DNA of 64,000 nt. Origin: Ignavibacteriaceae bacterium (GTDB lineage Bacteria > Bacteroidota > Ignavibacteria > Ignavibacteriales > Ignavibacteriaceae). Below are positions 1-64,000 of this stretch, one piece after another (within the stretch, counting starts at the first letter, position 1; each line of letters starts with the position of its first letter). The notes beneath the pieces were generated by a model, which was not told the DNA's origin, did not search any database, and saw only the letters and a list, made by a program, of their open reading frames with translations. A program made the translations under genes and the position numbers. The stretch is taken from positions 1,529 through 65,528 of the forward strand of contig JABWCL010000024.1 in assembly GCA_013360295.1 (NCBI GenBank), in the 5' to 3' direction.

Positions 1-1
1 C

Positions 2-628
2 GCCGGAATAAAAAATGTCGGGCTTATTCACAGGGGTTTTAGTGTCTACGGGAATATGGAATACCGGTACGCTCCGATGTGGCATCTCGCGATCGAAATG
101 AAGAGGCGTTACCCGGAATTAATAATGCTCTGCGACCCGACTCACATCTCAGGCAGAAGGGATATCATTCATACTGTGGCGCAGCGGGCTATTGATCTTG
201 ATTTTGACGGGCTGATGATTGAGAGTCATATTAATCCGGATGATGCCCTTACGGATAAAAAGCAGCAGGTTACTCCTGCAATGCTCAGTGAAATATTAAG
301 CTCCATAATCTGGAAGCAGGAAAAAAGTCCTGAACCCGAGAAGAACCTCATACTAATGCAGTTAAGGTCACAGATAGACCAGATAGATGATGAACTGATT
401 CAATTGCTGGTAAAGCGAATGCAAGTGTCTGATAAGATCGGATTATTTAAGAAGGAAAATAATATAACTATCCTTCAGCCGGAAAGATGGAATGAAATTC
501 TGCAGAAGGAAATTGAGAAGGGCGCGAAACTTGGCCTCAGCAGTGAATTTATAAAGAGCTACCTGGAAGCAGTACACGGCGAGAGTATTAACAGGCAGAA
601 CGCGGTTATTTATGAAAGGAAGGAGTGA
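2..628 (+). CDS. Bifunctional 3-deoxy-7-phosphoheptulonate (DAHP) synthase / chorismate mutase type II, 5'-truncated by the window edge
   Basis: The frame is open from nt 2 (AGIKNVGLIHRGFS...), upstream of the listed Met. The KDO8P/DAHPS-Ibeta-like segment reads HISGRRD...DGLMIESHINPDDALTDKKQQ. The C-terminal chorismate mutase helix reads LRSQIDQIDDELIQLLVKRMQVS. A C-terminal CM arrangement is known from Porphyromonas-type DAHPS. Confidence 0.85.
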   Translation, partial: AGIKNVGLIHRGFSVYGNMEYRYAPMWHLAIEMKRRYPELIMLCDPTHISGRRDIIHTVAQRAIDLDFDGLMIESHINPDDALTDKKQQVTPAMLSEILSSIIWKQEKSPEPEKNLILMQLRSQIDQIDDELIQLLVKRMQVSDKIGLFKKENNITILQPERWNEILQKEIEKGAKLGLSSEFIKSYLEAVHGESINRQNAVIYERKE

Positions 629-667
629 AGTTTTGTCAACCGGATTTCAATTTTCTAGGTTTATAGA

Positions 668-1339
668 TTAACTAGCTAATTCTTGAAACCCTTTCAGAGT
701 CTCAGAAAGAAATTTCCTGGTTAAGTAATGATCTTTTCGACCGTCCGCTCCCTCAATCCCCGTATGCACATCAACACCCGCCGGACGGGTGGCGAGGATT
801 GCGGCTTTTACGTTTGACGGTTTCAATCCTCCTGCAATAATAACAGGTTTCGGTGAGATCTCGACGAGCCTTCTGCTGATATTCCAGTCGTGAGTTCTTC
901 CTGTCGCGCCTTCAGCGCCGGTTGAAGGATCAAAAGTATCGGTGATGAACATATCACAATATGGGCTGAGTGCCTCAACTGTTTCCTCCAACTCAGTAAG
1001 ATTGTCCCCCCGAACAACAAGGCTTTTTATGACCTGGATGCCGGGGGTTGATTCCTTTAACCGTTTCAGTTCACCGGGTGATATACCGCCGTGAAGCTGG
1101 ACTATTTTCACTCCCAGAAAATTGCAGAAAGTTATTATTTCGTCGGCCTTGTCGAGATATGTAATAAGCACGGCTTTGTGCGGAGGCAGGATAGTTTTTA
1201 TAACCTCAACCGCTTCCTCTTCTGTCAGGTCTTCCTTATTTACGGGCAGCCTAAGGGGGAAGCCAAGATACTCAACTCCCAGATTCATAAGCATGCGTGC
1301 TTCTTCTTTATCAATTATTCCGGCAACTTGTATAATCAT
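668..1339 (-). CDS. trpF: Phosphoribosylanthranilate isomerase
   Basis: 223 aa TIM-barrel pattern: VQLHG, THDWNIS, IIAGGLKPSNV, PAGVDVHTGIEGADGRKD. Confidence 0.85.
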   Translation of the reverse strand: MIIQVAGIIDKEEARMLMNLGVEYLGFPLRLPVNKEDLTEEEAVEVIKTILPPHKAVLITYLDKADEIITFCNFLGVKIVQLHGGISPGELKRLKESTPGIQVIKSLVVRGDNLTELEETVEALSPYCDMFITDTFDPSTGAEGATGRTHDWNISRRLVEISPKPVIIAGGLKPSNVKAAILATRPAGVDVHTGIEGADGRKDHYLTRKFLSETLKGFQELAS

Positions 1340-1654
1340 TTGTCGTATCTCTTTTTAAGTAATAAACAGACAGAATTCTAATTATGGAAAATAATCAGCG
1401 TATTTAATTTTTCCAGCAGAATTCGCCTTTTTCAGAATAATAAGTAGAAGATGATGCAGGTCACGCGAAACCGTAAATTCAACATAAACTTAATAATATT
1501 TTTTGCTGGGTAAACTATTCTTTCTATTTTCATTGCCGGCTGTCTTTTTTTCTTCCATATCATCCTGCTCCGTCCCGATATGAAGAAATAAGTTTTATCA
1601 AAACCATAAAGCCGGCTCCCACAAATTTTTATAGTTTATCAAAAAGGAGAGAGT

Positions 1655-2896
1655 ATGAGGCAAAGCCTTACAATTTTGTTGATCGTTTCACTAATATGTT
1701 TGTCTGCTTATCCGCAATCCGGATGGGTTGCCCAGAACAGCGGTACAACTTCCAAGTCGTGGAATGTATATTTCCTTGACGGGAATACAGGTTTCATTCC
1801 CTTCAACAGCGGAGAAGTTGCGAAAACCACTGACGGAGGTACGACCTGGAATAAGATAACACCGAATCCCGGCGGGTATCTGTTCAGTAATTTCTGGCTT
1901 AACTCAAATACCGGCTGGATCACCGGCCTGAGCGGGCAGATCAAAAAAACCACTGATGGAGGTGCTACGTGGAATACACAGACATCAGGTACAACCAGCC
2001 ACGTTTTTAATATCAAATTTCTGAATGAAAACACCGGCTACGCTGCCGCCGGGTCAGGCTTTACAAATGGCGCATTACTTAAAACCACTAACGGGGGTGC
2101 GAACTGGACGACGTCAGCTTCTTTGCCAGCAGTAGCAATGTTTAATATCTGGGCCACCGATGAGAACCATGTCTGGGCAACCGGACTTTATGGTAAACTT
2201 TACCGCTCAACAAACGGCGGAACTTCGTGGGATACCTCTTCGATAAGTGGTTATCCGGAACTGCGTGGTGTTCATTTTATTAATAATACAACAGGTTGGC
2301 TCGTCGGAGGCTTTCCGACAACAATAGTAAAGACAACAGATGGCGGTGCTACGTGGACCGCCCAGTCGGCAGGAGTATCTTCATATTTACTGTCTGTATG
2401 TTTTACCGATGTCAATAACGGATGGGTTTCAGGTGCCGAAGGTACCGTACTGAAAACAACTAACGGCGGAACCACCTGGACAAAAGAAGTGACAGGCACG
2501 ACGGTTTCTCTTTATTCGGTTTTCTTTGTGAACAGTACAACCGGTTGGGTTGTCGGAGATTCCGGTAAAGTCTTTAAGACCGGCGGGCTTACAGGATTGG
2601 AAGATCAGAGCCTTTCTAACGGCACATCCCCGGGTTCATTTGAACTTTCTCAGAATTATCCGAATCCATTTAATCCGTCTACAAGAATATCATACAGCCT
2701 GCCCGAAGATGGATTGGCGTCGCTGAAAGTTTATAATATTCTCGGCAGGGAAGTCACAACCCTCGTAAATGAGATGCAAGAGGTGGGAAGCCACTCGGTG
2801 GATTTTAATGCTGCAAATCTGCCCGCTGGAGTTTACTTGTATGAACTCCGCTCGGGAAAATACAGAAGCGTGAGGAAGTTAACCTTAACAAAATAG
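1655..2896 (+). CDS. Secreted BNR/Ycf48-like repeat protein with T9SS C-terminal sorting domain
   Basis: Has a signal peptide. There are at least 7 repeats of the K(T/S)T(D/N)GG(T/A)(T/N)W type. The C-terminus reads NYPNPFNPSTRISYSLP...GVYLYELRSG, typical of a Por/T9SS type A CTD. Confidence 0.85.
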   Translation: MRQSLTILLIVSLICLSAYPQSGWVAQNSGTTSKSWNVYFLDGNTGFIPFNSGEVAKTTDGGTTWNKITPNPGGYLFSNFWLNSNTGWITGLSGQIKKTTDGGATWNTQTSGTTSHVFNIKFLNENTGYAAAGSGFTNGALLKTTNGGANWTTSASLPAVAMFNIWATDENHVWATGLYGKLYRSTNGGTSWDTSSISGYPELRGVHFINNTTGWLVGGFPTTIVKTTDGGATWTAQSAGVSSYLLSVCFTDVNNGWVSGAEGTVLKTTNGGTTWTKEVTGTTVSLYSVFFVNSTTGWVVGDSGKVFKTGGLTGLEDQSLSNGTSPGSFELSQNYPNPFNPSTRISYSLPEDGLASLKVYNILGREVTTLVNEMQEVGSHSVDFNAANLPAGVYLYELRSGKYRSVRKLTLTK

Positions 2897-2949
2897 AAAA
2901 ACAATGGGGAATTTATAACAGATAAGTAATAATTATAAATACAAATCAG

Positions 2950-2995
2950 TTCCTGCCGGGTGGCTCCTGCTATCCGGCGGGAATAAAATTTTTAC
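2950..2995 (+). terminator. Probable intrinsic terminator after the BNR/T9SS gene
   Basis: 10-bp stem TTCCTGCCGG (2950-2959) / CCGGCGGGAA (2974-2983) with one G.T pair, followed by TAAAATTTTT. Confidence 0.5.
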
Positions 2996-3063
2996 CCTTG
3001 CTATTTGCCCGCCAGGCAGGGATTAAAATATAACGAAGTTTCGTACGCAATATTAAAAATGTG

Positions 3064-3135
3064 ACGCAGGTTCCCGCGGAGCGGAATAAATATCCGCCTG
3101 CAAGCGGTGAAGTATAACAAGACTTCGTAAAAACC
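3064..3135 (+). repeat. Conserved intergenic element, copy A (candidate structured RNA or REP-like repeat)
   Basis: acGCAGGttcccgcggagcgg...CCTGCaagcggtgaagtataacaagacttcgtaaaaacc. A second copy in the same orientation lies at 41802-41873. Confidence 0.5.
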
Positions 3136-3466
3136 TAACCAAAGTTCTGGTGGATCAGCCATCTAAAAACCGTTCACGGGAAAATATCCCGTGGTACACA
3201 AGTAAATATAATAACACCCGTGCCTGTGGGGACCCGAGTGATGCCAGGATATCCGCAAATGGCTGAAGCCATTCAACTGCATTTATATAATTAGACGATT
3301 GGATTATGGGAGGCAGTTAATAAAAACAAAGTTACAGCTTTTTATTGTAATTTTTTTGTCTCTTGTGATTTAATACTTATTTTGCGACGCGATAGTACGA
3401 TCCTGAAAGGGCATCAAAGGGATTGGTGCTTCGTCAGATTTTTCAATCATTCCGGAAGAGTAAATT

Positions 3467-3901
3467 ATGAATCCAATATTAAAAGGTATCCTGGCAGTTG
3501 TTGCCGGTGTTATAGTCGGCAGCGCTGTAAATATGGCCATTGTGATGGCCGGGCCTTCAGTAATTCCACCACCCGGCGGCGCTGATGTCACGACAATGGA
3601 AGGGCTTAAAGCCTCGCTCCATCTTTTCGAACCGAAGCATTTTATTATGCCATTCCTCGCGCACGCGCTTGGCGCACTTTCCGGCGCATTCCTTGCTGCA
3701 TTGATAGCACCTTCCCGTAAACTGTGGTATGCGCTGGGGATTGGATTATGGAATCTTGTCGGCGGAGTGATGAACACATATTTACTTCCCTCTCCTCTAT
3801 GGTTCACGATACTGGATTTAACTGTCGCTTATCTGCCTATGGGTTACCTCGGCTGGAAATTAGCAGACAGATTTTCTTCGCCGGAAAAAGTGTCCGCCTG
3901 A
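3467..3901 (+). CDS. Hypothetical small integral membrane protein
   Basis: 144 aa with about 4 hydrophobic spans. Coding-like composition. No family recognised. Confidence 0.6.
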   Translation: MNPILKGILAVVAGVIVGSAVNMAIVMAGPSVIPPPGGADVTTMEGLKASLHLFEPKHFIMPFLAHALGALSGAFLAALIAPSRKLWYALGIGLWNLVGGVMNTYLLPSPLWFTILDLTVAYLPMGYLGWKLADRFSSPEKVSA

Positions 3902-4047
3902 GTGCTCCTGTAATTTCCCGAAATAAGCGAAATACGTTAGGAAATCTGAAAATCCGATTTTTTGAAAATTTTAAAAAAGCAGGATTTCAGGAAGAAAACG
4001 GGGAAAAGAATTATTGGTGCGCATCATAAATTTTTTTGGCACACCAG

Positions 4048-4076
4048 TTGCATTTTACAAAAAAAAGTTTTAACTT
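4048..4076 (+). promoter_or_regulatory. Candidate sigma-70-type promoter for the tRNA-rpmG-secE-nusG cluster
   Basis: TTGCAT (4048-4053), 17-nt spacer, TAACTT (4071-4076), about 24 nt upstream of tRNA-Tyr. The -10 is weak. Confidence 0.3.
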
Positions 4077-4099
4077 ATTAGTTCGTTTCTAAAATTGTC

Positions 4100-4183
4100 G
4101 GGCGGACGCCGGAGTTGGAGAGCCGGGGCGGACTGTAAATCCGTTGGCATACGCCTTTGGGGGTTCGAATCCCTCGCCGCCCA
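4100..4183 (+). tRNA. tRNA-Tyr (anticodon GTA), long variable arm
   Basis: Folded by hand. Anticodon stem-loop GCGGA-CTGTAAA-TCCGT, long variable arm, T-arm GGGGG-TTCGAAT-CCCTC. The acceptor stem has one 7-66 mismatch, so ends are +/-2 nt. No encoded CCA. Confidence 0.85.
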
Positions 4184-4199
4184 CAATCTATTTTTTTAG

Positions 4200-4272
4200 G
4201 CGGGAGTAACTCAGTTGGTAGAGTCACAGCCTTCCAAGCTGTTGGTCGCGGGTTCGAGTCCCGTCTCCCGCT
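4200..4272 (+). tRNA. tRNA-Gly (anticodon TCC)
   Basis: Complete cloverleaf: acceptor GCGGGAG/CTCCCGC, anticodon loop CTTCCAA, T-arm GCGGG-TTCGAGT-CCCGT. Confidence 0.95.
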
Positions 4273-4295
4273 CAGTAATTGAAATTTTTTCAATT

Positions 4296-4368
4296 GCTGA
4301 CGTAGCTCAGTTGGTAGAGCACATCCTTGGTAAGGATGAGGTCACCGGTTCAATCCCGGTCGTCAGCT
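4296..4368 (+). tRNA. tRNA-Thr (anticodon GGT)
   Basis: Complete cloverleaf: acceptor GCTGACG/CGTCAGC, anticodon loop TTGGTAA, T-arm ACCGG-TTCAATC-CCGGT. Confidence 0.95.
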
Positions 4369-4389
4369 CAAAATATAAGGAAAATTAAT

Positions 4390-4539
4390 ATGCGCGATAT
4401 TATAACACTTGAATGCACAGAGTGCAAAAGAAGAAATTATTCCACTACTAAAAATAAACGTACCCATCCGGCGAGAGTGGAATTTAAAAAATACTGTCCA
4501 AGCTGCAAGAAGCACATTATTCACAAGGAAACTAAATAA
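4390..4539 (+). CDS. rpmG: 50S ribosomal protein L33
   Basis: [49 protein letters not shown], with CxxC...CxxC. The listed ORF start at 4327 overlaps tRNA-Thr, so the ATG at 4390 preceded by AAGGA is used. Confidence 0.93.
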
Positions 4540-4556
4540 CTATTCAGAAATTTAGT

Positions 4557-4629
<73 letters not shown>

Positions 4630-4657
4630 CGACGTTTTTCTCAATACCTTACAGCCT

Positions 4658-4840
4658 ATGAAAGAAAAAATAAAAAACTACGTTAATGATGTCGTAAAGG
4701 AAATGAAAAAAGTTACCTGGCCGACTCAGGAAGAACTGAAGGAATCCACCTGGATAGTGATTGCTACCTGCCTGGTTTTCGCGGTATTTACCTATATTAT
4801 TGATATGGGGATCACCCAGGTCTTTAAAGGAATATTCTAA
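4658..4840 (+). CDS. secE: Preprotein translocase subunit SecE
   Basis: 60 aa with a single TM. KVTWPT motif. Located between tRNA-Trp and nusG. Confidence 0.92.
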   Translation: MKEKIKNYVNDVVKEMKKVTWPTQEELKESTWIVIATCLVFAVFTYIIDMGITQVFKGIF

Positions 4841-4845
4841 CCTGA

Positions 4846-5385
4846 ATGGAAGCTAAATGGTATGTGATCCGTACTTTTTCCGGGCACGAAACAAAGGTTA
4901 AGAATTTTATTGATGCAGAGATAAAGGAGAACCAGAAACTCCGCGACCGCATCGTGGAAATTCTGGTGCCGCTCGAAAAAGTTTACGAAGTTAAGGACGG
5001 TAAAAAAAGAACCAAGACAAAAAATTTCTATCCCGGCTATGTTCTTCTGAACGCAGACCTGGATGCTTACGTTAAGGACTTCGTTCTAAATACTCCCGCG
5101 GTGATGGGATTTCTTGGTAAGAGCCGTTCTGAAGCTGACGCTCTTCATCCTGATGAAGTTAAGCGGATCATCGGAAGGATCAAACAGGAAGAGGACGGCG
5201 AAAGAATGGATACACTCTTCAGAAGCGGTGACCACGTGAAAATTATTGACGGGCCGTTCAATAACTTCAGCGGAGTGGTGGAAGAGGTTAATGAGGAAAG
5301 AATGAAGATTAAGGTGCTTGTTTCCATTTTTGGAAGGAAGACTCCTATAGAAATAGATTTTGTTCAGGCAGAACTTGAAAAGTAA
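4846..5385 (+). CDS. nusG: Transcription termination/antitermination factor NusG
   Basis: WYVIRTFSGHE N-terminus (NGN domain), C-terminal KOW motif (GDHVKIIDGPFNNFSGVV), conserved synteny. Confidence 0.97.
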   Translation: MEAKWYVIRTFSGHETKVKNFIDAEIKENQKLRDRIVEILVPLEKVYEVKDGKKRTKTKNFYPGYVLLNADLDAYVKDFVLNTPAVMGFLGKSRSEADALHPDEVKRIIGRIKQEEDGERMDTLFRSGDHVKIIDGPFNNFSGVVEEVNEERMKIKVLVSIFGRKTPIEIDFVQAELEK

Positions 5386-5404
5386 TTAGAAAAGGTAAAA
5401 GAAT

Positions 5405-5827
5405 ATGGCAAAGAAAATAACAGGATATGTAAAGCTTCAGATACCGGCAGGGAAGGCCAATCCTTCACCTCCAGTCGGTCCGGCGCTCGGTCAGAAGGGC
5501 GTAAATATTATGGAGTTTTGCAAGCAGTTTAACGCCCGCACATCAGGCCAGGAAGGGTTGATTATCCCTGTTGTTATAACGGTGTTCTCTGATAAGTCGT
5601 TCACCTTTATAACCAAGACACCTCCGGCAGCAGTATTATTGCTTAAAGCCGCAAAACTGGAAAAAGGTTCAGCAGAATCCAACAGGACAAAGGTTGGTAA
5701 AGTAACCTCCGCGCAGGTTGAGGAAATCGCAAAACTTAAAATGCCTGATTTGAATGCTAACGACGTCGAACACGCGATGAGTATGGTTAAAGGTACCGCG
5801 CGCTCGATGGGTATTACTGTAGAATAA
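5405..5827 (+). CDS. rplK: 50S ribosomal protein L11
   Basis: [43 protein letters not shown]. Confidence 0.98.
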
Positions 5828-5849
5828 TAATTTTTAGATCGGTGAGAAA

Positions 5850-6545
5850 ATGAAAGTTTCAAAAAGAGTTAAAACGTTTTCTGAAAAAGTTGACAAAAAC
5901 AAAGAATACACACTTAAAGACGCTGTTCAGCTGATTAAGGATAGTTCAAAGGTAAAATTTGACGAGTCCCTTGATTGCGCTATTAAGTTAGGCGTTGATC
6001 CCCGCCACGCTGACCAGATGGTCAGAGGTACGGTTTCCCTTCCTCACGGTACCGGTAAAACTGTAAGAGTGCTGGTTGTGACCAAAGGTGCAAAAGCCCA
6101 GGAAGCTCTTGATGCCGGCGCTGACTTTGCGGGTTTTGAGGAATATCTTGAGAAAATTAAAGGCGGCTGGGCTGATGTAGATGTTGTAATCGCTTCACCA
6201 GACGTTATGGGTGAACTCGGAAAACTTGGAAAGATCCTTGGTCCGAAGGGTTTGATGCCCAACCCGAAAAGCGGCACAGTTACTCCTGATGTAGCGAAAG
6301 CTGTTAAAGAAGTAAAAGCCGGTAAAATCGAATTCAGAGTCGAAAAAGCAGGTATTGTACATACCGCGCTTGGAAAACTCTCTTTCGATACCGATAAATT
6401 GGTTGACAACGCACATGCGTTCCTCAACACAATTATCAAAATGAAGCCAGCTTCAGCCAAAGGCACATATGTGAAGAGTGTTTTTCTCTCCAGCACGATG
6501 GGTCCCGGTGTGAAGGTAACCAAAGATGAGCTAGCTGCTCATTAA
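5850..6545 (+). CDS. rplA: 50S ribosomal protein L1
   Basis: Motifs [21 protein letters not shown] and [19 protein letters not shown]. Confidence 0.98.
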
Positions 6546-6634
6546 TTATAATTGACTATTACGCACAATAAAGAATAAATCTACGCTTCTAGGCCCGATT
6601 TAATTAACGATTCAATTTATTATTGAAGTGAAAA

Positions 6635-7156
6635 ATGGATAAAAACCAAAAAGCAGAAATAATCCGTGAAGTAGTGGATCTTCTGAAGAATAATACAGCC
6701 GTATATCTGACAGATTATTCCGGCATTAATGTAGAAGACCTCAGCAAGATCAGACGCGAGTTCCGGAAAGAAGGAATAACCTATAAGGTTATTAAGAATA
6801 CGTTATTTAAGCGGGCAATTGATGAAGTAGGCGGATACGAAAAATTAGATGGCCACTTAAAGGGAATGATAGGTTACGCGTTCAACTCGGAAAACCCGTC
6901 GGCACCTGCGAAGATCATCAAGAAGTATTATGACGACAAGCAGAAACTTCCGCTCGTAGCCTGCTACATTGATTCCGCATATTACGATGGCAGCCAGTTA
7001 GATACCCTGGCGACCATGCCTTCAAAACCCGAAATTATTGCCGGTATACTTGGCAGCCTCAATGCGCCTGCATCCGGTATTGTCGGTTCAATCAATGCTG
7101 TTATGAGAGAACTCGTCAGTGTTATCGATGAGATTTCCAAGAAAAAAGCAGCATAA
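6635..7156 (+). CDS. rplJ: 50S ribosomal protein L10
   Basis: 173 aa, position between rplA and rplL, L10-like N-terminus. Confidence 0.95.
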   Translation: MDKNQKAEIIREVVDLLKNNTAVYLTDYSGINVEDLSKIRREFRKEGITYKVIKNTLFKRAIDEVGGYEKLDGHLKGMIGYAFNSENPSAPAKIIKKYYDDKQKLPLVACYIDSAYYDGSQLDTLATMPSKPEIIAGILGSLNAPASGIVGSINAVMRELVSVIDEISKKKAA

Positions 7157-7190
7157 ACAAACATTTTTTAATTAAAGGAGTATATTTATA

Positions 7191-7577
7191 ATGTCAGAAA
7201 AAGTTGCAGAATTAGTAGAAAAAATCAAAGCGCTTACTTTAGTAGAAGCGTCAGAATTAAAGAAAGCCCTTGAAGATGAATTTGGTGTTACAGCAGCAGC
7301 CCCTATGATGATGGGCGCGATGCCGGCAGCCGGCGCCGCGGCAGCAGCAGCTCCCGTTGAAGAACAGACTGAATTTGATGTCATTCTTTCTTCAGCCGGC
7401 GAAAAGAAAATCAACGTTATTAAGGTTGTCAGAGCTCACACAGGCTTAGGCTTGAAAGAAGCGAAAGACCTCGTTGACGGCGCTCCAAAGACTGTTAAAG
7501 AAGCAGTCAGCAAAGACGAAGCTGAGAAAATAAGAAAAGAGCTCGAAGAAGCAGGAGCAGCTGTACAGGTTAAGTAA
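7191..7577 (+). CDS. rplL: 50S ribosomal protein L7/L12
   Basis: Ala-rich hinge ([10 protein letters not shown]). C-terminal domain [32 protein letters not shown]. Confidence 0.98.
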
Positions 7578-7620
7578 AAAGCTTTTGCTTAAAACGACCA
7601 AGTACAATTATCGCAAAAGT

Positions 7621-7655
7621 GATAAGGCGGAGGAGTCCGTCTTATCGCTTTTTTT
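7621..7655 (+). terminator. rplL-rpoB intergenic hairpin with T-tract (attenuator/terminator)
   Basis: GATAAGGCGG-aggagt-CCGTCTTATC followed by GCTTTTTTT. Same location as the partial terminator known between rplL and rpoB in E. coli. Confidence 0.7.
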
Positions 7656-7728
7656 ATGTTTTAGGGCGGACACAATGTTTTTTGAAACCATGAATTTGAA
7701 TAAAGACAACAAATGGAGGTCTTTTTAA

Positions 7729-10700
7729 TTGGATAAGTCAAGAGTATCATTCGGCAAAATTAATCCGGTTCTGGATCTTCCGGACCTGCTCGCTATTCAA
7801 AAGGATTCTTTTGAAGAGTTTATGCAGCAGAATATTCCCCCAAAGAAGAGGGATGCTTCTAGAGGGCTACAGGAAGTGTTCTCATCCAACTTTCCTATAT
7901 TCGATAATAAAGAAAATTTCAGGCTCGACTTTATTGAGTATCACGTCGATAAGCCGAGGTATAGCGTTACCGAATGCCTGGAAAAGGGCCTGACCTATTC
8001 AGCGCCTCTAAAAGCAAAATTAAGGCTGTCGCAGAAAGACCCCGAGACACAGGAATTTATTAACTCGGTTGAGCAGGAAGTCTATCTCGGAAATCTTCCG
8101 TTTATGACTGACAGCGCGACTTTTATTATCAACGGTTCGGAAAGAGTTGTTGTTTCACAGCTCCACCGCTCTCCAGGTGTAGCTTTTTCCCAAACCATCC
8201 ACCCCAACGGTACACCGCTCTATGCCGCGAGGATCATTCCTCTTAAGGGTTCCTGGGTTGAGTTTGCAACGGATATTAACTATATCCTTTACTGCTATAT
8301 TGACCGCAGGAAGAAATTCCCCGCTACCACGCTTCTCAGGGCGCTCGGTTACACCACCGATGAGCAAATACTTGAGCTCTTCGACCTGAATGAAGAAGTC
8401 GACCTTAACGGCATTGACCTTAACGAACTCAACGGCAGGGTTGTTGCGACTGATATATTTGATATGAATACCGGCGAAATCTTCCTCACACGCGAAAGCA
8501 TTATTGGTGATGAGGATATTGAACGTATCAGGGAATCTGAAATTGAATCAATAAAACTTTTAAAATCCGACCTCAATGTTGATCAGGATTTAATACTTAA
8601 TACCCTGAGAAAAGACGGTACTCATTCTGTTGAAGAAGCGCTTTTCTCTATCTACCGCCAGTTAAGAACCGGCGAGGCGCCTGATGTTGAAACAGCTCAG
8701 TCGCTTATAGATAAGTTATTCTTTAACGACAAACGTTATGACCTGGGTGATGTCGGCCGTCACAGGATGAATGATAAACTGAAGGTTAATGTTGAGGAGA
8801 CCAAGACCGTTCTTACAATCGAGGATATTATTTCGATAATGAAATATATCATTAAGATGAAAGACGAAAACGTTTCTTCTGATGATATTGATCACCTTGG
8901 TAACAGAAGGATCAGGACTGTCGGCGAACAGCTGCAGCAGCAGTTCAACGTCGGTGTCGCCCGTATGGCCAGAACGATCAAAGAGCGTATGAACATACGT
9001 GATGCCGAGACTTTCACGCCTCAGGATCTCGTAAATGCAAGAACCATCAGCAGTGTTATTAACGCGTTTTTCGGAACCAATCAGCTCTCACAGTTCATGG
9101 ATCAGACTAATCCGCTTTCTGAATTGACTCATAAAAGAAGGATGTCTGCACTCGGACCGGGCGGTCTTACCCGTGAGAGAGCAGGATTTGAAGTTCGTGA
9201 CGTGCATTACACTCACTACGGACGCCTCTGCCCTATCGAAACACCCGAAGGTCCGAACATTGGTCTTATTTCTTCACTCACCATTTATTCAAGAGTAAAC
9301 CGCTACGGATTCCTTGAATCTCCTTACAGGCCGGTGAAGAAAGCTAAAGTTCTTGATGAAGTAATATATTTGACTGCGGAACAGGAAGACTTACACGTCA
9401 TCGCTCAGGCGAATACGCCTCTCAACGAAAAGAATGAATTTACTCAGAAGAGAGTAAAGTCAAGAGAAAAGGGAGATTTTCCCGTTAAATCGGTTGATGA
9501 AATCCAGTACATGGACGTTGCACCGTCACAGATTGTGAGCGCGGCAGCAGCCCTTATCCCATTTCTTGAGCACGATGATGCTAACCGCGCGCTGATGGGT
9601 TCTAACATGCAGCGCCAGGCAGTTCCGCTTCTTCTTCCCCAGGCGCCGATTGTTGGTACCGGTCTCGAAGGAAAAGTCGCTCGTGATTCCAGGGCTATCA
9701 TCGTCGCTGAAGATGACGGTGTTGTACGTTATGTTGACTCACAGAGAATTGAACTTGAATACGATATAAACCCGAATTCACCGGAGGCTCTGACCAGTTT
9801 CCACGATATCAGGATAAAGAGTTATAAACTCGTAAAGTTTGCCGGTACAAATCAGGAAACCAGTATAACCCAGAAGCCTATTGTGAAACTCGGTCAGAAA
9901 GTTAAAAAAGGGGATGTGCTCGCTGACGGTTTCGCTACTCAGGGCGGTGAACTTGCTCTCGGCAGAAACGTGCTTGTCGCGTTTATGCCCTGGAGAGGTT
10001 ACAACTTTGAAGACGCAATAATACTGAGCGAGAACCTTGTATCTAACGATATTTACACTTCTATTCATATAGAAGAATTTGAACTCCAGGTACGTGAAAC
10101 AAAACGCGGGGAGGAAGAACTTACCCGTGAAATTCCGAACGTAAGTGATGAAGCCGTAAAGAATCTTGATGAAGACGGTATCATCAGAGTCGGCGCGGAA
10201 GTTAAAGAGGGAGATATCCTCATCGGAAAGATCACTCCCAAAGGCGAGACGGATCCCACTCCGGAAGAGAAACTCCTCCGTGCCATATTCGGAGATAAAG
10301 CCGGTGACGTGAAGGATGCATCCCTTAAGGCGCCTCCGGGGCTGAGAGGCACGGTTATAAAGACCCGTCTGTTCAGCAGAAAGAAAAAAGATTCTGAGAC
10401 CAAGAAGAGCGAAAAGAAACAGCTCGATCAGCTTGAGTCATCACATAAACAGAAAATGGAATCGCTCTACGCTATGCTCGTGGAGAAACTTGTGAAGATA
10501 TGCGACGGACAAACATCCATCGGTATCAGAAATCTTGACGGCAGTATAGTGCTTAAATCAGGCGCGACCATAAAGGAAAGTACATTTACCGATAAGGAAG
10601 ACGTTCGCAACCTTGATTATACTACTGACTGGGTTGAAAGCAAGAAGGTCAATAACCTCATTAAGACCCTTTACAGGAATTACTTCGAGTATCTGAATGA

Positions 10701-11490
10701 TCTGGAAGAAGAATATAAACGTAATAAACTAAAGATTCAAACAGGCGATGAACTTCCTCCGGGAATTGTTCAGTTAGCAAAAGTTTATGTCGCCAAGAAA
10801 CGTAAGATTCAGGTAGGCGATAAGATGGCAGGTCGCCACGGTAACAAAGGTGTTGTCGCGAAGGTAGTACCTGTTGAAGATATGCCTCACCTTGCTGACG
10901 GCACACCTGTTGATATCATTCTCAACCCGCTTGGCGTGCCTTCCCGTATGAACCTCGGGCAGTTGTACGAAACCGCTTTGGGCTGGGTAGGTAAAAAGCT
11001 GGGAATGAAGTTTGCAACCCCTGTCTTCGACGGCGCGAAAGTTGAAGATGTTGAAGATTGGCTTGAAAAAGCCGGCATCCCCAGAGGATGTAAGACAGTA
11101 TTAACCGACGGACGGAGCGGTGAAGCCTTCCATCAGCCGGTAACCTGCGGGTATATATATATGATGAAACTTAGCCACCTTGTTGACGATAAAATTCACG
11201 CTCGCTCGACGGGACCATACTCGCTCATTACACAGCAGCCTCTCGGCGGTAAAGCCCAGTTCGGCGGTCAGAGGTTCGGTGAAATGGAAGTATGGGCGCT
11301 TGAAGCTTATGGCGCTTCGCACATCCTCCAGGAAATACTCACGGTTAAATCCGATGACGTTCCGGGAAGGGCAAAAGTGTATGAAGCTATCGTTAAAGGT
11401 GAGAATGTTCAGGAACCTAACGTTCCCGAATCGTTCAACGTACTTATCAAAGAACTCCACGGTCTCGGCCTGGATGTCGAAGTAAGATAA
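7729..11490 (+). CDS. rpoB: DNA-directed RNA polymerase subunit beta
   Basis: 1253 aa, TTG start. Motifs include GNRRIRTVGE, MGSNMQRQAVPL and GDKMAGRHGNKGV. Confidence 0.99.
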   Translation: MDKSRVSFGKINPVLDLPDLLAIQKDSFEEFMQQNIPPKKRDASRGLQEVFSSNFPIFDNKENFRLDFIEYHVDKPRYSVTECLEKGLTYSAPLKAKLRLSQKDPETQEFINSVEQEVYLGNLPFMTDSATFIINGSERVVVSQLHRSPGVAFSQTIHPNGTPLYAARIIPLKGSWVEFATDINYILYCYIDRRKKFPATTLLRALGYTTDEQILELFDLNEEVDLNGIDLNELNGRVVATDIFDMNTGEIFLTRESIIGDEDIERIRESEIESIKLLKSDLNVDQDLILNTLRKDGTHSVEEALFSIYRQLRTGEAPDVETAQSLIDKLFFNDKRYDLGDVGRHRMNDKLKVNVEETKTVLTIEDIISIMKYIIKMKDENVSSDDIDHLGNRRIRTVGEQLQQQFNVGVARMARTIKERMNIRDAETFTPQDLVNARTISSVINAFFGTNQLSQFMDQTNPLSELTHKRRMSALGPGGLTRERAGFEVRDVHYTHYGRLCPIETPEGPNIGLISSLTIYSRVNRYGFLESPYRPVKKAKVLDEVIYLTAEQEDLHVIAQANTPLNEKNEFTQKRVKSREKGDFPVKSVDEIQYMDVAPSQIVSAAAALIPFLEHDDANRALMGSNMQRQAVPLLLPQAPIVGTGLEGKVARDSRAIIVAEDDGVVRYVDSQRIELEYDINPNSPEALTSFHDIRIKSYKLVKFAGTNQETSITQKPIVKLGQKVKKGDVLADGFATQGGELALGRNVLVAFMPWRGYNFEDAIILSENLVSNDIYTSIHIEEFELQVRETKRGEEELTREIPNVSDEAVKNLDEDGIIRVGAEVKEGDILIGKITPKGETDPTPEEKLLRAIFGDKAGDVKDASLKAPPGLRGTVIKTRLFSRKKKDSETKKSEKKQLDQLESSHKQKMESLYAMLVEKLVKICDGQTSIGIRNLDGSIVLKSGATIKESTFTDKEDVRNLDYTTDWVESKKVNNLIKTLYRNYFEYLNDLEEEYKRNKLKIQTGDELPPGIVQLAKVYVAKKRKIQVGDKMAGRHGNKGVVAKVVPVEDMPHLADGTPVDIILNPLGVPSRMNLGQLYETALGWVGKKLGMKFATPVFDGAKVEDVEDWLEKAGIPRGCKTVLTDGRSGEAFHQPVTCGYIYMMKLSHLVDDKIHARSTGPYSLITQQPLGGKAQFGGQRFGEMEVWALEAYGASHILQEILTVKSDDVPGRAKVYEAIVKGENVQEPNVPESFNVLIKELHGLGLDVEVR

Positions 11491-11523
11491 CGTTTAACAT
11501 TTTATAATAGTAATTGGAGATTT

Positions 11524-14500
11524 TTGATGATTACAAGAACCCCTGATAGTGCGATTAAAGACATAGATAGTTTGGTTATTACCCTATCGAGCCCTAACGA
11601 TATTATCGAGAGGTCCAGAGGCGAGGTTACCAAGCCCGAAACAATCAACTACCGTTCTTACAGACCGGAAAAAGAAGGATTGTTCTGCGAAAAAATATTC
11701 GGGCCTACCCGCGACTGGGAATGCTATTGCGGTAAATATAAGAGGATCAGGTATCGTGGTATCGTGTGCGACAGATGCGGTGTTGAGGTTACTCAGAAGA
11801 GTGTAAGACGTGAAAGAATGGGACACATCGGGCTTGCAGTTCCGGTTGTGCATATCTGGTTTTTCAGATCACTCCCTTCCAAAATCGGAAACATGCTGGG
11901 CTTCAGTACGAAAGAACTTGAAAGGATTATTTATTACGAATCCTACGTAGTAATGAATCCGGGTCCGACTGGTTTGAAGAAAAATGACCTCATTACCGAG
12001 GAGCAGTATTTCGAAATTCTGAATTCACTCCCCGCGGGGAATGATAAGCTCGATAATAAAGACCCGAATAAATTTTACGCTAAAATAGGCGGTGACGCTA
12101 TTAAAGAACTCCTTAAGGAGATGGACGTTGAAGAACTGTTCCATATTCTTAAAGAGCAGTATAAAATTGAGACATCTCAGCAGAAAAAAGATGAGATTCT
12201 CAAGAGACTAAAAGTAATTGAAGCCTTCCGTCCGAAAGAAGGAAAGAAAGAAAACCGTCCCGAGTGGATGGTTCTCAGTTACATTCCTGTAATTCCGCCG
12301 GAACTTCGTCCGTTGGTGCCACTCGAAGGCGGCAGGTTCGCTACAAGCGACCTTAATGACCTCTATAGAAGAGTCATTATCCGTAATAACCGTCTTAAGA
12401 GACTGCTTGATATTAAAGCTCCCGAAGTAATTCTCAGAAATGAAAAGAGGATGCTACAGGAAGCAGTTGACGCTCTCTTTGATAACTCAAGAAGAGGAAG
12501 CGCTGTCAGAAGCGATAATAACCGTCCGCTCAAATCTTTAAGCGATATGCTTAAAGGGAAGCAGGGAAGATTCCGTCAGAACCTTCTCGGGAAACGCGTT
12601 GACTACTCCGGCCGTTCGGTTATCGTTGTCGGTCCTGAGTTGAAACTGCATCAGTGCGGCCTTCCAAAAGATATGGCGGTAGAGCTTTTCAAACCGTTTA
12701 TTATCAGGAAACTGATTGAGCGCGGTCATAATAAAGTGGTGAAGAGCGCTAAAAAAGTTGTTGAGAAAAAAGACCCGATCATCTGGGAAATTCTCGAGAA
12801 GATTATTGACGGTCACCCGGTATTATTGAACAGGGCGCCTACGCTTCACAGGCTCGGTATCCAGGCTTTTCAGCCGGTGCTAATTGACGAGAAAGCAATA
12901 AGGCTGCACCCGATGGTATGTACCGCATTTAACGCGGACTTCGACGGTGATCAGATGGCGGTTCATATTCCGCTTGCGCATGAAGCACAGCTTGAAGCAC
13001 AATTGCTAATGCTTAGCAGTCATAACATTCTTTCTCCGCAGAACGGCGGGCCGATCGTTGTTCCTACACAGGATATCGTTCTCGGCGCTTACTATTTAAC
13101 AAAACGCCGTGACGGCGTGCAGGGTGAAGGAATGGTCTTCGCCAATGCTGATGAAGTGCTTATAGCATACAACAGCCGCGTTGTATCACTCCACGCCAGG
13201 ATAAAAGTTAGAATAGACGGCAAGCTTATTGAAACCACTACCGGGCGCGTGATCTTTAACAGGATCGTTCCTAAAGAGATGGGCTTTTACAACCAGCTTC
13301 TTATCAAGAAGACTTTTAGCTCATTTATCGGGAACATGTTCTATAAACTTGGCAATAAAGTAACCGCCAAATTCCTGGATGACCTGAAAGATCTTGGATT
13401 CAAATACGCGACCGCGGGCGGCCTTTCGATCAGCTTTACGGATCTTATTGTTCCTGCTGAAAAGGAAACACTTGTTAACAACGCCAATAAAGCCGCTGAA
13501 AAAGTTATGAACGAGTACGAAGGCGGTGTTATCACGGAAACCGAGCGTTATAACAAAATTATTGATATCTGGACCCATACTACGAACGACGTAGCAAAAG
13601 TACTTATGGATAAACTGAAGAACGCCGAAGGCGGTTTTAATCCAACAGCAATGATGGTTGATTCCGGCGCGAGAGGTTCTTCGGAACAGGTTCGTCAGTT
13701 AGCCGGTATGAGAGGACTTATGATGAAACCGCAGAAGTCTTTAACAGGCCAAACCGGTGAAATTATTGAGAACCCGATCATCGCTAACTTCAAAGAAGGC
13801 TTATCCGTGTTGGAATACTTCATTTCAACTCACGGTGCGCGTAAAGGTCTTGCTGATACCGCGCTTAAAACAGCTGATGCGGGTTACCTTACTAGAAGGC
13901 TTGTTGACGTAGCGCAGGATGTTATCATCAGCGATATTGACTGCGGTACTATTCTCGGAATTCACATTCAGGCGCTAAAAGACGTCGAAGAAGAAAGAGA
14001 ACCGCTCGCAGAAAGAATCATCGGCAGGGTTACGCAGGAAGATATTTACGAGCCAAGAACAGATGAACTGATAATTGCCGCCGGCGAAATGATCACAGAA
14101 GATATCGCTGCCCGAATTGAGGACGCGAACATCGAGCAGGTGTTCATCCGTACGGTACTTACCTGCGAATCAAGACACGGCGTTTGCGCTAAGTGTTACG
14201 GAAGAAACCTTACCAACGGAAAAATGGTAGAAGTCGGAGAGGCTGTGGGAGTTATTGCCGCACAGTCAATCGGTGAGCCTGGTACACAGCTTACCCTTCG
14301 TACATTCCACCTTGGTGGTACCTCTGCCCGTATCGCTGTGCAGTCGCAGGTTGAAACAGCAGTTGCTGGTGTGGTCAGGTTCAATCGCGTGATCTCTGTT
14401 GACAGGGATTCCTTTAACTCGAATGCGAAGATAAAGGTAGTTACGGGTCGCCGTGGTGGTATTGAGATCTATGACGAAAATGAAAACCTGATTAAGAAAT

Positions 14501-15774
14501 ATGATGTTCCTTACGGTGCTGAATTACTCGTGCACGAAGGTCAGAAGGTCGCGAAGAAAACACCGCTTTATAATCACGATCCGCATAACACACTGATACT
14601 TACAGATATAGCCGGTACAGTCAGGTTTGTTGACCTTATTGATAACGTTACGATGCATCAGCACACTGACGACCAGACCGGGCACGTAATGAAAGAGGTG
14701 ATCGAACCGAAAGATAAAACGCTTTCACCGAGCATCGTGATCGAGAATCCTGACGGAACTACCAAAACATTCAACATTCCTTCAAAAGCTATTCTGTCGG
14801 TTGAAGATAAAAGTACTGTTACAGCAGGATTTATCCTTGCGAAGATATCCAAACAAGCATCCAAGACAAGGGATATTACCGGCGGTCTCCCGAGAGTTAC
14901 CGAACTTTTCGAGGCGAGAAGCCCGCAGGATCCGGCGATCATCAGCGATATCGAAGGTATTGTGAAATTCGGAGCCAAGAAAAAAGGATCGAGAGAAATT
15001 ATTGTTACAGCCGTTGACGGATCTGACGAGAAAAAATACACCGTTCCCGGCAGCAAACACATTCTTGTTCAGGATGGCGATGAAATCCCTGCCGGTGAAA
15101 AGATCACTGACGGACCGATCAATCCGCATGATATTCTCAGGATCAAAGGTACAAACGCGGTGCAGGAGTACCTGGTGAATGAAATTCAGGACGTTTACCG
15201 CCTGCAGGGTGTGAAGATCAATGATAAGCACATCGAAGTTATTGTAAAACAGATGCTGCAGAAAGTCAGGATAGAATCACCGGGCGATACCAGGTTCCTT
15301 GAAGAAGATCACGTTGATAAATCAGATATTTTTGAAGAGAATCAGCGTATGCTGAATTCAGTGGTAATTGTTGAAAAAGGTGACTCCAAACTCAAAGAAG
15401 GTACCCTTATCACAAAGAACAAACACCGTGAATTGACTGCTGACCTTAAGCGCAAGAATAAAAAGCTTCCTGAAGTACGGGATGCCGAACCTGCCACCTC
15501 AGGCAATATCCTGCTTGGCATCACATCGGCGGCACTGCAGACTGAAAGCTTTATTTCAGCCGCGTCATTCCAAGAGACAACCAAAGTGCTTGCCAACGCC
15601 GCTTCTATGGCGAAGGTTGATACCCTTAGGGGACTTAAGGAAAACGTGGTAATGGGACGACTTATCCCGGCAGGTACCGGATTGAAGAAGTACCGTTCAC
15701 TGGGACTTAAGTTTAAGGAAGAGGAGCCGGTTGTTGAAGAAACATCATCCTCTGACGAAGAGGTTCCTGCATAA
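11524..15774 (+). CDS. rpoC: DNA-directed RNA polymerase subunit beta'
   Basis: 1416 aa. Zn-finger [20 protein letters not shown] and catalytic [12 protein letters not shown]. The start is TTG at 11524 or ATG at 11527. Confidence 0.99.
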
Positions 15775-15795
15775 GGATTCCCTCAGAATTATTCA

Positions 15796-15830
15796 AGAGA
15801 TTCTTCCTCCGGGGGGAATCTCTTTTTTTT
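15796..15830 (+). terminator. Intrinsic terminator after rpoC
   Basis: AGAGATTC (15796-15803) pairs with GAATCTCT (15816-15823), followed by TTTTTTT. Confidence 0.75.
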
Positions 15831-15894
15831 GCTCCTCCCCGGGTTTTGGAGTAAAAATTTTTCCCTTAAAAGTGAAGATTTTATCATTCATTTC

Positions 15895-15923
15895 TTGACA
15901 TTAAATAATATTGTCCTTATATT
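15895..15923 (+). promoter_or_regulatory. Near-consensus sigma-70-type promoter of the str operon
   Basis: TTGACA (15895-15900), 17-nt spacer, TATATT (15918-15923). Lies 45 nt upstream of rpsL and directly after the rpoC terminator. Confidence 0.6.
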
Positions 15924-15967
15924 ATAGGTCTGAATTTTTTTAGATTTTTTACAAACAGGAGTATTTT

Positions 15968-16345
15968 TTGCCAACAATAAATCAATTGGTTAGAAAAGGT
16001 CGTGAGTCGGTTATAAGCAAGAACAAGGCCCCGGCACTGCAGGCTTGCCCTCAGAAGAGGGGTGTATGCACACGTGTGTATACTACAACCCCGAAAAAAC
16101 CTAATTCAGCTTTGAGAAAAGTTGCCAGGGTTAGGCTGACCAACAATATAGAAGTAACGGCATATATTCCTGGGGAAGGACACAACCTACAGGAACACTC
16201 GATCGTTCTGATCAGAGGTGGTAGGGTGAAGGATCTGCCGGGTGTCAGATACCACATCATCAGGGGTACGCTGGACACTAGCGGCGTTGAAGACAGGAAA
16301 CAGGCCCGCTCAAAATACGGAGCCAAGAAACCGAAAGGTAAATAA
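15968..16345 (+). CDS. rpsL: 30S ribosomal protein S12
   Basis: TTG start. [11 protein letters not shown]...[16 protein letters not shown]. Confidence 0.98.
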
Positions 16346-16353
16346 TTGTTAAT

Positions 16354-16821
16354 ATGAGAAAAAAGAGAGCTGAAAAAAGGTATATCAAACCAGATCCCAA
16401 ATTCAACGACTTGGTAGTCGCCAAATTCATCAATATTATGATGTATGACGGCAAGAAGTCGGTGACTCGTAACATGATCTACAAAGCGTTTGATATCATT
16501 GAGCAGAGAAGTAGTAAACCAGGTGTAGAAGTTTTCAAAAAAGCGATAAGCAATGCACAACCCTTAATCGAAGTTCGAAGCCGCAGGGTTGGAGGTGCAA
16601 CTTATCAGGTTCCCATGGAAGTCAGACCGGAAAGAAGATTAGCTTTAGCTTTTCGCTGGATCCGGACCTATTCAAGGGACCGCAACGAAAAATCGATGGC
16701 AGCCAAATTAGCTTCAGAGTTAATTGCTGCCTCCAACAATGAAGGTTCCGCAATAAAGAAGAAAGAAGATACCCACAAGATGGCTGAAGCCAACAAGGCT
16801 TTCGCTCACTTTAAGTGGTAA
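16354..16821 (+). CDS. rpsG: 30S ribosomal protein S7
   Basis: 155 aa. LIEVRSRRVGGATYQVPMEVRPERR. Confidence 0.98.
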   Translation: MRKKRAEKRYIKPDPKFNDLVVAKFINIMMYDGKKSVTRNMIYKAFDIIEQRSSKPGVEVFKKAISNAQPLIEVRSRRVGGATYQVPMEVRPERRLALAFRWIRTYSRDRNEKSMAAKLASELIAASNNEGSAIKKKEDTHKMAEANKAFAHFKW

Positions 16822-16822
16822 T

Positions 16823-16856
16823 ATAAAATACCCCTCCGGGCTATTTTATTTTTTTA
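16823..16856 (+). terminator. AT-rich hairpin with T-tract between rpsG and fusA (possible attenuator)
   Basis: ATAAAATACCC-ctcc-GGG(c)TATTTTAT followed by TTTTTTT. The stem is mostly A:T, so its strength is uncertain. Confidence 0.35.
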
Positions 16857-16891
16857 CAGATTATTTTAGATAAGGCTAAGATTTTATATAA

Positions 16892-18988
16892 ATGTCTAAG
16901 AATGTTCCTATAAATAGAGTTCGTAACATCGGCATTATGGCGCATATTGATGCTGGCAAGACGACTACTACCGAGAGAATTCTGTTCTACACCGGTAAGT
17001 CGCACCGCATCGGCGAAGTTCATGACGGGGCTGCCACAATGGATTGGATGGAGCAAGAGAAAGAACGTGGTATTACTATCACATCAGCAGCAACTACAAC
17101 TTCCTGGAGAGATCATCAGATCAATATCATTGATACTCCGGGCCACGTTGACTTTACAGTTGAGGTTGAAAGGTCTTTAAGGGTGCTTGACGGCGCTATC
17201 GCGTTATTTTGCGCGGTCGGCGGCGTTGAACCGCAGTCAGAGACTGTATGGCGCCAGGCTGATAAATACGGCGTTCCTCGTGTTGCTTTTATCAATAAGA
17301 TGGACCGTGTAGGAGCAGATTTTTTTAACGCCCTTAGTATGATCAAAGAAAGACTCGGAGCAAACGCTGTTCCAATCCTTCTTCCGATCGGCGAGGGTGA
17401 CTTGTTCGCTGGTATTATAGACCTGATTTCGAATAAGGCTATTATGTATCACGAGGATACACTCGGAACGACATTTGACGTGATCGACATTCCGAAGGAC
17501 CTTCAGACACTCGCGAATAAGTACAGAACTGAGATGCTTGAGGCTGTTTCTGATGTTGATGATACCCTTCTCGAGAAATATCTCGAAGGAAAAGAAATTT
17601 CAGAAGCGGAAATAACCGCGGTTCTCAGACAGGCAACAATTCAGTCAAAGATTATTCCTGTTCTCTGCGGCGCTTCTTTTAAGAATAAAGGTGTCCAGAA
17701 ATTACTTGACTCGGTTGTAGATTTTCTCCCTTCACCGATGGATCTTCCGCCGGTTGAAGCTCATCACATTGGAATAAATGATAAAGTTATTCGTAAGGTT
17801 GAAGAGAAAGAACAGTTCACTGCTCTTGCTTTCAAATTGATGAATGACCCTTATGTTGGTAAATTAACCTTCTTCAGAGTTTACTCCGGTAAGCTTGAAG
17901 CCGGCAGTTATGTTTACAACTCAGTGAGCGGTAAAAAAGAGAGAATCAGCAGGCTCCTTCAGATGCACGCCAACCATAGGGAAGACGTTTCTTCGGTAAG
18001 AGCCGGAGATATCGCGGCGGCAGTAGGTTTAAAATATACACGTACCGGTGACACACTCTGCCTTGAAGATGATCCGGTAGTATTAGAGAAAATTATATTT
18101 CCTGAACCGGTTATCCAGATTGCTATCGAACCAAAAACAAAAGCCGATCAGGATAAATTATCTGACGCGCTTTCAAAACTCGCTGATGAAGATCCGACAT
18201 TCAGGATCAAAGTTGATGATGAAACAGGGCAAACCCTCATCAGCGGTATGGGTGAACTTCATCTTGAAATTCTCATTGACAGAATGAAAAGGGAATTCAA
18301 AGTTGAAGCAAATGTTGGTAAACCACAGGTTGCATACAGAGAAACCATCACTCAGACAGTTGAAGTTGAAGGTAAGTTTATTAAACAGTCAGGCGGCCGC
18401 GGTAAATATGGCCACGTCTGGCTTGAAGTTTCACCGAATGAAGCAGGTAAAGGATATGAATTTACCAATGCAATTATCGGTGGAGTTGTTCCCAAGGAAT
18501 ATATTCCGGCCGTATCTGCCGGTGTACAGGAAGCTATGAGAAACGGTGTTGTTGCCGGTTATCCCGTAGTCGATGTTAAAGTGAAATTATTCGACGGTTC
18601 TTATCACGATGTTGACTCTGATGAACTGTCATTCAAAGTAGCAGGTTCTATCGGATTTAAAGAAGGGGCTCGTAAAGCAAAACCGATAGTGCTTGAACCG
18701 ATTATGTCAGTGGAAGTAATCACCCCTGAGGACTATCTCGGAGATGTAATGGGTGATCTGAATTCACGTAGGGGGAGAATTGAAGGATTTTCCGCAAGAA
18801 AAGACGCACAGGTTATCAAATCTCATGTCCCGCTTGCTGAAATGTTCGGATACGCGACCGTTCTGAGGTCAATGACCCAGGGCAGGGCAATATACACTAT
18901 GCAGTTCTCACACTATTCGGAAGTACCTAAGTCGATAGCTGATGAGATCGCAGAGAAGTCACTTGGAAAGAAAACAGTAGCGTCCTGA
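16892..18988 (+). CDS. fusA: Elongation factor G
   Basis: 698 aa. [37 protein letters not shown]. Confidence 0.99.
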
Positions 18989-19030
18989 TTAAGTAAACAT
19001 TAATAATAGAGTAAATCATAGGAGAAATAG

Positions 19031-20236
19031 ATGGCAAAAGAAAAATTCGACAGAAGTAAGCCACACGTGAACGTTGGAACCATCGGACACGTTGACCACG
19101 GAAAAACCACACTAACCGCAGCTATTACAATGGCTCTGGCCAAAAAAGGACTTTCCGCAATCAGAACATTTGATAGTATTGATAACGCTCCCGAGGAAAG
19201 AGAGAGAGGTATCACTATCGCAACAGCGCACGTTGAGTACTCAACTGCGAACAGACATTATGCTCACGTTGACTGTCCCGGTCACGCTGACTATGTTAAG
19301 AACATGATCACCGGTGCTGCTCAGATGGACGGCGCTATTCTCGTAGTTGCTGCCACAGACGGCCCGATGCCTCAGACTAGGGAACACATCCTCCTCGCAC
19401 GCCAGGTAGGTGTTCCTAAGATCGTCGTATTTATGAACAAAGTTGATGCAGTTGACGATCCGGAACTCATTGAGTTAGTTGAAGTTGAAATCAGGGATCT
19501 TCTCTCCAAATATGAATTCCCGGGAGACGAAATTCCGATCATTAAAGGTTCAGCTCTCCACGCTCTCGAAGCAGGAGCTTCAAATGCTGATCCGAGTGAC
19601 CCAAGGTATAATTGCGTATGGGAATTAATGGACGCAGTTGACGCTTATGTTCCGATCCCGGAAAGAAGCGTTGATAAACCGTTCATTATGCCTGTTGAAG
19701 ACGTATTCTCAATCACCGGCCGTGGTACTGTTGCTACCGGCAGGGTTGAAAGAGGAACCGTAAAGCTCGGCGAAGAAGTTGAACTTATCGGTCTTGGTGT
19801 ACACAAGAAAACAGTTGTTACCGGTATCGAAATGTTCCGTAAAGAACTCGATAACGCATTTGCTGGTGATAACGCCGGATTGCTTTTAAGAGGTGTTGAT
19901 AAGAATGAAATCGAACGCGGAATGGTTCTTGCTAAGCCGGGTTCAATCACCCCTCATACCAACTTCGAAGGCGAAGTTTACGTATTGTCAAAAGAAGAAG
20001 GTGGACGTCATACTCCATTCTTCAACGGTTACAGGCCTCAGTTCTATTTCAGAACAACCGACGTTACCGGTGTAGCTACCCTTCCTGAAGGAACGGAAAT
20101 GGTTATGCCCGGTGATACGGTAAGGTTAAGCATTGAACTTATTGCTCCTATCGCTATGGAAGAGAAGCTCAGATTCGCTATCCGTGAAGGCGGCAGGACC
20201 GTAGGTTCCGGTGTAGTAACTAAAATTATTAAGTAA
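19031..20236 (+). CDS. tuf: Elongation factor Tu
   Basis: 401 aa. [30 protein letters not shown]. Confidence 0.99.
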
Positions 20237-20257
20237 TATAAATTCTTGATTATTATC

Positions 20258-20287
20258 AAAAAGGGAGTTTATCTCCCTTTTTGTTTC
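20258..20287 (+). terminator. Hairpin with T-rich tail between tuf and rpsJ (terminator or S10-leader attenuator)
   Basis: AAAAAGGGAG-tttat-CTCCCTTTTT then GTTTCTCT. Lies 24 nt upstream of the rpsJ GTG. Confidence 0.65.
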
Positions 20288-20310
20288 TCTAAAATTTAAG
20301 GAGTTAGTTA

Positions 20311-20619
20311 GTGTCCAATCAGAAAATAAGAATTAAACTGAAATCTTACGATCATATCCTGATTGATAAATCAACGGATAAGATCATAAAGACGGTTAAG
20401 AGTACCGGTGCTGTTGTCTCCGGGCCAATACCATTGCCAACGAAAAAATCAGTTTATACCGTTTTGCGTTCTCCGCACGTGGATAAGAAATCCCGCGAGC
20501 AGTTTGAGATTTCAACGCACAAAAGGATTATTGACATCCATAACTCCAATCCTCGTACTGTTGACTCACTGAGCAAATTAGATATTCCTGCCGGTGTTGA
20601 CATCGAGATCAAATTATAA
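20311..20619 (+). CDS. rpsJ: 30S ribosomal protein S10
   Basis: GTG start. [16 protein letters not shown]...GPIPLPTKK...[14 protein letters not shown]. Confidence 0.98.
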
Positions 20620-20635
20620 TCGTTATTGAGGTATT

Positions 20636-21268
20636 ATGTCGGGATTATTAGGTAAAAAACTTGGAATGTCCAGCGTCTATAACGAAGCCGGCAATAGAGT
20701 TCCGGTAACCGCTATAGAAGTCGGGCCTTGCAGAGTTATCAGAGTTAAATCAGTTGAGAAGGACGGTTACAGTTCCCTCCAACTCGGTTTCGGAGTAGTA
20801 AAGGAAAAGAAAGTCAGAAAACCCGAATTGGGCTATTACAAGAAACACAATCTTGATCTCTACGCCCACTTAAAAGAGTTCAGGTTCCCCACGGACATTA
20901 CTTATAAAGTCGGTGACGAGATAAAGGCAGACTTCTTTACCGAAGGTGAACTTATAAAAGTTCGCGGCACCAGCAAAGGAAAAGGATTCCAGGGCGTTAT
21001 GAGGCGTCACGGTTTCGGTGGTGTTGGCGGTACTACTCACGGACAGAGCGACAGGCTGAGAGCTCCCGGTTCGATCGGTGCGAGTTCTTATCCTTCCAGA
21101 GTTTTTAAGGGTCAGAAAATGGCCGGAAGAACAGGCGGAGAGAGCGTTACTGTTTCAAATCTCAGGGTTATGAAGATTTTCCCTGATAAGAATATTATTC
21201 TTGTTAAAGGTGCTGTTCCCGGCGCTGTTAATTCAATCGTTCAGTTACTTAAGAAACGGGTCGGATAA
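20636..21268 (+). CDS. rplC: 50S ribosomal protein L3
   Basis: GLLGKKLGMSSVY...GTSKGKGFQGVMRRHGF. Confidence 0.98.
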   Translation: MSGLLGKKLGMSSVYNEAGNRVPVTAIEVGPCRVIRVKSVEKDGYSSLQLGFGVVKEKKVRKPELGYYKKHNLDLYAHLKEFRFPTDITYKVGDEIKADFFTEGELIKVRGTSKGKGFQGVMRRHGFGGVGGTTHGQSDRLRAPGSIGASSYPSRVFKGQKMAGRTGGESVTVSNLRVMKIFPDKNIILVKGAVPGAVNSIVQLLKKRVG

Positions 21269-21271
21269 GAT

Positions 21272-21919
21272 ATGTTACTCGATGTTTATAAAATAGATGG
21301 TTCTTTAGCCGCTGAAAAACTGGAGGTTGCTGATTCTGTTTTTGGCGTTGAGCCAAACCAGCACAGTATTTACCTCACAGTTAAAGCATTTTTGGCTAAT
21401 CAGAGACAAGGTACAAGTAAAGCAAAGGAACGCAGCGAAGTTAGCGGCGGCGGAAAGAAACCCTGGAGACAGAAAGGGAGAGGAGGAGCCCGTGCCGGTT
21501 CTTCGAGATCACCTTTATGGGTTGGCGGCGGTACGATCTTTGGTCCAAAACCGAGAGATCATCGTCAGTATATTAATAAAAAAGTGAAAGCACTCGCTAA
21601 AAAATCAGCGCTTTCACACAAAATCAAAGACGAACAGTTTTTAGTTCTTGAAGATTTTAACTTCGAAAATATCAAAACTGCCCAGTTCGTTGATATCCTC
21701 AAAAAATTAAAAGTTGATGCCAAAAAAGTTACTCTATTAACTAACGGGACTCTGCAGAATGTGTACAAGTCAGGACGCAATATTGACAAAGTAAAAGTTC
21801 TCGAAGCCCAGAGCGCCTCAACTTACGATATTCTTAACAATCAGGTTTTACTGGTTCAGAAAAGCGCTGTTGAATTCCTGAACAACCAGTTAACCGGAAA
21901 TGTAACGGCGGTGAATTAA
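21272..21919 (+). CDS. rplD: 50S ribosomal protein L4
   Basis: SGGGKKPWRQKGRGGARAGSSRSPLWVGGGTIFGPKPRD. Confidence 0.98.
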   Translation: MLLDVYKIDGSLAAEKLEVADSVFGVEPNQHSIYLTVKAFLANQRQGTSKAKERSEVSGGGKKPWRQKGRGGARAGSSRSPLWVGGGTIFGPKPRDHRQYINKKVKALAKKSALSHKIKDEQFLVLEDFNFENIKTAQFVDILKKLKVDAKKVTLLTNGTLQNVYKSGRNIDKVKVLEAQSASTYDILNNQVLLVQKSAVEFLNNQLTGNVTAVN

Positions 21920-21920
21920 T

Positions 21921-22214
21921 ATGAGAAATGTTTTAGTAAAACCACTTTTCACCGAGAAGATGACAAAGGAAAACCAGGACCTTCAGAAGTACGGTTTCAT
22001 TGTTATCAGTTCGGCTAATAAAATTGAAATCGCGAAGGCCATTAAGGATAAGTACAACGTAACCGTGGCTGACGTTAATACCGTGAACTACAGAGGTAAA
22101 GTTAAAACACAGATGAGAAAATCCGGCCGTTTTACCGGAAGAACCGCAAAATTCAAAAAAGCGTATATCACCCTGAAAAAAGGTGAAAAAATCGATTTAT
22201 ACGGTGAAGCATAA
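21921..22214 (+). CDS. rplW: 50S ribosomal protein L23
   Basis: 97 aa, position between rplD and rplB. KPLFTEK...KKAYITL. Confidence 0.95.
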   Translation: MRNVLVKPLFTEKMTKENQDLQKYGFIVISSANKIEIAKAIKDKYNVTVADVNTVNYRGKVKTQMRKSGRFTGRTAKFKKAYITLKKGEKIDLYGEA

Positions 22215-22235
22215 TAGGGATTCGGAGAATATAGA

Positions 22236-23060
22236 ATGGCGATAAAATCATTAAAACCAGTTACACCAGGGACCAGATTCAGGTCGGTCTCGTCGTTCGA
22301 TGAAGTAACGAAATCTACTCCTGAAAAATCATTAACCGCAAGCCTGAAGAAATCAGGCGGAAGGAATAATTTAGGAAGAGTTACTTCCCGTCATCGCGGC
22401 GGCGGACACAAGAGAAAATACAGGATCATTGATTTCAAAAGAGATAAAACCGGTATTCCGGCCAAAGTATTCTCGATTGAATATGACCCGAATAGAACCT
22501 GCAGGATAGCCCTTTTGAATTATGCTGACGGAGAGAAAAGATATATTCTTGCTCCTGAAGGCTTAAAAGTTGGCGATACTATTCAGTCCGGCCCCGGCTC
22601 AGAAATCAGAGCAGGAAACGCGATGCAGCTTAAAGACCTGCCACTCGGCAGTTTTGTTCACAACGTTGAACTGAAACCTGGAAAAGGTGGGCAGTTAGGC
22701 AGAAGCGCAGGAAGCGCCTTACAGTTAATGGCTAAAGAAGGTGATCACGCGCAGCTTAAACTTCCTTCAGGCGAAGTAAGGTTAGTCCGTCTAAATTGTA
22801 TGGCTACCTATGGTTCAGTAGGAAATTCCGAACAGGAAAACATCAGCCTCGGAAAAGCCGGAAGAAGAAGATGGCTCGGGAGAAGGCCTCTTTCAAGAGG
22901 TGTTGCAAGAAACCCGGTTGACCACCCAATGGGCGGTGGTGAAGGAAAAACCTCAGGCGGCGGACACCCGGTATCACCGTGGGGTCAGAAAGCCAAAGGT
23001 TTAAAGACTCGTAAGAGGAAAAATATTTCTAACAGGTATATCGTTAAAAGAAGAAAATAA
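22236..23060 (+). CDS. rplB: 50S ribosomal protein L2
   Basis: [19 protein letters not shown]...[13 protein letters not shown]. Confidence 0.98.
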
Positions 23061-23078
23061 GTGAATTAGAAAGAATCT

Positions 23079-23366
23079 ATGCCAAGATCAGTCAAAAAAG
23101 GGCCTTTTATTGAAGCCAAGCTGTTAAAAAAAGTGCAGCAGTTGAATCAGTCGAACCAGAAAAAAATAGTTAAGACGTGGTCAAGATCTTCGACAATCTC
23201 TCCTGAGTTTGTCGGACATACAATCGCCGTTCATAACGGAAAACAGATGGTTCCGATCTTTATTTCGGAGAATATGGTTGGACACAAATTAGGTGAGTTC
23301 GCCCCTACCCGAATTTTCAGAGGCCATCCGGGTACCAAAGCTGAAAAGGCAGCTAAAGCAAAATAA
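23079..23366 (+). CDS. rpsS: 30S ribosomal protein S19
   Basis: [10 protein letters not shown]...[33 protein letters not shown]. Confidence 0.98.
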
Positions 23367-23386
23367 TTGAGCAGGAAAACAGAATA

Positions 23387-23737
23387 ATGGAATCAAGAGC
23401 TATTTGCAGATATATCCCTTCATCACCCAGGAAGATGAGACTTGTAGTTGATCTCATCAGAGGTATGCAGGTTGACAGAGCAATCGAAGTACTACACTTT
23501 CAGACGAAAACTGCTGCGCGCGACGCGGAAAAAGTTTTAAGATCGGCAGTATCTAACCTCCTCAATAAGGATGAGAAGAAAAGAGTTGATCTTCACGAGA
23601 TGTTCGTCAAGGAAGCATACGTTAATGCCGGTCCTATGATGAAAAGAATTCAACCCGCTCCTATGGGCAGGGCATACAGGGTAAGAAAAAGATCCTGTCA
23701 TGTAACTATTGTTGTATCAATGAAAAATTCGAATTAG
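23387..23737 (+). CDS. rplV: 50S ribosomal protein L22
   Basis: 116 aa. [14 protein letters not shown] and conserved position. Confidence 0.96.
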
Positions 23738-23745
23738 GAGGATTT

Positions 23746-24387
23746 TTGGGACAGAAGACTAATCCTGTCGGTTTAAGAGTAGGAATTATCAGAGGCTGGG
23801 AATCAAACTGGTTCGAGCCAAAGAGTTACGCCGCAAAACTGAAAGAAGACGAGAAGCTCAGATCATATATTAAAAACCGCCTTGATAAGGCGGGGATAGC
23901 CAGGATCATCATTGACCGTACCTCTAAAAATCTGATTATCAATATTCATACTTCACGTCCGGGTGTGATTATCGGTAAAGGCGGTTCGGAAATCGGAAAG
24001 ATCGAACAGGAACTTAAGAAACTTACTGATAAGGATGTTAAGATTCAGATTTCCGAGATTAAACGTCCGGAACTTGACGCGAATCTTGTGGCAGCCAATA
24101 TTGCCGGTCAGTTGGAAAAAAGAGTATCATTCAGAAGGGTGATGAAATCTTCAATCACCGCCGCTATGAGAATGGGCGCTGAAGGAATTAAAGTGATGTT
24201 GGCCGGAAGGTTGGGCGGCGCGGAAATGGCAAGAACCGAACAGTATAAAGAAGGAAGAATTCCTCTTCATACACTGCGCGCGGATATTGACTATGCCTCC
24301 GGAAGAGCAGAAACCATCTATGGTTCTATTGGTATAAAAGTTTGGATCTGCCGCGGCGAGATCTTAGGTAAAAGATTATCAGACTAA
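23746..24387 (+). CDS. rpsC: 30S ribosomal protein S3
   Basis: TTG start. [13 protein letters not shown]...[12 protein letters not shown]. Confidence 0.98.
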
Positions 24388-24408
24388 CAGAGATCGGAGT
24401 TTATAACT

Positions 24409-24828
24409 ATGTTAATGCCTAAAAGAGTAAAATTCAGGAGAGCGCAGAGAGGGCGCATGACAGGTAAAGCTACACGCGGTGCAGCAGTTGCTTTCGGTGA
24501 TTTTGGACTAAAAGCCCTTGAACCCGAATGGATAACTAGCCGCCAGATAGAAGCATGCAGGGTGGCTCTTTCAAGAAAAATGAAAAGGGACGGTAAAGTC
24601 TGGATCAGAATCTTCCCGGATAAGCCGGTTTCAAAGAAGCCTCTCGAGACCCGTATGGGTAAAGGAAAAGGCGCACCGGAATTCTGGGTGGCAGTTGTAA
24701 AGCCCGGAAGAATCTTATTCGAGGTTTCCGGTGTTACACGCGAAGTTGCTACTGAAGCTTTAACGCTCTGCGCGCATAAGCTTCCAATTAAAACCAAAAT
24801 TGTCACAAGACCAGATTACGAGAATTAA
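24409..24828 (+). CDS. rplP: 50S ribosomal protein L16
   Basis: [17 protein letters not shown]...[22 protein letters not shown]. Confidence 0.98.
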
Positions 24829-24839
24829 TCGGAACAGAA

Positions 24840-25058
24840 ATGAAAATTACAGAAATAAGAGAATTAACTACTGACGAAATAGTAAAAAGAATAGCTGAGG
24901 AGGAAAACACTTTAACAGACCTCAGGTTTTCTCTTGCGTTGAAGCAGTTGGATAATACCGCGAAAGTAACTAACAGCCGTAAAACAATTGCCAGGCTTAA
25001 AACTGAACTGAATGCCCGCAAGGCAGCGGCCCTGAAATCAGGCGCGGCGGTAAAGTAA
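24840..25058 (+). CDS. rpmC: 50S ribosomal protein L29
   Basis: 72 aa, position between rplP and rpsQ. EIRELTTDEI... Confidence 0.93.
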   Translation: MKITEIRELTTDEIVKRIAEEENTLTDLRFSLALKQLDNTAKVTNSRKTIARLKTELNARKAAALKSGAAVK

Positions 25059-25070
25059 GGAGAACAGATA

Positions 25071-25340
25071 ATGAGTGAAACAAGCACAAAAAGACCTCTC
25101 AGAAAAACCAGGATTGGTTTAGTTGTAAGCAACAAAATGGATAAAACTATCTCTGTAACCATAGAGAGAAAAGTTGCTCATCCGGTTTATAAAAAATATT
25201 TTAAGAAGACCACCAAACTTATGGCGCACGATGAAAAAAATGAATGCAGCATCGGTGACAAAGTTAAGATAATGGAAACAAGGCCCCTCAGTAAGAAAAA
25301 AAGATGGAGACTTGTTGAAATTGTTGAGAAGGTTAAGTAG
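25071..25340 (+). CDS. rpsQ: 30S ribosomal protein S17
   Basis: [28 protein letters not shown]...KLMAHDE. Confidence 0.96.
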
Positions 25341-25361
25341 TATTATTCCAGGAGATTCAAA

Positions 25362-25730
25362 ATGATTCAAGAAGAAACTAATCTTACAGTAGCGGACAAC
25401 TCGGGTGCGAAGAGAGTAAGGTGCATCCGTGTTCTCGGAGGAAGCGGCAGAAAATATGCTTCTCTCGGTGATCTTATAGTGGTATCCGTAAAAGCCGCGC
25501 TGCCAAACGGTGCCGTAAAAAAGGGTGAAGTATCCAGGGCGGTTATCGTCCGGACCAAAAAAGAAGTAAGAAGAAAAGATGGCTCTTACATCCGTTTTGA
25601 TGAGAATGCAGCCGTATTGATTAACAACCAGAACGAACCTAAAGGTACACGTATCTTCGGGCCCGTTGCACGCGAACTGAGAGAAAAACAGTTTATGAAA
25701 ATTGTCTCTTTAGCGCCAGAAGTATTATAA
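25362..25730 (+). CDS. rplN: 50S ribosomal protein L14
   Basis: [28 protein letters not shown]. Confidence 0.98.
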
Positions 25731-25740
25731 GGAATTTGCC

Positions 25741-26082
25741 GTGAAACTCAGAATTAAAAAAGATGATTTTGTACAGGTTATTTCCGGAAACGACAAAGGG
25801 AAAACCGGTAAAGTATTAAAAGTGTTTCCAAAAGAAGGCCGTCTCATTATTGAGGGCGTTAATATTAGAAAACGCCATACGAAGCCTTCTCAGAAAAGTA
25901 CACAGGGCGGAATTATTGAAAAGGAAATGTCAATAAACGCTTCTAACGTTATGATCCTTGATCCCAAGACGAGTGAGCCTACCAGGATCGGATCGAAAAT
26001 TATTCTCGATGAGAAGACAAATAAAAAGAAAATCACAAGAATCAGCCGTAAAACCGGTGAAATGTTCCCTATAACTAAATAA
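25741..26082 (+). CDS. rplX: 50S ribosomal protein L24
   Basis: GTG start. KOW motif [23 protein letters not shown]. Confidence 0.96.
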
Positions 26083-26104
26083 GTTTTTAAGGTATTAGTT
26101 TACA

Positions 26105-26764
26105 ATGGCATCAAAACAGGACAGAAAAGATAAGACTGAACAGAAGAGCAAGAAAGGCCAGGAGGGCGGAAAATCAGCCCCTGCAGCCGAAGAGAAAAAG
26201 GAAAGGGTCCCTTGCCGGTTACAGTTAATTTACAAGAAGGATATTGTTCCCTCTTTGATGAAGAAATTCGATTACAAGAGCGTAATGGAAGTTCCGAAAC
26301 TGGTAAAGGTCACCATCAACTTTGGTGTCGGTGACGCAGTATCGGATCCTAAACTGCTCGAAGAAGCAATAAAAGATCTGGAAGCGATTACAGGTCAGAA
26401 ACCCAGCGTAAGAAAATCGAAGAAAGCGATCTCAAATTTCAAACTTCGCCAGGGAATAAATATCGGCGCTATGGTTACACTGCGCAAAGAAAATATGTAT
26501 GAGTTCCTTGACAGGTTCATTAATATCGCACTTCCGCGTGTACGCGATTTCCGCGGTTTATCGGATAAGTCATTCGACGGACGCGGTAATTATACCATCG
26601 GTATTAAAGAGCAGATCATTTTCCCTGAGATTAATGTTGATAAGGTGGTTAAGATACTTGGTATGGATATATCATTTGTGACTACCGCAAAGACAGACAA
26701 CGAAGCGTTTGAATTATTCACCGCTTTTGGTTTCCCATTTCGTAAAAAAGAAGTCAGAGCTTAA
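26105..26764 (+). CDS. rplE: 50S ribosomal protein L5, with a Lys-rich N-terminal extension of about 35-40 aa
   Basis: The core from [18 protein letters not shown]...NFGVGDA...[16 protein letters not shown] is typical L5. There is no in-frame ATG/GTG/TTG between 26105 and the conserved core. Confidence 0.93.
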
Positions 26765-26776
26765 TAAGGAGTTTTA

Positions 26777-27046
26777 ATGGCAAGAAAAAGTTTATTTGCC
26801 CGAGAAGAAAAAAGAAAAAGACTGGTCGAAAAATATAAGAAGATCCGCGCTGAATTAAAGGAGAAGGGTGACTATGATGCTTTACAGCAGTTACCAAGGA
26901 ACTCTGCTCCCATCAGACTGCATAACAGGTGCCAGTCAACCGGAAGGGCGCGTGCCTTCTATCGCAAGTTTGGAGTTTCCAGGCTGGTGTTCAGGGAGAA
27001 AGCGCTGAACGGCGAGATCCCAGGAATTAAAAAGGCTAGTTGGTAA
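26777..27046 (+). CDS. rpsN: 30S ribosomal protein S14 (long form, no CxxC pair)
   Basis: 89 aa. C-terminus [27 protein letters not shown]. Confidence 0.96.
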
Positions 27047-27058
27047 TAGGAGTATAAT

Positions 27059-27454
27059 ATGAATGTAACAGATCCGATTGCAGATCTTTTAACGAGAGTT
27101 AGAAACGCTGTAAAAGCAAACAAGAGAAAAGTTGATGTACCCTGCTCGAACCTGAAAAAGGGAATGGTAGAGATACTTAAGCAGCAGAAATTCATTAATG
27201 ACTACGCGATTGTGGAAGATAATAAACAGAACGTCATCAGGATATTGTTGAAGTATTCCGGAGGAAATTCTGCGATAACCGGTCTCAGAAGAGTTAGCAG
27301 GCCCGGTTTAAGACAATATGCAAATGCTGAGGCTTTACCGCGTGTTTACAACGGTTACGGTATTGCAATAATTTCAACATCTAAAGGATTAATGACAGAT
27401 AAACAAGCCCGCATTTCTTCAATCGGCGGTGAAGTTCTCTGTTATATCTGGTAA
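27059..27454 (+). CDS. rpsH: 30S ribosomal protein S8
   Basis: TDPIADLLTRVRNA...GIAIISTSKGLMTD...GGEVLCYIW. Confidence 0.98.
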   Translation: MNVTDPIADLLTRVRNAVKANKRKVDVPCSNLKKGMVEILKQQKFINDYAIVEDNKQNVIRILLKYSGGNSAITGLRRVSRPGLRQYANAEALPRVYNGYGIAIISTSKGLMTDKQARISSIGGEVLCYIW

Positions 27455-27478
27455 AAAATTTTATTTTGGAGTTTAACT

Positions 27479-28018
27479 GTGTCTAGAATTGGAAAAAAAC
27501 CTGTTGTCGTCCCTAAAGGTGTAACTGTTACCCTTAGCGGAAATGAAATTAAGGTTAAAGGGCCGAAGGGTGAATTAGCTGCCGGGCTTCATCCGAATAT
27601 TGAAATGAAGACTGAGAACGGCGAAGTGGTATTTGCCCGTCCGAATGATTTTAAGGAAAACAGATCTCTTCACGGTTTGATGAGAGCTCTTCTTCAGAAT
27701 ATGGTAGTAGGCGTTACCGAAGGTTATTCTAAAACCCTTGATATCGTTGGCGTGGGATACAAAGTTGAGCAGAAAGGCACTAACCTTCTGATGAACCTTG
27801 GATATTCACACCCGATATATTTTATCCCGCCGGCAGGAATCACTGTTCAGGCTACAACTCCTACACAGGTTGTAATCAGCGGTATTGACAAACAGCTGGT
27901 CGGACAGGTTGCCGCGAAGCTCCGCTCATTCAAGGAGCCGGAACCGTACAAGGGTAAAGGTATCAAGTACAGCACAGAACAGCTCAGAAGAAAAGCCGGT
28001 AAGACCGCAGGTAAATAG
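27479..28018 (+). CDS. rplF: 50S ribosomal protein L6
   Basis: GTG start. SRIGKKPVVVPKGVTV...EPYKGKGIKY. Confidence 0.98.
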   Translation: MSRIGKKPVVVPKGVTVTLSGNEIKVKGPKGELAAGLHPNIEMKTENGEVVFARPNDFKENRSLHGLMRALLQNMVVGVTEGYSKTLDIVGVGYKVEQKGTNLLMNLGYSHPIYFIPPAGITVQATTPTQVVISGIDKQLVGQVAAKLRSFKEPEPYKGKGIKYSTEQLRRKAGKTAGK

Positions 28019-28036
28019 TTTTAGGAGTAAGGTAAT

Positions 28037-28402
28037 ATGATTAAAAGAAAATCAAATAATCGCTTAAGAGCAAAAACTAAGATCAGGAAAACCATCTCTG
28101 GTACATCCGCCAAGCCGCGTTTGAGTGTGTACAGGAGCCTGAATCATGTCTACGCGCAGTTGGTTGATGATACAAACCAGAAAACTCTTCTGACCGTTTC
28201 CACTCTCTCCAAAGAGTTAAACGAGAAGGTTAAAGAGTTGAAGGGCAAAGTATCCAAAAGTAAAGTTGTCGGAAGCCTGCTCGCTGAGCGCGCTCTTGGT
28301 ATGGATATTAAAGAAGTTGTATTCGACCGTAATGGTTACAGATATCACGGCAGGATCAAATCCTTAGCCGACGGTGCAAGAGAAAAAGGTTTAAAGTTTT
28401 AA
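28037..28402 (+). CDS. rplR: 50S ribosomal protein L18
   Basis: PRLSVYRSLNHVYAQLVDD...VFDRNGYRYHGRIKSLADGAREKGLKF. Confidence 0.98.
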   Translation: MIKRKSNNRLRAKTKIRKTISGTSAKPRLSVYRSLNHVYAQLVDDTNQKTLLTVSTLSKELNEKVKELKGKVSKSKVVGSLLAERALGMDIKEVVFDRNGYRYHGRIKSLADGAREKGLKF

Positions 28403-28410
28403 ATAAGTAC

Positions 28411-28484
28411 TGCCGGGTCGTCTAATGGCAGGACAGCGGCCTTTGGAGCCGTATGTGGAGGTTCGAGTCCTCCCCCGGCAGCCA
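28411..28484 (+). tRNA. tRNA-Gln (anticodon TTG) with genomically encoded CCA, embedded between rplR and rpsE
   Basis: Hand-folded cloverleaf. Acceptor TGCCGGG/CCCGGCA (U1-A72, as in bacterial tRNA-Gln), D-stem GTCT/GGAC, anticodon stem GCGGC/GCCGT with loop CTTTGGA, T-arm GGAGG-TTCGAGT-CCTCC, discriminator G, then CCA (28482-28484). Confidence 0.9.
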
Positions 28485-28530
28485 AAGCAATATTGTAAAG
28501 TTTATAATAGGAATTCATCGGAGTTAAAAT

Positions 28531-29046
28531 TTGAAAAAATTTGCTAATATAAAGTCAGTGGAAGCACAGGACTTAAAGGAAAAAGTAGTTCACATTAACC
28601 GTGTAGCAAAAGTGGTTAAGGGTGGAAGAAGGTTTGGTTTCAACGCTATAGTTGTTGTGGGTAACGGCCAGGGTATAGTTGGCGTAGGGCTCGGCAAAGC
28701 GAATGAAGTAACCGATGCAATTCAGAAAGGCATCGATGATGCCAAGAAAAATCTGGTAAAAGTAACTGTATTCAAAAACACCATTCCGCACGAGATCATT
28801 GGAAAATTCGGCGCGGGTAAAGTGCTTCTGAAACCGGCTTCACCCGGTACCGGTCTTATTGCCGGCGGCGGAGTGCGCGCGGTCCTCGAAGCAGCAGGAA
28901 TCCAGGATATATTAACTAAGTCATTAGGCTCAAGCAATCCTCACAATCAGGTAAAGGCAACCCTGTCGGGTCTTCTTCATCTGATTGATGCAAGGAGCAT
29001 GGCCCGTAAAAGAGGGATGACAGTTACAGAACTGTTTAACAGCTAA
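28531..29046 (+). CDS. rpsE: 30S ribosomal protein S5
   Basis: TTG start. [42 protein letters not shown]. Confidence 0.98.
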
Positions 29047-29061
29047 TAGAAGGGTATTCAG

Positions 29062-29250
29062 ATGTCAGCAAAAATTAAAATTACACAAGTCAGAAGTATA
29101 ATTGACAGAACAGAAACACAGAAGCGTACTATTAAAGCGCTGGGATTAGGCCGCCCGAGTTATTCGGTTACCCATAACGATACTCCGCAGATTCGCGGTA
29201 TGATTAAAAAAGTACAGCATTTAATTAAAATTGAAGAAGTGAAAGAGTAA
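29062..29250 (+). CDS. rpmD: 50S ribosomal protein L30
   Basis: 62 aa. KIKITQVRSIIDRTETQKRTIKALGL. Confidence 0.95.
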   Translation: MSAKIKITQVRSIIDRTETQKRTIKALGLGRPSYSVTHNDTPQIRGMIKKVQHLIKIEEVKE

Positions 29251-29262
29251 ACAGGTAGGATA

Positions 29263-29721
29263 ATGGATCTCTTAAGTAATCTTAAATACGCTGAAGGCTC
29301 AAAGAAAAAGAGAAAAAGAGTCGGAAGAGGCGAGGGCTCAGGCCACGGTGGATATTCGACCAGAGGTATGAACGGTCAGAACTCCCGCTCAGGAGCTAAA
29401 TTCAGAGCGTGGTTTGAAGGCGGTCAGATGCCTTTGCAGCGTCGTATACCTAAAGTCGGCTTCAATAGCCCTTTCAAGGTTGTATATCAGGTAGTTAATC
29501 TTTCTCAGTTACAGAAGTTTGTTGAAAAAAATCCTGTTGAAGGTACAATCGACGCGAAAGTGCTTTACAAGGGTGGTTTGATTTCATACGCTTTGCGTCC
29601 ATATAAAATTCTGGGCGACGGAGGATTGACTGCTAAAATAAATATCGTTGCCCACGGTTTCAGCAAAAAAGCTGAAGAGAAAATTATCGCGGCGGGCGGA
29701 ACAATTAACAAGCTAAGTTAA
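29263..29721 (+). CDS. rplO: 50S ribosomal protein L15
   Basis: KRVGRGEGSGHGGYSTRGMNGQNSRSG...GGQMPLQRRIPK. Confidence 0.97.
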   Translation: MDLLSNLKYAEGSKKKRKRVGRGEGSGHGGYSTRGMNGQNSRSGAKFRAWFEGGQMPLQRRIPKVGFNSPFKVVYQVVNLSQLQKFVEKNPVEGTIDAKVLYKGGLISYALRPYKILGDGGLTAKINIVAHGFSKKAEEKIIAAGGTINKLS

Positions 29722-29725
29722 GTAA

Positions 29726-31060
29726 ATGTCCAGATTAACCGAATCATTTAGAAACATCTTTAAAATTCACGAGCTGAGGCAGAGAATAATCTATACTCTG
29801 TCATTGCTGATAATTGTCAGGATCGGCGCGCACATAACGCTGCCGGGTATTGACGCGGCTCTTCTGAGCCAGGCAATGCAGAATCAGACCTCTGATAATC
29901 TCTTTGGATTGTACGATCTCTTCGTGGGAGGTGCATTCTCCAACGCTGCGATCTTCGCGCTCGGAATTATGCCCTATATCAGTTCATCGATCATTATCCA
30001 GTTGATGGGCGCGGTTGTTCCTTACTTCCAAAAGCTGCAGCAGGAAGGTGAAGAAGGCCGTAAAAAAATCACTCAGCTGACAAGGTACGGTACGGTTCTC
30101 ATTTCCGCTATGCAGGCATGGGGTGTGACGATCAGGTTGAATAATATGGATTTCCAGGGACTCCCGATCATTCCGGTTGAAGCTCAGGGAATTTTTTGGA
30201 CTTTCTCAACTATAATTATTCTTACCGCCGGCACAGTCTTTATGATGTGGATGGGCGAGCAGATTACCGAGAAGGGTATCGGTAACGGTATCTCAATGAT
30301 AATTTTTATCGGAATCATTGACAGGTTCCCTTATGCCATCCTTGACGAATATCAGATGATTGCAACCGGGCAGAGAGGGCTTATCATTGAAATTATTCTT
30401 CTCGCTTTCATGGTTCTTATCATTGCAGGTGTTGTTCTAGTAACACAGGGAACCAGAAGGATCCCGGTTCAGTACGCGAAAAGAGTTGTGGGAAGAAAAG
30501 TATACGGCGGCGTTACGCAATATATTCCTTTAAGAGTTAATACAGCGGGTGTTATGCCGATAATTTTCGCGCAGTCAATTATGTTTATTCCTAATACTGT
30601 GCTTTCGTTTTTCCCTGACAGTGAATTCTTGCAGAACCTTGCCGGTTATTTTGTTTACACTTCGCCGGTTTATTCGTTCCTGTACGCGCTGATGATTGTG
30701 TTCTTTACTTATTTCTATACGGCTATAGCTTTCAATCCTAAAGAAGTCGCGGATACGATGAAGAAACAGGGTGGTTTTGTTCCCGGTATCAGGCCCGGCA
30801 AGGCAACCTCTGAATTTATTGATAATATACTTACAAAGATTACCTTGCCCGGATCAATTTTCCTGGCATTGATTGCGATTCTTCCGGCGTTTGTTTCCGG
30901 ATTCGGAGTGACGGGAAGATTCGCTCAGTTTTTCGGCGGAACAAGTTTGCTGATTATTGTTGGTGTGGCTCTTGATACTCTTCAGCAGATCGAATCACAC
31001 CTGCTTATGCGTCATTATGACGGATTCATGAAATCCGGAAAAATAAAAGGCCGCCGCTGA
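29726..31060 (+). CDS. secY: Preprotein translocase subunit SecY
   Basis: 444 aa, 10-TM pattern. IFALGIMPYISSSIIIQL, WMGEQITEKGIGNGISMIIF. Confidence 0.98.
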   Translation: MSRLTESFRNIFKIHELRQRIIYTLSLLIIVRIGAHITLPGIDAALLSQAMQNQTSDNLFGLYDLFVGGAFSNAAIFALGIMPYISSSIIIQLMGAVVPYFQKLQQEGEEGRKKITQLTRYGTVLISAMQAWGVTIRLNNMDFQGLPIIPVEAQGIFWTFSTIIILTAGTVFMMWMGEQITEKGIGNGISMIIFIGIIDRFPYAILDEYQMIATGQRGLIIEIILLAFMVLIIAGVVLVTQGTRRIPVQYAKRVVGRKVYGGVTQYIPLRVNTAGVMPIIFAQSIMFIPNTVLSFFPDSEFLQNLAGYFVYTSPVYSFLYALMIVFFTYFYTAIAFNPKEVADTMKKQGGFVPGIRPGKATSEFIDNILTKITLPGSIFLALIAILPAFVSGFGVTGRFAQFFGGTSLLIIVGVALDTLQQIESHLLMRHYDGFMKSGKIKGRR

Positions 31061-31064
31061 TTTA

Positions 31065-31826
31065 GTGATCTTAATTAAGACAAAAAACGAGATCGACCAT
31101 ATCAGGGAGAGTTGTAAGATCGTAGCTGAAGTCTTGCAGATTCTTAAAAAAAATGCAGCTGAAGGGGTAACAACAATTGAATTGGATAAACTGGCTGAAG
31201 ATCATATACTCAGCAGAGGAGGCAAGCCGGCATTTAAGGGTTACCGGCAGTATAATACACCGCCTTTCCCCGGTTCGATCTGTGCGTCAATAGACGATGA
31301 GGTTGTTCACGGTATACCGGGACAGCGAAAACTGAAAAACGGACAGATTATATCATTAGATGTTGGGGTGTTAAAGAACGGTTTCTACGGTGACGCCGCA
31401 CTGACAGTGGCGATAGGTGAAATTAACGAAGATAAAGCCGAGCTTATGAAAGCCACTGAAGAATCTCTCTATATCGGAATTGAACAGGCGGTTGCAGGAA
31501 ACAGGGTTCACGACATTTCGAATGCTGTACAGGTTCATTGTGAGAGCAGAGGCTTCTCCATCGTACGTGACCTAAGCGGGCACGGAGTCGGAAAGCACCT
31601 GCACGAAGATCCTTCAATACCGAATTTCGGAAAGAAGGGAACCGGAGCAAGGCTTAAAAACGGAATGACCCTGGCGATTGAACCGATGGTGAATTTAGGA
31701 AAATACGAAGTGAAAGTAGCGTACGATGGCTGGACGATCGTGACAAAAGACGGAAAGCCGAGCGCGCATTTTGAACATACAATATTAATTAACGATAATA
31801 AACCGGAAATACTAACAGTTTGTTAA
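31065..31826 (+). CDS. map: Type I methionine aminopeptidase
   Basis: GTG start. Metal-ligand context VVHGIP, DVGV...GDAA, GHGVGKHLHEDP, LAIEPM, EHT. No adk lies between secY and map. Confidence 0.96.
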   Translation: MILIKTKNEIDHIRESCKIVAEVLQILKKNAAEGVTTIELDKLAEDHILSRGGKPAFKGYRQYNTPPFPGSICASIDDEVVHGIPGQRKLKNGQIISLDVGVLKNGFYGDAALTVAIGEINEDKAELMKATEESLYIGIEQAVAGNRVHDISNAVQVHCESRGFSIVRDLSGHGVGKHLHEDPSIPNFGKKGTGARLKNGMTLAIEPMVNLGKYEVKVAYDGWTIVTKDGKPSAHFEHTILINDNKPEILTVC

Positions 31827-31829
31827 CAA

Positions 31830-32048
31830 ATGAGTAAGCAAGGACCTATAAAAATAGACGGTATTGTCACCGAGACTCTGCCCAATGCTCACTTTAAAGT
31901 GAAGCTTGATAACGGGCACGAGATTCTTGCTCATATTTCCGGGAAAATGAGAATGCATTTTATTAAAATACTGGTTGGTGATAAAGTTTCCCTGGAAATT
32001 TCACCCTACGACCTCACAAAGGGCCGTATAACCTACAGATATAAATAA
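31830..32048 (+). CDS. infA: Translation initiation factor IF-1
   Basis: 72 aa. [43 protein letters not shown]. Confidence 0.98.
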
Positions 32049-32057
32049 GGATGTAAG

Positions 32058-32174
32058 ATGAAAGTAAAAGCATCAGTGAAAAAGATCTGCGAAAACTGCA
32101 AGATCATTAAAAGAAAAGGTGTTGTAAGGGTTATTTGCGAAAAGAATCCTAAACACAAGCAACGTCAAGGATAA
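32058..32174 (+). CDS. rpmJ: 50S ribosomal protein L36
   Basis: Not in the ORF track because it is under 60 aa. Manual translation gives [38 protein letters not shown]. Confidence 0.95.
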
Positions 32175-32190
32175 TAAAAGGAGTATTTGA

Positions 32191-32574
32191 TTGGCACGTA
32201 TAGCCGGTGTAGATTTACCCAAAAACAAAAAAGTTTATTACGGTCTTCAGTATATCTTTGGTATCGGGAAGCAGTACGCAACCGAGATACTTGAGAAATC
32301 CAAAGTAGATCCTAATAAGAGAGTTTCAGCCTTAACAGAGGATGAAGTAGCTGCAATTCGTACTGTGATCCAGGCGGATTACAAAGTTGAAGGCGCGCTT
32401 CGTTCCGAGGTTCAGCTTAATATAAAGCGCCTTATGGATATCGGCGCATACCGCGGTGTGCGTCATAGAAAAGGTTTACCAACGAGAGGTCAGAGGACAC
32501 GCACGAATTCCCGTACCCGCAAAGGTAAACGTAAGACAGTAGCCGGTAAGAAAAAAGTAGCCGCTAAGAAATAA
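32191..32574 (+). CDS. rpsM: 30S ribosomal protein S13
   Basis: TTG start. [14 protein letters not shown]...[20 protein letters not shown]. Confidence 0.98.
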
Positions 32575-32597
32575 TTTAATATTTAGGAGTATAGATC

Positions 32598-32984
32598 TTG
32601 GCAAAAGCCGCAAAAAAAGTTAAAAAGAAAAGCGTTGTAGATAGTAACGGTGTCGCGCACGTAAAAGCGACATTCAATAACGTACACGTTATACTTACTG
32701 ATATCTATGGTAATACAATCTCCTGGTCAACTGCCGGCAGGAATTCTTTCAAGGGTTCTAAAAAGAATACGCCGTTTGCCGCGCAGGTAACGGCTGAGGC
32801 CGCTGCCAAGGAAGCTTATGACCTCGGGCTCAGAAAAGTTGAAGTCAGAGTGAAAGGCCCCGGTTCGGGAAGGGAATCTGCTATCCGTGCTTTAACTACA
32901 GTGGGTCTGGAAATATCCTCTATTAAGGATGTTACCCCGATACCACACAACGGCTGCAGGCCCCCAAAGAGAAGAAGAGTATAA
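32598..32984 (+). CDS. rpsK: 30S ribosomal protein S11
   Basis: TTG start. [18 protein letters not shown]...[14 protein letters not shown]...[18 protein letters not shown]. Confidence 0.98.
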
Positions 32985-33005
32985 TAAGAGCGGAGATAAA
33001 TCAGA

Positions 33006-33632
33006 ATGGCAAGATATACAGGTTCTGTGTGTAAGTTATGCAGAAGAGAAAAACAAAAACTATTTTTAAAAGGACAGAAATGCCTCTCGGAAAAATGTCC
33101 CATCGAAAAAAGGAACTATCCTCCGGGCCAGCACGGCTCATCCCGCAGGTCCAAGATTTCTGAATACGGTGTTCAGTTAAGAGAGAAGCAGAAGATCAAA
33201 AGGATCTATGGAGTACTTGAAACACAATTCCATAACTCCTTTGAGAAAGCTTCAAGGCAGAAGGGTATCACAGGAGATAACCTTGTTAAGCTGCTCGAAA
33301 GAAGGCTTGATAATGTTGTTTACAGGCTCGGCTTTGCTCCTTCACGCAAGTCAGCACGCCAGCTTGTAAGGCACAGACATATAATTGTGAATGAAATTCT
33401 TGTGGACATTCCTTCATACATTGTTGTCCCCGGCGACGTGATCAAAGTTAAAGAAAAAAGCAAGAAGCTGGAATCAATCCATAATTCTCTCAAGAGAACG
33501 AAGGATACACAGTTCTCATGGCTCCAGGTTGATAAGGCCGCTCTCAGCGGTACTTTCGTCCAGGTTCCTGAGCGCACGGAAATACCTCTCAATGCTAACG
33601 AGCAGTTAGTCGTTGAATTGTACTCCAAGTAA
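33006..33632 (+). CDS. rpsD: 30S ribosomal protein S4
   Basis: [22 protein letters not shown] and an S4 RNA-binding domain ([30 protein letters not shown]). Confidence 0.98.
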
Positions 33633-33661
33633 CATTTTTAGAATTATAACAGGTAAAGTAA

Positions 33662-34660
33662 ATGAATTCATCCAACTTAAAAATGCCCGAAGCAGTTGTA
33701 TTAGACGAGAGTTCCTATTCTAATACATACGGGAAGTTTGTACTTCAGCCTCTGGAGCGGGGATATGGTGTTACTTTAGGAAACTCACTCAGAAGAGTAC
33801 TTCTTTCTTCGCTCGGCGGCGCTGCAATTACAGCGGTTAAATTCAGCGATGTTCTTCACGAGTTCACTTCAATCCCGGGGGTTGTTGAGGATGTAACAGA
33901 GATCATTCTGAATCTTAAACAAGTCCGTCTGAAGCTTCTCAGCAAGAAGCCCGTTAAGGTTGATCTGACATTTAGCGGCGAGTGTGTATTTACTGCAGCG
34001 GATATCCAGAATCAGAGTAATGACATCGAGATTCTTAATCCGGATCTTCATATCGCAACCATTAATAAAGGTGCGAAATTTGATGTGGAATTAAGGTTCG
34101 GACGCGGACGCGGTTATGTGCCCGCGGTTGAGAATAAACAACCGGATTTCACAATTGGTGTGATTCCTATTGATTCTATCTATACACCGATAAAGAATGT
34201 AAAATACGATGTTGAAAACGTTCGTATAGGTGACAGGAATGATTTCGAAAAATTATCCGTTGAAATATTAACCGACGGATCAATTACTCCGGATGATGCC
34301 CTAACACAGTCAGCCAAGATTCTGAAGGATCACCTTCAGTTATTCATCAACCTCGACCTCGACGGTCAGGAAGAAGGCGGCTCCGAACAAAAAGTTGATA
34401 CTGAAAAAGAAAGAATCAGGAAAATTCTTAATACCGGCGTTGATGATCTTGAACTAAGCGTCAGGTCGCATAACTGCCTTAAAGCAGCAAATATCAAAAC
34501 GATCGCCGACCTTGTTAAGAAAGACGAATCCGAGATGTTGAAGTTCAGAAATTTTGGAAGAAAGTCTCTTGCCGAATTGATGGAAATCGTAGAAACACTC
34601 GGCCTTCAGTTCGGAATGGACATAGAAAAGTACTTAAAAGAAGAACCAGAAAATAATTAA
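33662..34660 (+). CDS. rpoA: DNA-directed RNA polymerase subunit alpha
   Basis: 332 aa. LERGYGVTLGNSLRRVLLSSL and the C-terminal domain LELSVRSHNCLKAANIKTIADLV. Confidence 0.98.
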   Translation: MNSSNLKMPEAVVLDESSYSNTYGKFVLQPLERGYGVTLGNSLRRVLLSSLGGAAITAVKFSDVLHEFTSIPGVVEDVTEIILNLKQVRLKLLSKKPVKVDLTFSGECVFTAADIQNQSNDIEILNPDLHIATINKGAKFDVELRFGRGRGYVPAVENKQPDFTIGVIPIDSIYTPIKNVKYDVENVRIGDRNDFEKLSVEILTDGSITPDDALTQSAKILKDHLQLFINLDLDGQEEGGSEQKVDTEKERIRKILNTGVDDLELSVRSHNCLKAANIKTIADLVKKDESEMLKFRNFGRKSLAELMEIVETLGLQFGMDIEKYLKEEPENN

Positions 34661-34679
34661 TTTGTGCAGAGATTAGAAA

Positions 34680-35150
34680 ATGAGACATCAGGTAAAAGGC
34701 AGAAAATTAAAAAGGACAGCAACACACAGAGACGCGCTTCTCAGGAATCTTGCTATGTCCCTAATTCTTCACAAGAGAATTAAAACCACCGTGGCAAAAG
34801 CGAAAGAACTCAGGACCTTCGTTGAGCCCCTTATAACCAAAGCCCGCAAAGGCGATCTTAACAGTAAACGCTTGGTTATGAGCGTTTTAAGAAATAAAGA
34901 TGCCGGCAAGGTGCTTTTTGGCGAAGTAATTGAAAAGATCGGCGAAAGAAAAGGCGGTTATACCAGAGTAATAAAACTCGGAAACAGGCTTGGTGATGCT
35001 GCTGAAGTAGCGGTAGTTGAACTGGTGGACTTTAATGCCGTAATTAACGAAGCTGCTTCCTCAAAGAAAGAAGAAAAGGCTCAGAAAAAAGAGGAAAAGA
35101 AAGCCAAGAAAGCGGCTGAACAGAAAGCTCTTCCTCCCGAAAGTAAGTAA
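34680..35150 (+). CDS. rplQ: 50S ribosomal protein L17 with a Lys/Glu-rich C-terminal tail
   Basis: [25 protein letters not shown]...[17 protein letters not shown]. The tail reads [23 protein letters not shown]. Confidence 0.97.
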
Positions 35151-35176
35151 ATATTTCAATAAATATTTATATTTTA

Positions 35177-35208
35177 AGAGTAACCCTTATCGGTTACTCT
35201 TTTTTTTT
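35177..35208 (+). terminator. Intrinsic terminator after rplQ (end of the alpha operon)
   Basis: AGAGTAACC-cttatc-GGTTACTCT followed by TTTTTTTT. The T-tract ends 2 nt before the engB ATG. Confidence 0.8.
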
Positions 35209-35210
35209 GC

Positions 35211-35789
35211 ATGAAAATCGAACTATTTAAAACCGTTTTTACACTGAAAGACCTTCCCCCGCCTGGCAAGCAGGAACTGGTGCTATGCGGCAGGTCGAAT
35301 GTAGGCAAGTCCTCATTCATAAATTCACTCTTCAGAGTGAAGGGCCTGGCGAAAGTCAGTGCAACACCAGGGAAGACCAGGTCACTCAATTTCTATTCTC
35401 TGGAAGGGAAGGACTATATCGTAGACCTCCCCGGTTATGGTTACGCCAAAGCCTCAGCCGAAGAAAGGGCATCGTGGAACAAACTTATCCTCGGTTATCT
35501 AGGCGCCGGAAGAGATATCCGCGCGGTGATAATGATCGTGGACAGCAGGCTTGAACCTCAGAAATCGGATCTGGAATTGTTTGACTTCTTTTCCGAAAGG
35601 GGCTATTCATCCATACTTATTCTTAATAAGTCCGATAAACTGAACCAGAAATCAAGGGCTGGTGCTGTAAAGAATTTTGCCTCCGCGTTCCCGGTTTTTA
35701 AGCAGAATGAAAGCATGTTTTTTTACTCGTCAGTCAACGGGGAAGGGCGTGATTCCGTGCTAAAAGCCATAAAAATAATCCTGAAATAA
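35211..35789 (+). CDS. engB: Ribosome biogenesis GTPase EngB/YsxC/YihA
   Basis: GRSNVGKSSFINSL (G1), DLPGYGYA (G3), NKSDK (G4). Confidence 0.9.
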   Translation: MKIELFKTVFTLKDLPPPGKQELVLCGRSNVGKSSFINSLFRVKGLAKVSATPGKTRSLNFYSLEGKDYIVDLPGYGYAKASAEERASWNKLILGYLGAGRDIRAVIMIVDSRLEPQKSDLELFDFFSERGYSSILILNKSDKLNQKSRAGAVKNFASAFPVFKQNESMFFYSSVNGEGRDSVLKAIKIILK

Positions 35790-35834
35790 TGCATTATCTT
35801 AGTTATATTGCAATATTAAATTGAAAAAATTTTT

Positions 35835-37745
35835 GTGACAATACCAGGCTCAGATACAAATTTTCGTTTTAGTGATATTCTCTACTATATAGTGCTTCCC
35901 ATACTCATCGGGCTGATATTTTTCGTTGAAGATACTGTCTTTAAAATATCTGCAATAGTGCTCGCGGTGGTCTATTCGGGTTTTATTATTAATAATTTCC
36001 TGAACCGGAGGAAACACACCAGGTTCGAAGTTGATGAAAAGGTGGTTCAGGAGGTTATGTCTCCGACTCTAAATGAGGAAACGATGGCAGAACCAAAAGC
36101 CCCCCGCCCTCTATCAGAAGTAGATGAGGGTTTCAGCGTTTTAAACCGTAACGCTAAACATTTCGGCGATATTATTGATGAATCTAATATTCTCATCGCG
36201 GGGAGCGTTAGAACACCTATCCGTCCGCCAGACTTAAAGAAGAAGTATGAAGAGATCGCGAATGAAGAATATCCTGAACACGTCCGCGAAAACGAACAGT
36301 TCCCATTTGTACTTGAGAAGATTCTGAGCGTTATTAAAGATGCTTACGAAGCTCATACTGCCATCTTTTTCTTTTATAACCGAAAAGAAAAAATGCTTGC
36401 GATTAAAAAGTATGTATCCAATTCAAAGGATATACTCGACATAAAATATGATCTTCTCGGAGGTATATTAACCAAGATTGTTACAGACGGTGAACCAGAG
36501 CTTTTGTCGGAGATTGTCCCGTCTTCTGAGACGGATAATATAATCTATTATAAAGCACCTCAGAAGATCAAGTGTTTTGTAGGTGTTCCTGTTTTTCATA
36601 AGAATAATCTGATTGGAATACTCGCGATTGATTCGCTGGTACAGGATCGTTATGGCATAGAGCATATTTATTCACTTGGCAAGTATGTAAGGCTTATCAC
36701 GATCCTCATCTCGCTTTTTGAAGAAAAGTATACCGAATCCACGGCAAAAAGGAGGCTCTCCGGTTTTGTCAATTTTATTGACCCGATGCTGAGCTATAAT
36801 TATGAAGCTGATATCGTAAACTCAATCGAACGGATCGTTCATAATTTTATTGAATTTAATGCATTCTCGCTTGTTTATTATCAGCCGGTACAGAAGAAAT
36901 TTTTTACGCTTAAGGTTGTAAATAAAATATCTACGCTCGAATACATTCCCGAGAACTTTGAAGTTGAACTGAAAGACACACTTGTCGGGAAGTGTATTAA
37001 CGCGGGTATCCCTCTTAAACTGTCCGACACATCAAATAATCAGTTCAAAAGGTTCGGCAAGAAAGAGAACGTAAAGTATGACGGCTCTTTCCTCGCTGTT
37101 CCGCTGATATTTAATAATATGACTTTTGGCGTGCTTTGTTTTGATCACGTGAAAAAGGGAGTCTATTCGCCTGATGACGTGAATTTTCTGAGAGGCGCTT
37201 CTAATCTCTTGGCGTTTTCGATATATTATTTGTCAACGACTGTACTGATAAAGAGCTTCATTTCAATTGACACGGTCACCAAACTGCTTAATAAAAAAAC
37301 TTTCCGTGAAAGAGCGGTTGACGATCACGTCAGGGTATTAACACTTAAGATACCTGCCGCTCTGGCTCTTATCAAAATTGATGATCATCAGAATGATGAA
37401 ACCCTGTTTGATGTAAACCCGGGATCAAAAATTGTTGAGACTGTCGCGGATGTACTCAGGGAGGAGATAAACCCTTTTATCACGGTCGGAATTACCGATG
37501 AGAACGAGTTCGGTGTTTTCATTTTTAATATGACTTCTTCCGACGCTCAGATCTGGGCTGATAAACTCAGGTTAAAGATTGCCCGTACACCTGTGCCGCT
37601 TGTTTCTAAGCAGATAACCACTACTGTATCAATCGGTGTAGCATCCGCGAATAAACCAAAGTTTGAAGAAGTGTTCAATAACGCCAGACAGGCATTATAC
37701 AACGCTGTGAAGAATGGCGGAAACAAAGTTCGAAATGTAAATTAA
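35835..37745 (+). CDS. Membrane-anchored GAF-GAF sensor protein with a degenerate GGDEF domain (DENEF in place of GGDEF)
   Basis: GTG start with N-terminal TM spans. Two GAF-like ends (LIGILAIDS..., FGVLCFDHVKKGVYSPDDVNFL...). The C-terminal GGDEF-fold pattern is ...LIKIDDH...ITDENEFGVFIF...TVSIGVAS...ALYNAVKNGGNKV. The active-site glycines and the GH..GD segment are missing. Confidence 0.7.
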   Translation: MTIPGSDTNFRFSDILYYIVLPILIGLIFFVEDTVFKISAIVLAVVYSGFIINNFLNRRKHTRFEVDEKVVQEVMSPTLNEETMAEPKAPRPLSEVDEGFSVLNRNAKHFGDIIDESNILIAGSVRTPIRPPDLKKKYEEIANEEYPEHVRENEQFPFVLEKILSVIKDAYEAHTAIFFFYNRKEKMLAIKKYVSNSKDILDIKYDLLGGILTKIVTDGEPELLSEIVPSSETDNIIYYKAPQKIKCFVGVPVFHKNNLIGILAIDSLVQDRYGIEHIYSLGKYVRLITILISLFEEKYTESTAKRRLSGFVNFIDPMLSYNYEADIVNSIERIVHNFIEFNAFSLVYYQPVQKKFFTLKVVNKISTLEYIPENFEVELKDTLVGKCINAGIPLKLSDTSNNQFKRFGKKENVKYDGSFLAVPLIFNNMTFGVLCFDHVKKGVYSPDDVNFLRGASNLLAFSIYYLSTTVLIKSFISIDTVTKLLNKKTFRERAVDDHVRVLTLKIPAALALIKIDDHQNDETLFDVNPGSKIVETVADVLREEINPFITVGITDENEFGVFIFNMTSSDAQIWADKLRLKIARTPVPLVSKQITTTVSIGVASANKPKFEEVFNNARQALYNAVKNGGNKVRNVN

Positions 37746-37760
37746 GAGAAAGGTCCGTCT

Positions 37761-38921
37761 ATAAATAATCTTGCATTAATCGTTCTGGATGGGGTTGGCG
37801 CCGGTGAATTGCCGGACGCGGGGCTTTACAATGATAGAGGCAGCGACACTCTCGGTAATATCGCCCGCGCGGTAGGGGGTATTGACCTGCCTAATCTTAA
37901 ATCTCTGGGATTGGGAAATATAATTGATATTCCCGGAGTGCCCTATGTTTCCTTTCCTACCGCCGCTCACGGTAAAATGAAGGAACTATCGAAGGGGAAA
38001 GATTCCACGACTGGACATTGGGAACTAGCCGGGTTACCCGTTGAATTTGATTTCAGCTACTTCCCTGAAGGTTTCCCCACCAGTCTGATGATGACCTTTC
38101 TGAAGGAGACTGGCGTAAAGGGCTACCTCGGAAATATTGCCGCCTCTGGTACTGAGATAATTCAGACACTTGGTGATGAACACGTTAAAACAGGCTACCC
38201 GATTATTTATACTTCCGCTGACTCTGTTTTTCAGATCGCCGCTCACGAAGAAGTTATTCCTCTGAAAAGGCTGTATGAAATATGTACCATTACCCGGGAG
38301 AAAGTACTCACGGAGCCCTACAAAGTAGGCAGGGTGATTGCCCGTCCTTTCATTGGTGTCAAAGGCAATTACAAGCGTACTACTAACAGGCGTGATTTCT
38401 CAATGGATCCCCCGGATGATACGATCCTCGATATTCTTAAGGATAATGACATTACTACGATCTCTGTTGGTAAGGTTGATGACCTTTTCAATGGCAGAGG
38501 GATAATGATTAAAGAGCATACCAAGTCTAATCTTGAAGGATGCATAAAAATCCAGAATCTTCTTGGCAAACAAAAGAACAGTTTTATTTTTGCCAACCTG
38601 GTTGATTTTGATGTTTATTTTGGACACAGGAATGATGTTAAAGGCTTTGCGAACGCTTTAAAGGAATTTGACAGGTTCTTGCCGAAATTCCTCGAAAAAC
38701 TCGATGAGACTGATGCTCTTATACTTACCGCGGATCACGGCAATGACCCTACAACACCAAGCACCGACCACAGCAGGGAATATGTTCCTGTTCTCTATTA
38801 TCGCAAAGGGCATTTTGGGCGTGATATTGGGATAAGATCCTCTTTCGCGGATGTCGGGAAAACAATTGCAGATTTCTTCGGAGTTCAGAACTACCTTCAC
38901 GGAACAAGTTTTTATAAATGA
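37761..38921 (+). CDS. deoB: Phosphopentomutase; start codon uncertain (listed TTG at 37809 is too far downstream)
   Basis: Motifs GLGNIIDIPGV, TTGHWELAG, YTSADSVFQIAAHEE, LTADHGNDPT. The conserved N-terminal LALIVLDGVGAGELPDA is encoded in frame upstream of 37809. No ATG/GTG/TTG is available there, so 37761 (ATA) is a provisional 5' limit. Confidence 0.85.
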   Translation: MNNLALIVLDGVGAGELPDAGLYNDRGSDTLGNIARAVGGIDLPNLKSLGLGNIIDIPGVPYVSFPTAAHGKMKELSKGKDSTTGHWELAGLPVEFDFSYFPEGFPTSLMMTFLKETGVKGYLGNIAASGTEIIQTLGDEHVKTGYPIIYTSADSVFQIAAHEEVIPLKRLYEICTITREKVLTEPYKVGRVIARPFIGVKGNYKRTTNRRDFSMDPPDDTILDILKDNDITTISVGKVDDLFNGRGIMIKEHTKSNLEGCIKIQNLLGKQKNSFIFANLVDFDVYFGHRNDVKGFANALKEFDRFLPKFLEKLDETDALILTADHGNDPTTPSTDHSREYVPVLYYRKGHFGRDIGIRSSFADVGKTIADFFGVQNYLHGTSFYK

Positions 38922-38928
38922 TTGTACA

Positions 38929-39141
38929 ATGGAAGTAAATGGGACTGAAGAGGGGAGAGGTGAAGCCGATAACCCTGAGAATAAGCCAGCCCGGAAAGAA
39001 GGAGCGGCTGCCTTGATCAGTCAGGTACAGAACATACCCGCTGAAATTGCAGAAAAATTTCTCAATGCCAAAGGAATTCTGGCTGGGTCAGGAATTGATG
39101 AAAGGTTCAGGGAATGGCAGAGAAAAAATCTGAATTCCTGA
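38929..39141 (+). CDS. Hypothetical 70-aa protein overlapping the downstream PIN gene (possible antitoxin-like partner)
   Basis: The ATG at 38929 lies 8 nt after the deoB stop. There is a 28-nt overlap with the next ORF. No recognisable DNA-binding motif. The listed ORF start at 38851 lies inside deoB. Confidence 0.4.
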   Translation: MEVNGTEEGRGEADNPENKPARKEGAAALISQVQNIPAEIAEKFLNAKGILAGSGIDERFREWQRKNLNS

Positions 39142-39488
39142 TTGAGACGGACATTATTCTGGATTATCTAACGGGAAACGACTCGTCAGTTATTTCAGAG
39201 CTGATGACGGAAGGAACATGCTTTACATCCGTTTTTAATGTCAGTGAATTATACATGCATTGTCAGACGGAGACAGAACAGAATGCAGTCCGGGATGTGC
39301 TAAATGCCCTTCACATTCTTGGGATACCTGCCAGGTACGGATTATATACCGGCGAATACAGCGGTAAGTTCACCAATGTAAGGGATCAGCTTTTTTGCGT
39401 TCTTGCGGAGAAAGCAAATCTTACGATAGTAACAAAAGATTCGGAAAAGTACCGGGATACCGGATTAAATATTTATCAAAAAGTTTAA
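39114..39488 (+). CDS. PIN-domain protein (VapC-like)
   Basis: 124 aa. Acidic residues fall at PIN-typical positions: LIETDIILDYL (D13), SELY (about E45), RDQLFCVLAEKA (about D91), LTIVTKDSEKY (about D109). Confidence 0.55.
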   Translation: MAEKKSEFLIETDIILDYLTGNDSSVISELMTEGTCFTSVFNVSELYMHCQTETEQNAVRDVLNALHILGIPARYGLYTGEYSGKFTNVRDQLFCVLAEKANLTIVTKDSEKYRDTGLNIYQKV

Positions 39489-39500
39489 CAGGAAAATAAA

Positions 39501-39782
39501 TTGATCTTAGGCAGAATAATCGGTTCAGTGTGGGCTACTCGTAAAGATGACAGCCTCACAGGTTCAAAGCTCCTTATAGTAAAGCAGCTGGATCTCAAGC
39601 TGAATGAAAAGGAGAATTTTGTTGTAGCTGTTGACAGCGTCGGCGCAGGAGACGGTGAGGTGGTGCTTGTTGCTACGGGAAGCTCCGCCAGGCAGACTGC
39701 GATTACGAAAAACAAACCCGTTGACGCGGTAGTGATGGCGATTGTGGATAAATTAGACATCTCCTATCCCTCGAAAAGTTGA
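39501..39782 (+). CDS. EutN/CcmL-family protein (bacterial microcompartment vertex, BMC-P), paralogue 1
   Basis: TTG start, 93 aa. MILGRIIGSVWATRKDDSLTGSKLLIVKQLD...VVAVDSVGAGDGEVVLVATGSSARQ...KPVDAVVMAIVD aligns by eye along its whole length with E. coli EutN. Confidence 0.85.
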   Translation: MILGRIIGSVWATRKDDSLTGSKLLIVKQLDLKLNEKENFVVAVDSVGAGDGEVVLVATGSSARQTAITKNKPVDAVVMAIVDKLDISYPSKS

Positions 39783-39784
39783 GA

Positions 39785-39822
39785 ATTTCGCCTGAAATCG
39801 AATCATTCGGCGAATTTTTTAT
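39785..39822 (+). terminator. Candidate terminator between the two EutN-like genes
   Basis: TTCGCC (39787-39792) pairs with GGCGAA (39809-39814), followed by TTTTTT. The stem is short and the loop is 16 nt. Confidence 0.4.
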
Positions 39823-39825
39823 TCA

Positions 39826-39854
39826 TTGTATCGTAACTATTTTAACTCTATTTT
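39826..39854 (+). promoter_or_regulatory. Candidate promoter for the EutN-like-2 / sigma factor / NlpC-P60 unit
   Basis: TTGTAT (39826-39831), 17-nt spacer, TATTTT (39849-39854), about 29 nt upstream of the ATG at 39883. Confidence 0.3.
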
Positions 39855-39882
39855 TGCAAACTATTTTCTGTAAGAAATTCTA

Positions 39883-40167
39883 ATGTTTTTAGGACAAGTC
39901 ATCGGTAATATCTGGGCTACAAAAAAATATGAAGCCCTGCATAGTTTTAAGATGATGTTCGTCCAGCCGCTGAACAGTGAGTTCGAGAAACTCGGTGAAC
40001 CGATTGTTGCCATAGATACTGTTGGTTCGGGCCCGGGTGAATATATTTTATACATAACAGCCAGCGAGGCAGTAATTCCGCTGCCGGTGGATATGGCGCC
40101 GGTGGATGCTTCGATAGTCGCGGTTGTTGACTCAGTAAATATTGATAAATTAAGGAGAAATAATTAG
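39883..40167 (+). CDS. EutN/CcmL-family protein, divergent paralogue 2
   Basis: 94 aa. [30 protein letters not shown]...[23 protein letters not shown]...[12 protein letters not shown]. Same architecture as paralogue 1, but GSSAR is replaced by TASEA. Confidence 0.75.
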
Positions 40168-41021
40168 TGAGAATCACTAAACAATATACGAACAGGGAAA
40201 GCCAGTCTCTTGACAAATATCTTCAGGAGATCGGAAAAGTCGACCTTCTAACTCCCGATCAGGAAATTGAACTGGCGATCAGGATAAAGAAAGGGGATCA
40301 GACTGCGCTGGACGCACTGACCAAGGCAAATCTCCGCTTTGTGGTCAGCGTTGCCAAGCAGTATCAGAACCAGGGGCTGTCGCTTGGTGATTTGATCAAT
40401 GAAGGAAACCTCGGACTAATCAAGGCTGCAAAGCGATTTGATGAGACCAGAGGTTTTAAGTTCATCTCCTATGCAGTTTGGTGGATCAGACAGTCCATTC
40501 TTCAGGCTTTAGCTGAGCAGTCGAGAATAGTAAGGCTTCCACTTAACAGAGTTGGCGCGTTAAATAAAATCGGTAAAGCGTACAGTAACCTTGAACAGGA
40601 ATACGAACGCGAACCGAGCGCACAGGAACTCGCGCACGAGCTCGATATGGATGAGAATGAAGTAGCCGATACTCTGAAAATCTCCGGACGTCACGTCTCT
40701 ATGGACGCGCCTTTCGCGCAGGGTGAAGATAACAGGCTGCTTGATGTTCTTTCCAACGACCAGCAGCCATCACCGGATACAACACTGATGATCGAGTCGC
40801 TAAAGATGGAAATTGAACGCGCTCTTTCAACCCTGACCGAGAGAGAGGCTGAAGTTATAAGGCTTTACTTCGGACTGAATAAAGAGCATTCACTCACTCT
40901 TGAGGAGATTGGGGAGAGATTCAACCTGACCCGGGAGAGAGTGAGGCAAATCAAAGAGAAAGCGATCCGCAGGCTTCGCCACGCCTCCAGAAGTAAAAAC
41001 CTGAGAGCCTACCTGGGATAG
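40167..41021 (+). CDS. rpoD: RNA polymerase sigma-70 family factor, short primary-type (Bacteroidetes sigma-A-like, no region 1.1)
   Basis: The GTG start overlaps the upstream stop (TAGTG), with AAGGAG 10 nt upstream. N-terminus [23 protein letters not shown]. Region 2 is [39 protein letters not shown]...[13 protein letters not shown]. Region 4 is [29 protein letters not shown]. Confidence 0.85.
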
Positions 41022-41025
41022 CCTG

Positions 41026-41787
41026 TTGAAATTTGTATGTGAAATATTTGGCGGGCTCAGATCAGGAGCCCGTTTTAATTTAGCTGCTCTTATTCTTTTA
41101 TCCGCGCCGCTTTTTATCGCGCTTACCGGCTGCGCTCCCGTTACCTCAACCGCCCGCTACGGAGAAAAACCCAAAAGCGAACCCAGAAAAGAAACCGTAA
41201 CAGAACGTTATAAATCCCCCGACACAACTACTGTAAAACCGTCATTCGAAAACCCGGACCTGATTGACGAAGAGTCCGATACAGAGGACTATATCCCCTC
41301 CTCACAACGTATAAAAATCGAACAGGTGCTCGCGCAGTATGATACTTTGAAAAAGTACAAGTTCAGTGATCCCGCTCAGGCAAATTTTCTGGACAATATA
41401 TTTATGCAGATTATCAAATGGTATGAGACACCCTATAAGTATGGAGGCACCTCAACTAAGGGAATTGACTGTTCGGCATTTACACAGACGGTATACAAAA
41501 GCGCCTTCAATATTTCGCTTCTCAGGAGCGCCAGGGAACAATATACTCAGGGGACTGTGATTGATGATTTTGAAGATCTGGAACCGGGTGACCTGGTGTT
41601 TTTCAATACCCGCAGGCGTGTTCGCCCTGGGCACGTGGGCATTTATATTGGTGACCGTTTATTTGCTCACGCAAGTACGAAACTTGGTGTAACGGTCAGT
41701 TCTCTTGATGAGAATTATTACAATTCACGCTATATGGGTGCCAGAAGGGTCTTCGATCTCGCCACTGGTCAGCGCACCGGAAACTAG
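41026..41787 (+). CDS. NlpC/P60 (C40) family peptidoglycan endopeptidase lipoprotein
   Basis: TTG start. Lipobox-like LTGC. Catalytic region YGGTSTKGIDCSAFTQTVY...GDLVFFNT...PGHVGIYIGDRLFAHAS. Confidence 0.85.
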   Translation: MKFVCEIFGGLRSGARFNLAALILLSAPLFIALTGCAPVTSTARYGEKPKSEPRKETVTERYKSPDTTTVKPSFENPDLIDEESDTEDYIPSSQRIKIEQVLAQYDTLKKYKFSDPAQANFLDNIFMQIIKWYETPYKYGGTSTKGIDCSAFTQTVYKSAFNISLLRSAREQYTQGTVIDDFEDLEPGDLVFFNTRRRVRPGHVGIYIGDRLFAHASTKLGVTVSSLDENYYNSRYMGARRVFDLATGQRTGN

Positions 41788-41801
41788 CTGGCCACAACTG
41801 T

Positions 41802-41873
41802 AACACAGGTTCCCACGGAGCGGGAGAGCTATTTACCTGTGAGCGGTATATCTTAGCACGACTCTAAAAAAAC
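41802..41873 (+). repeat. Conserved intergenic element, copy B (candidate structured RNA or REP-like repeat)
   Basis: aaCACAGGttcccacggagcggg...CCTGTGagcggtatatcttagcacgactctaaaaaaa. Homologous to 3064-3135, with a compensatory change in the outer stem. Confidence 0.5.
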
Positions 41874-41907
41874 ACTCCTACTTTCTAAAGCAAATTTGAG
41901 TAAATTA

Positions 41908-42092
41908 AACCCTAATCGTGCAATAGGGAAAAGATTTTCTTCATAAGTCTTTATTTGAAACCAACTTAACAGAAGAACTATTTCTGCATTTTCTGATGCA
42001 ATACATTAGAAAAATGTGTCTATAAGTTAATGTATTATAATCAGTTACACCTAAAAGTACTTTTTTAATTTTTCTAATGCAAGATTAGGGTT
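41908..42092. repeat. 185-bp segment bounded by imperfect 15-19-bp inverted repeats (candidate invertible segment or MITE)
   Basis: Left arm AACCCTAATCGTGCAATAG starts at 41908. The right arm ends at 42092 and its reverse complement is AACCCTAATCTTGCATTAG. Match is 14/15 in the core and 17/19 when extended. Lies about 210 bp upstream of the T9SS beta-helix gene. Confidence 0.4.
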
Positions 42093-42304
42093 AAAACGTC
42101 ATTGATAACATCCGAAATAATGATTAATTTCCTTGTGAGGATTTTATGGATATCAAATGATGCCAATATTTATGACAGGATCCTGGCCGGATAAGAATAA
42201 CTTTTACACGCGGTATACTTTACCAAATTTCACTTGGAAAGAAAAGCTATTTTCCTATTTTGTTGCGGCAACAGCTATTGTTCATAGCGACGGGAGTATG
42301 ATAT

Positions 42305-44122
42305 ATGTTTATATATAAAATCCCCTCCATACTTTTGACGGTTATACTTCTTCAAATAAATATCTTTCCTGCAAACCGGTATGTTATAGCCGGTAATCCG
42401 ACTCCAATTCCCCCTTATACCAGTTGGGCAACTGCTTGTGATAGCATACAGAAGTGTATAGATATTTCAAATTCCGGAGACACGATCTTTGTTGGCGCCG
42501 GAGTATATAAAGAGAAAGTAGTATTAAAGCCGAGGCTTACGCTTATTGGTTCGGGAACAGACAGTTGTATCGTTGATATTTCTGTTTATCCTGAACCTCC
42601 CACCGGCGGGGACTATCATTATGCTTTTTCTGTAAAGGATTCTTGTACAATTAAAAATTTTTTCATAAAGGGTAAGTATGATGGAATGGATAATGGTTGG
42701 GTGGGTATAGGACGTCCTTCCTGGCCATGGCCAATGTTGAATGTGACTTATTTATTAGTTGAGAATAACCACTTTCATAAACTTGACGTAGCTGCCTCAC
42801 TGAATCACGGAATATTCAGAAAGAACCTGGTGACCAATAGTCTAAATGGTATTTCGTGTAACCCGTTTCCCAGCGCCGGGATTATCATAGTGGATTCAAA
42901 TCGCTTTAGTAATCTTGATTATGCATTATGCATAGGGGACGGATATGTAATTCTGAGGAATAATTTTATACACTTCCGCTCCGGAGGTGTGGTAACAGAA
43001 GTCTTTGAAGCGCATTTATACAGCAGAGTCTGGAACAATATCGCAATCAGAACTGACGGCAGGTTGTGTTATGAAACTTTTAACAGTAACGGTGATTTTA
43101 TAAATAATGTTATCTTTCTAAAATCCAAGTCCGTGTTTAATCCAAAATCAGCTACTGACTTATTCGTAAACAATGTAGTAATAGGGGCAGACAGCGGTGT
43201 TACCATCTCAGGCAGCGCATCAATAGATAATATTAAATACAACAACTTCTGGAAGGTAGGAAAACGATACGCTAATTTTGCAATAATCAACGACTCCACG
43301 AACCTATCGGTTGACCCTATGTTTGTCAAAGAGCACATATCTTGGGATACAGCATTCGGAGATTACCACCTGCAGAAGTTTTCTCTACTGATCGACAAAG
43401 GCGACCCAACAATCCTGGATCCAGACGGAACAAGAAGCGATGTAGGTACTTACGGTGGGCCCCTGGGAGAGATATATGCTTACCGCGATTACGCTCCAAA
43501 ACCTCCTGCCGGTATTATTCTTAGATATGACCCGAAATCAAAGATAGTTGAAGTAAAGTGGGAAAGAGCGACGGAGGCGGACTTCAGCAGGTACAATGTG
43601 TATAAGGATACTCTGTCCGGCTTTATTTCCGATAGCAGCAGAATTCTCCTCAGTACAATAGATACAAGCTTTTCAATGAGTTTAACTGGTTATCGAAAGA
43701 TATTTTTTAATATCCGGGTGGTTGACAAGCAGGGAAATATCAGTGAACCGGGGACGGAGACAGGCATAGTACTTACGGACACACAGCCAGAAAAGATTGT
43801 AACGGAACAATATAAGTTATATCCCAATTATCCAAACCCTTTCTCTTTCAAAACAACAATAGGTTACTATGTCTGCAAGCAAAGCTTTATTAAGATAATG
43901 GTCTATGACATAAAAGGAGAAATGATAGGCTATTTAGAAAACAGTGAGAGGGGAAAAGGCTATTATGAAGCTGAATTTACGGGGGCGAAACCGGCAACAG
44001 AAGAATTTGGTACTGAAACAGATTTTGTCAGCGGGATGTATATCTATAAGATTTTTATTATTGATAGTGAAACCGGAATACCAGTCTTCAGCCAGACCAG
44101 GAAGATGATGAGAGTAAAATAA
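42305..44122 (+). CDS. Secreted right-handed beta-helix repeat protein with an FN3-like module and T9SS C-terminal sorting domain
   Basis: Signal peptide. Repetitive N/G-rich beta-helix-like turns (NNxF/NNVI periodicity). The C-terminus reads YKLYPNYPNPFSFKTTIGY...GMYIYKIFI. Confidence 0.7.
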   Translation: MFIYKIPSILLTVILLQINIFPANRYVIAGNPTPIPPYTSWATACDSIQKCIDISNSGDTIFVGAGVYKEKVVLKPRLTLIGSGTDSCIVDISVYPEPPTGGDYHYAFSVKDSCTIKNFFIKGKYDGMDNGWVGIGRPSWPWPMLNVTYLLVENNHFHKLDVAASLNHGIFRKNLVTNSLNGISCNPFPSAGIIIVDSNRFSNLDYALCIGDGYVILRNNFIHFRSGGVVTEVFEAHLYSRVWNNIAIRTDGRLCYETFNSNGDFINNVIFLKSKSVFNPKSATDLFVNNVVIGADSGVTISGSASIDNIKYNNFWKVGKRYANFAIINDSTNLSVDPMFVKEHISWDTAFGDYHLQKFSLLIDKGDPTILDPDGTRSDVGTYGGPLGEIYAYRDYAPKPPAGIILRYDPKSKIVEVKWERATEADFSRYNVYKDTLSGFISDSSRILLSTIDTSFSMSLTGYRKIFFNIRVVDKQGNISEPGTETGIVLTDTQPEKIVTEQYKLYPNYPNPFSFKTTIGYYVCKQSFIKIMVYDIKGEMIGYLENSERGKGYYEAEFTGAKPATEEFGTETDFVSGMYIYKIFIIDSETGIPVFSQTRKMMRVK

Positions 44123-44177
44123 TTGATCCTTTAATAATAAAGATCCTAAAAGCAGTAGGTCCCTGCATAACAATTAA

Positions 44178-44211
44178 TAAAAAAAAGCGGAGTTTTTATG
44201 CTCCGCTTTTC
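44178..44211. terminator. Bidirectional intrinsic terminator between convergent genes
   Basis: AAAAAAAA-AGCGGAG-tttttatg-CTCCGCT-TTTT. The A-tract and T-tract flank a 7-bp GC-rich stem. Confidence 0.8.
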
Positions 44212-44229
44212 AGTTTAGTTAATGGCTTG

Positions 44230-47200
44230 TTAACTGCAACCTGTGGTTGCGCCGCAGTTCAGGCACTTGAGACACGTTGCGTTTCGTACCATTTTGAAGC
44301 TGTGGCATTCGGGGCAAACGTCACCGGTGTAACCGTATTCACGTGCTTGTTTTACCTTCTGCTTCAGAGTAGCCGACTCAGCCGAGATTGCGAGCGGTTT
44401 CGCGCCGTTGTTCTCAACGGTGTCAACGCCAATGAACTGGTCTCCGCGCTGTTCCACAAACTTTTCGCTTACGATCTCCTCATCTTCAAAATCAGGTTCG
44501 AATTTTTTGCTTGTGGTTTTCGCGAGCAAGGCATCATCCTCATCCACGTGGGAGAGGTCTTTTCTGCCAAGATAATTTACAGCAAGCTCTCTGAATATGT
44601 AGTCAATTACGGAGGTTGCCATCTTAATCCGGGCGTTTCCTGTTACCACGCCGCTCGGATCGAATCTGGTGAACACGAAGGCATCAACAAATTCCTCAAG
44701 CGGGACTCCGTGCTGAAGCCCGAGTGAAATGGATATCGCGAACGTATTAAGAAGGCTTCTTACAGTAGCACCTTCACGGTGCATATCTATGAATATTTCT
44801 CCCAACTGTCCGTTGTCATACTCCCCGGTACGGATATAAACGGACTGTCCGTTTATCTTTGCTTTCTGAGTATAACCGTTTCTGCGGTCCGGTAAACGGC
44901 GGCGTTTGGCAATGTACCTGTGCACGATCCTCTCGGCAACTTTTACGATATCGTTCTTATCCCTCTCCTCAAGAATCGCTTCAAGTTCCTGCTCGGAAGT
45001 AGTATTAAGCGGCTGCGAGAGTTTGGAGCCGTCGCGATAGATCGCGTTAGCTTTTATTCCCAGGTGCCAGGAGAGCATATATGCGTCTTTCACATCTTCA
45101 ACAGTAGCCTGGTTAGGGAGATTGATTGTCTTTGAAATAGCGCCTGAAATAAAAGGCTGTGCCGACGCCATCATTTTGATGTGTGCAGTCGGGCGGATAA
45201 ACCGTGTTCCTTTCTTTCCGCATTTGTTAGCGCAGTCAAAAACGGGGTAATGCTCGTGCTTAAGATAAGGGGAATTTTCCACAGTCATAGTACCGCAGAT
45301 AAAATCATTCGCGTGAGCGATCTCCTGTTTGGAGAAACCTAATCTCTTGAGCAGATCAAATTCGAAAGAATCAATTTCTTCATTTGTAAATCCGAGTTTT
45401 CCTGTAAGAATATCAACAGGAATTGTGAATTTATTAAACGCGAAGCCGATCTCGAAAACCTGCGGCATCATCTTATCAATATTGTTCAGCACATCTTCCG
45501 GAATGCCCTTCGCGATCAGGGATTCGAAATTAATATAAGGCGCTCCCTTGAGTGTACCGCTTCCTTTTGCATAACGGATGATGGATGTGATCTCATCATC
45601 GTTATAACCGAGATGCTGAAGCGCGGGAGGTATTGATTCGTTAATAATCTTAAAGTAACCGCCGCCGGCGAGTTTCTTGAATTTGACCAGTGCATAGTCC
45701 GGCTCAATACCTGTAGTATCGCAGTCCATCACAAGTCCGATTGTACCTGTGGGAGCAATAACTGTGACCTGTGCGTTCCTGAATCCGTATTTTTCACCGA
45801 GCTCAAGCGCTTCGTCGGAACATTTCTGCGCAGCTATGAGAAGATCCGTTGGGCAGTGCTCCGCATCCAGGCCGACCGGTTTGACGGTTAATCCCTGGTA
45901 TTCGCTCGTAGGAGAATTATACGCGGCGAGACGGTGATTGCGGATGACGCGCAGCATATTATCCTTATTTGCTTCGTATTTAGGGAATGGGCCGAATTCC
46001 TTCGCCATTTCCGCGGAGGTTGAGTAGGAAGTCATATGCATTATTGCTGACACAGCGCCGCAAATCGCGAAGCCTTCAGGACTGTCATAAGGAATACCCT
46101 GAACCATCAGTAGGGAACCAAGATTCGCGAAACCGAGTCCGAGAGTTCTGTACTCATAACTGAGTTGAGCGATTTCACGGCTTGGGAATTGCGCCATCAG
46201 CACGCTGGTTTCAAGAATCATTGTCCAGATACGTGACGCGTGAATATATTTTTTTATCTCAAACTTGTTTTCAGCGTTATTGTAAAACTTTAAAAGGTTA
46301 AGGGATGCAAGATTGCACGCAGTGTCATCCAGGAACATATATTCACTGCAAGGATTCGAGGCGCGGATCTCCCCACCGGCCGGGCACGTATGCCACTCGT
46401 TGATGGTGGAGTGAAACTGAATTCCGGGATCTGCAGAAGTCCAGGCAGCATAAGCAATATCTTCCCAGAGATCCTTTGCCTTAATTGTCTTTACCGGTTT
46501 GGGAGCCCTGTTTTCCTTTTTTGCCCTTCTTTTTTCAGTACGGTTATAAAGGAACCAGTCTCCACCGGACTCAACTGCATTCATAAACTCATTTGTAACC
46601 CGGATTGAGTTATTGGAGTTTTGTCCTGAAACAGTAGCGTAAGCCTCAGAAGTCCATTCAGAATCGTAAATCGGGAATTCGATCGATTTATATCCGAGCC
46701 TTGCAAGCTGGATGACCCTGTCGATGTAATTCTGGGAGATGAGCGCCTTGCGCGCCTGAATAATTGCTTTCTGAAGTTTCAGGTTTGAACGGGGATTGAA
46801 CCTGTCATTTTCAGGATGTTCCGCGTAACAGGCTTTCATTATCTCATTCAGGTGATGATTATTCAGTTTGGAACCGGTAACGAGTGATGCGACTTTTTGT
46901 TCTTCAATAACTTTCCAGTTGATGAAGGCTTCGATATCAGGGTGGTCGAGATCGAGGCAAACCATTTTGGCTGCGCGCCGTGTAGTGCCGCCGGATTTGA
47001 TCGCACCGGCTGATCTGTCGCCGATCCTCAGGAACGACATAAGCCCGGAAGATTTACCGCCACCGCTTAAACTTTCGTTTTCGCCTCGAATATCGGAAAA
47101 GTTTGTGCCGGTGCCAGAACCATATTTAAAGAGGCGTGCTTCCCTTACCCAGAGATCCATAATACCGCCCTCATTAACGAGGTCGTCTGAAATTGACTGG

Positions 47201-47802
47201 ATGAAACACGCATGAGGCTGCGGATGTGTGTAAGCATCGGAGGACTTGGTTAACTCACCAGACTGGTAATCAACATAATAATGCCCCTGTGAAGGGCCGG
47301 TAATTCCATAAGCCCAGTTCAGGCCGGTATTGAACCACTGAGGGCTGTTAGGTGCGGCCATCTGGTTAGTCAGCATATACACAGTTTCATCATAAAATGC
47401 CTGAGCATCTTCTTCAGAGGTGAAGTATTTTCCTTTCCACGCCCAGTAGGCCCAGCAACCTGCAAGACGGTGAAACACCTGACGTGAATCGTTTTCTCCC
47501 GAATAACGTTCTTCCGCAGGTAATTTTTCCAGTTTTTTCATATCAGGTTCAGAAGCCTGCAGCCACTCCGGCACTCCTTCTTCTTTAACCTTCTTCAAAT
47601 GTTTTGGTATCCCGGCTTTTCTGAAATATTTCTGCGCGAGAATATCAACCGCGACCTGTGACCAGGTGGAAGGAACCATTACGTTTTGCATCGAAAAGAT
47701 AACCGATCCGTCAGGATTTCTTATCTCTGATGAACGTGCTTCGAAGGTAAAATGCGAAAAAGGAGATTGTTGTTTTTGAGTAAAAAGTCTCTCAATCTTC
47801 AT
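44230..47802 (-). CDS. nrdJ: Class II (adenosylcobalamin-dependent) ribonucleotide reductase, long form with a C-terminal Cys-rich zinc-finger tail
   Basis: 1190 aa. N-terminus RLFT...[17 protein letters not shown]...[22 protein letters not shown]. Active-site region [22 protein letters not shown]-terminus CPECHSF...[14 protein letters not shown]. Confidence 0.92.
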
Positions 47803-48034
47803 GTAAATTTAGTCTGAATTTAAAGTTTTTAGTGATTTATTTTCGTAAGTAAGTAAAACAATAATATAAACTAAAATAGTAGCATCAAAATTATTTTTAA
47901 AAAAAGTTTTTTTACCGTTTAACATTTTTTTTCTTATGTTCAAACCATTTTTCCGGTATCAGAAAAAAATTTTTTCTAAATTATTTGTTATTTATCAAAA
48001 TTGTTTTATTAACGTATCAGAAAAGGAAAATGTG

Positions 48035-48751
48035 ATGGAAAAAAAACAAAGCGGCAGCGGAAGAATAATCGCGGGGGTTCTAATAATAGCCCTGGGAACC
48101 TTGATTTTACTGGATAATCTTAATATCCTCCCATACGATGCCACAAGGCTGATATTCTCCTGGCCAATGATTATGGCGGTGATAGGAATTGTAAGCCTGA
48201 TGTTCTCGGAAAATAAAACCGTCGGGATAGTGTTTACTGTTATTGGTGTTGTTTTCCTTATTCCCAGGATATATCCTGATGTAGATATCGATATGAGCAT
48301 CATTATACCAATACTCATTATTTTCCTTGGTTTATACCTTGTTTTCAAAAGAAATTCGCCCGGGAAAAAAATACACACGTACTTTAAGCGGAATGAAATA
48401 ACTGACAATGATACACTGGATGAACTTGTGGTTTTCGGAGGTTCTTCAAAGAGTATTCGGTCGGATAATTTCAAAGGGGGACAGGTAACAACAATTTTCG
48501 GAGGTGCAGAACTTGATCTGAAAAACTGCAAACTGGCAGAACCGAAAAGGCAGCTTGATATCGTGGCTATTTTCGGAGGAGTTGAGATCACAGTTCCTTC
48601 TGACTGGAGCGTTCATGTGGATGTTCTGCCCATATTCGGTGGATTTTCAAATAAAAAATACCAGGATAAGAACGAAGTTATCCCCGGTGAGCGAGTTTTG
48701 CAGGTAAAGGGGATAGTGATTTTCGGCGGAGGAGAGATAAAGTACAGATAG
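48035..48751 (+). CDS. LiaF-like / DUF2154 membrane protein (cell-envelope stress module)
   Basis: ATG at 48035 preceded by AAGGAAA. The 33 codons upstream in the listed ORF are AT-rich and probably not coding. N-terminal TM helices. The C-terminus carries repeated FGG motifs (VFGGSS, TIFGGAELDL, AIFGGVEITVPSDW, PIFGGFS, VIFGGGEI), typical of the LiaF C-terminal domain. Confidence 0.7.
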   Translation: MEKKQSGSGRIIAGVLIIALGTLILLDNLNILPYDATRLIFSWPMIMAVIGIVSLMFSENKTVGIVFTVIGVVFLIPRIYPDVDIDMSIIIPILIIFLGLYLVFKRNSPGKKIHTYFKRNEITDNDTLDELVVFGGSSKSIRSDNFKGGQVTTIFGGAELDLKNCKLAEPKRQLDIVAIFGGVEITVPSDWSVHVDVLPIFGGFSNKKYQDKNEVIPGERVLQVKGIVIFGGGEIKYR

Positions 48752-48872
48752 TCTGTTTCTAACTGGCGGCAGGTCCGGGTACTTAAATTACCGCTAATTA
48801 AGCCCGGCTGCCGTCTGTAAAAAAACCTTCCTCTTTCCCGGTATTTGAACTGATATTAAGCAGTATTTTTTT

Positions 48873-48897
48873 GGAACAATTCGTTTGTCCGAGCGTC
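48873..48897 (+). promoter_or_regulatory. Candidate ECF-type autoregulatory promoter (GGAAC-N16-CGTC)
   Basis: GGAAC (48873-48877), 16-nt spacer, CGTC (48894-97). The ATG of the ECF sigma gene follows 6 nt later. Confidence 0.4.
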
Positions 48898-48903
48898 AAA
48901 ATA

Positions 48904-49497
48904 ATGAATAACAAACAAAAACCTGAAATGCCCATTACACAGACAGTTTTTACTCTTGATGACGATTTTTCGCTTATCAATGCCTTTAATGACGGTGACC
49001 AGTCGGCCTTTTCCAGGCTTGTATCCAGGCATAAGGAAAAAGTCAGGAACCTGATCTACGCCACGCTAGGCGACGCGAGGAATGTTGAGGATATTTCCCA
49101 GGAAGTTTTTATAATTGTTTATCACAAGCTGCATACTTTCCGCTTCCAGTCCCGGTTTACCACCTGGCTTTACCGCATTACAATCAATAAATGTAAGGAT
49201 CATCTCCGCAGGGTAAAATTGCGGAGTATCTTCACCTATCTTCACAGTGAAGATGCCGAGAAAGTTACCGTCAGTTCGTCAGAGAGTTTTGATATAAAGC
49301 AAGTAGTCCGTGAGGCTGTTAACAGGTTACCAGAAAAACTCCGTTACCCTCTCATCCTCAGAGATTTTGAAGGATGTAGCTATGAAGAGATAGCGGATGT
49401 TTTGGAGACGGAAATCGGCACTGTAAAATCAAGGATTTTCAGAGCACGTGAATTTCTAAAAAAAGACCTCGAACCATTGAAAAACGAACTATTATGA
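48904..49497 (+). CDS. ECF-subfamily RNA polymerase sigma factor
   Basis: Region 2 is FSRLVSRHKEKVRNLIYATLGD...EDISQEVFIIVYHKL..F....FTTWLYRITINKCKD. Region 4 is EGCSYEEIADVLETEIGTVKSRIFRARE. The listed TTG at 48871 is a less likely start. Confidence 0.88.
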   Translation: MNNKQKPEMPITQTVFTLDDDFSLINAFNDGDQSAFSRLVSRHKEKVRNLIYATLGDARNVEDISQEVFIIVYHKLHTFRFQSRFTTWLYRITINKCKDHLRRVKLRSIFTYLHSEDAEKVTVSSSESFDIKQVVREAVNRLPEKLRYPLILRDFEGCSYEEIADVLETEIGTVKSRIFRAREFLKKDLEPLKNELL

Positions 49498-51173
49498 AAA
49501 TTACGAATAAAATACTTGAAAATCTTTCAGCTTACCTCGATGGTGAGCTGACCCCGGAGGAAAGATTCGAGACAGAGGAACTGCTGAAATCTTCTCCGCA
49601 GATACAGGAAGAGTACCAGAAGATCAAATCATTGAAGGATGCTATTAATAATTTCAAACCTCTTCCTCCGGACGAGTACTTCGAGACTCGCCTTGCACCG
49701 AAACTTAAAACCGGATATAATTTTTTGGATAAGTACAGGATACCCAGGCCGGCGATTTTATTTGCCGGTGCGACGGTCATTCTGATGATATTACTTCAAT
49801 CAGGCTCTGATTTCTTTGAAGAATGGTTCTCACAGGGAAAGAGCGGACTTGAGTCATTTTACTCAAAAAACCTGACTTCACTTCTGATGGCGGCTGATCT
49901 TACCAATGAGGATCTTTTTGATTTCGCTTTCAACAAGAACCTTCCTCTTGACGAAACTGGGAATAAGGTATTAGCGATCGGAACGGATGAGACAGGTAAG
50001 GAATTCCTCGAAGTTAAATACGCCGGGGCAGTGCAGCCGGGGTTAAAGCTGAATGATTTTTATCGCCAATTTAACCTTAACCAGGAACAGCAGAATAAAG
50101 TTGATTCGATACTCGACAGTTATTCAGACAGGCTTGCGTCAGTCGTACTAGTCAATGATAAGAATACGATAGCAGTAAATCCGGAACTCTGGAGGTACCA
50201 CAGCAGGCTGCGTCAGGATCTCCTTGCATATGCGTCATCTGTCAACCGGGAAGCGGTAGTTACAGCGTTCGGAGGAGAATCGGAGTTTAATGATCTTATG
50301 CGCGAGCCTGAACCTATGCCTGTGCCTGTGATGCCGGCTTCTGCCGAAAATTACTATTTCATTACTCCCGATTCTATTTTCTTTTCCAGGGCGGTGGTAG
50401 ATGAGAACAGAATTCAGAACGACATCGCCAGGATCAGAAAGAGAGTAAAATCCGTTTCTGAAGATGATAGAATCAGGTTAGACCTTTCTCCGGTTTTTTC
50501 TGAACAGGGTGAGTTAACCAAATCCGGAAGTATGCGTGTTATGATAAACGATAACTCCATCCGGGTGGTTATTCCGGAAAATATTTCACCGCTCGAAAAA
50601 AACCGTGATCTTGAGAAACTGGCGTCTAAGCTTGACAGTGCTTTCAAACAGCTTAAGAAAAAGAATATGGAGTTCAAATTTGATATGCCTCCGGTAGCAG
50701 GCAGTGAATTCCGTGTGAACGTAAGAACGGAAGGGAGGAGCGGGAGAGCTTCATACAGCTACGGTTATGACGCTCCTGATATGGTAATCATTAAAAAGGA
50801 TTCCATAAAAAAAATAAAACCGCTTGATTCCGTTTTTATTTCAAAGCAATTCCGGGAAACGCATTTCCCGGATTCAATGTCCGTTGAGAAACTGCAAAAA
50901 CTCGCGGACAGTCTATCGAAAAAATTTGGGAAGGACAGCCAGTGGTTCAATAATCAGCCTGATCTCGATCAGTTTTTCCGCGATAACTTTGCTGATACAT
51001 CGAGGATTTTCAAAGATCGTTTACGCGAGGAGATGAGGCAGGAGTGGCTGCTCTTCCGTAAGGAGATGAACCGGCTGCGCGAAGAGATGAGGAGATTCCG
51101 GGAAGATTTAAATCCTCAGAAGAAAAAGCAAGAAGCGGAACCGATCGAAATACGTTATAATATCGAGACCTAG
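49494..51173 (+). CDS. Putative anti-sigma factor: N-terminal anti-sigma helix, one TM, large extracytoplasmic domain
   Basis: 4-nt ATGA overlap with the ECF sigma gene. N-terminus LSAYLDGELTPEERFETEELL. A TM lies around aa 85-105. The Arg/Glu-rich C-terminus reads LREEMRQEWLLFRKEMNRLREEMRRFRE. Confidence 0.65.
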   Translation: MKITNKILENLSAYLDGELTPEERFETEELLKSSPQIQEEYQKIKSLKDAINNFKPLPPDEYFETRLAPKLKTGYNFLDKYRIPRPAILFAGATVILMILLQSGSDFFEEWFSQGKSGLESFYSKNLTSLLMAADLTNEDLFDFAFNKNLPLDETGNKVLAIGTDETGKEFLEVKYAGAVQPGLKLNDFYRQFNLNQEQQNKVDSILDSYSDRLASVVLVNDKNTIAVNPELWRYHSRLRQDLLAYASSVNREAVVTAFGGESEFNDLMREPEPMPVPVMPASAENYYFITPDSIFFSRAVVDENRIQNDIARIRKRVKSVSEDDRIRLDLSPVFSEQGELTKSGSMRVMINDNSIRVVIPENISPLEKNRDLEKLASKLDSAFKQLKKKNMEFKFDMPPVAGSEFRVNVRTEGRSGRASYSYGYDAPDMVIIKKDSIKKIKPLDSVFISKQFRETHFPDSMSVEKLQKLADSLSKKFGKDSQWFNNQPDLDQFFRDNFADTSRIFKDRLREEMRQEWLLFRKEMNRLREEMRRFREDLNPQKKKQEAEPIEIRYNIET

Positions 51174-51293
51174 TTTCTGTTGACGTGCAGCTGATATCCC
51201 AATCGAGTGAATCTTTGTTTAAGACCGCATCTGCTGTAAAAGCCGGGGAGATAATCAAAACAGTTGCTTATTAAAGGGGGTACAGAATTTAGA

Positions 51294-51340
51294 CCGGGCA
51301 ACTGAAGTGCTGCGCGCTTCTTTTGCCCGGCATTTTTTTG
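51294..51340 (+). terminator. Strong intrinsic terminator after the ECF/anti-sigma pair
   Basis: Outer stem CCGGGCAA/TTGCCCGG with inner stem GAAGTGC/GCGCTTC, followed by CATTTTTTT. Confidence 0.8.
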
Positions 51341-51547
51341 TTTCGACTAACACCCTCCTCCCCGGAGGATTTCAGGTTATCCGCTAAAATCCTCAAAAAG
51401 CTGTTTTTCTCATCCTATAACTTTTCAATTTATCCCAGCAATATTCCGCTTATCACTAAAAGGGGCTAATTCAGCGAAAGTATGTATATTTTCCAGTCGA
51501 AAACCTCCCATCTAGGGAGAATTTTATAAATTATTAATATTGATAAA

Positions 51548-53629
51548 TTGAAGTTCTCATTAGGTTCATATAGAATAATAGCCGGCACAAAGCTGCAGTA
51601 TCTGATCGTACCGCTCCTTATATGGTTTTTTGTCAAATTGCTTGCACCGGTTAAAGAAGGCTGGCTCTATTATATTCTTGGGGATCTGGCAGGTGTTGCA
51701 GCAGGGTATATCATTTTTGTCTCAATGGGAAGAGTTAAACTACTTAAATCCTATACTCCCACTGCCAGGGTTATAAGTGTCGGGATCGCGGGATTGTTAC
51801 TCATAATCGGCATCAATCTATATGATTTCATAATTTCAGGTAATGTTGCCAATTCTCCGTCTGAAATCCTTGAGGGATCAAGATTATATACACTCATTGA
51901 TTTTATTTTCAGTATAGTTTTTCTGGTAATAGGCTCATTCATCCTTGTGATGCTTATGGAGTTGTATTATCTGAAATCCAGGCAGGCACGCCGCACTTAC
52001 TTTAACGCGATGCTTGTTTTTATAACTCTATCGTGCCTGACGGCGTTTCTTAACAGGGCAGAATATGAATCATTAAAATTTATAAATCTTGCTTTCACTG
52101 TAAACGCGTTCATTCTTGTAAGTTTTAATTCATTCCGGATGGCGTGGATCGCGTTCCTTAATAAAGTCGAAAAGCAGCGGCTGATTCTTTATTCCATTTT
52201 GCTTGTGATTTTGTTCGGACTGCTGACTGACAGCATTCTCGAAACATCTTCCGCTACTGAATCAATGAAAGAGTTCTCAATGGCGCTGAAGTTTTACCTT
52301 ATGTTTGGAGTGCTGTACGGACTAATCTTTTTCAGTATTTTATTTTTTACAGCACTGTTTCACCTTCCGACGGCTGAAGCAATCGACAGGAAGACAAAAG
52401 AATTTACATCGTTCCAGTACCTGAGCAAACTGATAAACCAGGTTCTCGATTTTAAGGAACTGAGTTTAACAATTACGGAACTTGCAACCCAGATCTCAGG
52501 TTCGGAAGCCGCGTGGCTTCTAATGCATAATGACCAGACGCTAACGCCCGTCGCGCCTAAGAATATCGGGTTCATCGAAGCCGATAAGTTCAGAAAAGAG
52601 CTTGAGGACGCGGGATGGAAAAGAGATAATGTTGAAATTAAATATTTGAGCCTGGCTGCTAATCCTTCTGAAACGAAATCAGGCGAGAGATATCAGCACG
52701 CGGTATCCGTGCCGCTCCGATCGCATAATAACGTAAATGCTACACTGGTAATTTTGAAAAAAGGGAGTTTTGGATTTGACCAGGAAGACAGGTCAGCTAT
52801 CGAGACATTCTCAGATTACGCGTCGATCGCGCTGGAAAATTCAAGGCTTCTCCAGGAATCAATAGAGAAAGAACGCCTTGAGAAAGAACTCGATGTTGCA
52901 CGTGAGATGCAAAGGCGCCTGATACCTGCGGAAATACCTAAGGTCACCGGGCTGGATATATCCGCTGTTTTTATTCCCGCGTTTGAAGTCGGTGGTGATT
53001 ATTATGACTTTTTCGAAATGAGCAGCGGAAGGTTTGGTTTTGTTGTGGGGGATGTTTCGGGGAAAGGAATCTCCGCCGCGTTCATTATGGCGGAGCTTCG
53101 CGGCGTATTTGAATCTCTCAGCAGGCTGATAAACGATCCGAGAGAGATATTAATCAACGCGAATGATATACTCAGAAAATCGCTTGGAAGCAGCAGTTTC
53201 GTTACTGTGGCATTTGGTATTTATGACAGAGCACATTCAAAAGTGTATCTCGTCCGGGCAGGACACACTCCAATACTCTATGCAAATGGAAACGGAGTTG
53301 AAGACCTGCGCCCCGCGGGAATCGGGCTAGGCCTCAATTATTCTCATATATTCACCAATTCTCTTGAGACGATTGAACTGAACCTGAAAGATGACGATGT
53401 GCTGGTTGTCTTTACAGACGGAATTACAGAGGCAAAAAATTCGAAAATGGAAGACTTCGGGCTGCCAAGGCTGAAGGAGATCATATCGGACACGCGCGCT
53501 GAAAGCGCCCAGGAAATTACAAATAAGATCATTCACGATGTGACTGTGTACTCTGAGTCGAGTCCGCAGCACGACGATATAACACTATTAATTCTAAAAG
53601 TAAAAAATTTAAATAACCGGAGTAATTAG
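51548..53629 (+). CDS. Multi-TM sensor / GAF / SpoIIE (PP2C-type, RsbU-like) serine phosphatase
   Basis: TTG start, about 8 TM spans. GAF end ...FSDYASIALENSRLLQE. PP2C region AREMQRRLIP...GGDYYDFF...VVGDVSGKGISAAFIMA...TDGITEA...DDITLLILKV. Confidence 0.85.
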   Translation: MKFSLGSYRIIAGTKLQYLIVPLLIWFFVKLLAPVKEGWLYYILGDLAGVAAGYIIFVSMGRVKLLKSYTPTARVISVGIAGLLLIIGINLYDFIISGNVANSPSEILEGSRLYTLIDFIFSIVFLVIGSFILVMLMELYYLKSRQARRTYFNAMLVFITLSCLTAFLNRAEYESLKFINLAFTVNAFILVSFNSFRMAWIAFLNKVEKQRLILYSILLVILFGLLTDSILETSSATESMKEFSMALKFYLMFGVLYGLIFFSILFFTALFHLPTAEAIDRKTKEFTSFQYLSKLINQVLDFKELSLTITELATQISGSEAAWLLMHNDQTLTPVAPKNIGFIEADKFRKELEDAGWKRDNVEIKYLSLAANPSETKSGERYQHAVSVPLRSHNNVNATLVILKKGSFGFDQEDRSAIETFSDYASIALENSRLLQESIEKERLEKELDVAREMQRRLIPAEIPKVTGLDISAVFIPAFEVGGDYYDFFEMSSGRFGFVVGDVSGKGISAAFIMAELRGVFESLSRLINDPREILINANDILRKSLGSSSFVTVAFGIYDRAHSKVYLVRAGHTPILYANGNGVEDLRPAGIGLGLNYSHIFTNSLETIELNLKDDDVLVVFTDGITEAKNSKMEDFGLPRLKEIISDTRAESAQEITNKIIHDVTVYSESSPQHDDITLLILKVKNLNNRSN

Positions 53630-53980
53630 ATGTCAGAATTTTTCACAAATTTAAAAGAGAACGGCACTGTAAATATAGTGGAGCTGGGAGGGTATCTCGA
53701 TGCTCACACCGCGCCCCAGCTTGAAAATGTATTCTCGGATCTGATAAAGAGTAAGAGGTTCAATGTTGTGGTAAACTTTGAACAGCTGAACTATATCAGC
53801 AGCGCCGGTCTCGGTGTTTTTATGGCATTCATCGAAACGATGAGGGAGAACAGCGGGGATATAAAACTCGCCGCCATGAAACCGAATGTTTACAATATAT
53901 TCGATCTTCTGGGCTTTCCGCTTCTCTACGAAATATTTAATTCAGAAAACGAAGCCATCGATAAATTTATAAAGCAATGA
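53630..53980 (+). CDS. STAS-domain anti-sigma-factor antagonist (RsbV/SpoIIAA-like)
   Basis: 116 aa. LDAHTAPQLE...LNYISSAGLGVFMAF, with a conserved phosphorylatable Ser context. The ATG directly follows the upstream TAG. Confidence 0.88.
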   Translation: MSEFFTNLKENGTVNIVELGGYLDAHTAPQLENVFSDLIKSKRFNVVVNFEQLNYISSAGLGVFMAFIETMRENSGDIKLAAMKPNVYNIFDLLGFPLLYEIFNSENEAIDKFIKQ

Positions 53981-53992
53981 AATCTTAAAGCC

Positions 53993-54427
53993 GTGGAAAA
54001 TACAAAACAAAAAACTTTCGAACTCAGCGTTAGGAGCACTACAGAAGAGCTCTCGGCGATCCGGGATTTCATAAGGCAGAGTATTTCTCCTGCAGGAATA
54101 ACGGATGAAGCTATGGATAAAATCATCCTGGCCGTTGATGAAGCTTCTACGAATGTTGTAAAGCACGCATACCACTACGCGAAAGATAAAGAGATCAAAA
54201 TTCAGCTTGAACTGAAATCCGAATCGTGCGTGGTAACCATAACCGATTTTGGCGATTCCTTTGATCCGAATGAAATCCCCCAGCCGAATATGAAGCAGTA
54301 CCTGGAGGAAAAGAGGGTCGGCGGGCTGGGCCTTTATCTTATGCGCACACTTATGGATGAGGTGCAGTATACTTCGTATGACGGTAAATACAATAAATTA
54401 GTATTAATTAAAAAAATATCTGCCTGA
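53993..54427 (+). CDS. RsbW/SpoIIAB-like serine protein kinase / anti-sigma regulatory factor (HATPase_c)
   Basis: GTG start. N-box AVDEASTNVVKHAY, G1-like ITDFGDSFD, G2 GGLGLYLMRTLMDEV. Confidence 0.85.
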   Translation: MENTKQKTFELSVRSTTEELSAIRDFIRQSISPAGITDEAMDKIILAVDEASTNVVKHAYHYAKDKEIKIQLELKSESCVVTITDFGDSFDPNEIPQPNMKQYLEEKRVGGLGLYLMRTLMDEVQYTSYDGKYNKLVLIKKISA

Positions 54428-54428
54428 G

Positions 54429-56114
54429 ATGCCGCACTCTTCTGAAGATATCCGTATTAAAAGAAACCTGACCGCGCTGGTGGAATTCAGCCGTGCCGTC
54501 AACTCGAGCCTAAGTATGGACTTTACACTGAACAACCTTCTCCTTAGTTGTTTTGGAAAGTTCCTTACGACAAAAGGATTCGTGGCTATTAACTCAAACG
54601 GGTTTCTGACTCCGGTCGTACTTAAGGGTATTAACAAAGAAGAACTGGAAGCATTTCCAAAAATTCCGGCTGAGAATACCGATGATTCAAAAGCGATGAT
54701 GAGGTCATTTGTAAAGGAGAACAATCTTAAATTATGTGAGCCGATAGTTTCTTCGAGGGGGCTGCTGGGCTGTATTGTGCTCGGGGAAAAAATAAATAAA
54801 TCTGATTATACGGAAGACGAAGTTGATTTCTTACGCACTATCTTAGGCATTGCCGCGACATCAATTGAGAATTCATTGTTTGTTGATGAACTGCGCGGGT
54901 TGAACAGGGACCTTGACAAAAGGCTTAACAGGTTAAGTTCGCTGTTTGAACTGAGCAAAGAATTCGGCGCGTTAATTGAAGAAGAGAGGATAAGCAGGCT
55001 ATTAGTCTATTCTCTTCTTGGCAATTTCCTGGTTTCATCGTACGCGATATGCTACCTTGAAGACAAAAAACTGAAAGTGATCGAATCAACCGTTCCGAAA
55101 CAACCGGTCCTGGATTATCTCGGAACCATTAATCTTCAGTCTGTTACGAATCCCGTAAGCGGCGAAAACCTGACAGCATCTTTCGAGCCGCTCTCGAGGC
55201 TGAAAATTAATCTCATTATTCCGATGAAGTACCAGAATGAAACGCGGGGGTTGATTCTTCTGGGTAAGCGGATGAATCTCGCGGAGTATTCTGATGCGGA
55301 TATCGAGTTTATTACCTCAGTAGGTAACCTTGCTATAATGTCTCTTGAAAACAGAAGACTGTTTAAGGAAGCCCTCGAAAAACAGCGGCTTGAAGAAGAA
55401 CTGGAGATCGCGAAAGATATCCAGAGAAACCTGCTTCCGAAAAATCTCCCTCAGTTCGAAGAATATGATATCGCGGCAATGACAGTCCCCTCAAAGCAGG
55501 TGGGGGGAGACTACTACGATATAATATCCACTGCCGGAGAAGATGTTTATCTGGCGATTGCCGACGTTTCAGGGAAAGGCGTCCCTGCGTCTTTACTGAT
55601 GGCAAACCTGCAGGCTTTTTTGAAATCCATTACCATACAGAACTTGGGCCTTTCAGACGCAACCGGGCTTTTGAATAATCTGGTAACAGAGAACACCTCC
55701 GAAGGACGTTTTATTACTTTCTTCTGGTGTAAACTTTTAAGGAACGAAAAGAAACTTATTTATGTCAACGCCGGACATAATCCTCCTTTACTTATTAGGA
55801 ATAATAAACTGCAATATCTTGATAAGGGGGGAATGATATTCGGGGTAATGAAGACCTTTGTCCCCTACGCGGAGGAGATTATTGAGCTGCAATCCGGAGA
55901 TCTGCTTGTGCTTTTCACAGACGGTGTAACCGAAGCGAAGAACCGCTTTGACAGGGAATTTACTGACGAGAAACTTGAAACGCTGATGCTCGGAGTCAAG
56001 GGCGAAATGAAGGCAGGCGAGATAATGAATATGATTAAGTCCGAAATTGATACATATGTTGAGGGCTTTCCTCAGTCGGACGATATTACAATGATCGTGG
56101 TGAAGGTAAAATAG
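54429..56114 (+). CDS. Cytoplasmic GAF-GAF / SpoIIE (PP2C-type) serine phosphatase
   Basis: No TM spans. Two GAF ends (...LGIAATSIENSLFVDEL; ...VGNLAIMSLENRRLFKE). PP2C region AKDIQRNLLP...GGDYYDII...IADVSGKGVPASLLMA...TDGVTEA...DDITMIVVKV. Confidence 0.85.
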   Translation: MPHSSEDIRIKRNLTALVEFSRAVNSSLSMDFTLNNLLLSCFGKFLTTKGFVAINSNGFLTPVVLKGINKEELEAFPKIPAENTDDSKAMMRSFVKENNLKLCEPIVSSRGLLGCIVLGEKINKSDYTEDEVDFLRTILGIAATSIENSLFVDELRGLNRDLDKRLNRLSSLFELSKEFGALIEEERISRLLVYSLLGNFLVSSYAICYLEDKKLKVIESTVPKQPVLDYLGTINLQSVTNPVSGENLTASFEPLSRLKINLIIPMKYQNETRGLILLGKRMNLAEYSDADIEFITSVGNLAIMSLENRRLFKEALEKQRLEEELEIAKDIQRNLLPKNLPQFEEYDIAAMTVPSKQVGGDYYDIISTAGEDVYLAIADVSGKGVPASLLMANLQAFLKSITIQNLGLSDATGLLNNLVTENTSEGRFITFFWCKLLRNEKKLIYVNAGHNPPLLIRNNKLQYLDKGGMIFGVMKTFVPYAEEIIELQSGDLLVLFTDGVTEAKNRFDREFTDEKLETLMLGVKGEMKAGEIMNMIKSEIDTYVEGFPQSDDITMIVVKVK

Positions 56115-58658
56115 ATGAAGACCGTACGCGAATTTATGCTGCGCCACCAGGAAAGTATTCTGATTGTAGCCACAATCGTACTGGGATTTTTCGCCCTGAT
56201 GGCTTTTATTGCCACTGTTACCTTCCACCGGACTTCAAATGACGAGTGCCTCTGGATCAATCAAAAATCTCCGGAAAGAGGGAAAATGCTCGTTATCACA
56301 CAGATCAAGAAAGGAGGTGTCACTGACCAGGGGGGTATAAAGGACGGTGATATTCTGCTTAAGATCAACGGGAATGAACTCGAGAGTGACCTTCACGCGC
56401 AGGGAATACTTAACTCTATGAGAGAAGGCGACTCCGCGAGATATACTATCAGCCGGGGGGGAGTAATGATGGATAAGTACATCAAAATAAAAAAACTTGT
56501 TAATTATTATAACGTTAGCGTAACCCTGCTGGCTTTAATATGGCTGCTCGTAGGATTCGTGGTGAAAATGTCGAAACCTGACGGGCTTACTCAGAGACTG
56601 TTTTACAGGATCGGTGCAGGGTACTGCGTGAATGTATCCGTACTTTTGTTCAATCCGTTTGGTTCAACTCTGCCGACCACGTTCCTCGCCGGTATGTATG
56701 TGGTTTTATGGGTGTACGTTACAAATTTTATCCCGTCATTCATACTTCATTTCTTCTCGGTTTTCCCGACTGAATTTAAGTTCTCAAAGAAAAAGTATTT
56801 CCTGTTTCTTGTTTACGGCATACCATTTGTCTTAAGCACGATCGCGCTTGTCAGGGGATTTTTTACGTTCGCAGAAACCGGTATCATTGATTTTAGGACG
56901 CCATTTAATATTGTAATGAACGCCGGGCTTCCTTTTTCATACATAATCGCCTTGTTTTTCCTCATTCTGGGACTAAAATACAATAAAGACAAGAGCAGGA
57001 AAAAAGCGCTGGTGATAATCCTTGCCTCCTACATTTTAGGAACGCTTGGTATTGCATTTGTTACGATTGTCGCTCCCCGGATTGGCGACATTATATATAA
57101 TACGCCGGAGTATTACACTCCGATAATACTTATGATCTTACTTCCGCTTTCATTCGGTTATTCAATTTTCCGATATAACCTTATGGATGTAAGCGACGTG
57201 GTAAAAAATACCGTCACTTATGGATTCGCGACCATTCTTCTGGCTGCGTTGTATCTTGGAGTGGTCTATGGATTGGGACAGGCAGTGGGAGGAGTAATGC
57301 CGGATGAATACAGGAATATCTCCGCGCTGGTCGCATTCATTCTCTTCGGCGTGATTTTCCAATCTTACAGGGAAAAGATTCAGGAATCATTAACCCGCAG
57401 GTTCTATCCCGAGCAGCACGAGGCAAGAAGGATTCTGATTGAATTCAGTAATAACCTTTCAAACATAATTGGATATAAAAACATTATCTCCAGCCTGGAG
57501 AGCGTGTTTATTTCGACTCTTAAAGTAAAGGTGTTTGGGATATGCCTGATGCAGCAGGAGAATTTCTGTAACTGTGAAAGTTCGACCGGTTTCAAATTTG
57601 GCTTCGACCGGATTGATTATCACGAGTCCAGCTTTCAGAATTTTGTGGCTGACAAGAAATTGAGAAAAGCGCAGATCGCAATTGAAGGCGCTGATTTTGA
57701 CAGTGTATTCCCGAATTATGCAGCGAAGTTCAGGGAGAACGGGATATTCACCATAATCCCAATGATGTCAAATGATCAGCTCCTCGGGTTTCTACTTTTC
57801 GGACTTAAACGTTCCGGCTCTAAGTTTGGTGGGAGTGATCTTGATCTATTGGTCGCTGTATCAAACCAGACCTCAGCCGCAATTGAAAATGCAAGGCTGT
57901 ACGCTGCTGAAGCTGACCGTATGAATATTGAAAAAGAACTCGAACTGGCAAGAAAAATTCAGCAAAGCCTGTTACCAAACAATTTCCCGAAGATTGAGGG
58001 ACTGGAGATCTTCGGACAGATGCGTCCCGCCAAACAGGTCGGCGGTGATTATTTCGATGTAATACACCGTGACGGGAATAAACTTTATGTGATAGTCGGA
58101 GATGTTTCGGGGAAAGGATTAGCCGCGTCTTTGTATATGACAAAAATCCAGACAATGCTGCAGTTCGCGTGTGAGTCCGGTGAATCGCCCGTAAAGATTC
58201 TGACTGATATCAATCCCAAAATTTATCAGATGCTGGATAAACATTCGTTCATAACAATATCGCTCGGTTTATTTGATATGAACGAAAAAGTCCTGCATTA
58301 CTGCCGTGCCGGACATTTACCGTTGATCGTTTCAGAAAACGGGCGTGCGTTTGAGGTGAAGGGAACGGGGATAGCACTGGGAATAGAACACGGTAAGATC
58401 TTCAATTCGGTAATCAATGAAGAAAAGATCGAGCTGAAAAGCGAACAGGTATTCCTTTTCTATTCGGACGGAATAACGGAAGCGATGAATTCAAGCCACG
58501 AAATGTTTGAAACAGAAAAATTGCTGAGTATAGTTCAGGAAAATAAAAAACTGCCTGCTAGCGAGATCACCGGGAAGATCATAGCAGAAGTGGATAATTT
58601 CAGGCACGGCTTCCAGCAGAATGACGATATGACGCTGGTGGCGGTGAAAGTGATTTAG
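56115..58658 (+). CDS. PDZ / multi-TM / GAF / SpoIIE (PP2C-type) serine phosphatase
   Basis: N-terminal TM, then PDZ (ITQIKKGGVTDQGGIKDGDILLKINGNEL), about 8 TM spans, GAF end (...VSNQTSAAIENARLYAAE). PP2C region ARKIQQSLLP...GGDYFDVI...VGDVSGKGLAASLYMT...SDGITEA...DDMTLVAVKV. The ATG abuts the upstream TAG. Confidence 0.85.
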   Translation: MKTVREFMLRHQESILIVATIVLGFFALMAFIATVTFHRTSNDECLWINQKSPERGKMLVITQIKKGGVTDQGGIKDGDILLKINGNELESDLHAQGILNSMREGDSARYTISRGGVMMDKYIKIKKLVNYYNVSVTLLALIWLLVGFVVKMSKPDGLTQRLFYRIGAGYCVNVSVLLFNPFGSTLPTTFLAGMYVVLWVYVTNFIPSFILHFFSVFPTEFKFSKKKYFLFLVYGIPFVLSTIALVRGFFTFAETGIIDFRTPFNIVMNAGLPFSYIIALFFLILGLKYNKDKSRKKALVIILASYILGTLGIAFVTIVAPRIGDIIYNTPEYYTPIILMILLPLSFGYSIFRYNLMDVSDVVKNTVTYGFATILLAALYLGVVYGLGQAVGGVMPDEYRNISALVAFILFGVIFQSYREKIQESLTRRFYPEQHEARRILIEFSNNLSNIIGYKNIISSLESVFISTLKVKVFGICLMQQENFCNCESSTGFKFGFDRIDYHESSFQNFVADKKLRKAQIAIEGADFDSVFPNYAAKFRENGIFTIIPMMSNDQLLGFLLFGLKRSGSKFGGSDLDLLVAVSNQTSAAIENARLYAAEADRMNIEKELELARKIQQSLLPNNFPKIEGLEIFGQMRPAKQVGGDYFDVIHRDGNKLYVIVGDVSGKGLAASLYMTKIQTMLQFACESGESPVKILTDINPKIYQMLDKHSFITISLGLFDMNEKVLHYCRAGHLPLIVSENGRAFEVKGTGIALGIEHGKIFNSVINEEKIELKSEQVFLFYSDGITEAMNSSHEMFETEKLLSIVQENKKLPASEITGKIIAEVDNFRHGFQQNDDMTLVAVKVI

Positions 58659-58693
58659 AATTAAGAATTAAAAATTAAGAATTAAGAATTGAT
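58659..58693 (+). repeat. Heptamer tandem repeat (AATTAAG)x~5
   Basis: aattaag aattaaa aattaag aattaag aattgat, starting immediately after the stop codon at 58656-58658. Confidence 0.9.
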
Positions 58694-59204
58694 TCAAACT
58701 CCAACCTTTTTTCAAAGGAGACGCACTAAGTTGCCGAAGCGGGAGGTTGGGATGGGTTCTCGAATAAGATGTGCTAACAGAGCTTTTTCGAATAAGTCAT
58801 ATTAAGATTTATTACTCGAATAACAAACCTCGAACCAAAAGTGCATTTATTAATTAATGGCTTTCTTTTCAGCAATCCACAATTTCAACAAATCCCAAAC
58901 TGCTTCTTTTGCCCCCTTCCTTTACTTTTTTTTCCTGGAACTATTTATTTCAAATTTGAATTACTTCCATTGTAACCCTCTGAGGTTCCAGTCTTCATTA
59001 ATATTTGCCAATTAGCAAATATCTGAGGATTTCATAGGAAATATTCACGAATTTAGGGCGTGAATTTTGGGACTTCTCGGAGACATTAATTAAACTAAAT
59101 TTGGAAACAAAATAAACGGAAAACGTTTCCGATGGAATAGGGCTTGTCCCTTTTCTTTTTACCTATCCGGAAACGATTTAAACGATAAATGTTTACAACG
59201 AAAA

Positions 59205-59855
59205 ATGACAGAAGAAAAAGAGATACGAAACAGAATAATTACTATGGCCCAAGAGCTGTTTGTTCAGTACGGTTTTAGTAAATCAACGATGGAGGAAATA
59301 GCCGGGCAGCTCTCTATTAGCAAAAAAACGCTTTATAAGCACTTCCGGAATAAGGAAGAGATCCTACGCGAAGGTTTTAAGTTGATGAAGTGCGACATAG
59401 AAGGCCATATCGATTCGATTATTAACAATACTGAGATGGATTTTATGGAGAAGCTCAGTAAAATAATGCTGTTTGTTGCTGATAAAGTTAATCAGTTCAA
59501 AGGGCATTTTATGACTGATTTGCAGAGAAATCATCCTGAAATTTATTCCGAGATTCAGGAGTTCAGGAGGAAAAATACTTACGCGAAAATGTCACTCCTT
59601 ATTAACGAGGGTGTAGAGAAAGGCGTATTTCGGGGAGATGTTGACAAAAACCTGCTGGTAATAATGTACACAAGCGCGATAAACGCAGTAATTAATCCGG
59701 ATGTACTATCAAAACTCCCTTTATCGGGAGAAGCAGCCTACCGCTCAATCATTAGTGTGTTGTTCGAGGGTATGCTCACGGAACAAGGAAGAGAATTTTT
59801 TGATAACGAAAATTTTAACAGGAAAGAAGAATTAGCAAATGAAATCATTTTATAA
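59205..59855 (+). CDS. TetR/AcrR-family transcriptional regulator
   Basis: N-terminal HTH: IITMAQELFVQYGFSKSTMEEIAGQLSISKKTLYKHFRNKEEIL. Confidence 0.9.
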   Translation: MTEEKEIRNRIITMAQELFVQYGFSKSTMEEIAGQLSISKKTLYKHFRNKEEILREGFKLMKCDIEGHIDSIINNTEMDFMEKLSKIMLFVADKVNQFKGHFMTDLQRNHPEIYSEIQEFRRKNTYAKMSLLINEGVEKGVFRGDVDKNLLVIMYTSAINAVINPDVLSKLPLSGEAAYRSIISVLFEGMLTEQGREFFDNENFNRKEELANEIIL

Positions 59856-61164
59856 TTTTTTTGCAGTGGCACTGATTCTAGTGTCTTTGTTGCCCCGCTC
59901 AACTTATAGCCAGGATAAACTGATGCTCACTCTCGATAAAGCTGTCGAGACCGGGCTAGCGAATAACAAAAATCTGAAGATTGCCTACTACGGGCTGAAA
60001 GGGGCGGAGGCAAAACTAAATGAAACGGGAACTTCCCGGCTTCCTTCACTATCGGCATCGTTAGTTTACACACGCCTGAGTGAGGTAGATCCATTTATTC
60101 TCGCCACACCTTTTGGGACATTCGATATATCCCCATCAATTCTAAACAGCTACACATCTAAACTGACTCTCACTCAGCCTATTTTTACCGGCTTTAAGTT
60201 AAACAGCGCGATTAACCTCGCGGAAATCGGGGTTGAGAACGCGAAAGAAGACTTTAATAAAAATCGGGACGATGTGGTGCTGAATGTAAAATCAGCTTAC
60301 TGGAATATGTATAAGGCAAAGCAATTTGCGGCACTGCTGGATGAGAATATACAGCAGATAAATGCAAGGCTTAAAGACGCTAAAAATCTGTTTGATCAGG
60401 GCCTTATTACAAGAAATGATGTGCTGAAGCTTGAGGTTCAGCTTTCTGATATTCTTTACCGGAAGACAGATGCTGATAATGCCGCGGAGCTAGCAAAGTT
60501 AGCGCTTAACAACGCAATGGGCCTGCCGCTTATAACTGAGACTGATATCACCGATAAAGCAGAGGTATCAGAAATGGCGAATATTAATCTAACCGACCTG
60601 ATCAACACCGCAAAAACAAACCGGCCCGAGATAAAATCCGCAGGTTTAAGAATGAAAGCGGGCGAAACGAATATCACGATGGCCAAATCAGGGTGGTATC
60701 CGCAGGTTGCAGCGGTCGGTAACTATAATTACGCCAGGCCAAACCAGAGGATCTTTCCCACGAAGGATGAATTTAAAGGTACCTGGGATTTAAGCCTCTC
60801 TGTTAGTTTTAATATCTGGAACTGGATGGCGACTTCTTATCAAACCGAACAGGCTGAGGTGCAGTTAGAGCAGGCTAAGGATGGTTACAGGAGCGTTGAA
60901 GACCTTGTTGTACTTGATGTTACACAGAGTTACCTGGGACTTAAACAGGCTAACAATAAAGTAAAGATATCTGAACTCGGCGTGAAACAGGCCGCGGAAA
61001 ATTACAGGCTTACAAGCGACCGTTTCAAGCAGGGATTAGTACTCAGTGCTGATGTAATTGACGCGGAAGTGGCGCTGCTTCAGGCAAAAACAAATTTAAA
61101 TAACTCGACGGTTGATTATATGATATCACTCGCGAAACTTAACAGAGCAATCGGAAAACAATAA
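59839..61164 (+). CDS. TolC-family outer-membrane efflux protein
   Basis: 441 aa with a signal peptide. Two-repeat OEP architecture (LTLDKAVETGLANNKNLK..., ...LLQAKTNLNNSTVDYMISLAKLNRAIG). 17-nt overlap with the TetR gene. Confidence 0.85.
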   Translation: MKSFYNFFAVALILVSLLPRSTYSQDKLMLTLDKAVETGLANNKNLKIAYYGLKGAEAKLNETGTSRLPSLSASLVYTRLSEVDPFILATPFGTFDISPSILNSYTSKLTLTQPIFTGFKLNSAINLAEIGVENAKEDFNKNRDDVVLNVKSAYWNMYKAKQFAALLDENIQQINARLKDAKNLFDQGLITRNDVLKLEVQLSDILYRKTDADNAAELAKLALNNAMGLPLITETDITDKAEVSEMANINLTDLINTAKTNRPEIKSAGLRMKAGETNITMAKSGWYPQVAAVGNYNYARPNQRIFPTKDEFKGTWDLSLSVSFNIWNWMATSYQTEQAEVQLEQAKDGYRSVEDLVVLDVTQSYLGLKQANNKVKISELGVKQAAENYRLTSDRFKQGLVLSADVIDAEVALLQAKTNLNNSTVDYMISLAKLNRAIGKQ

Positions 61165-61180
61165 CAGTAAACAGGAGAAA

Positions 61181-62236
61181 ATGAAAATGTCAAAGCTAAA
61201 GTATTTTATAATCGCACTGGTAGTGATGGTTGGAATAGTGGCAATACTGATAAGTAACAAATCGAAGATGGAAGCGAAGTCTAAAGTCGCTACAAAACTC
61301 GTACATTATGTCTCGGTTGTGAAGGCTGAGAAATCTGAAATTAAGCAGGATCTTTCCCTGATCGGGACTTTCAGCGCTGTCAGGGATATTATGGTCCTCT
61401 CAGAAACACAGGGAAGAGTAACCAAAGTAAATATGGCCGTGGGTGAGTATAAATCCGCGGGAAGCGTGCTCGCTGAAGTGGATGATGAACTGAAGAGAGC
61501 GGCTTACAAATCGGCTGAAGCAAATTATGAAAAAACGAAGAAGGATTATGAGCGATTCCAGAAGCTTTTCGAGCAGAACTCAGCAACTGAAGCACAGCTT
61601 GAAAACGCGAAATTCACTTATGTAAATGCTGAGTCACAGTATATTGTAGCGAAGAAGCAGCTCGCGGATACAAAGATAACAACTCCTGTATCCGGAACTG
61701 TAACAATGAAAAATATCGAAGTTGGCACAATGCTTATGAACAACGGCGTGGTCGCCAATATCATTGATATTTCGGGATTGAAGCTGAAAGTAAACGTGGC
61801 TGAGAACGAGGTGGTAAAAATAAAGAAGGGTGACCGAGCGAAGGTTTATTCTGATGTTTATCCGGGTGTAGAGTATACCGGCGTTGTTGAGTCCGTAAGT
61901 GATAAAGGAGACGAATCGCATACATACGCGGTCGAGATAAAGGTGCAGAATAATAATTCAGCCAGGCTGAAGGCCGGAATGTTCGGGCGCGTTGTATTCG
62001 ATAACATCTCAAGCGGGGAATATCTGACAATTCCAAGGAGCGCCGTGCTCGGAAGCGTGAGAGATGCTTATGTGTACATTGCCGAAAACGGCAAAGTTAA
62101 AAAGCGTTTTATCGTAATAGGTAACGATACCGGTACGACTGTGTCTGTTATATCCGGACTTAAGGAAGGTGAGACTGTCGTGACGGCCGGTCAGAATACT
62201 CTCGAAGATGATGTAACGGTTGAAATAGTAAATTAA
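61181..62236 (+). CDS. RND efflux periplasmic adaptor (membrane fusion protein, HlyD-like)
   Basis: N-terminal TM, a coiled-coil hairpin region, ...ITTPVSGTV...GMFGRV... motifs. Located between the TolC and RND genes. Confidence 0.85.
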   Translation: MKMSKLKYFIIALVVMVGIVAILISNKSKMEAKSKVATKLVHYVSVVKAEKSEIKQDLSLIGTFSAVRDIMVLSETQGRVTKVNMAVGEYKSAGSVLAEVDDELKRAAYKSAEANYEKTKKDYERFQKLFEQNSATEAQLENAKFTYVNAESQYIVAKKQLADTKITTPVSGTVTMKNIEVGTMLMNNGVVANIIDISGLKLKVNVAENEVVKIKKGDRAKVYSDVYPGVEYTGVVESVSDKGDESHTYAVEIKVQNNNSARLKAGMFGRVVFDNISSGEYLTIPRSAVLGSVRDAYVYIAENGKVKKRFIVIGNDTGTTVSVISGLKEGETVVTAGQNTLEDDVTVEIVN

Positions 62237-62247
62237 TAAGGGCAGAA

Positions 62248-64000
62248 ATGACAGTAACAGAATTATCAATAAAACGTCCGTCGCTGATAATAATTATATT
62301 TTCGGCGCTGATCGTACTGGGGCTTTTCAGCTACCACCAATTACAGTATGAACTACTCCCCAAATTCAACGCGCCTATACTTACGGTAATGACCGTGTAT
62401 CCCGGCGCCTCACCTAATGAAGTGGAGACGGGAGTATCAAAACCGATTGAAGACGCGCTTTCCGGAATGGATAAGGTTTCCGCGATAAGATCAACCTCAT
62501 CGGAAGGAGTCTCCTTCGTGATAGTTGAGCTTGTGCAGTCCGCGAAAGTTGATATCGCGCTTCAGGACGCGGTAAGAAAGATCAGCGAGGTAACACCAAG
62601 GCTCCCCTCGGGAGCTAAAGCGCCGTCAGTTTCGAAGATAGCGCTTGACGAGATACCCATATTAAGGCTCGGTGCCACGGCGAACCTTTCAACCCGTGAG
62701 TTCTATCAGTTTGTTACCGACCAGGTTAAACCTCAGATCTCCAAAATACCGGGAGTGGGACAAATAACACTGAGCGGAGGAGAAGAACGTGAAATTAAAA
62801 TCAATCTGGACAGGGACCGGATTAAATCTTACGGATTATCAATACTCCAGGTTACTCAGTCTATTAAGAATTCTAATCTTGACTTTCCAACGGGAAAGAT
62901 AGAAGATAAAGACGGGCAGTTTATTGTTCGTGTCGCGGGGAAATTAACTACGATCGAAATGATAAGAGGGCTTGCGATCGGCCAGTCGAAACAGGGGGGA
63001 ATAATATATTTAAGTGATATCGCTGAAGTTGAAGACGGAATTAAAGATCCTGTCAGTTTCAGCAGGCTCAACCTGAAACCAACATTAGCTGTTAATATTC
63101 AGAAGCAGTCTGATGCCAACGCGGTTGAAGTTGCGGGTTTGGTGAAAGAGAAATTAAAAGAGCTGGAAACAGTAAATGCAAACATCGGATTAAAGTTTGA
63201 AATTGCGCAGGACGGCTCGCTCTTTACTATAGACGCGGCAGATGCCGTAAAGTTTGACCTGGCAGTGGCGGTGTTCCTGGTAGCGATGGTGATGCTCCTA
63301 TTCCTCCACAGCCTAAGGAATTCGGTTATTGTACTTGTGGCGGTGCCTGTATCGCTTATAACTACATTCATCGCGATATGGATGTTCGATTTTACACTCA
63401 ACCTGATGACGCTGCTTGCGTTATCACTTGTAGTTGGAATTCTGGTTGACGACTCAATTGTAGTTCTCGAGAACATTTATCATTACCTGGAAAAGGGAGT
63501 GAATAAGAGGGATGCCGCGCTGATAGGAAGAAACGAAATAGGATTTGCGGCGCTGGCGATCACCCTTGTGGATGTGGCAGTATTCCTTCCGCTGGGAATG
63601 ACAAGCGGTATTATCGGAAATATTATGAGGCAGTTCGCGATTGTTGTGGTTGTCTCCACCCTTATGAGCCTTGTGGTATCATTTACTATCACGCCAATGC
63701 TTGCTTCACGTTTTGGAAAGCTGGAGAGGCTGAAAGATACAAACATCTTTGGCAGATTTGCTCTCTGGTTTGAGAAACGTTTCCACGCTTTTACCGAGCA
63801 TTATATGAAACTGCTGAAATGGTCAATGGGTAACAGGGGGAAGGTATCACTCGCTGCGGTGCTGATGTTTGTCGCATCGCTCGCCCTGGCGCCGCTTGGC
63901 TTTATTGGAAGTGAATTCATCGCGGTTGCGGACAGGGGAGAGTTCGCCGTAACAGTAGAACTTCCGCCCGGTTCAACACTTGATAATACAAATAAAATCT
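62248..64000 (+). CDS. RND-family (AcrB/HAE1-like) efflux permease, 3'-truncated by the window edge
   Basis: Not in the ORF track because no stop falls within the window. Manual translation from the ATG at 62248 gives MTVTELSIKRPSLIIIIFSALIVLGLFSYHQLQYELLPKFNAPILTVMTVYPGASPNEVE..., and the frame stays open to 64000. Confidence 0.88.
   Translation, partial: MTVTELSIKRPSLIIIIFSALIVLGLFSYHQLQYELLPKFNAPILTVMTVYPGASPNEVETGVSKPIEDALSGMDKVSAIRSTSSEGVSFVIVELVQSAKVDIALQDAVRKISEVTPRLPSGAKAPSVSKIALDEIPILRLGATANLSTREFYQFVTDQVKPQISKIPGVGQITLSGGEEREIKINLDRDRIKSYGLSILQVTQSIKNSNLDFPTGKIEDKDGQFIVRVAGKLTTIEMIRGLAIGQSKQGGIIYLSDIAEVEDGIKDPVSFSRLNLKPTLAVNIQKQSDANAVEVAGLVKEKLKELETVNANIGLKFEIAQDGSLFTIDAADAVKFDLAVAVFLVAMVMLLFLHSLRNSVIVLVAVPVSLITTFIAIWMFDFTLNLMTLLALSLVVGILVDDSIVVLENIYHYLEKGVNKRDAALIGRNEIGFAALAITLVDVAVFLPLGMTSGIIGNIMRQFAIVVVVSTLMSLVVSFTITPMLASRFGKLERLKDTNIFGRFALWFEKRFHAFTEHYMKLLKWSMGNRGKVSLAAVLMFVASLALAPLGFIGSEFIAVADRGEFAVTVELPPGSTLDNTNKI

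Follow-up and report, generated by a model that had tools for sequence, protein, structure and literature searches.

Twelve pentamers are enough for one compartment, yet many compartments have three paralogues of the vertex protein BMC-P. The reason for this is still open in the field, and an additional role of the paralogues has been suspected (PMC8217296; PMC11585597). The described system closest to the genes reported here is the "fragmented" compartment FRAG1, a type consisting of shell proteins only, which has been catalogued chiefly in Ignavibacteria and also in Kryptonia (Sutter et al. 2021, Nat Commun 12:3809, Supplementary Data 2, PMC8217296). Its shell genes, a BMC-P triplet and two BMC-H, are distributed over up to six sites, and its cargo or encapsulation peptide is unknown (Sutter 2021, PMC8217296). 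A second system for comparison is the SPU type, for which deoxyribose-5-phosphate, the product of deoB, is the proposed substrate (Commun Biol 2024, PMC11585597).

The window, that is, the whole stretch of 64,000 nucleotides that was analysed, comes from a bacterium of the Ignavibacteriaceae, the metagenome-assembled genome of which holds NUN09915.1 and NUN09916.1. It contains two BMC-P genes, called P1 and P2, followed by sigA, the gene of a primary-type sigma factor. The pair is part of the catalogued FRAG1, the presence of shell genes at other sites being taken from the catalogue of Sutter 2021. It is likely, in our judgement, that this vertex pair belongs to an old and fixed string of genes in which sigA is carried on the P2 mRNA and, in this genome, is translated in dependence on P2. 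The string and the signals within it are as follows.

35835-37745, + strand: GAF-GGDEF protein, with which the conserved string opens (Pfam GAF_2 and GGDEF)
37809-38921, + strand: deoB, phosphopentomutase (NCBIfam NF003766, 499.9 bits against a cut-off of 256)
38866-39141, + strand: 91-residue reading frame paired with the PIN gene, putative antitoxin (called in identical public contigs)
39114-39488, + strand: PIN-domain protein, a variable insert between deoB and P1 (Pfam PIN, E 1.7e-5)
39501-39782, + strand: P1, BMC-P paralogue 1 of the standard GSSARQT type, TTG start, 93 residues (PF03319)
39780-39821, + strand: weak terminator-like hairpin with a T-run at 39815-39820 (RNA fold)
39825-39856, + strand: candidate Bacteroidetes-type promoter, ATTG-N20-TATTTTTG (pattern match)
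39883-40167, + strand: P2, BMC-P paralogue 2 of the S/A-x-E-A subclade, ATG start, 94 residues (PF03319)
40152-40157 and 40165-40169, + strand: Shine-Dalgarno sequence AAGGAG and TAGTG stop/start overlap (read from the sequence)
40167-41021, + strand: sigA, primary-type sigma factor without region 1.1, GTG start, 284 residues (Pfam, NCBIfam)
41026-41787, + strand: cell-wall endopeptidase of the NlpC/P60 type, with which the conserved string ends (Pfam NLPC_P60, E 1.8e-28)

A preliminary description of this DNA had placed both small reading frames in the EutN/CcmL family. Both match PF03319 (EutN_CcmL) over profile positions 1-83 of 83 and far above the gathering cut-off of 25 bits, P1 with 108.4 bits (E 2.7e-31) and P2 with 87.0 bits (E 1.2e-24). 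The motifs GxxWAT(R/K)K, DxVGxGxGE and PVDAxxxAxVD, and GSSAR in P1 as against TASEA in P2, can all be read in the translations. The nearest solved structure to P1 in a sequence search is the shell pentamer of H. ochraceum (HO; 5V74, E 8e-22), with which it shares 51% identity. P2 was modelled as a monomer with AlphaFold2 from an alignment of 125 more diverse sequences, giving a pLDDT of 90.5; an alignment of 19 close orthologues gave only 46.6 and was unusable. The model superimposes on the pentameric GrpN (4I7A) with an rmsd of 1.2 Å and TM scores of 0.83/0.93, and its 47 structure matches at E<=0.001 are all BMC-P (TM up to 0.85), so that the fold predicted for P2 is the one found in solved pentameric vertex proteins. 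P1 and P2 are genuine BMC-P vertex proteins, their fold being predicted from the model in the case of P2 and from sequence similarity in the case of P1. A homologue search returned 817 homologues of P2, and relatives of it are encoded in 455 species genomes. Both paralogues are strongly conserved; among the orthologues P2 is very strongly so, with a C-terminal half that is near-invariant.

The replacement of GSSAR by TASEA had led P2 to be regarded as a divergent paralogue. This interpretation does not hold. A widespread subclade of BMC-P, itself part of the known triplet, has S/A-x-E-A as its conserved signature, and the TASEA of P2 is a trait of that clade, not a mark of decay; x-E-A is kept in relatives that share 43-53% identity with P2. 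Judged by their sequences, P1 and P2 represent two of the triplet's three paralogue types. P1 shares 61% identity with the first BMC-P of a triplet locus in Planctomycetota, the order of which is P1-like gene, RpiB, P2-like gene and third BMC-P type, followed by DeoC, phosphomutase and nucleoside phosphorylase. When the third type from Planctomycetota was used as the query in a search that depends on shared words, none of the 70 matches came from Ignavibacteria. An assignment of P1 and P2 to the catalogue's "grey + orange" pair was dropped, since the nearest sequences to P1 are the standard HO pentamer and, in the Planctomycetota locus, the GSSAR member.

The locus resembles FRAG1 in its taxonomic range, in the separation of shell genes from BMC enzymes and in having several BMC-P paralogues. 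An identical protein is named from a metagenome-assembled genome of the Ignavibacteriaceae, and Ignavibacteria and Kryptonia are the sources of the related loci; only two BMC-P genes and none of the BMC enzymes are present in the 64 kb. Melioribacter roseus has seven BMC-P genes across five loci. The remaining shell genes (the third BMC-P, two BMC-H and a PduT-like BMC-T) would lie at other chromosomal sites. The HO satellite pair likewise consists of two adjacent BMC-P genes outside the main shell locus; its neighbour, however, is an aldolase gene and not a sigma factor. Since the text and supplements of the FRAG1 catalogue, locus diagrams aside, are silent on the sigma factor, as on the deoB, GGDEF and NlpC/P60 neighbours, the fixed order P1-P2-sigA is an observation added to that catalogue.

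The product of sigA had been described as a primary-type sigma factor, in agreement with the presence of sigma-70 regions 1.2, 2, 3 and 4 (Pfam) and with RpoD models as its top NCBIfam matches. The scores against these models, about 300 bits, are under the full-length cut-offs because the protein lacks the long N-terminal region. In this it resembles the sigma A of Bacteroides fragilis, which spans regions 1.2 to 4 in about 285 residues and lacks the acidic N-terminal region (region 1.1); no report was found that places the Bacteroides gene behind BMC-P genes. Across the loci the sigA products are 75-99% identical, and the orthologues in Kryptonia blocks are named 'RNA polymerase primary sigma factor' or 'RpoD/SigA' (IMG, NCBI). 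These indirect indications suggest that sigA encodes the housekeeping sigma factor of the cell; a paralogue is conceivable, given the 16 sigma genes of I. album.

The order GAF-GGDEF, (deoB), (PIN), P1, P2, sigA, NlpC/P60 was found in 165 loci of Ignavibacteriota and Ca. Kryptoniota. The preliminary description had made the link between vertex and sigma genes depend on its conservation in relatives, and in all 140 loci that could be scored, drawn from both phyla, P2 is indeed followed by a sigma gene. P1 lies upstream of P2 in 148 of 148 loci, and the succession P1-P2-sigma is complete in 80 of 80 loci from genomes and 80 of 80 from metagenomes. The GAF-GGDEF gene is found upstream in all 102 related loci with enough sequence and the NlpC/P60 gene downstream in 117 of 124. 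The block remains intact even where the flanking genes differ, and the string lies downstream of the rpoA-L17 operon in many species. Of the two cultured species Ignavibacterium album and Melioribacter roseus, the former is represented among the block-bearing genomes by a metagenome-assembled genome. The P1-P2-sigA synteny is therefore real and deeply conserved, and apparently undescribed, the kind of locus itself, FRAG1, being already known.

At the junction of P2 and sigA, the TAG stop codon (40165-40167) shares its last nucleotide with the GTG start codon (40167-40169), and AAGGAG lies inside P2, 9 nt ahead of the GTG, as had been described. The position of this start is backed by the N-termini of orthologous proteins, among whose genes a GAGG-like Shine-Dalgarno sequence and a GTG or TTG start are recurrent. 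The gap between P2 and sigA has a median of 17 nt and does not exceed 25 nt in 107 of 161 loci. It exceeds 60 nt in 21 of 161, some of these wide gaps stemming from sigA starts placed by alignment alone, and tight coupling is thus not universal. Because sigA begins 0-25 nt after P2 in most species, the two genes most likely share an mRNA. In this genome translation of sigA is most likely coupled to that of P2 as well, since the overlap is of one nucleotide, the Shine-Dalgarno sequence is inside P2 and the GTG start is weak. A stop/start overlap with the ribosome-binding site in the upstream gene is the anatomy of a coupled pair, from which the coupling itself is predicted, and it agrees with the earlier proposal that sigA is expressed as a downstream cistron. 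If sigA shares the P2 mRNA and its translation is coupled, the vertex proteins P1 and P2 would be produced constitutively, together with the housekeeping sigma factor, and not in response to a substrate. Throughout one branch of the FCB group two of the three vertex paralogues have a fixed position directly upstream of the primary sigma gene, which likewise argues for constitutive rather than substrate-induced expression and touches two questions of the field, the role of the enzyme-less FRAG compartments and the need for three vertex paralogues.

An unlikely alternative is that P1 and P2 are ordinary FRAG1 genes in an ancient housekeeping region, with sigA expressed mainly from a promoter of its own inside or before P2 and the adjacency without meaning. 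Very old housekeeping synteny is able to persist without a functional link. The entire string is conserved, including the unrelated GGDEF and NlpC/P60 genes, and its position behind the rpoA-L17 operon is what would be expected of a frozen region; the loci with gaps wider than 60 nt point the same way. Nevertheless, the block survives changes of its flanking genes, most loci have the short gap, and the mostly weak GTG or TTG start of sigA, with a Shine-Dalgarno sequence in or just after P2, favours a shared transcript. Nor is the Bacteroidetes-type -7 motif TAnnTTTG enriched in the 220 nt before sigA, where it occurs in 17 loci against 13.9 expected. If the adjacency were frozen synteny only, the observation would be a useful annotation note and little more.

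The signals between P1 and P2 also bear on this alternative. The gap between the two genes varies from -4 to 342 nt, half of the relatives having no more than 25 nt, and the promoter-like motifs in it are lineage-specific. TAnnTTTG is found there in 13 of 58 loci, where 5.4 would be expected, and all 13 belong to the subclade of the window. A hairpin and a promoter had been proposed to separate P1 from P2. The hairpin exists but is weak (-12.4 kcal/mol, z -1.7; 9 of 200 shuffled sequences fold as well); it is uncalled by a simple terminator scan and is not conserved beyond the closest relatives. The sigma-70-type promoter candidate at 39779-39806 is unremarkable, with 9 of 12 matches, no better than in shuffled sequences. 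Like the hairpin, it is lineage-specific. An Rfam search of 35.0-42.5 kb detected no known RNA elements.

A bolder version of the preferred reading, which we consider improbable, is that in Ignavibacteriota and Kryptoniota the S/A-x-E-A paralogue serves the primary sigma gene as a leader cistron, synthesis of sigma A depending on transcription and translation of the paralogue, or that it has a further function in connection with the transcription machinery. Were this so, vertex proteins would be tied to housekeeping expression, and a first functional handle on the three BMC-P paralogues and on the purpose of FRAG1 might be obtained.

Quite improbable is an exaptation in which P1, P2 or both have acquired a non-shell role, such as an interaction with sigma A or RNA polymerase or a joint function with the GGDEF or NlpC/P60 gene products, and on account of which the genes have been kept attached to sigA across two phyla. 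The linkage is present in every scorable locus of Ignavibacteriota and Kryptoniota, the near-invariance of the C-terminal half of P2 would suit such a role, and both the additional function suspected for the three paralogues (PMC8217296; PMC11585597) and the lack of a known FRAG1 cargo or encapsulation peptide leave room for it. However, an interaction with the neighbours is purely hypothetical, the fold and the family-wide DxVGxGxGE and PVDAxIVxxVD motifs are those of normal vertex proteins, and the P2 subclade occurs in conventional SPU-like loci of Planctomycetota where a sigma gene is absent. A literature search found no papers linking BMC-P vertex proteins to sigma factors, in keeping with the earlier statement that no such link has been described.

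The preliminary description had called the pair an orphan, and within the window this is accurate. No BMC-H or BMC-T gene is present: tblastn searches of the 64 kb with PduA, EutM, CcmK2 and CsoS1A gave only matches with E>1. Pfam scans of the large reading frames, in which the small frames of the ribosomal-protein region (~20-29 kb) were not taken singly, confirmed that aldehyde dehydrogenase, PTAC, glycyl radical enzyme and RuBisCO are absent, and DeoC and RpiB were likewise not found. In the flanks of about 165 related loci, tblastn for BMC-H found no PF00936 genes within 10 kb. With the H. ochraceum BMC-H as query, the best 120 of 8000 matches were all at least 82% identical to it, and none of these was named as coming from Ignavibacteria. 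For the host genomes as a whole the term is not supported, scattered shell genes being, in Ignavibacteria, the catalogued type FRAG1. The P1-P2-sigA block is carried by CG_4_9_14_3_um_filter_30_11, BMS3Abin03 and CG1_02_37_35, all three of which are catalogued as FRAG1 (sat), with PduT-like PF00936 shell proteins elsewhere in the genome (PMC8217296). It is thus extremely improbable that the hexamer shell genes were lost or never present and that the pair is a relic or forms pentamer-only structures: the negative searches around the loci and among the best 120 matches would fit, but the latter are no proof of absence, two BMC-H are typical of FRAG1, and both P1 and P2 are strongly conserved.

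A possible connection with sugar-phosphate metabolism had been suggested from the presence of deoB upstream. The gene is a phosphopentomutase, well above the model cut-off, and the suggestion gains support from the nearest relatives of P2 outside the FCB group, which lie in RpiB/DeoC (SPU-like) loci. The closest of these, 53% identical to P2, are accompanied by RpiB, DeoC, phosphomutase, nucleoside phosphorylase and all three BMC-P types. The gene deoB, with deoxyribose-5-phosphate as the product of its enzyme, is adjacent in 103 of 114 related loci. The window differs from SPU loci in having no DeoC aldolase, RpiB or aldehyde dehydrogenase, and Kryptonia-type blocks differ further in that deoB is missing (e.g. 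loci L098 and L105-L108). The combination that marks SPU loci, DeoC (PF01791) and RpiB (PF02502) beside shell genes, is found beside the P2-like genes of Planctomycetota and not in the window. The adjacency of deoB in most Ignavibacteria, together with the SPU-like relatives of P2, leads to a testable guess for the FRAG1 substrate.

The 91-residue reading frame next to the PIN gene matches no family in Pfam, NCBIfam or PADLOC, and its designation as a putative antitoxin follows from its position only. PADLOC returned zero matches to defence systems for the PIN protein, the 91-residue frame, P1 and P2. Of 126 related loci, 37 have a PIN homologue at this position. Among the sequences that carry the block are two complete chromosomes, OY762937.1 and OY759785.1.

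The centre of the locus is formed by three consecutive genes:

39501-39782, + strand: P1 (paralogue 1), a microcompartment vertex protein (BMC-P) of 93 aa with a TTG start; Pfam PF03319, E 2.7e-31.
39883-40167, + strand: P2 (paralogue 2), a BMC-P of 94 aa with an ATG start; Pfam PF03319, E 1.2e-24.
40167-41021, + strand: sigA, a sigma factor of 284 aa with sigma-70 regions 1.2, 2, 3 and 4 (Pfam).

P1 and P2 each cover the PF03319 (EutN/CcmL) profile end to end, in agreement with the preliminary description of two adjacent EutN/CcmL reading frames. Among solved structures, the best match of P1 is the H. ochraceum shell pentamer 5V74 (E 8e-22), and those of P2 are GrpN and the same pentamer (E about 1e-11). 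The AlphaFold2 model of P2 has a pLDDT of 90.5 when computed with 125 sequences (46.6 with a shallow alignment). All 47 PDB matches of this predicted structure at E<=0.001 are BMC-P proteins, and it superimposes onto GrpN with TM scores of 0.83/0.93 and an rmsd of 1.2 Å.

P2 had been considered divergent because TASEA replaces GSSAR. The alignments do not support this: a 14-residue stretch including the TASEA region is near-invariant among P2 orthologues, and in the closest full-length relatives (43-53% identical) S/A-x-E-A is retained where GSSAR stands otherwise. Judged from the alignments, the TASEA stretch is a clade signature. A Planctomycetota locus carries three BMC-P sequence types together, namely a P1-like protein (GSSARQT) 61% identical to P1, a P2-like protein with ITAREAV and a third type with GGGAR...IPIQA. 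In that locus RpiB is encoded between the P1-like and the P2-like protein, and genes for DeoC, a phosphomutase and a nucleoside phosphorylase come after the third type. Thus, of the "BMC-P triplet", the three paralogues described in PMC8217296 and PMC11585597, the window has two.

The best NCBIfam matches of the sigma factor are RpoD models. The P2 stop codon TAG and the sigA start codon GTG have one G in common (40165-40169), and an AAGGAG Shine-Dalgarno sequence lies inside P2 at 40152-40157, 9 nt before the GTG, which is backed by aligned orthologue N-termini. The coordinates and profile matches show that this junction and the primary-type sigma factor had been described accurately. Two related loci encode sigma proteins identical to the "RNA polymerase primary sigma factor" and "RpoD/SigA" entries from Ca. 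Kryptobacter tengchongensis and Ca. Kryptonium thompsonii; the NCBI phylum of these organisms is separate from Ignavibacteriota. In Bacteroides fragilis, the primary sigma factor is known to lack region 1.1 naturally. Of 161 aligned sigma starts (L018-L184 of the compared loci), 116 are GTG or TTG and not ATG. GAGG-like Shine-Dalgarno sequences precede the GTG and TTG starts, and Ignavibacteria therefore seem, unlike Bacteroidia, to use such sequences.

In the window, rpoA is followed by genes for a GTPase, a GAF-GGDEF protein, phosphopentomutase (deoB; NCBIfam 499.9 bits against a cut-off of 256), a 91-aa reading frame and a PIN protein, and then by P1, P2, sigA and an NlpC/P60 peptidase. Exact copies of P2 occur on nine public contigs next to the same genes, and P2 orthologues 72-80% identical on long contigs have the same order, even without the ribosomal operon upstream. 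When one genome was scanned for each species, 455 genomes were found to encode a relative of P2, and the best 80 of these all have the order GGDEF, deoB, (PIN), P1, P2, sigma, NlpC on one strand. Distant relatives (46-52% identical) have GGDEF, a small reading frame, P1, P2, sigma and NlpC, without deoB; a metagenome scan seeded with these outgroups yielded 80 further loci, all with P1-P2-sigma. Gene order was counted over 165 loci. The EutN-like/sigma synteny, set beforehand as a check, is conserved: the sigma gene follows P2 in 140/140 loci with sufficient sequence and P1 precedes P2 in 148/148. The other neighbours present are GGDEF (102/102), NlpC/P60 (117/124), deoB (103/114) and PIN (37/126). 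No other gene of the block is as well conserved as sigA, whose products are 75-99% identical, against 47-88% for P2.

The 91-aa reading frame, which has no family match, and the PIN-domain gene occupy 38866-39488, between deoB and P1, in a toxin-antitoxin-like layout. PIN homologues in this slot (e.g. L018, L026, L043, L124, L139) are 26-60% identical, and their frequency indicates that the insert is recurrent or old, not a one-off. In Kryptonia-type loci a conserved 63-67-aa reading frame without a family match takes the place of deoB directly 5' of P1 (L098 9454-9645, L103 760-963). In L177 the sigma factor has a short second match at 12388-12495 (94% over about 36 aa), 1.2 kb 3' of the full sigma gene. 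NlpC/P60 is shifted by about 6 kb in this locus, pointing to a local rearrangement or an insertion.

A hairpin and a promoter had been proposed between P1 and P2. The hairpin 3' of P1 is real but weak in RNA folding (-12.4 kcal/mol, z -1.7); the candidate promoter of sigma-70 type matches the consensus no better than expected by chance. A Bacteroidetes-type ATTG-N20-TATTTTTG pattern occurs at 39825-39856, and in the subclade of the window TAnnTTTG is found 35-53 nt 5' of P2 in 13 of 58 loci, with 5.4 expected. Half of all loci have a P1-P2 spacing of <=25 nt, so that the transcription unit must begin further upstream there. The promoter of the P2-sigA unit is not fixed; the promoter-like motifs between P1 and P2 are specific to single lineages.

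The gap between P2 and the sigma gene has a median of 17 nt, being <=25 nt in 107 of 161 loci and >60 nt in 21. Since in most species this leaves too little space for a terminator and a promoter, P2 and sigA most likely share one mRNA across most species. A promoter inside P2 may instead transcribe sigA; however, the -7 motif is not enriched within P2. In this genome the 1-nt overlap, internal Shine-Dalgarno sequence and GTG start fit translational coupling of P2 and sigA. With a shared mRNA, the vertex proteins would be made alongside the housekeeping sigma factor, that is, constitutively. Constitutive expression is unusual for catabolic microcompartments. Axen et al. (2014) raised it as one way to explain why shell genes may be dispersed.

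That shell genes and signature enzymes are missing holds at the scale of the window: tblastn with four BMC-H (hexamer-fold shell, PF00936) proteins found none in the 64 kb, and no signature enzyme is present among the window reading frames scanned. The pair does not appear to be an orphan beyond it. Fragmented (FRAG) loci have shell genes over up to six sites, mostly far from enzymes, and a BMC-P triplet, with hosts that include Ignavibacteriae (Sutter et al. 2021, PMC8217296). FRAG1 comprises 57 shell-protein-only loci, most prominently from Ignavibacteria and also from Kryptonia, which have two BMC-H besides the BMC-P triplet and often PduS and PduT as a pair (supplement of PMC8217296). The block is found in CG_4_9_14_3_um_filter_30_11 (L074), BMS3Abin03 (L076) and CG1_02_37_35 (L094), genomes which are FRAG1 in the BMC-T tree of that catalogue and have PduT-like shell proteins of 181-184 aa at satellite sites (PMC8217296). 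Melioribacter roseus has seven BMC-P genes at five loci (Axen et al. 2014). Protein searches for a hexamer gene in Ignavibacteria gave, among the matches listed, close relatives of the queries only. In view of the three FRAG1 genomes and the dispersed M. roseus genes, P1-P2 is best read as part of the catalogued dispersed shell gene set, the hexamer genes elsewhere being taken from the literature.

deoB adjoins the pair in most Ignavibacteria loci and is absent from Kryptonia-type loci. The deoB step is described as the source of deoxyribose-5-phosphate for sugar-phosphate utilising compartments (PMC11585597), and the nearest non-FCB relatives of P2 sit in RpiB/DeoC loci. One Planctomycetota contig carries:

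L185, 9014-14882: BMC-P, RpiB, BMC-P, BMC-P, two reading frames without a Pfam match, DeoC aldolase, PGM/PMM-family phosphomutase, nucleoside phosphorylase.

The layout resembles a pathway from nucleosides to deoxyribose-phosphate, encoded next to a triplet of vertex proteins, with no BMC-H within 10 kb of the locus. The deoB adjacency and the RpiB/DeoC relatives offer a clue to what FRAG1 may do but do not demonstrate it.

The BMC-P proteins and the FRAG1 locus type are already known. In two phyla, P1-P2 is attached to the primary sigma gene in a fixed, operon-like manner, and this arrangement appears to be undescribed: as presumed earlier, text search of the literature found no BMC-P-to-sigma-factor link, and the text of the 2021 catalogue and its supplements (PMC8217296), locus diagrams aside, does not mention sigma, phosphopentomutase or NlpC.

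The first 35 kb of the window hold nusG, L1, rpoB, rpoC, EF-G, EF-Tu, ribosomal proteins, secY, map and rpoA; rpoB, rpoC, rpoA and the primary sigma gene are all encoded on one strand of a segment of about 33 kb (7729-41021). The GGDEF-to-NlpC block directly follows rpoA-L17-GTPase in many relatives and is elsewhere in others. Downstream of it, with a class II ribonucleotide reductase, are:

42305-44122: 605-aa reading frame without a Pfam match, 3' of NlpC/P60; also in the identical public contig L001.
48871-49497: ECF sigma factor, overlapping the next reading frame by 4 nt.
48871-51173: the ECF sigma factor together with a 559-aa reading frame without a Pfam match.
51548-53629, 54429-56114 and 56115-58658: three GAF/PDZ-SpoIIE (PP2C) phosphatases.
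53630-53980: STAS anti-anti-sigma protein, between the phosphatases.
53993-54427: RsbW-like kinase, between the phosphatases.

The ECF sigma factor and the 559-aa reading frame resemble a sigma/anti-sigma pair in layout. The phosphatases, STAS protein and kinase form a partner-switching module (51548-58658).
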